Part shown: positions 1 through 24,903 of the stretch, in pieces
Layout: every line of letters starts with the position of its first letter
How positions within the stretch are numbered: position 1 is the first letter of the stretch
Made by a program: the position numbers and the translations under genes
The notes under the pieces: generated by a model
Told to the model about the DNA's origin: nothing
What the model saw: the letters and a program-made list of their open reading frames with translations, nothing else
The model's database searches: none
DNA from: Actinomycetota bacterium
GTDB taxonomy: Bacteria > Actinomycetota > Acidimicrobiia > Acidimicrobiales > Ilumatobacteraceae
DNA length: 24,903 nucleotides
Reading direction: 5' to 3'
Assembly (NCBI GenBank): GCA_005787025.1
Contig: SYCH01000248.1
Span: 1-24,903, forward strand

Positions 1-141
1 CTGCAACGCACCGTGATCGGGTTGGCGTAGCGGCGACAGTCCGGTGATGGACCAGCCTTCCTGCTGGAGATGTCCGGCGATCATCTCGGCGGCTTTCCAG
101 GTGTTCCCGGTGAGGCTCTCCACGAGCAGCGCTGCTGTCAT
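1..141 (-). CDS. Flavodoxin-like protein, N-terminal part (runs off window start)
   Basis: Not in the ORF track. Manual translation from ATG at 141 gives MTAALLVESLTGNTWKAAEMIAGHLQQEGWSITGLSPLRQPDHGALQ, with the flavodoxin FMN-phosphate loop pattern S-x-T-G-N-T followed by an amphipathic helix. Confidence 0.7.
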   Translation of the reverse strand, partial: MTAALLVESLTGNTWKAAEMIAGHLQQEGWSITGLSPLRQPDHGALQ

Positions 142-173
142 ACCCCCGATTCAACCACGCGGATCGGGCCGGC

Positions 174-2558
174 TCACACTTTCTTGAGCGGCGCCCAGGC
201 CAGAAGCAGGTGCTTGCGTCCCCGATCACGGAAGTTGATGACGGCCTCGGTCTTGTCACCCGTTCCGGTGACGTCGATGATGACGCCCTCTCCGAACACG
301 GCATGCTCGACCGTGTCACCCACCCTCAACCCGATGTCGTGCGCATTCGATTGCTCCGCCGGTCGCACTCGTCCGGCGGACATGGCGGCATCCACCTGAC
401 GCTCCCGGAATTCGTCGTCGGGATCGAACGACGAGGTGACCTTGCCGCGAGCGGTCCAGTTCTCCTCGCGGGTGAGACGGGTCGACGAGCGGGTCCCCAC
501 GTTTCCCTCGTCGTTGATCAACTCGGCCGGTATGTCGTCGAGAAACCGTGACGGCGGGTTGTACTGGGTGGTGCCGAACTGCTGACGACTCCAGGCGTGC
601 GAGATGAACAAACGCTCCTGCGCGCGCGTGATGCCCACGTAGGCCAGCCGTCGTTCTTCTTCCAGTTCGTCGGGATCGGTGAGCGCACGGTTGTGCGGGA
701 ACAGCCCCTCTTCGGCTCCGACGATGAAGACGATCGGGAACTCCAAGCCCTTGGCGGCATGAATGGTCATGAGCACGGCCTTGTCGTCGTCGTCCAATTC
801 GTCGGCGTCGGACACCAGCGACACCTGTTCGAGGAACTCGTCGACCACGGCGAACTCCTTGGCCGACGAGATCAATTCGCCGATGTTGTCGAGCCGACCA
901 GCCGCTTCGACACTGTCGTCGTTCTCGAACTCCTGCACGTATCCGGACTCGTCGAGAACCCGTTCGAGCAGGTGACCGGGGCTGCGGTCCTCGTCGGCCG
1001 ACACGGCTTCGATCAAGGTGACGAAGCTCTCGATACCCCGTTTGGCCGCGCCCGACACCCCGGCCTCGCCCGCTCGTCGCAAGGCGTCGAAGAACGAGAT
1101 GCCTTCGTCCTTGGCGAAGGTGTCGAGACGGTTGACGCTGGTCTCGCCGATTCCGCGCTTGGGAACGTTGAGCACGCGCTTGACACTGACTTCGTCGACC
1201 GGGTTGGTGACGACGCGCAGATAGGCGACCGCGTCTTTCACTTCGCGGCGGTCGTAGAAGCGTGTTCCTCCCACCACCTTGTACGGAACGCCGAAGCGCA
1301 TGAGGATCTCTTCCACCACACGACTCTGCGGGTTCGTGCGATAGAAGACCGCCATTTCGCCCCACGTGCGCCCGGTGCCCCGTAACGAATTCATGGTGCG
1401 CGCGACGAAGGCCGCCTCGTCGCCCTCGTCGTTGGCGTGGAACCGCACGATCGGCTCACCGGCACCGGCTTCGGTCCAGAGCGCCTTGGGTTTGCGACCG
1501 AAGTTGCGCGCGATGACCGCGTTGGCCGCGTCGAGAATGGTCTGGGTGCTGCGGTAGTTCTGCTCGAGCACCACCACCGACACGTCGGGGAACGCGTCCT
1601 CGAACTGGGCGATGTTGCGGAAGTCCGCGCCGCGGAACTTGTAGATGCTCTGGTCGGTGTCGCCCACCACGCACACGTTGTGATGACGGGCTCCGAGCAT
1701 GAGCACGATCTCGTTCTGAGCCACGTTCGTGTCCTGGTACTCGTCGACGAGGAGGTACTTGAACCGGTCCTGGTACATCGCCAGCACGTCGGGGTTCAGA
1801 CGGAAGAGGCGCACGATGTTGACGAGCAGATCGTCGAAGTCCATGGCGCCGGCCTTCACCAGTCGCTCCTGGTACTCGCGATAGACGTCGGCGTGCTTGC
1901 GATCGAAGATGTGGGCCGCGCGTTCGGCGGCGTCGCCCGGCGACCACAGTTCGTTCTTCCAGTTGGAGATGACGGCGTGCACGTTGCGCGGGGTGAAGCG
2001 TTTCTGGTCGAGACCCAGATCACGGATGACGTAGCCGGTGAGACGCTGGGCGTCGGCCTGGTCGTAGATGCTGAAGTTCTTCGGATATCCCAGTCGCTCG
2101 GCGTGGACCCGGAGAATGCGCACGCACGCGGAGTGGAACGTGGAGACCCACATGGAGTTGGCCACCGGGCCGATGAGGCTCTGGACCCGGTGTTTCATCT
2201 CACCGGCGGCCTTGTTGGTGAAGGTGATGGCCAGGATGCTCATCGGGTGCACGTCGTGTCGCGAGATGAGGTTGGCGATGCGATGCGTCAGGACGCGGGT
2301 CTTGCCGGAGCCGGCACCCGCCACCACGAGCAACGGGCCGTTCACGTGCTCGGCGGCCTCGCGCTGATCGGGGTTCAAGCCGTCGAGGGAGATGGGGGTG
2401 ATGTTGCGGGGAGCCCGAGCGGCGAAGGGAGCCGGCTCGTACGGTTCGGGCGAGGATTCGTCGGTGTGGGCGGCGTCGAGGTCGTCGGGGGCCTCACGGA
2501 CCGGAGGTTCGTCGCCGAACAGGTCGTCGTCGTCGAAGAGGCGCTCGGGTCCGGTCAT
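174..2558 (-). CDS. pcrA: ATP-dependent DNA helicase PcrA/UvrD (SF1A)
   Basis: Motifs LNPDQ, AGAGSGKT (Walker A), TFTNKAA, DFDDLL, VDEYQDTN, GDTDQSIY, LEQNYRST, TIHAAKGLEF and EERRLAYVGITRA; C-terminal Tudor-like domain (VGDTVEHAVFGEG). Confidence 0.98.
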   Translation of the reverse strand: MTGPERLFDDDDLFGDEPPVREAPDDLDAAHTDESSPEPYEPAPFAARAPRNITPISLDGLNPDQREAAEHVNGPLLVVAGAGSGKTRVLTHRIANLISRHDVHPMSILAITFTNKAAGEMKHRVQSLIGPVANSMWVSTFHSACVRILRVHAERLGYPKNFSIYDQADAQRLTGYVIRDLGLDQKRFTPRNVHAVISNWKNELWSPGDAAERAAHIFDRKHADVYREYQERLVKAGAMDFDDLLVNIVRLFRLNPDVLAMYQDRFKYLLVDEYQDTNVAQNEIVLMLGARHHNVCVVGDTDQSIYKFRGADFRNIAQFEDAFPDVSVVVLEQNYRSTQTILDAANAVIARNFGRKPKALWTEAGAGEPIVRFHANDEGDEAAFVARTMNSLRGTGRTWGEMAVFYRTNPQSRVVEEILMRFGVPYKVVGGTRFYDRREVKDAVAYLRVVTNPVDEVSVKRVLNVPKRGIGETSVNRLDTFAKDEGISFFDALRRAGEAGVSGAAKRGIESFVTLIEAVSADEDRSPGHLLERVLDESGYVQEFENDDSVEAAGRLDNIGELISSAKEFAVVDEFLEQVSLVSDADELDDDDKAVLMTIHAAKGLEFPIVFIVGAEEGLFPHNRALTDPDELEEERRLAYVGITRAQERLFISHAWSRQQFGTTQYNPPSRFLDDIPAELINDEGNVGTRSSTRLTREENWTARGKVTSSFDPDDEFRERQVDAAMSAGRVRPAEQSNAHDIGLRVGDTVEHAVFGEGVIIDVTGTGDKTEAVINFRDRGRKHLLLAWAPLKKV

Positions 2559-2567
2559 GGGTGTCCC

Positions 2568-2573
2568 AGCCTA
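2568..2573 (-). promoter_or_regulatory. Candidate -10 element (TAGGCT) for pcrA
   Basis: TANNNT hexamer 9 nt upstream of the pcrA ATG on the minus strand; no clear Shine-Dalgarno. Confidence 0.4.
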
Positions 2574-2627
2574 GATCGGGGGTGTCGGACGGACCCGGGG
2601 AACCGCCACGAAAACGGTCCCCGAACG

Positions 2628-2659
2628 CGAACGAACCCGGCCGGAGCCGGGTTCGTTCG
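2628..2659 (-). terminator. Perfect 14-bp stem-loop, likely terminator of the secreted-protein gene
   Basis: CGAACGAACCCGGC-(4 nt)-GCCGGGTTCGTTCG lies 48 nt downstream of the stop at 2707. The minus-strand loop is UCCG closed by C-G (UNCG type). A second imperfect hairpin follows at about 2597-2622. Confidence 0.7.
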
Positions 2660-2706
2660 TCTCGACGGGAGCGGGCGGACGTCGGGCCCGTCGGGAATGG
2701 TCGGTG

Positions 2707-3483
2707 TCAGGCTCCCGGCGCCGTTGCGCTGGGTCGCACTCCGTTCACCAGATCCGTGATGCGCTGCGTGAGATCGGTGCTGGCGTCGGCCACCAGGGCG
2801 TCGATGACGTCCTGCGCGGTCGCGCCGTTGGCCACCGCCACCTCGGCGATGGTCTTGCCGGCCTCGATCTCGGTCTTCAGTTCGTCGGCGGTGATGCCGA
2901 TGGCCGTGGCGGCGGTCTCGAGCATCTCGCCGCGCATTCCACCGTGTCGACCACCGTGACGTCCACCGTCGGCGGGTCGGGCGGCTTCGAGAGCGGCCAC
3001 CACGGCGTCACGTTGCGACGCGGTGAGGGTGCCGTCGTCCACCAGGGCCTGCAGGTGGGCGGCGAGACGCTCGCCCGGCTCGGGTCGGGTGCCGTTGTCG
3101 GCCGGCGGAGTCGCGGGAGGGGTGGTCAACGCGGTGACGATGGCATCCACGTCGGACGCGTCCAGAGTGCCGTCGTCGACGAGTCCCTGCAGCACCTCAC
3201 GGAGCTTGGCCTCGCGCTCGGCCGGATCACCGTGATGTCCACCGTGTCCGCCACCGTGACGACCACCGTGATGCGCGCCATCGACATCGCCGGCGGCGTC
3301 GTCGATCGACGACGCCGGAGCGCCGGTGTCGGTTCCGGTGTCGGTCGCCGAGACGGCCACCGGGGACTTGGCGCTCGCGCCACCGGGAAGGTTCATCAAG
3401 AGTCCGGCGCCGGCTCCGGCGACCAGGCCGGCGGTGACGCCGAGGACCGCCAACTTCTTCGTCGAGTACTTCGGTGTGTTCAT
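2707..3483 (-). CDS. Secreted or membrane-anchored His/Gly-rich protein with two LVxDGTL helical repeats
   Basis: N-terminal basic plus hydrophobic signal segment; repeats LQGLVDDGTLDASDVDAIVTAL and LQALVDDGTLTASQRDAVVAAL; HHGGRHGGGHGGHHG and GGRHGGRHGG tracts; AAAGGAG RBS upstream. Confidence 0.8.
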   Translation of the reverse strand: MNTPKYSTKKLAVLGVTAGLVAGAGAGLLMNLPGGASAKSPVAVSATDTGTDTGAPASSIDDAAGDVDGAHHGGRHGGGHGGHHGDPAEREAKLREVLQGLVDDGTLDASDVDAIVTALTTPPATPPADNGTRPEPGERLAAHLQALVDDGTLTASQRDAVVAALEAARPADGGRHGGRHGGMRGEMLETAATAIGITADELKTEIEAGKTIAEVAVANGATAQDVIDALVADASTDLTQRITDLVNGVRPSATAPGA

Positions 3484-3530
3484 GTCGTGTGCTCCTTTGT
3501 GCGTCAGGTGCGGATCACCTGTGTGCTCAC

Positions 3531-3586
3531 AGATTGCGCCTCGTAGGTGAGAAGGAAAGCCGGTTCAGGTGAGAACGAGGTGAGAA
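3531..3586 (-). promoter_or_regulatory. OmpR/MprA-type direct-repeat box (3 x TTCTCACCT, 11-nt phase) plus -10 CAATCT
   Basis: AGGTGAGAA occurs exactly at 3545-3553, 3567-3575 and 3578-3586 (spacings 22 and 11). On the minus strand the proximal TTCTCAC is followed by 10 nt and then CAATCT (3536-3531). Confidence 0.75.
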
Positions 3587-3594
3587 TCGCCGAA

Positions 3595-4173
3595 TCACAC
3601 CACCAGCAGGGGCGATGCCCCAGCCGGGGGATCTTTCACGGTCACCTTGGCCCCTACGGCGATCGTTCCGCCGTGGACCACCACCCCCATCACGCCGACA
3701 CGACGCACGACGCTTCCGTCAGGCCGCTCCGAACGAACCTCGGCCAACAGACCCGGACGAAACTCCTCGATCTGTCGACACGGATTGCGCAGACCCGTGA
3801 TACTCACGACAACGCCACCCTCGAACTCCAATCGAGCGCCGGTGAGCAACGAGAACAGGTCGATGCCACTCATGGTGACGTTCTCGCCCAGTTCCCCCGG
3901 CCGAATCGGATGACCCTTGGCACCCAACTCGTCGAGAGTCTCGACGGCGATCAGATGAACCTGTCGCAGATTCGGAGTCGACGCGTCGGCGCGGCCCGCT
4001 TCGATCATGGCCACCCGCGAGCGATGCTTGACCGTTACGCCGGCATGAGCGTCGTCGAGCACTCCGATACCGGCGATCAACTCGATGGCATCCACCTCGA
4101 ACTTGGAAAATGTGTGCGTGGACGAACGATGAACCGCCACCACTCGTGGTCGGACATCTGACGAGGAATTCAT
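3595..4173 (-). CDS. MOSC domain protein (YiiM-like)
   Basis: GIGVLDDAHAG, RQVHLI, PGELGENVT, TGLRNPC (conserved Cys) and G-x-I-x-x-G motifs; GAGG RBS upstream. Confidence 0.9.
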   Translation of the reverse strand: MNSSSDVRPRVVAVHRSSTHTFSKFEVDAIELIAGIGVLDDAHAGVTVKHRSRVAMIEAGRADASTPNLRQVHLIAVETLDELGAKGHPIRPGELGENVTMSGIDLFSLLTGARLEFEGGVVVSITGLRNPCRQIEEFRPGLLAEVRSERPDGSVVRRVGVMGVVVHGGTIAVGAKVTVKDPPAGASPLLVV

Positions 4174-4219
4174 TCGTGCACCTCACATTCGACGGCTCGT
4201 GGCGACCACACTATGGGAT

Positions 4220-5335
4220 ATGACGCGTGCCCTCTCCGACGTCGCCCGTCTGATGCTGAAGCTGGGCGTGATCGGATTCGGAGGTCCGGTCGCGCACATC
4301 GCGATGATGCGCGACGAAGTCGTCCGCCGCCGACAATGGTTCGACGACGAGGAATTTCTGCAGATGGTCGGGGCCACGAATCTGATCCCCGGGCCGAACT
4401 CCACGGAGATGGCCATGTACGTCGGGATGAAGCGGGCCGGGGTTCGTGGCTTGATCACCGGTGGCCTGTCGTTCATTCTTCCGGCCGTCGTCATCGTGGG
4501 CGCGATCGCATGGCTCTACGTCGAGCATGGAACCAACCCCCTCATCTTCGACCTTCGCTACGGCGTTCTTCCCGTGATCGTCGCGGTGATCGCGCACGCG
4601 GTATGGGGCCTCGGCGTGACCAACACGCGCAACCCGGCCGGTCTCGTCACCGCGGCCACGGCGTTCGGCGGATACCTGCTCGGCGTGCATGAATTGATCG
4701 TGATCGCATCGCTCGGCCTCGTGTGGGCCACCGTGCACCTCGTCCGACGAGGATCCAGCCGGCTCAATTCGTTCACGGGCTTCGGTTTCGTTGCGATACT
4801 CGCCACGCAACCCTCCCTCACGCGACTCTTTCTGATCTTCCTCGAAGTGGGATCGGTTCTCTACGGAAGCGGTTACGTGCTCGTCGCGTTTCTCGACAGT
4901 CGGCTCGTGACCGCCCATGCGTATCTCACGGCCGAACAACTTCTCGACGCGATCGCGGTCGGGCAGATCACACCCGGACCGGTGTTCACCACCGCCACCT
5001 TCATCGGATGGCAGATACTCGGTGTGGCCGGTGCCATAGTCGCCACCCTGGGAATCTTCGGTCCGTCGTTCTTCTTCGTCGGATTGCTCGACCGCATCCT
5101 GCGTTGGCTTCGCGCCCGACCAGCCGCTCTCGCGTTTCTGAACGCAGTGACAGTGTCGTCACTCGGCCTCATGGCCGGCGTCCTCGTTCGTCTCGGCGAC
5201 GCGGCGCTCATCGATCCGCTCACCTGGATCGTGGCGATCACGGCGCTCGTCCTCTTGATCACCACCAAGGTCGGTGCCGGATGGCTCGTTCCGGCCGGTG
5301 TGGTCATCGGGATCGTGCACGCTGCGGCATCCTGA
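4220..5335 (+). CDS. chrA: Chromate ion transporter, CHR family (long, two-domain)
   Basis: FGGPVAHIAMM and PGPNSTEMA in the first half, YGSGYVL and QITPGPVFTTATFIG in the second. The ORF opens at 4199; ATG 4220 is the preferred start. Confidence 0.93.
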   Translation: MTRALSDVARLMLKLGVIGFGGPVAHIAMMRDEVVRRRQWFDDEEFLQMVGATNLIPGPNSTEMAMYVGMKRAGVRGLITGGLSFILPAVVIVGAIAWLYVEHGTNPLIFDLRYGVLPVIVAVIAHAVWGLGVTNTRNPAGLVTAATAFGGYLLGVHELIVIASLGLVWATVHLVRRGSSRLNSFTGFGFVAILATQPSLTRLFLIFLEVGSVLYGSGYVLVAFLDSRLVTAHAYLTAEQLLDAIAVGQITPGPVFTTATFIGWQILGVAGAIVATLGIFGPSFFFVGLLDRILRWLRARPAALAFLNAVTVSSLGLMAGVLVRLGDAALIDPLTWIVAITALVLLITTKVGAGWLVPAGVVIGIVHAAAS

Positions 5336-6485
5336 CGAGAGTGATCGCCCCGATCACGACACTCGCGCTGGCGAGTACGAGTCCGCTCCAGGTGCGGCCG
5401 GTGAGGTCGATCACGAGTGCACCGACCAGTGGACCGAAACCCGACATGAAGCCACCCACGAAGTGCATCGACCCCATGAGTGTTCCGAGGTCGTGCGCGG
5501 GGAGAACCTCTCGTGCGTAGATGCCGTCGAGTGGCGACACGGCGCCGATGCCCAAACCACCGACGATCACGAACGAAATCGCCACGCCGATGTTGCCGCT
5601 GAAGGCGAGGAGCAAGGATCCGCCCGCGACGAGCAACTTCGCTCCGACCAGCACCTGTCGCGTCGGATGTCGATCGAGAACTCGACCGAGTGGAAGGCGT
5701 CCCAGCAATTGGGCGAATCCCCGGGCTCCGGCCATCGAAGCGGCGGTCGACCGCTCAAGCCCACCGGCAACCATCGCCGGGATCTGGAGCACCATGATGA
5801 TCGACGTTCCGAACGAGCTGGCGAGTGACGAGAAGGCATAGCGCCGAACGAGAGGCTCCTTCCACGCACCGGCGAGGGCGAGGCGCGACGACGCCGACGG
5901 TGATACCGATCGCGACACTCCTTGACGATCGACGAACAACGCGGCGATGACCAGCACTCCGCCCACCACCACTGCCGAAACACGCACCGTGTCGCGCCAA
6001 CCGACCCACGACCGCATGACTTCGGTGAGGGGAATGAGAATCGGCGACGAGAATGCACCCCAGATCGTGAGTTGGGCGATCGCCCGTGCTTCGCTTCCCG
6101 TCGAGAGTCGTGCCGCGACCGTTTGAGTGAGGTGGTAGAAGCTCGACGCACCCACCACACCTCCTCCGATTCCGAACAGGACGGCGAACGAGACGGGCGA
6201 ATCCGTGAAGGTCGAAGCGATCACGAGTACTGGCCCGACAGCAGCACCGATCGCGAACGGACGGCCGGCTCCATGGCGATCAAGGGTTCGCCCGACCCAC
6301 ATTCCGAGGACTCCCGTGAGGATCTGGGCGATGGTGTAGCCGACGGTGAGGATGCCGACACCGGAGCCGAAGTCGGCCGCCATGTCGTCGAGTAGAACGC
6401 CGAATCCATAGAACCACGAGCCGTACGACACGATCGTCAGGACCCCGAGGATCCCGACACGCACGGTGGGGACGTTGGACGGCAC
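5304..6485 (-). CDS. MFS transporter
   Basis: About 12 hydrophobic segments; motif A-like loops GMWVGRTLDRHG and LGRVLDRHP; overlaps the chrA 3' end by 32 nt. Confidence 0.9.
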   Translation of the reverse strand: MPSNVPTVRVGILGVLTIVSYGSWFYGFGVLLDDMAADFGSGVGILTVGYTIAQILTGVLGMWVGRTLDRHGAGRPFAIGAAVGPVLVIASTFTDSPVSFAVLFGIGGGVVGASSFYHLTQTVAARLSTGSEARAIAQLTIWGAFSSPILIPLTEVMRSWVGWRDTVRVSAVVVGGVLVIAALFVDRQGVSRSVSPSASSRLALAGAWKEPLVRRYAFSSLASSFGTSIIMVLQIPAMVAGGLERSTAASMAGARGFAQLLGRLPLGRVLDRHPTRQVLVGAKLLVAGGSLLLAFSGNIGVAISFVIVGGLGIGAVSPLDGIYAREVLPAHDLGTLMGSMHFVGGFMSGFGPLVGALVIDLTGRTWSGLVLASASVVIGAITLVRMPQRARSR

Positions 6486-6491
6486 GTGCGA

Positions 6492-6497
6492 AGAGTA
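6492..6497 (-). promoter_or_regulatory. Candidate -10 (TACTCT) of a leaderless MFS transcript
   Basis: TACTCT, then 6 nt, then the GTG start at 6485, which is typical actinobacterial leaderless geometry. Confidence 0.5.
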
Positions 6498-6505
6498 AGG
6501 CTCGG

Positions 6506-7291
6506 TTAGTCGACCGGGCGACCTTCGAAGTCGCCGATGAGCGAGAGCACCACCCGCTCACCGCTCTCGGCCGAGGCGAATCGTTGGAGCTTCTCGGCGT
6601 AGTACGACTCTCGCAGATCGCCTTCCGTCAACGCGTTGTAGGTGGGATACAGAGCGCGACGATCACGTGTCGATCGATTTGCTCCGCTGCGATGCGGAGT
6701 GAGCGAATGGAACCACAACGTCTGTCCGGCCTCGATCGGCGCGTGCTGCCAGGTCATGTCGGCAACGAGCGAAGCGGTGATGCATCCACGTTCGTCGGTG
6801 GCCAGCAGCTCCGCGTGCCGACCACTCACGATCTCGAGACATCCGTTCTCGACAGTGGCATCGTCCACGGCCACCATGCACGACACGTGCGAATCGATGA
6901 AAGGATACGCCGGGGCGTCCTGATGAGGAGAGAATCCCGCACCGCCAACCAACTTGTAGTTGATCTTCTCCTTGTAGAGCACCGCGGGCTCACCGAGCAA
7001 TCGCGATGCGGTCACGGCCAATCGTCGCGTGAGCAATTCGCGAAGCCCTTCGTGAACCGGGACGAAATTCTCGCTACGGGCCAACTTCGGGCCGAAGTCG
7101 GTCATCTCACGATGGTGGAGAATCGCCCCGGGCTCGTCGAACGTGGCGGCGATCTCGTCCACCCATCCGCGGAGTCGATGGACTTCTTCGTCGTTCAGAT
7201 CTTCGGTGAGGACCCAACCGTGCGCGACGAAGTGTTCGACGATTGCGGGATCTTCGGGCGAGAACACCGGGAGCGACATATCGACGCTCAC
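6506..7291 (-). CDS. phnY: Fe(II)/2-oxoglutarate dioxygenase (PhyH family), PhnY/PhnY*-like phosphonate hydroxylase
   Basis: LYKEKINYKLVGGAGFSPHQDAPAY (H-x-D), ENGCL, PHRSGANRS-RRA-Y-TYN closely match PhnY; GTGA overlap with the upstream phnZ-like gene. Confidence 0.82.
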   Translation of the reverse strand: MSVDMSLPVFSPEDPAIVEHFVAHGWVLTEDLNDEEVHRLRGWVDEIAATFDEPGAILHHREMTDFGPKLARSENFVPVHEGLRELLTRRLAVTASRLLGEPAVLYKEKINYKLVGGAGFSPHQDAPAYPFIDSHVSCMVAVDDATVENGCLEIVSGRHAELLATDERGCITASLVADMTWQHAPIEAGQTLWFHSLTPHRSGANRSTRDRRALYPTYNALTEGDLRESYYAEKLQRFASAESGERVVLSLIGDFEGRPVD

Positions 7292-7842
7292 CGACCGACG
7301 TGTCGCGCCGCGAGTTCGCGAATCGTGTTCTCGTAGGTCGCCAAAGGAGCGACCACCTTCCCGGCGATCTTGGCACCGTCGTCGGCGATCCGCAGTTCGA
7401 CCATCGCGCGAAGGTCCGGATGTCGTTCGAACTCCGACGTCTCGTCGGGCGTCATGGGGCCACCTTGCGCGGCCAGGGTCATGACGCTGTCGGGTGAAAG
7501 TAATGAGGCATACTCCGCACGGGTGGCCACCAGATAACGCTTTGCCGGTACGTGCGACAGAATCAGGTCGGCCACCCGATCACCCAACACGTCTCGGACG
7601 GCGATCGCACCCATGGTTGCGTGCCGCGGTTGCCCCGGGCCGTCCCACGGATGGGCGAGATCGTGTACCAGGCCCGCAATCTGCAACTCGGAGTCGTCGG
7701 GAGCGACATCGCGAAGAATCGCCGCGGTCTGCAGGCCGTGATCGAGTTCGGTGAAGTTGTCGGCCTCGACCGAACCGAGCGCACCCAGTTGACGCAAATG
7801 GTCGATGATCTCGTCGGCATCACGAAAGCGACGGGGGGTCAT
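7288..7842 (-). CDS. phnZ: HD-domain di-iron oxygenase, PhnZ-like C-P bond-cleaving enzyme
   Basis: LDHGLQTA, LVHDLAH, RHATMG, HVPAKRYL, LSPDSVMTLAAQGGPM and LRIADDGAK retain the PhnZ His/His-Asp/His/His/Asp iron ligands and K/S/T/R phosphonate contacts. The ORF extends to 7977, but ATG 7842 gives a PhnZ-sized protein (184 aa). Confidence 0.85.
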   Translation of the reverse strand: MTPRRFRDADEIIDHLRQLGALGSVEADNFTELDHGLQTAAILRDVAPDDSELQIAGLVHDLAHPWDGPGQPRHATMGAIAVRDVLGDRVADLILSHVPAKRYLVATRAEYASLLSPDSVMTLAAQGGPMTPDETSEFERHPDLRAMVELRIADDGAKIAGKVVAPLATYENTIRELAARHVGR

Positions 7843-7876
7843 CTGAGCCAGAGTCACGCGGTCACGATAACCCGAA

Positions 7877-8015
7877 GAGGTGAACGCCACGTGTCCGATG
7901 CGCAAAGCACGGTCCCCGTGGGACGACCTCCAATGTCGGGTCTTCTGCCGTTTCGCCAACATTGTCCGGTCGTTCACCTCGGTGAGTTGTCACGTCAACT
8001 TCGGTGATTCACCAT
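7877..8015. promoter_or_regulatory. Divergent phnZ/phnF control region with CGTTCACCTC inverted pair
   Basis: GAGGTGAACG (7877-7886) and CGTTCACCTC (7971-7980) are exact reverse complements. Also AGTTG-N6-CAACT (7985-8000), GGTGATTCACC (8003-8013) and a possible -10 CACCAT (8010-8015) 6 nt before GTG 8022. Confidence 0.5.
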
Positions 8016-8021
8016 CGGTCC

Positions 8022-8744
8022 GTGCTCGAGACGTACGTTGCGGTGGCGAACGAACTGGAAGAACGGGTCCGAGGACTTTCCGTCGGGGACCGCGTGCCTT
8101 CCGAAAACGAGGTAGTTCAGGAGTTTGCGGTGAGTCGGCCCACGGCGCGGGCCGCGTTGCAGGAGTTGGAACGTCGCTTCTTGGTACGACGGAAGAAGGG
8201 CTCGGGGACGTTCGTGAACGAACGAATCCCCTACCCGGTCGGCGGTAGACACCCCGCCAGCATCAGTCAAGCTCTCGCCCTGTCGGGTCACCGGGCCGAC
8301 TTACGAATCGTCACCGTCACCGATGTCGAACCGACTCAGTCCGAGGCTCGATCGTTCGGTGATGACGCTCCTTCGCGTCTCTGGTCGATCGGTCGGACCA
8401 TCTCCGTCGACGGCGATGTCGTGGGTTTCAACGTCAGCAAGTTGTCCGCATCGCTAACGCCCGACGTGCGTCGGCACTTGACGGGTACTCCGTCGATCTG
8501 GCGGATTCTCGACGTCCATTACGGAATTCGCCTCGTTCGTCGGAGCATCGACGTCTCGATCGACACTCCCCCCGAGCATGTCGCGCGGATACTCGACTCC
8601 CGCGAACCGGCCTGGCATCTGCGGAGCGTCAACGTGAACGAGCCTCACGGAGGCGTCGTCGAACTCGGGGAGTCCTGGATCCGTACGGATCGGGTGGCCG
8701 TGACGGTTCGATTCGATCACTCGACCGAAGCGAGGAGTGCATGA
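8022..8744 (+). CDS. phnF: GntR/HutC-family regulator (wHTH plus UTRA), PhnF-like
   Basis: GDRVPSENEVVQEFAVSRPTARAAL-EL...GSGTFV wHTH and a C-terminal UTRA domain; heads the C-P lyase operon. ORF opens at 8004; 8022 is preferred on leaderless geometry. Confidence 0.88.
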   Translation: MLETYVAVANELEERVRGLSVGDRVPSENEVVQEFAVSRPTARAALQELERRFLVRRKKGSGTFVNERIPYPVGGRHPASISQALALSGHRADLRIVTVTDVEPTQSEARSFGDDAPSRLWSIGRTISVDGDVVGFNVSKLSASLTPDVRRHLTGTPSIWRILDVHYGIRLVRRSIDVSIDTPPEHVARILDSREPAWHLRSVNVNEPHGGVVELGESWIRTDRVAVTVRFDHSTEARSA

Positions 8745-9178
8745 CCATGGACCGCAACCGAAGAAGCGAACTACTCGCTCGCGCCAATTCGTCCGAATTG
8801 ACGGCGATGGCCGAGGCATTCCTCTCGAGACGTTCGATCGCCGAGGAAATACAGGTCGTCAATCCGCCCGAGGTGGGGATGGTGATGATGCAGGTACGCG
8901 AACCCGTGTGCAAGGAGCGATTCCATCTCGGAGAAGTCGTGGTCACCCGCGCCGAAGTGGCGGTGGCCGGCGTTCGAGGATGGGCCATGAGGTCCGGCAC
9001 GGATAGAGAGACGACGTTGGCGGCCGCCCTTCTCGATGCGTGCGCCGAGCACGATGTCGAACTGGCCGCCGAGGTGCAAGCTCTCTGTGAGCGAACCGCC
9101 GACCGGATCGCAGCCGACGAGCGGCGCGAATGGGAAGAACTCAGAGCCACGGCCGTGTCGTTCGAGGAGCTCGACTGA
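8741..9178 (+). CDS. phnG: C-P lyase subunit PhnG
   Basis: PEVGMVMMQVR...FHLGEVVVTRAEV...G-G...AALLDA; ATGA overlap with phnF. Confidence 0.93.
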   Translation: MTMDRNRRSELLARANSSELTAMAEAFLSRRSIAEEIQVVNPPEVGMVMMQVREPVCKERFHLGEVVVTRAEVAVAGVRGWAMRSGTDRETTLAAALLDACAEHDVELAAEVQALCERTADRIAADERREWEELRATAVSFEELD

Positions 9179-9179
9179 A

Positions 9180-9848
9180 ATGAACCTTGCCATCGACCCG
9201 GAGGCCCGCCGGATGCCCGCCAAGGTCGCAGCCTGCAGGTTCGATGCCCTCGAATCGCAAGCGATCTTCAAAGTCATGCTCGATACCACTTCGCGGCCGG
9301 GTCTGATCCTCGACCTCCCCCGCCGGATCGTCGATCGAATTCCGAGCGCTCTCGCCCCCCTCGTCGTACTCGCCGATGTGGAAACGCGCGTACACGTGAT
9401 CGACACCCCGACCTTTGCCTGGTCCGAAGCCGTCACCAGTGCCACTGGCGCCCGTCCAGCACAACTGAACAAGGCCGATCTGATCGCTGTTCCTGCCGAT
9501 GGCCGTGAACATCTCACGTCGATCTTCACATTCGCCCATCCAGGGTCAGCCTTCTCTCCGGAATCAGGAGCTCGTCTGATGATCGGGGTGAACGACATTC
9601 GCTCTCACGGAACGAGTGATTCGGCAGGGGTGGAACTCGTCATCCGCGGTCCCGGTGTCGAGGGCGAACGTGGGCTCTGCATTGACGGTCTCACCGAGGC
9701 CGATGTGAATGCATGGCGCACCACGAACTCTCGCTTTCCCGCCGGCATCGATGTCTGGTTGACGACCGAAGCCGGTCGCATCGTCGCCATCCCTCGTTCG
9801 TCGCGACTCGACGTCGTCGCGACGTGGCCCACTCAGGAAAGGAAATAA
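9180..9848 (+). CDS. phnH: C-P lyase subunit PhnH
   Basis: SQAIFKVMLDTTSRPG, LADVET, GSAFSPESGARL, IRGPGV and FPAGIDV...IVAIPRS motifs; ATG 9180 directly follows the phnG stop. Confidence 0.92.
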   Translation: MNLAIDPEARRMPAKVAACRFDALESQAIFKVMLDTTSRPGLILDLPRRIVDRIPSALAPLVVLADVETRVHVIDTPTFAWSEAVTSATGARPAQLNKADLIAVPADGREHLTSIFTFAHPGSAFSPESGARLMIGVNDIRSHGTSDSAGVELVIRGPGVEGERGLCIDGLTEADVNAWRTTNSRFPAGIDVWLTTEAGRIVAIPRSSRLDVVATWPTQERK

Positions 9849-10958
9849 ATGGGATACGCAGCAGCTCGAGGCGGATTGAAGGCCATCGAGGCCGCCGAAC
9901 GTCTGGTCGCCCGCGAGAGGGTCCTTGGCGAAAGCCAGTGGCTCGAGTCGAAGCAGATGATCGAGAAACTCCGCCTCGCCGTTGACCGGGTGATGGGAGA
10001 GGGCGGACTGTGGGACGAACATCTGGCCGCCTCAGCCCTCCGACAGGCCGAGGGAGACCCGATCGAAGCGGCCCACCTTCTGCGTTCGTATCGATCGACA
10101 CTTCCACGTCTCGCTTACACAACTCCCGTCGACGTGGACGACCTGACCGTCCTGCGTCGCATCGTTCCGGCGTTTCGTAATCCACCCGGACCCCAGTTGC
10201 TCGGCCGCACGACCGATTACACCGGCCGCCTGCTCGATACCGATGACGAGACCTCTCAGCGCACAGCAGCCGAGAAGATGGCGGCCTTCATCGAGGAAAA
10301 TGTCACGATCTCGAAGGCGATCGACGGTGACGCTGAACCGACTGACATCCGCCAGCCGCGTCGGTTGCTCGACTTGCTGCGCGACCTCGACGCCGTTGTC
10401 GATCGCCGTCGCACGGACGATCCCGAGCCGTTCGACATCACACGTCATCCGGCCCGTCCCCCGGCGACGCGTTCGGCGCGTCTGGCCACCATGGCTCGTG
10501 CCGAGACCGGTGCACTCGTCAATGTCTGGTATCGAAACATCCTCGGGCCCGACGGTTATCTGCACGAGATCACACTCGGTGAGGTTCGACACGGACGCCT
10601 TCCCGTGACCGTGATTCATCCACTCACCGGTGATCCCGTGTCGATCTCCGACGTCCGGGTCACCGAAGTCGAGGCCATCGAAGATCTGAACGGCATCGAC
10701 GAGGATCGTGGTCGATTCGATGTCGGATACGGGCTGTGTTTCGGGCACAACGAGAAGAAGGCGATCGCGATGGCCAATCTCGACATCGCCTGTGAGCGCG
10801 ACAAGGGTCGTAGTTTTCTCGAGCAATCGATCCTGCTCACCACTGATGGACTCGATGCGAGTGGCTTCCTCGAGCACCTGAAGCTTCCTCATTACGTGAC
10901 TTTCCGTTCGATGATGGAGCGCAAGGCGGCCATTCGTCAGTTCCAGGAAAACACATGA
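9849..10958 (+). CDS. phnI: C-P lyase subunit PhnI (ribosyltriphosphonate-forming nucleosidase)
   Basis: MGYAAARGG, VDRVMGEGGLW, QAEGDPIEAAHLLRSYRSTLPR, RRIVPAF, FGHNEKKAIAMA and GFLEHLKLPHYVTF (Zn-binding His residues). Confidence 0.96.
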   Translation: MGYAAARGGLKAIEAAERLVARERVLGESQWLESKQMIEKLRLAVDRVMGEGGLWDEHLAASALRQAEGDPIEAAHLLRSYRSTLPRLAYTTPVDVDDLTVLRRIVPAFRNPPGPQLLGRTTDYTGRLLDTDDETSQRTAAEKMAAFIEENVTISKAIDGDAEPTDIRQPRRLLDLLRDLDAVVDRRRTDDPEPFDITRHPARPPATRSARLATMARAETGALVNVWYRNILGPDGYLHEITLGEVRHGRLPVTVIHPLTGDPVSISDVRVTEVEAIEDLNGIDEDRGRFDVGYGLCFGHNEKKAIAMANLDIACERDKGRSFLEQSILLTTDGLDASGFLEHLKLPHYVTFRSMMERKAAIRQFQENT

Positions 10959-11884
10959 ATACCCCCCTTCTCCAACAAGTGTTGGACCGCACGACTCCGG
11001 TCGACGATTCACCGGCCTCCCATCTCGAGGTGAATTTCGGTCTTCTCGACGAGTACTCCAAGCGCGAGATCCGACGTGCGATTCTGACCGCCGTCGCCGT
11101 CCCCGGCTATCAGGTTCCGTTCGGTTCACGAGAGATGCCCGTCGCGCGCGGCTGGGGTTCGGGTGGCCTGCAGATCTCTCTCGCCATCGTCGGACCATAC
11201 GACGTCGTGAAAGTGATCGATCAGGGCGACGACGAGGGTGTCAACGCCGTCAACCTACGACGCCTCATCGTGTCGTCGACCGGAATACCCGAGTCGACCA
11301 CTCCCGAGGACAGCACTCTCATTCAGACGCGTCATCGAATTCCGGAGGATCCACTCGACGAACGGCACACCTTGGTTCTGCAAGTCCCCGTGCCCGAACC
11401 TCTCCGTGGGGTCGAACGAGACATGCGCGAATTGGCACGCATGCACGCCGAAGCCGATTACGCGCGAATGTGGGTCAGCTTGTACGAGGACAAGGTTCGC
11501 AACGGTGTCATCACGCGCACCACGGGCTATCCCTGCCTCGTCAACGGGCGCTACGTGATCGCCACCACACCGATTCCCCGGTGGGACGTCCCGCGTCTGC
11601 ACCGTTCCCGATTCCTGGCGCTCTTCGGCGCTGGCCGTGAAAAGCGCATTTATGCCGTGCCGCCTCACACCGATGTGGAGCCACTCACGTTCGAAGACGT
11701 TCCATTCGAGGTGGAGGTCACGCCCGGTGCGTCGTGTCGAACGTGTTCCAGCACGGAGTCATTTCTGGTCGAGATACCCGGGGCGACGGCGGGCGACGGC
11801 GGACACTGGGTGTGTAGCGACAGCGATTGGTGCCGTCGCAATCGTGAGCGACTGCAGCATCCGTCGAGAGGAGATCGGTCGTGA
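10955..11884 (+). CDS. phnJ: Radical-SAM C-P lyase catalytic subunit PhnJ
   Basis: LDEYSKREIRRAIL-AVAVPGYQVPFGSREMP (Gly32 equivalent), GWGSGG, IQTRHRIPE, PIPRWD, LFGAGREKRIYAVPPHT and C-x2-C-x22-C-x5-C (three cluster Cys plus the thiyl Cys). Confidence 0.97.
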   Translation: MNTPLLQQVLDRTTPVDDSPASHLEVNFGLLDEYSKREIRRAILTAVAVPGYQVPFGSREMPVARGWGSGGLQISLAIVGPYDVVKVIDQGDDEGVNAVNLRRLIVSSTGIPESTTPEDSTLIQTRHRIPEDPLDERHTLVLQVPVPEPLRGVERDMRELARMHAEADYARMWVSLYEDKVRNGVITRTTGYPCLVNGRYVIATTPIPRWDVPRLHRSRFLALFGAGREKRIYAVPPHTDVEPLTFEDVPFEVEVTPGASCRTCSSTESFLVEIPGATAGDGGHWVCSDSDWCRRNRERLQHPSRGDRS

Positions 11885-12723
11885 CGACGGACTGGGCGTT
11901 GAGGGTGTCGTCCCTCGGAAAGATCCACGGCTCGGCCGACCTACGAGCGCTCGAGGACACCGGCCCCGACATTGGGACGGCCAAGAGTGCCATCACCGGT
12001 TCGATCGTCGCCGCCTGGGACGTGGGGTTCGAGGTGTCTCCTGGTGAAGCGCTCGGGGTGATCGGTGAATCTGGTTCGGGGAAGTCGACGGTGATGCGCT
12101 GCATCGCCGGAGACCAACCATCGACGAGCGGCGAAGTGCACCTCCGGACCGTGGACGATGGACGAACCAATGTGCTCGAGCTCGATCCCTCGGCTCGTCG
12201 ACGACTGAGAATCTCCGACTTGGCGGTGGTGTACCAGGATCCCGCGGAAGGTCTTCGATTGAACGTCACGGCCGGAGGGAACATCGCCGAGGCACTCACC
12301 GCAGCCGGATGGAGGCACTTCGGTCGAATTCGTGACCGTGCCGCGGAACTGTTGGAACGCACAGAGGTACCCCACTCGCGCATGGACGATCTGGTCGGCA
12401 CCTTTTCCGGTGGAATGCGCCAGCGAGTGCAACTCGCCAAGGCCTTGGCCAACGAACCACCGGTCCTCCTCCTCGACGAACCGACGACCGGACTGGACGC
12501 CTCCGTGGCGGCCGGCGTCCTCGATCTGATCCGAAACCTCCTCGAGGAAACCGGTGTGGCCGCCGTCGTCGTGTCGCACGACTTCGCGGTGATCGAAATG
12601 CTGACCACCCGTTGCGTGGTGATGAACCATGGTCGAATCGTCGAAGCGGGTCTCACCGATCGACTACTCGAGGACCCGCACCATCCGTACAGCCAGCGCT
12701 TGGTCGGGGCGGCCCGCGCATGA
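11881..12723 (+). CDS. phnK: C-P lyase ABC-ATPase subunit PhnK
   Basis: GESGSGKST, YQDPAEGLRLNVTAGGNIAE, FSGGMRQR, LLLDEPTTGLDASV, VSHD and HPYSQRLV. Confidence 0.95.
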   Translation: MTTDWALRVSSLGKIHGSADLRALEDTGPDIGTAKSAITGSIVAAWDVGFEVSPGEALGVIGESGSGKSTVMRCIAGDQPSTSGEVHLRTVDDGRTNVLELDPSARRRLRISDLAVVYQDPAEGLRLNVTAGGNIAEALTAAGWRHFGRIRDRAAELLERTEVPHSRMDDLVGTFSGGMRQRVQLAKALANEPPVLLLDEPTTGLDASVAAGVLDLIRNLLEETGVAAVVVSHDFAVIEMLTTRCVVMNHGRIVEAGLTDRLLEDPHHPYSQRLVGAARA

Positions 12724-13481
12724 CTTTCGCTGACAACATCCTTTCTGTTCGTGGTCTGTCGAAGGACTTCGTTCTGCACACCATCGATGGTCGGCGCGTC
12801 GAAGCCCTTCGTGGAGTCGATCTGGACATACTTCCCGGTGAACACGTTGCTCTCGCCGGGTCGAGTGGAGCTGGTAAGTCGTCGTTGCTGAAGTGCATCT
12901 ACCGCACGTACGAACCCTCGGCAGGCTCGGTGGTGCTTCGGCTCCGCTCCGGTTCGCGCATCGATCTGACGTTGTTGTCCGATCAGGAGATGTCCTACTT
13001 ACGCGGCCGCGACATCGGCTACGTCTCGCAGTTTCTGCGGGCCGAACCCCGCCGTGGACCGCTCGACATAGTCGCACGAGCCGGAGTGTCTCGTGGGATG
13101 GATCGCAACACGGCACGCGATGCAGCCGCGGTGTCACTGAAGCGACTCAACATCGACGAGAAACTCTGGGACGTTCACGCCTCGGTGCTGTCGGGAGGCG
13201 AAAAACAACGTATCAACCTCGCGGCCGGCACGATCTCGTCACCCCAACTCTTACTTCTGGACGAACCGGTGTCGGCTCTCGATCCGGCGAATCGCGAAGC
13301 GGCCCTCGATCTCATCGGCGATCTCGCCACTCAAGGAGTTGCCGTGCTGGCCGTGTTCCACGACGTGGAGGCCATGGAGCGTCTCGCGAGTCGAATCGTT
13401 CTCATGCGGGACGGTCGCGTGGAGTCCAGCGGCGAACCGTCCTCGATGTTGGAAATTCTCACCCAAGGAGCCCGTCGATGA
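12720..13481 (+). CDS. phnL: C-P lyase ABC-ATPase subunit PhnL
   Basis: LSKDFVLH, GSSGAGKSSLLKCIYRTY, YVSQFLR, LSGGEKQRINLA, LLLDEPVSALD and VFHD; start ATG 12720 from the ATGA overlap with phnK. Confidence 0.95.
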   Translation: MTFADNILSVRGLSKDFVLHTIDGRRVEALRGVDLDILPGEHVALAGSSGAGKSSLLKCIYRTYEPSAGSVVLRLRSGSRIDLTLLSDQEMSYLRGRDIGYVSQFLRAEPRRGPLDIVARAGVSRGMDRNTARDAAAVSLKRLNIDEKLWDVHASVLSGGEKQRINLAAGTISSPQLLLLDEPVSALDPANREAALDLIGDLATQGVAVLAVFHDVEAMERLASRIVLMRDGRVESSGEPSSMLEILTQGARR

Positions 13482-14680
13482 ATCGACTCGTGATCACCAA
13501 TGCGACCGCGGTACTGCCCGATCGCGTCCTGTCCGATGCCACCATCGTCTGCGAAGAAGGGGTCATCGTCGACGTGAACGATTCACGTCATGCGCACACC
13601 GTCGAAACCCGATCGATCGATGCTCGGGGTGCGCTGTGCATACCCGGATTGGTGGACACCCACAGCGACGGTTTGGAACGCGAGCGTTTCCCCCGTCCGG
13701 GCGTCGATCTCGGTTCACGTTTTCCCGTGCGTTCATTCGAAGGCCGGGTGAGGGCGGCCGGCATCACCACGATGTTCCACGGCATCGGATTCGAGGAGGA
13801 CGCCAAGAACCTTCGCAGCGTCGTGCTGGCCAACGAATGGTCCGACGAATTGGAGACCTATCGGGAATCCGGTCGCGCCCTCGTCGACCATCGCATCCTG
13901 TACCGACTCGACGCCCGCGATCCGGACGGCTTTCCCTGCCTGGTGGATCGATTGGCACGGCGAGCCGACGACGGATCTCTGCCCCTCGTTTCGTTCGAGG
14001 ATCACACGCCGGGTCAGGGTCAGTACGCCGACCGCACCGCCTTCGAGCGATACATCGTCGGAACCCAAGGCCTGTCCGAAGACGAGGCACGCCAGCGGGT
14101 CGATCAGATCATCGCCGAACGAGATTCGACGTTGGCCCACCGTGACTTGGCCCTCGCGTGGTTGGTCGAGCGAGCCGCCCATGGTGAGATCCGACTCATG
14201 GCCCATGATCCTGCCACCGTTGCCGATGCCGATTCGGCGCGTGAATGGAATGCCACCATCGCCGAGTTCCCCACCACTCTCGAAGCCGCCGAACGTGCCA
14301 AGGAACTCGGGCTCCGCACGGTCTGTGGAGCTCCGAACGTGATGCGCGGGCGGAGTCATTCCGGAAACGTGAGCGCTCGGGAGTTGATTTCCCGGGGACT
14401 CTGTGACGGCTTGGCCAGTGACTACCTGCCCTCCACGATGTTGGGTGCCGTGGCCGTGCTCGTGCACGAAGGAGTCTGCACCCTTCCCGACGCCGTGGCC
14501 CTCGTCTCCTCGGGACCCGCCGTCACGGTCGGCCTGTTCGATCGTGGTTCGATCAGCGTGGGTCGACTGGCCGACCTCGTGATCGCCGAATTGGACGGCC
14601 CGCTCGCGGTGGTTCGACACGTCGTGCGTGGCGAGGAAATGAGACTCGACGTCGGTGACGCCTTGGCGGTCCTCGCGTGA
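13478..14680 (+). CDS. phnM: Alpha-D-ribose 1-methylphosphonate 5-triphosphate diphosphatase PhnM
   Basis: From ATG 13478 (MNRLVITNA): PGLVDTHSDGLE, EDHTPGQGQ, AHD, EFPTT, GAPNVMRGRSHSGNVSA and LASDY. The ORF-track start at 12893 is an in-frame extension overlapping phnL. Confidence 0.95.
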   Translation: MNRLVITNATAVLPDRVLSDATIVCEEGVIVDVNDSRHAHTVETRSIDARGALCIPGLVDTHSDGLERERFPRPGVDLGSRFPVRSFEGRVRAAGITTMFHGIGFEEDAKNLRSVVLANEWSDELETYRESGRALVDHRILYRLDARDPDGFPCLVDRLARRADDGSLPLVSFEDHTPGQGQYADRTAFERYIVGTQGLSEDEARQRVDQIIAERDSTLAHRDLALAWLVERAAHGEIRLMAHDPATVADADSAREWNATIAEFPTTLEAAERAKELGLRTVCGAPNVMRGRSHSGNVSARELISRGLCDGLASDYLPSTMLGAVAVLVHEGVCTLPDAVALVSSGPAVTVGLFDRGSISVGRLADLVIAELDGPLAVVRHVVRGEEMRLDVGDALAVLA

Positions 14681-15492
14681 GCGTCCCCTCACCACGATTC
14701 GTCGAAGTCCATCCCGCGTTGTCGACTGCGGCGGCCGCGGCCCATGACGCTTACATCACCGCCAAACGCAACCGGACTCGCACCGAATTGGCCTCCATCA
14801 TCGGTGTCGGAGGCGACGGAACGCCGACCATGTTCCTGGATCAATTGGTGGACGAGGCGGTCGTCGCCGCGGTCGAACCGTTCGGAGTCAACATCCTCTC
14901 CGAGGAGATCGGCTGGGTCGACAACGGATCAGCGATCACCCTCGTCATGGACCCCGTCGACGGCACGGCGAACGCCGTCGCCGGAATTCCGTCTTGTGCC
15001 TTCGCCGGAACCATCGTGATCGACGGGATCATCACCGACTCCCAGATCATCTGGCTCGACTCGAATCGTTCCTTCCTCGCCCATCGCGACGACACCGGTG
15101 GTTTCGACATCTCCGAGCCTCTCCTCACCACCGGTCGGCGTTCATTGGAAGGGGCTTCCATCGCGATGTTGCGTCCCCGACCGGAGACTCGCTCCGCATG
15201 GAACCGCGTCGTCGAGCCGACCGAACGTCTACGTGTCATGGGTAGTTCGGTGATCGAAGGTTCGCTGGTCGCCATGGGGTCCATCGACGCGTTCGTCGAC
15301 GCCGGGGGCGACGTCCACCGACTGGTCGATCTGCTTCCCCTGGTGCCATTCGTGGAACATGCCGGTGGAGTCATCATCGACGCCTTCGGTCGGCCGTTGG
15401 GTTTCGACACCGACTTGTCGAAGCGCTGGAGCGGCATCGTGGCCGCCACGCCCGAGTTGGCCGACCAGATTCGTTCCATCATCGATCGTTGA
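14677..15492 (+). CDS. Inositol monophosphatase / FBPase (FIG) family phosphatase
   Basis: ILSEEIG, MDPVDGTANA, LRVMGS-I-GSLVA-G-IDAFVD and RLVDL...EHAGG; all three metal-binding acidic motifs present; GTGA overlap with phnM. Confidence 0.9.
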   Translation: MSVPSPRFVEVHPALSTAAAAAHDAYITAKRNRTRTELASIIGVGGDGTPTMFLDQLVDEAVVAAVEPFGVNILSEEIGWVDNGSAITLVMDPVDGTANAVAGIPSCAFAGTIVIDGIITDSQIIWLDSNRSFLAHRDDTGGFDISEPLLTTGRRSLEGASIAMLRPRPETRSAWNRVVEPTERLRVMGSSVIEGSLVAMGSIDAFVDAGGDVHRLVDLLPLVPFVEHAGGVIIDAFGRPLGFDTDLSKRWSGIVAATPELADQIRSIIDR

Positions 15493-15513
15493 TGGAACGT
15501 CTCCACTGATCAA

Positions 15514-17268
15514 TCAAAGAATGCGCTTGCGCACCCAACCCGAGAGCAGTTCGATCGAATAGACCACCACGAAGATGGTGATGAGAACCGCTCCGACGGT
15601 GCGCAACTGCAGAACCCTCAGAGCATTGAAGAGGATGAAGCCGATTCCTCCACCACCGACGATTCCGAGGATCGTGGAGGTTCGCAAATTGATATCCAAG
15701 GCGTACAGCAGGTTGCTCACGATCGCAGGCATCGCTTGGGGTATCACCGAAGTGGCGATCTCCTGGGTCTTGGTGGCACCAGTGGCGAAGGTCGCCTCAC
15801 GAGGTATCGGATTGATCTCCTCAACGGCGTCGGCGATCAACTTGGCGAGGAATCCCGAGGTTCCGAAAGCCAAGGCCAGGGTTCCGGGCACCGGACCGAG
15901 TCCGATCGCGGCGATGAAGATGACGGCGATGATCAGTTCGGGGATTCCCCGAACCAGCACGAGGAACAATCTCGAGACGCTGTACACGATGCGATTGAAG
16001 GCCACGTTGCGCGCGGCCATCAATCCGAGCGGGATGGACAGGATGGCCCCCATGAACGTGGCCACCAATGCCGCGGCCACCGATTCGATGATCCCATCGA
16101 CGATCGGATCTCGCGCGGTGGAGAAGTCGGGCGGGAAGAGTCGCGTGGTCACCTTCCATACGTCGGGCAACGCCCCGAGTAGCTCCCCCGGGTTCAGCGA
16201 GACGGAGCGAAACGCGATCACGACGAGGGCGACGAACGCCAAGCCGTAAATGGTCTTCATACGCACTTCGCCCACCCACGGCGGACGGATCTTCTCGCGG
16301 TCGAACGGTCGCACGCCTATGTCGTTCTTCATGCGATCCGACCAGAAGCGCGAGAAGATCCGCGCTCCGAGACTGAACTTCGGAACCGACCGACCCACCA
16401 GTGTTCGATCTCCTCCGAGAAGCGTGGCGCGCACGGCGGCCGAGAAGAACTCCATGATGGTGATCAGGACGAAGATCACGGAAACCACACCGAGTGCCTC
16501 GTCGTATTGCAATGACCGAAGGTTGGCTTGCATGAGGAACCCGATACCACCGGCGCCCACGATGCCCAGAACCGACGACGACCGCAGGTTGATGTCCAGT
16601 CGATAGAGAATCGTCGAGATGAAGGAGGGCATCGCCTGTGGGATCACCGAAGTGGTGATCGCCTGCCACTTCGACGCTCCGACCGAGGTCACCGCTTCGC
16701 GCGGCATTTTCTCAGTTTGCTCGATGGCGTCGGCGAACAACTTCCCGACCATGCCGATGGAGTGCAGGCCGAGAGCGATGACCCCGGGCAAAACTCCGAT
16801 CCCGATGGCTCGGACGAAGATGGCCGCGAAAATGAGATCCGGCACTGCACGGCTGAGCACGATGACGCCCCGACACACGGCCATGACCGCGGGATGCGGT
16901 GTGGTGTTGCGCGCCGCCCCCAACGCGATGGGAAAGGACAACACCACCGCGATCGTCGTACCGATGACCGCCATCCACAACGTCTCAAATCCCAGTCGGA
17001 TCGCATCGTCGAGATCGGAGAATTTCGGGGGCAGCATTCGTCCGAGCAGGTTCCGAACGTCACCGATGCCGGCGATCAGTCCACCGAAGCTCATCTCGAT
17101 GTGACGCCATGCCCACACGACCGCCACGATGAAGACCGCCAGAACGACTCGCATCACGATGCGGTCGCCGGTCAGGCGTCGTCGAAGTCGCGAATCGCTC
17201 GAGGGCGGGAACTCGGGGGCCATCGGATCCGAATCCGAGTCGGGAATCGTGGGGACGGGAGAAGTCAT
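15514..17268 (-). CDS. phnE: Phosphonate ABC permease, two PhnE domains fused in one 584-aa ORF
   Basis: Two complete PhnE units (SRAVPDLIFA...GKLFADAIE...LDINLRSSSVLGIVGAGGIG and VRGIPELIIA...AKLIADAVE...LDINLRTSTILGIVGGGGIG) joined by an uninterrupted linker. Confidence 0.93.
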   Translation of the reverse strand: MTSPVPTIPDSDSDPMAPEFPPSSDSRLRRRLTGDRIVMRVVLAVFIVAVVWAWRHIEMSFGGLIAGIGDVRNLLGRMLPPKFSDLDDAIRLGFETLWMAVIGTTIAVVLSFPIALGAARNTTPHPAVMAVCRGVIVLSRAVPDLIFAAIFVRAIGIGVLPGVIALGLHSIGMVGKLFADAIEQTEKMPREAVTSVGASKWQAITTSVIPQAMPSFISTILYRLDINLRSSSVLGIVGAGGIGFLMQANLRSLQYDEALGVVSVIFVLITIMEFFSAAVRATLLGGDRTLVGRSVPKFSLGARIFSRFWSDRMKNDIGVRPFDREKIRPPWVGEVRMKTIYGLAFVALVVIAFRSVSLNPGELLGALPDVWKVTTRLFPPDFSTARDPIVDGIIESVAAALVATFMGAILSIPLGLMAARNVAFNRIVYSVSRLFLVLVRGIPELIIAVIFIAAIGLGPVPGTLALAFGTSGFLAKLIADAVEEINPIPREATFATGATKTQEIATSVIPQAMPAIVSNLLYALDINLRTSTILGIVGGGGIGFILFNALRVLQLRTVGAVLITIFVVVYSIELLSGWVRKRIL

Positions 17269-18092
17269 GCGACGCGGGGGCTCGACGGCACCGAGGGCTT
17301 TTCGACGGAGGCATCAGTCGAACGGCCCGGCTCCACCCGACGATAGACCTCCATCACTGCGGACTCGTCGAGATTGTCGACTTCTCGATCCAACACCACC
17401 TGCCCGTCGCGCAATCCGACGATGCGTTGCGCCCAACCGAGCGCCAGTTCAACCTGGTGCAGTGTGCAGATCACGGTGAGTTGATCCTCGACGACGATCC
17501 GAAACAGAACGTCCATCACCTGCGCCGACGACTCCGGGTCCAATGACGCGACTGGTTCGTCGGCCAACAGAAGCTTCGGGCGCTGCATCAATGTGCGGGC
17601 GATGGCCACTCGCTGTTGCTGGCCGCCCGAAAGGGTGTCGGATCGCTGGAACGCACGATCACCAAGACCGACTCGGTCGAGGTTCTCGAGCGCTTCACGA
17701 CGCAGCGCCTTGGGATACATCAACGTCCCGAAGCGCGGTCCACTGAGTCGACCGAGCGCGCCGGACAGGACGTTTTCCAATGCGGTGAGACGCCCCACCA
17801 ATCCGAATGACTGGAACACGAAACCAACGTCGCGGCGGAGCTCGCGAAGTTCACGGCGACCCGCCGCCACGACGTTGGTCCCCAACACTTCGACGAAACC
17901 CGACGAGGGAGGGATCAGGCCGTGGAGATGTCGGAGAAGAGTGGACTTACCGCTTCCCGACAAGCCGATCAGTGACAGCAGCTGACCCTTGGGAACCGCC
18001 AGATCGACCTGGTCGAGAGCCAGGGGACCGTTGGGGAACTTCTTGGACAGTCCGGTCACCCGAACGGCGTTGTCGGGAAGCGGGGAGGTCAT
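17265..18092 (-). CDS. phnC: Phosphonate ABC transporter ATPase
   Basis: GLSGSGKSTLLR, LTALENVLSGALGR, LSGGQQQRVAIAR, LLADEPVASLDPESS and LHQVELA. Confidence 0.96.
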   Translation of the reverse strand: MTSPLPDNAVRVTGLSKKFPNGPLALDQVDLAVPKGQLLSLIGLSGSGKSTLLRHLHGLIPPSSGFVEVLGTNVVAAGRRELRELRRDVGFVFQSFGLVGRLTALENVLSGALGRLSGPRFGTLMYPKALRREALENLDRVGLGDRAFQRSDTLSGGQQQRVAIARTLMQRPKLLLADEPVASLDPESSAQVMDVLFRIVVEDQLTVICTLHQVELALGWAQRIVGLRDGQVVLDREVDNLDESAVMEVYRRVEPGRSTDASVEKPSVPSSPRVA

Positions 18093-18099
18093 GGTCGAA

Positions 18100-19104
18100 T
18101 CAGCCCTCGCACTTGGCCGACTTGGTGGCCTCGCACACCGCGCGGACCCCGTCGTAGAACGAGTCGGCGACAGGGACCCAGCCCCAAGCGTTCTCGTCGG
18201 TCAAACCGCAGTCGTCCGCGCTCGTGCAGCGACCATCGGCGAGCAACGCGTCACGATTGGCGACTTCCAGAACCAGGCGGATGATCTCGGCCTTCAACGA
18301 CTCGGGGAGACCGTTCTGCATCGCCAGCGGCGAGCCGGCGATGACTTCGGACTTCCACACCGTGGTGATGTCACCTTCGGCGATGTCACCGGCCTCGATG
18401 AGGACCGAGTCGACCATGGCGTCGAACGCGAAGCCGGCGTCGCAGTCACCGTTGTTGACGGAAATGACGGAGGCATCATGTCCACCGGCGAAAACCGGCG
18501 TCACGTCGGCTTCCGGATCGATGCCGAGTTCCAACAGGCCAGCCGAGGGATACAAGTATCCCGAGGTCGAGCCCGGGTCGACGAAGCAGATCTTCTTACC
18601 GCGGAAACCCTCGAGATCGGTGATGTCGCTGCCGGTCTTCACGATTCCGTAGCTCTGGTAACCGGGCTCCTCGTCGGGTGCGTCGACGAGAGCGCCGATC
18701 GGATCGATGTCGGCGCCGTTGAACTTGGCGATCACGTACGAGAACGGACCATATTGCGCCAAGTCCACCTTGCCCGAGATCTGGGCCTCGATGATTCCGG
18801 CGTAGTCGGTCGCCTGGAAGAATTCGACTTCGAGTTCCAGCTCCTCTTCGAGGACCTGAATCAATTTGCTGTAGCTCTCGACGAGAGCGGTGCTTTCCTC
18901 GGAGGGAACGGCACCCAAAACGATCTTGTCGGGCCAATCCGCCTTCGGATCGGCTTGTGTGGTGGTCGGGGCCTCCGAACTGGCGGGCGCCTCGCTGGAC
19001 GGCGACGACTCGCTGTCGTCGCTACCGCAAGCGACCAACATCGACAGTGACGCCACGGCGATTGCCAAAACCGGCAACTTCCTCGTGTGATTTCCGAAAA
19101 GCAT
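18100..19104 (-). CDS. phnD: Phosphonate/phosphite ABC substrate-binding lipoprotein
   Basis: Lipobox LVAC, TDYAGIIEA, GPFSYV, DPGSTSGYLYP and AGGHDAS; strong AGGAGG RBS. Confidence 0.95.
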   Translation of the reverse strand: MLFGNHTRKLPVLAIAVASLSMLVACGSDDSESSPSSEAPASSEAPTTTQADPKADWPDKIVLGAVPSEESTALVESYSKLIQVLEEELELEVEFFQATDYAGIIEAQISGKVDLAQYGPFSYVIAKFNGADIDPIGALVDAPDEEPGYQSYGIVKTGSDITDLEGFRGKKICFVDPGSTSGYLYPSAGLLELGIDPEADVTPVFAGGHDASVISVNNGDCDAGFAFDAMVDSVLIEAGDIAEGDITTVWKSEVIAGSPLAMQNGLPESLKAEIIRLVLEVANRDALLADGRCTSADDCGLTDENAWGWVPVADSFYDGVRAVCEATKSAKCEG

Positions 19105-19137
19105 TCTTTCCTCCTAAGTGTGGCTTCTTGCCACTTT

Positions 19138-19248
19138 GTTCACGATGGTGAACGTAGGAGTCGAAACTGAATGTGAATAGCGCCCGAGATAAACCCCGAC
19201 TGAATAGTCGGTGTAACTCGGACGAACGAGCACACTTGTCAATACAGG
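19138..19248 (-). promoter_or_regulatory. phnD upstream region: GTTCAC-N4-GTGAAC palindrome and other dyads
   Basis: GTTCAC-GATG-GTGAAC at 19138-19153, CCGAC-N6-GTCGG at 19196-19211, and CTTGTCAATACAGG at about 19235-19248 (minus strand contains TTGACA). The region is more AT-rich than the coding DNA. Confidence 0.45.
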
Positions 19249-19264
19249 TAGTGCGAGCAGGGCC

Positions 19265-20611
19265 TCAAGCCTTTGTCGGTATCGAGAACCCCACCTCGGC
19301 ACCGCCACCGGGACGATTGCGGGCCACCACCGTTCCGCCATGCGAGGTGGCCACCTCGGCCACGATCGACAATCCGAGTCCCGAGCCGGGCATGGTGCGC
19401 GCGGTCACCGAACGATGGAAACGGTCGAAGACGTTGGGCAGGTCGGCCTCGGGGATGCCGGGTCCGCGATCGGACACGACGATCGTTCCCCGGTTCACGA
19501 CGACCTCGATGGGTGAGTTCGACGGGTCGAACTTGGTCGCGTTGTCGATGAGGTTGGAGATCGCCCGCTCCAGAAGGGCCGGGCGTACCATCACGATCGA
19601 ATCGTCGGCCGTCACCACGATGTCGCGCGAGACACGACGACGCGCCTTGGCCACCACGCGCTCGACGGACTCCGACAACAGCACCGGCTCGGGCAGTTCG
19701 GTGGTGTGTCGATCGGCGGCCACCGCCACCACCTCCTCGACCAGGGTCGACAACTCTGTCGTGTCGCGATCGATGTCGGCCAACACCTGCGCGCGCATGG
19801 CGTCATCCATCGTCGGGTGACGCCGCAACACGTCGAGGTTGGTGCGCAGGCTCGTCAGGGGCGTGCGCAACTCGTGACCGGCGTCCTCGACGAGACGCTG
19901 TTGCTGCTCCTTGGAACGGGCCAACGCCGTCAACATCTCGCCGAAGGACCGTCCGAGTCGACCGGCTTCGTCGCGACCGGTGACCGGTGCGTCGAGATTC
20001 AGGCGACCGGTTGCGGCCACGTCCTCGACCGCGATCGAGAGTCGTCGCAACCGCGACGTGACGCGCAGCGCGATGAGCCAACCGACCACCGCGGCCAGTG
20101 CCGCCACCAACGTCGACAACAACACCGTGCGGGTGCGCAGATCGGCCAACACGTTGTCGGTCTCGGCGAGATCGCGGCCCACCCGCACGACTCCGATGGG
20201 CGTCGCGAACGATCGCAAGCGATACGTGGAGCCATCGTCGGCTCGTTCGGTCGAGATCCACGGCGCACCATCGCCCTGCATCGAACCCACGACCGTCGAC
20301 GGGACGGGGATCGTCACGCCGTCGGTGGCCGCCAGCACCTCGCCGGAGGGATCGACCAACTGCACGACGAACTGCTCGATACCCAACGGGCGTTCGGGAA
20401 TGGAGAGACGGAGGTTCTCGAACGAACCCGGCCGGTCACCTCGACCGCCTCCTCGTCGATCGAGGAACCGATCGGTGGCGTTCACCAGCGAACGGTCGAT
20501 CTCGGTCATCAGACGCGACTGCGTCGACTGGTAGGACAACGTACCGACCAGTCCGGTACCGAGCGCGGCGATCACCGCCAGCGCCAGCGTGAGTTTCCAG
20601 CGCAGACTCAC
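19265..20611 (-). CDS. Sensor histidine kinase (2 TM, HAMP, HisKA, HATPase), MprB-like
   Basis: DAGHELRTPLTSL H-box, NLIDNATKF N-box, DRGPGIP, FDRFHR and GSGLGL; GTGA overlap with the regulator. Confidence 0.95.
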   Translation of the reverse strand: MSLRWKLTLALAVIAALGTGLVGTLSYQSTQSRLMTEIDRSLVNATDRFLDRRGGGRGDRPGSFENLRLSIPERPLGIEQFVVQLVDPSGEVLAATDGVTIPVPSTVVGSMQGDGAPWISTERADDGSTYRLRSFATPIGVVRVGRDLAETDNVLADLRTRTVLLSTLVAALAAVVGWLIALRVTSRLRRLSIAVEDVAATGRLNLDAPVTGRDEAGRLGRSFGEMLTALARSKEQQQRLVEDAGHELRTPLTSLRTNLDVLRRHPTMDDAMRAQVLADIDRDTTELSTLVEEVVAVAADRHTTELPEPVLLSESVERVVAKARRRVSRDIVVTADDSIVMVRPALLERAISNLIDNATKFDPSNSPIEVVVNRGTIVVSDRGPGIPEADLPNVFDRFHRSVTARTMPGSGLGLSIVAEVATSHGGTVVARNRPGGGAEVGFSIPTKA

Positions 20612-21315
20612 GACGACGCCACCCGGGCCGTGTATCCCACCCCGCGAACCGTGTGGATGAGACGCGCGTGCCCGTCGAGATCCACCTTGCGCCGGATGTA
20701 GCCGATGTACACCGCCAGATTCTTGGATTCCGGACCGAAGTCGTATCCCCAGATGCGGTCGTAGATGGTGGAGTGATCGAGGACGATCCCCGTGTTACGC
20801 ACCAACAACTCCAGCAGTTCGAACTCGGTCTTGGACAGATCCAACTCGTGACCGCCACGGAACACCCGTCGCGCCGCGGTGTCGATGCGCAGATCGTCGA
20901 GCACCAGATCGTCGCGACCGCCGTCGTCGACCACCGGGGTGGTGCGACGGAGCAGCGCGCGCAGACGAGCCAGCAACTCCTCGAGCGCGAACGGCTTGGG
21001 AAGGTAGTCGTCGGCACCGGCGTCGAGACCCTGCACCCGGTCGCTGGTCTCGGACCGGGCGGTGAGCATCAGCACGGGAAGTCTGTTCTTCTCCGAGCGC
21101 AGCACCCGACAGACGGTGAGTCCGTCGATGACCGGCATCATCAGATCCAACACGAGAGCGTCGTGCTCGCCGACCCTGATCATCTCGAGGGCCGCCGCAC
21201 CGTCGTTGGCCGCCTCGACCCGATAGCCCTCCAGGGTGAGAGCGCGCACCAGGCTTTCGCGCACCGCCTTGTCGTCGTCGGCGACGAGAACGCGTTGGGG
21301 ACCGGTATTCGCCAT
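20608..21315 (-). CDS. OmpR-family response regulator, MprA-like
   Basis: VLVADDD, LDLMMP (phospho-Asp), LMLTAR, GLDAGADDYLPKPFALEELLARLRALLRR; winged-helix C-terminus VYIGYIRRK...HTVRGVGY. Confidence 0.96.
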   Translation of the reverse strand: MANTGPQRVLVADDDKAVRESLVRALTLEGYRVEAANDGAAALEMIRVGEHDALVLDLMMPVIDGLTVCRVLRSEKNRLPVLMLTARSETSDRVQGLDAGADDYLPKPFALEELLARLRALLRRTTPVVDDGGRDDLVLDDLRIDTAARRVFRGGHELDLSKTEFELLELLVRNTGIVLDHSTIYDRIWGYDFGPESKNLAVYIGYIRRKVDLDGHARLIHTVRGVGYTARVASS

Positions 21316-21321
21316 GCCCGA

Positions 21322-21355
21322 AGTCTGCCCGCCACGGGTAAGAGTCGGGTGAGAA
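21322..21355 (-). promoter_or_regulatory. Autoregulatory direct-repeat box and leaderless promoter of the response regulator
   Basis: Minus strand reads TTCTCAC-CCGA-CTCTTAC (11-nt phase), 10 nt, CAGACT, 6 nt, ATG 21315. Confidence 0.7.
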
Positions 21356-21367
21356 GGCCCCGAGGAG

Positions 21368-21373
21368 TACCGT
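21368..21373 (+). promoter_or_regulatory. Candidate -10 (TACCGT) of a leaderless CLC transcript
   Basis: TACCGT, then 6 nt, then the GTG start at 21380. Confidence 0.55.
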
Positions 21374-21379
21374 GATCGG

Positions 21380-22645
21380 GTGGATTTCGACGTGGTGAGA
21401 CGCTTCGTTCACGGGTCCACGATCGTGCTGGCGTCCGTCGTCGTCGGTGCCGTCGGGGGTCTCGGCTCGTGGGCTCTCTTCGAGGCCCTCGACCACGCCA
21501 CGTCCACACGGATCGCCAACGACTGGCTGGTGTGGTTGTTGCCGCTCGCCGCCGGCCTGCTCGGACTCGCCTACTGGCGTTTCGGCGGTACGGCCAATCG
21601 CGGAACCTCGATCGTGATCGCCAACGCGAACGACGACGGGTCGACTCCGCCCGAGCGGGTGCCGGCCCGCATGGCGCCGATGATCTTCGGGGCCACGTAC
21701 GTCGCCCAGCTCACCGGCGCATCGGTCGGCCGCGAGGGGGCCGCGTTGCAGATCAGCGGCTCGCTCACCTCGTTGCTCGCGCGACCGCTGCGTTTGAACG
21801 ACGCCGACCGACGCTCGTTGATGACCGCCGCCATGGCCGGGGCGTTCGGAGGGGCGTTCGGCGTGCCTCTGGCCGGTGCGATCTTCGGTGTCGAGGTTCA
21901 ACGTCAAGGCCGACTGCGCTACGAGGGGGTCCTTCCGGCCCTGGCCGCCTCGGTCACCGCGGACCTGGTGGTCGAGGGCCTCGGCCGCTCCACGCCGATG
22001 GGATCCCTCGACGTGTCCCTCGATTGGTGGATGGCGACCCGCTTGGCGGTCCTCGGCGTCGTCGCCGGACTCGCGGCCCGGCTCTTCGTGGTGTCATTGC
22101 GCGCGGTGCGGACGCTCTCCGAGCGCTTCGTGTCACCGACACCGTTGCGACCGGTCGTCGGCGGGATCGCCACCGTGGCGCTCGTGTTGCTGCTGGGCCG
22201 GGACTATCTCGGACTCTCGTTGCCGCTCGTCGATCACGCGCTGGCCGGCGATCTGGCCGACTGGTGGGATCCGTTGTTGAAGATCCTCTTCACGACGGTG
22301 GCGCTCGGATGCGGTATCCCCGGTGGCGAGGTCACGCCCCTGTTCGTCGTGGGGGCCACTCTCGGATCGGTGATGTCGGCTCCTCTCGGACTCCCCGCGA
22401 CGATCACCGCGGCGGTCTGTCTCGGAGCCGTGTTTGGCGCGGCGTCGAACACGCCGTTGGCGTGCTCCGTGTTGGTGGTCGAGTTGTTCGGCGCACAGAC
22501 CGCCGTGCCGGCCGCCATCGTCGGGTTCGTCGCCTGGTTCGTCTCGCCACGCGACGGCATCTACTCCGGGCAACGGCCCGGATTCACCAAGGACCTTCGA
22601 GGTCCGAGCCCCCGGGCCAACGCAACGCCACCACCTCGCGCATGA
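21380..22645 (+). CDS. CLC-family anion channel/antiporter without CBS domains, CLC-F (fluoride)-like signature
   Basis: GASVGREGAALQ, FGVPLAGAIFGVE, GGEVTPLF and FGAASNTPLA; lacks the canonical GSGIP (has GTSIV). Confidence 0.9.
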   Translation: MDFDVVRRFVHGSTIVLASVVVGAVGGLGSWALFEALDHATSTRIANDWLVWLLPLAAGLLGLAYWRFGGTANRGTSIVIANANDDGSTPPERVPARMAPMIFGATYVAQLTGASVGREGAALQISGSLTSLLARPLRLNDADRRSLMTAAMAGAFGGAFGVPLAGAIFGVEVQRQGRLRYEGVLPALAASVTADLVVEGLGRSTPMGSLDVSLDWWMATRLAVLGVVAGLAARLFVVSLRAVRTLSERFVSPTPLRPVVGGIATVALVLLLGRDYLGLSLPLVDHALAGDLADWWDPLLKILFTTVALGCGIPGGEVTPLFVVGATLGSVMSAPLGLPATITAAVCLGAVFGAASNTPLACSVLVVELFGAQTAVPAAIVGFVAWFVSPRDGIYSGQRPGFTKDLRGPSPRANATPPPRA

Positions 22646-23432
22646 AGTTCGGCGGATGAACCGCCAACCACTCCCGCAGCTCGTCATCGCGATCCGATCC
22701 GAGGCACAGTCGACGTCGCGCCGACGCCACCAGCGCCACGGGATCGTCGGCGTGACGCGACAGCGCGGGACGCGGGAGCTCGATCACCTCGGGTTCGATC
22801 CCCAGTGCGTTCAACACCGCCACCGCGTCGTCCGACGTCGGACCGACGGGGCGATCGAGGTTCCAGAAGTGCTTCCACGCGTCGTTCCACGCCGACATCG
22901 GATGGCGCCTCGGCAACACCGCGACCACGCCGAGGCGGGCGACGGTGGTGAGAGCCACCACGAACGGCTCGATGTCGGGCACGTTGAACAGGACGTGGTG
23001 ACAGACCACGACGTCGAAGCGCCCCACAGGGGTTCCCGACAGTTCCGCCTCGATCGCCACGTCGGGCCAGCGTCCCTCGATCTCGCGATGTCCGATCCCC
23101 GCGCTCTCGGCCGATGCGGCGAACCGCTCGAGCATCGCCCGACTGCCGTCGACACCGGTGACGTGTCGGGCCCGCGGGCCCAACGGAAGGGACGACCGCC
23201 CACCACCGCAACCGACGTCGAGAACCGAACCCCCGTCGGGCGGCAACAACTCCCGAGCCAACGCGTGCACCGGATCGTCGGGGTCGGCCGTGTCGTCCAT
23301 GGCGAACGTGGCGGGGTCGTGCGACCACGGTGGCACCTCGGCCCGCGCCACGATCTCGTCGGGTATGGCCCAACTCGCCAGCATCTCGGCCCACCGCGCT
23401 CCGGCGGGCGTGAGGGCGGCGGTCTCCGACAC
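22584..23432 (-). CDS. Class I SAM-dependent methyltransferase
   Basis: VLDVGCGGG, VTGVDGS-AML, RFDVVVCHHVLFNV; 62-nt convergent overlap with the CLC gene. Confidence 0.88.
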   Translation of the reverse strand: MSETAALTPAGARWAEMLASWAIPDEIVARAEVPPWSHDPATFAMDDTADPDDPVHALARELLPPDGGSVLDVGCGGGRSSLPLGPRARHVTGVDGSRAMLERFAASAESAGIGHREIEGRWPDVAIEAELSGTPVGRFDVVVCHHVLFNVPDIEPFVVALTTVARLGVVAVLPRRHPMSAWNDAWKHFWNLDRPVGPTSDDAVAVLNALGIEPEVIELPRPALSRHADDPVALVASARRRLCLGSDRDDELREWLAVHPPNFMREVVALRWPGGSDLEGPW

Positions 23433-23434
23433 GT

Positions 23435-24673
23435 TCAGTCGCGCGTCACCCGCACGGGCAACTCACGCGGACCACGAATCTGACCGACGCTCCAGACCAC
23501 GTCGTCCTCGGTGCCGTCGATGGAGAAGTTCGGGAAACGACCGATGAACTCCTCGACGGCCACGCGAAGTTCGAGGCGCGCCAGGTTCGACCCGAGACAA
23601 CGGTGGATTCCGAGTCCGAAGGCGGCGTGACGATTCTCCTGACGGTCGATCAACACCTTGTCGGCGTCGACGAACTCGGCGGGATCGAGATTCGCCGCCG
23701 GGAACGGCAGAAGGACCCACTCGTCCTTCTTCATCGGACAACCGTGGAAATCGTGATCCTTGGCGACCAGCCGCGCCATCGTGACGGGGGCGTACGCCCG
23801 CAGGAACTCCTCGATGGCGGTGGTCATCAGGTTCGGATCGGCCACCAGGCGGCGTCGATCCTCGTCGTGGGTGGCGAGGTGCCAGAGGCTGGAGCCGATA
23901 GCACTCCAGGTGGTGTCGATGCCGGCCACCAACAACAACAGGATGACTCCCCCCACCATGTTGTCGGGCAACTTCTCGCCGTACATCTCCACGTCCATCA
24001 GGTAGGAGGTGAGGTCGTCGCGCGGATTGGCCCGGTGATCCTCGATCTGCGCCAACAAATAGGCGTCGATGCGCTCGAACGAACGAATGCGCTCCTCGGG
24101 TTCGCCGTTGATGCTCTCGAGAATGTCGTGGACGAACCCGCGGAAGATGTCGTCGTCCTCGAGCGGGAAACCCAACATGCGCGAGATCACGTTGACCGGA
24201 ATGTGTTGGGCGTAGTCGAGAGCTGCGTCGACGCGTTGGCCGGCCGCGATCTTGGCCTCCATGGCGTCGAGCAACGAACGGCACAGGACGCGCACCTCGC
24301 CCTCCCACTCGGCGATCTTCTTGGGTGAGAACGGCGGGAGCAACAGACGACGGGCGTCGTGATGGAACGGCGGGTCACTGGTGATGGGCGGGGCGCCCCC
24401 GATGGGCGCCTCGTCTTCGGGGATCACGGTGCTCACCACCACGGCGCGACTGGTGTAGTTCTCGGTGTCGTAGGCGATCTCGCGCACCGTTTCGTGCGTG
24501 ACGGGCAACCACGTGCCGCCGTAGCGATCGCTGTGGGCGACCGGGCAGGACGAACGCAACTCGCTCCAGATCGCGTGGGCGTTGCGGTTGTACGCCGGAT
24601 CGGCGTGATCGAAGTCGGTGGCCCAGTCGCTGACCGGACCGTAGATCGAGACGGGGGGTTCGTAGACGGTCAT
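23435..24673 (-). CDS. Cytochrome P450
   Basis: SDPPFHHDARR, I-helix LLVAGIDTT, ExxR (EEFLR), and heme motif FGLGIHRCLG. Confidence 0.97.
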   Translation of the reverse strand: MTVYEPPVSIYGPVSDWATDFDHADPAYNRNAHAIWSELRSSCPVAHSDRYGGTWLPVTHETVREIAYDTENYTSRAVVVSTVIPEDEAPIGGAPPITSDPPFHHDARRLLLPPFSPKKIAEWEGEVRVLCRSLLDAMEAKIAAGQRVDAALDYAQHIPVNVISRMLGFPLEDDDIFRGFVHDILESINGEPEERIRSFERIDAYLLAQIEDHRANPRDDLTSYLMDVEMYGEKLPDNMVGGVILLLLVAGIDTTWSAIGSSLWHLATHDEDRRRLVADPNLMTTAIEEFLRAYAPVTMARLVAKDHDFHGCPMKKDEWVLLPFPAANLDPAEFVDADKVLIDRQENRHAAFGLGIHRCLGSNLARLELRVAVEEFIGRFPNFSIDGTEDDVVWSVGQIRGPRELPVRVTRD

Positions 24674-24686
24674 GGTCGATCGATTC

Positions 24687-24881
24687 TCACTCGGAGAGGG
24701 AGATGGCGAACTCGGGGCAGTTGGCCACGGCCAACTTCGCCCGCTCCACCAGATCGGGGCTGACGGTTCCGTCGCCGATCACGACCGCGTTGCCGTAATC
24801 GTCGACGTCGAACAGCTCGGGAGCGAGGGCGTAACAACGGTTGTGCCCTTGGCACTTCTCGGCATCGACGTGAATTCGCAT
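24687..24881 (-). CDS. Ferredoxin, [3Fe-4S] P450-partner type
   Basis: CQGHNRC...APELF...ANCPEFAI (C-x2-H-x2-C...CP); directly upstream of the P450. Confidence 0.93.
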   Translation of the reverse strand: MRIHVDAEKCQGHNRCYALAPELFDVDDYGNAVVIGDGTVSPDLVERAKLAVANCPEFAISLSE

Positions 24882-24903
24882 GAAATCACCCTACCCCTGC
24901 GTC

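Follow-up and report, generated by a model that had tools for sequence, protein, structure and literature searches.

How does a C–P lyase pathway end when the genes for its known last enzymes are missing from the operon? The steps past C–P bond cleavage are known for Escherichia coli, in which they are performed by PhnP and PhnN, and have been proposed for operons that encode 2H/RcsF proteins; for PhnPP they have reportedly been demonstrated. Numerous C–P lyase operons encode none of these enzymes. PhnP and PhnN, like RcsF/DUF1045, which is a 2H phosphodiesterase, process 5-phosphoribosyl-1,2-cyclic phosphate (PRcP) and are encoded distally in phn operons, and in a survey of 54 C–P lyase operons, 11 had neither PhnP nor RcsF (PMC10574752). 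The question was raised here by a 24.9-kb contig from an Ilumatobacteraceae MAG, a freshwater actinobacterium with a genome completeness of 53.6%; this entire stretch of 24,903 nucleotides is referred to as the window. In the window, phnF-GHIJKLM is followed by an IMPase-family gene at 14677–15492, with phnDCE located downstream in convergent orientation. On the basis of its sequence and context, the product of this gene probably serves as the terminal hydrolase that releases phosphate in a pathway without PhnN and PhnP, and it is presented here as a candidate for that role.

The operon begins on the plus strand with a phnF-like regulator gene (8004–8744) whose product contains Pfam GntR and UTRA domains and whose best NCBIfam match, TIGR02325 PhnF, scored 64 bits, under its cut-off; the start of this gene is uncertain because the palindrome GGTGATTCACC overlaps its GTG. 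It is followed on the same strand by phnG (8741–9178; PF06754, 93 bits; TIGR03293, 94.4 bits, above cut-off), phnH (9175–9848; PF05845, 95 bits; TIGR03292, 100.8 bits, above cut-off), phnI (9849–10958; PF05861, 328 bits), phnJ (10955–11884; PF06007, 390.8 bits), which encodes the radical-SAM C–P bond-cleaving subunit that produces PRcP, phnK (11881–12723; ABC_tran; best NCBIfam match TIGR02323, 220 bits), phnL (12720–13481; ABC_tran; best NCBIfam match TIGR02324, 226 bits), and phnM (13478–14680; NF011990, 320 bits with a cut-off of 233; TIGR02318, 330 bits), which encodes the RPnTP diphosphatase with an amidohydrolase fold. The starts of phnH and phnL are approximate, the reading frames being open from 9036 and 12612, respectively, and the PhnH homolog at locus L007 comprises 222 amino acids; the phnM reading frame opens at 12893, with the profile match beginning at about residue 196–200 of that frame. 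The last gene of the operon encodes a divergent IMPase-family phosphatase (P0001; 14677–15492, plus strand; PF00459, 44.8 bits). Its stop codon lies 21 nt from the convergent phnE on the minus strand (15514–17268; duplicated fused permease; TIGR01097, 511 bits in two stretches), beyond which are genes for a phnC-like ABC ATPase (17265–18092, minus strand; ABC_tran), situated between phnD and phnE, and for the phosphonate-binding protein PhnD (18100–19104, minus strand; PF12974, 185.5 bits). The counts of the PHO box sequences GTTCACC and TTCTCAC in the window were not above the shuffled expectation, and a search for RNA runs covering the window returned none. The first-pass annotation had described an intact phnF–M series, a terminal IMPase-family gene overlapping the phnM stop as GTGA, and the absence of phnN, phnO, and phnP from the window; every element of this description was confirmed, with searches for PhnN and PhnP, and likewise a PhnO-like GNAT query, finding nothing in the window.

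The IMPase-family protein matched PF00459 (Inositol_P) at 44.8 bits relative to a cut-off of 27 and at 42.8 bits in a genome-wide search. The same genome contains at least three other IMPase genes with PF00459 scores of 85–197 bits, compared with 42.8 for the operon copy, and G573, a genome of the same genus, has four ordinary IMPase paralogs only. The operon IMPase is an extra paralog beyond the usual IMPase set. Its sequence contains the motifs LSEEIG, DPVDGT, and HRLVDL (the last motif reading HRLVDLLP), and the metal ligands E76, D92, V94(CO), D95, and D218, which align with E65, D81, I83, D84, and D201 of MJ0109, were invariant across 21 homologs. Many arginine residues (R166, R184, R186, R215, R239, and R250) are also invariant in the family, and such a number of conserved arginines may fit a doubly phosphorylated substrate. 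An AF2 model of the protein (pLDDT of 94.5, pTM of 0.91) matched SuhB, AF2372, and MJ0109 in Foldseek with a probability of 1.00 and TM scores of 0.75–0.86, and the predicted structure can be assigned confidently to the alpha-beta-alpha-beta-alpha sandwich (IMPase) fold.

Within this fold, the closest counterparts are the archaeal class IV FBPase/IMPases MJ0109, AF2372, PH1897, and PF2014. The best sequence matches among solved structures were the archaeal entries 1xi6, 1dk4, 1vdw, and 1lbv, with E values of 1e-15 to 1e-18, and the TM scores for AF2372 and MJ0109 were 0.83–0.86. The metal ligands, the R-x-x-D of the last motif, and the R-x-R that precedes the last beta-alpha unit are all shared with the archaeal enzymes. 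The suggestion in the first-pass annotation that the protein is of archaeal type was thus supported, with the last motif being R-x-x-D rather than WDxAAG and the closest solved relatives being MJ0109 and AF2372. The two groups are nevertheless only ~24% identical, and the catalytic mobile loop, SPSGDET in MJ0109, is an invariant GGDGTPT in the clade formed by the operon protein and its relatives (hereafter the IMPase clade). The genomic setting of the operon protein is that of C–P lyase and not of gluconeogenesis or inositol synthesis. The best NCBIfam match, the archaeal FBPase/IMPase equivalog NF009321, scored 125 bits, well below the cut-off of 264 for membership, and the models for SuhB (NF008027, 21.5 bits with a cut-off of 332) and HisN (TIGR02067, 56.3 bits with a cut-off of 275) also placed the protein outside these families; no curated equivalog cut-off was reached. 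The IMPase clade was set apart from all other sampled actinobacterial IMPase-family sequences (~30% identity, SH-aLRT of 98). Orthologs of actinobacterial ImpA (Cg2298/Rv1604 type), which is itself an IMPase paralog, typically have an R-x-R motif (PMC5516325). The invariant R184-x-R186 of the IMPase clade matches this motif, and the clade shares with ImpA the annotation "IMPase or archaeal FBPase."

The GTG start codon of the IMPase gene overlaps the TGA of phnM by 4 nt (...GCGTGAGC...). A 4-nt ATGA or GTGA overlap of the phnM stop and IMPase start codons was present at 17 distinct loci, including the window, in five actinobacterial orders, with representatives in Acidimicrobiia, Streptosporangiales (Spongiactinospora, Nonomuraea), Pseudonocardiales (Tamaricihabitans, Amycolatopsis, Pseudonocardia), Propionibacteriales (Microlunatus), and Mycobacterium. 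Given that the same overlap recurs at 16 further loci, the arrangement of phnM and the IMPase gene is more than chance. At additional loci, the IMPase gene comes after phnE or a Phn-HD gene within the phn cluster; it follows phnE, not phnM, in G324. The entire operon of Tamaricihabitans halophyticus DSM 45765 consists of phnDCEFGHI(JK)LM and the IMPase gene, and nothing more. The only accessory gene otherwise conserved was Phn-HD, which was found at 9 of the 23 loci and is missing from four of the carrier genomes.

Known downstream enzymes were sought in the 18 genomes with a linked IMPase gene. None of the 18 yielded PhnN, PhnP, or DUF1045, the last of these searches having no positive control, and PhnPP (NF041661) was either absent from them or represented by weak, unlinked matches of 93–122 bits; the clade is thus encoded in their phn operons without PhnP, DUF1045, or a convincing PhnPP. 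When G324, G801, and the genome of the window were added, none of the resulting 21 genomes yielded phnN or phnP, and none had a PhnPP match with a convincing score. No PhnN or PhnP above cut-off was detected in the genome of the window beyond the window itself, a result that is weak on its own because this genome is only 53.6% complete. Two of the findings that the first-pass annotation had named as speaking against its proposal were looked for, the presence of phnP or phnN elsewhere in the genome and the lack of a conserved phnM-IMPase linkage; the proposal survived both, with neither gene being found here or in relatives and the linkage proving to be widely conserved. In addition to the genome of the window, about 20 actinobacterial species have the IMPase gene at the end of a C–P lyase operon and no convincing match to any of the known last-step enzymes. 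Within the literature covered by the search, no paper linked an IMPase-family gene to C–P lyase.

The corresponding position is filled differently in other Actinomycetota. Five of 10 other PhnJ-positive genomes of this phylum encode PhnPP (220–545 bits) inside the phn cluster, and none of these five contained a homolog of the operon IMPase at E ≤ 1e-5. PhnPP, a phosphoribosyl 1,2-cyclic phosphate dihydrolase of the PHP family, occupies an equivalent slot at the end of actinobacterial phn clusters that lack PhnN and PhnP, and the same net outcome, ribose-5-phosphate plus phosphate, would be expected for both proteins. The two come from multi-metal families that otherwise comprise phosphomonoesterases, among them nucleoside bisphosphate phosphatases, but the PHP fold is unrelated to that of IMPase. 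Activity of PhnPP toward both P–O bonds has reportedly been demonstrated experimentally, whereas the role of the IMPase clade described here is predicted.

Among 401 Acidimicrobiia genomes, the IMPase clade was present in three of the five that are PhnJ positive and in none of the 396 that are PhnJ negative; G573, which is 97% complete, has neither PhnJ nor the clade. Two observations temper the role proposed for the gene. Of the 22 genomes with unlinked homologs that are 45–50% identical, 20, mostly of Pseudonocardiaceae, are without any PhnJ; these homologs belong mostly to the Saccharothrix/Lentzea/Actinokineospora clade, where the gene follows an Ldh/Mdh-family gene. Given that these 20 genomes retain a homolog without PhnJ, the family can work without C–P lyase. 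Moreover, searches of the Ilumatobacteraceae genomes G605 and G645 (99–100% complete, with PhnJ 76–77% identical) detected neither the IMPase clade nor PhnPP, PhnP, or PhnN, so that the clade is not present wherever this C–P lyase lineage is present. The PRcP step in these two genomes can be performed by some other, still undescribed agent, which might also exist in the organism studied here. The first-pass interpretation, that the enzyme releases phosphate directly from a ribose bisphosphate or PRcP and bypasses PhnN, was therefore upheld in part: the absence of phnN and phnP, the conserved linkage, and the archaeal type speak for it, and it is weakened by the PhnJ-less homologs and by G605 and G645.

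The explanation that we favor, and regard as rather probable, is that a dedicated archaeal-type IMPase-fold hydrolase acts after PhnJ to free phosphate, with PhnN and PhnP not being needed. According to this model, translational coupling would tie the synthesis of an Mg-dependent phosphohydrolase of the IMPase fold to that of PhnM, and this enzyme would take the phosphate that originates from the phosphonate off the ribose compound generated by C–P cleavage. We infer that its substrate would be either PRcP itself or ring-opened ribose-1,5- or ribose-2,5-bisphosphate, that a second, unlinked enzyme may open the cyclic phosphate, and that the products would be ribose-5-phosphate and free phosphate, making both PhnP and PhnN dispensable. 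Whereas PhnP and PhnN retain the phosphorus in PRPP, a phosphatase would release it as phosphate. AF2372 and MJ0109, as dual FBPase/IMPases, hydrolyze a phosphate beside a hydroxyl on sugar bisphosphates.

A conservative version of this explanation, included within the confidence that we place in it and by itself possible though not the expected case, is that the enzyme acts solely as a monoesterase on ribose-1,5- or ribose-2,5-bisphosphate after an unlinked phosphodiesterase has opened PRcP. The characterized enzymes of the IMPase superfamily are, to our knowledge, all monoesterases; G605 and G645 imply that another PRcP-processing activity exists in these bacteria without the IMPase clade; and the homologs in PhnJ-less genomes would fit a ribose bisphosphate-like substrate, such compounds also arising from PRPP and pentose metabolism. 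No ring-opening enzyme for the cyclic phosphate was identified, which weighs on the favored explanation. The monoesterase version is opposed by the searches of the carrier genomes, which yielded no PhnP, DUF1045, or convincing PhnPP, and by the clusters, which have no second conserved accessory gene except the sporadic Phn-HD, a member of the PhnZ/TmpB oxygenase family.

The HD-domain protein of the window (7288–7845, minus strand; TIGR03276, 113 bits), an oxygenase of the Phn-HD (PhnZ/TmpB) type, was considered as the missing cyclic phosphodiesterase and was not supported in that role. Its reading frame is open to 7977, with the start likely near 7845 and the gene call for the L007 homolog specifying 186 amino acids. 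Its matches in the PDB were to TmpB (6npa, E of 8e-17) and PhnZ (4mlm, E of 3e-16), and it is absent from four carriers. It is paired here with a PhnY*/TmpA-like dioxygenase of the PhyH family (6506–7291, minus strand, divergent from phnF; PF05721, 94 bits; methylphosphonate hydroxylase model NF052437, 244 bits relative to a cut-off of 500), which belongs to a neighboring oxidative phosphonate route outside the C–P lyase steps. In genomes such as G645, an HD-domain protein may still serve as the ring-opener.

Somewhat doubtful in our view is the bolder proposal that the IMPase-fold protein alone hydrolyzes both P–O bonds of PRcP as an independently arisen analog of PhnPP. We know of no member of the IMPase superfamily that opens a cyclic phosphodiester, and the protein, if this activity were confirmed, would give the FBPase/IMPase superfamily its first cyclic phosphodiesterase or dihydrolase. 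In operons of the Tamaricihabitans type, with phnDCEFGHIJKLM and the IMPase gene only, the protein would then constitute the complete downstream half of the pathway.

We consider it improbable that the protein is a generic phosphate-starvation phosphatase, that is, a broad IMPase/FBPase in a Pho-controlled operon that scavenges phosphate from assorted sugar or inositol phosphates and plays no specific part in the C–P lyase pathway. Archaeal-type IMPases are indeed enzymes of broad specificity, homologs occur without C–P lyase, and two operons of the same lineage manage without the gene. Such a function would not, however, account for the 4-nt coupling to phnM specifically at 17 loci in five orders, the absence of the clade from all 396 PhnJ-negative Acidimicrobiia, the addition of the gene to a full set of ordinary paralogs, or its occupation of the slot held by PhnPP in other Actinomycetota. 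A noncatalytic or upstream role, as a partner of PhnM or the core complex, as a SuhB-like RNA or transcription factor, or in acting on PRPn, is very unlikely, for although coupling to phnM would match expression and bacterial SuhB moonlights as a Nus factor (PDB titles), the catalytic metal ligands are all invariant, the SuhB model scored just 21.5 of the required 332 bits, the gene follows phnE instead of phnM in G324, and dephosphorylation of PRPn would presumably waste the pathway substrate.

The IMPase clade is the best candidate for the undescribed phosphate-freeing end of the C–P lyase pathway, and it provides a concrete candidate for the downstream gap in Actinomycetota. Its carriers include the cultured soil genera Nonomuraea, Amycolatopsis, Microlunatus, and Tamaricihabitans as well as widespread freshwater Ilumatobacteraceae. 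Confirmation would allow phosphonate use, and the release of methane from methylphosphonate, to be annotated better in metagenomes from lakes and soils, would show whether phosphorus exits as free phosphate and not in the form of PRPP, and would define a function for an IMPase subfamily so far without an assignment.

A 283-amino acid open reading frame located after phnM in G384 (L096) was also considered as a distant IMPase and was discarded, given that it showed no similarity. It matches the window partially at an open reading frame for a MOSC-domain protein (3595–4173, minus strand), which is unrelated to phn.

In the window, a GntR/UTRA regulator gene of the PhnF type (8004–8744, forward strand) is followed on the same strand by genes for PhnG, PhnH, PhnI, PhnJ (390.8 bits), PhnK, PhnL, and PhnM (NF011990, 320 bits, above the cut-off) and by an IMPase-family gene (14677–15492, forward strand; Pfam Inositol_P, 44.8 bits with a cut-off of 27), the product of which is referred to here as P0001. 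The GTG initiation codon of the IMPase gene overlaps the TGA stop codon of phnM (GCGTGAGC). This arrangement had been described in the first-pass annotation, and open reading frame calls together with Pfam and NCBIfam searches confirmed it in every detail. A phnE-phnC-phnD set, convergent with the IMPase gene, begins 21 nt past its stop codon, and genes for a PhyH-family dioxygenase and an HD-domain protein are divergent from phnF. The nearest named relatives of the genome are Ilumatobacteraceae (Acidimicrobiia) of lake origin; at least 13 studies of freshwater, lagoon, or aquatic settings yielded metagenomes containing the stretch 10955–15492, and no RNA run searched contained it.

The linkage between phnM and the IMPase gene, on which the first-pass annotation had made its proposal depend, was retained in other genomes. 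A database search returned 310 homologs of P0001. Among four whose neighborhoods were looked up, those 55–77% identical to P0001 sit within phn clusters; a Spinactinospora homolog with 52% identity (locus L005) lies outside. When one genome per species was scanned, 41 loci contained a homolog with an identity of 45% or more, and approximately 19 of these were inside a phn cluster, as judged by tblastn with the Phn proteins of the window; this count includes locus L037 (genome G436, flagged as unpublished), on which no conclusion rests. A 4-nt overlap of phnM stop and IMPase start (ATGA or GTGA) was present in 17 distinct loci including the window, with its carriers comprising Acidimicrobiia (Ilumatobacteraceae and others) as well as Spongiactinospora, Nonomuraea, Tamaricihabitans, Amycolatopsis, Pseudonocardia, Microlunatus, and a Mycobacterium. 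Given that just 12 of the 401 Actinomycetota genomes sampled have PhnJ, this adjacency is far beyond chance. Clustering of all ORFs in linked loci revealed no other conserved accessory gene except that for Phn-HD, an HD-domain protein of the PhnZ/TmpB type (9 of 23 loci). The called genes of Tamaricihabitans halophyticus DSM 45765 run phnD-C-E-F-G-H-I-(J-K fused)-L-M-IMPase, followed by unrelated genes. Gene calls with Pfam matches gave a fused PhnJ-PhnK product of 600–612 amino acids both in this species and in Amycolatopsis sp. GM8 (L107, 6209–8047; L108, 6275–8077).

Among Acidimicrobiia, PhnJ was detected in 5 of 401 genomes, and close homologs of P0001 (the P0001 clade; E ≤ 1e-30) were detected in three, all PhnJ-positive, and in 0 of 396 PhnJ-negative genomes; these counts are descriptive rather than a statistical test, the genomes being related to one another. 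In genome G801, the IMPase gene overlaps phnM by ATGA, and in genome G324, two IMPase copies each follow a phnE gene, with the phnGHIJKLM contig ending inside phnM. The window's own genome contains at least three ordinary IMPase paralogs, which score 85–197 bits on PF00459 compared with 42.8 for the phn-linked gene. Because the clade tracks PhnJ and ordinary paralogs are present besides, the phn-linked gene is not a housekeeping IMPase but an additional, divergent paralog carried along with the phn island. G573 (97% complete), the sole genome of the same genus in the sample, contains four ordinary IMPase-family genes and lacks both PhnJ and the P0001 clade, so the phn region acts like an accessory island.

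The best NCBIfam match of P0001 was the archaeal bifunctional FBPase/IMPase model, at 125 bits below the equivalog cut-off of 264, with scores for SuhB and HisN far lower; P0001 is thus outside every curated functional subfamily. The closest solved structures by sequence are all archaeal (P. furiosus 1xi6, MJ0109 1dk4, PH1897 1vdw, and AF2372 1lbv; E values of 1e-15 to 1e-18). Residues E76, D92, V94, D95, and D218 of P0001 align with the metal ligands E65, D81, I83, D84, and D201 of MJ0109, and the last motif, HRLVD, has the R-x-x-D form of the archaeal enzymes. An AlphaFold model obtained with 21 homologs as input (pLDDT of 94.5, pTM of 0.91) superposed best on MJ0109 and AF2372 (TM of 0.83–0.86). 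Sequence family, metal ligands, and model together make P0001 a bona fide IMPase-fold hydrolase of archaeal type that is probably active. Fifty positions are invariant within the clade, among them six arginines and the catalytic-loop string GGDGTPT, in place of which MJ0109 has SPSGDET.

The genes phnN and phnP, noted in the first-pass annotation as absent from the window, were also not found outside it. Neither was found at cut-off in the window's own genome, a MAG of 1.46 Mb in 273 contigs (53.6% complete) in which the window makes up contig C229 entirely; with this genome only half complete, its relatives provide the stronger test. Among 18 genomes with a linked IMPase copy, many of them isolate genomes, PhnN and PhnP were each detected in none (E ≤ 1e-15); DUF1045 (2H/RcsF) was also found in none (E ≤ 1e-5), a weaker result in that control genomes likewise gave no match. 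PhnPP, a PHP-family dihydrolase (NF041661), was absent from these 18 or represented by unlinked matches of 93–122 bits against a cut-off of 500. The same searches in G324 and G801 had the same outcome. In the phylum sample, the remaining ten PhnJ-positive genomes contain no P0001 homolog at E ≤ 1e-5, except for 28–30% matches in G232 and G384. Five of the ten encode a PHP-family protein within the phn cluster (220–545 bits on the PhnPP model), two have Phn-HD there, and in one (G227), phnM is immediately followed by a gene for an AP_endonuc_2 TIM barrel that faintly resembles the CbiR phosphodiesterase. The hydrolase encoded behind phnM or phnL therefore varies from lineage to lineage, as would be expected if non-orthologous enzymes had replaced one another at a single step of the pathway. 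The G227 gene (L092, 13327–14268) encodes a xylose-isomerase-like barrel, CbiR being a cobamide-remodelling phosphodiesterase, and its product is another candidate replacement for PhnP.

The product of PhnJ is 5-phosphoribosyl-1,2-cyclic phosphate (PRcP). In E. coli, PRcP is converted to ribose-1,5-bisphosphate by PhnP and then to PRPP by PhnN (PMC10574752). We consider it rather probable that P0001 has a phosphate-releasing role after PhnJ, in which it would free phosphonate-derived phosphate as free phosphate and leave ribose-5-phosphate. As a monoesterase, P0001 would depend on an unlinked enzyme to open the ring and would then act on ribose-1,5- or ribose-2,5-bisphosphate, a form of this role that is possible; as a dihydrolase, it would perform both hydrolyses at its own multi-metal site, which we propose tentatively. 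PhnPP performs both hydrolyses at a PHP-type trinuclear site, and its nearest relatives are likewise monoesterases, its second-best model being NF041577 (3',5'-nucleoside bisphosphate phosphatase). Archaeal-type IMPases act on sugar bisphosphates and on sugar-ring phosphates adjacent to a hydroxyl; their substrates include glucose-1-phosphate, 2'-AMP, and NADP, which serves as a lead only. We know of no IMPase-superfamily enzyme that cleaves a cyclic diester. A literature search found no paper tying an IMPase-family gene to C-P lyase, and a 2023 review describes only PhnP/PhnN and the 2H/RcsF alternative (PMC10574752). The C-P lyase pathway and the IMPase fold are both known; the proposed use of that fold at the last step of the pathway appears to be undescribed, as possibly is its chemistry there.

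Homologs 45–50% identical to P0001 were found outside any phn cluster in 22 species, with PhnJ absent from 20 of the 22 genomes. In a tree, the 45 homologs together make up a single clade, separate from other IMPase-family sequences (SH-aLRT of 98), and one Pseudonocardiaceae subclade accounts for 16 of the 23 unlinked entries (the 22 species plus Spinactinospora). In that subclade (Saccharothrix/Lentzea/Actinokineospora), which is PhnJ-less, an Ldh/Mdh-family dehydrogenase gene immediately precedes the homolog in the same orientation (L018, 8912–9925; equivalents in L023, L029, L031, L032, L035, L039–L041, L044, and L049). The substrate must therefore be available without C-P lyase, or function must have shifted in this subclade. 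That the gene encodes a generic starvation phosphatase is unlikely, and a non-catalytic or upstream role for a protein with aligned metal ligands is very improbable. With regard to the favored role after PhnJ, two Ilumatobacteraceae genomes (G605 and G645; 99–100% complete) encode a PhnJ 76–77% identical to that of the window, and searches of both found none of the P0001 clade, PhnPP, PhnP, or PhnN, so another PRcP-processing route exists in this lineage. The G645 operon runs phnGHIJKLM-PhyH-HD (L104, contig C9, about 7800–15500), with the PhyH and HD genes directly after phnM.

No ring-opening partner for P0001 was found, the HD protein being the sole recurrent neighbor. The latter was not supported as a ring-opener in that it is a member of the PhnZ/TmpB family of oxygenases and that four genomes (Spongiactinospora, Tamaricihabitans, and two of Microlunatus) lack it. 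In locus L009, an HD gene (9435–10001) lies between phnM and the IMPase gene. The dioxygenase and HD oxygenase genes of the window (6506–7977, reverse strand; HD gene, 7288–7977) overlap by 4 nt and adjoin an MFS transporter gene (5304–6485), and the best NCBIfam match of the dioxygenase is the methylphosphonate hydroxylase PhnY (244 bits, cut-off of 500). The pair would give a single freshwater actinobacterium two phosphonate routes, the methane-forming C-P lyase and a second one that is oxidative.

The phnE gene (15514–17268, reverse strand) encodes a tandem-duplicated fused permease of 584 amino acids with two TIGR01097 stretches, and most related loci have a fusion of the same kind. GTTCACC-type elements, which may be PhoP or PhnF operators, are present at 7972–8013, in the divergent phnF/HD promoter, and at 19138–19153; in the window they are no more numerous than expected after shuffling. 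The former contains GTTCACC-N2-GGTGAG together with a GGTGATTCACC palindrome that overlaps the putative GTG start codon of phnF, and upstream of phnD is the palindrome GTTCAC-N4-GTGAAC. Elsewhere, a MOSC-domain ORF (3595–4173, reverse strand) adjoins a chromate transporter gene, and TTCTCAC occurs in three copies at 3547–3586 (reverse strand), with a further copy at 21349–21355 upstream of a response-regulator gene.
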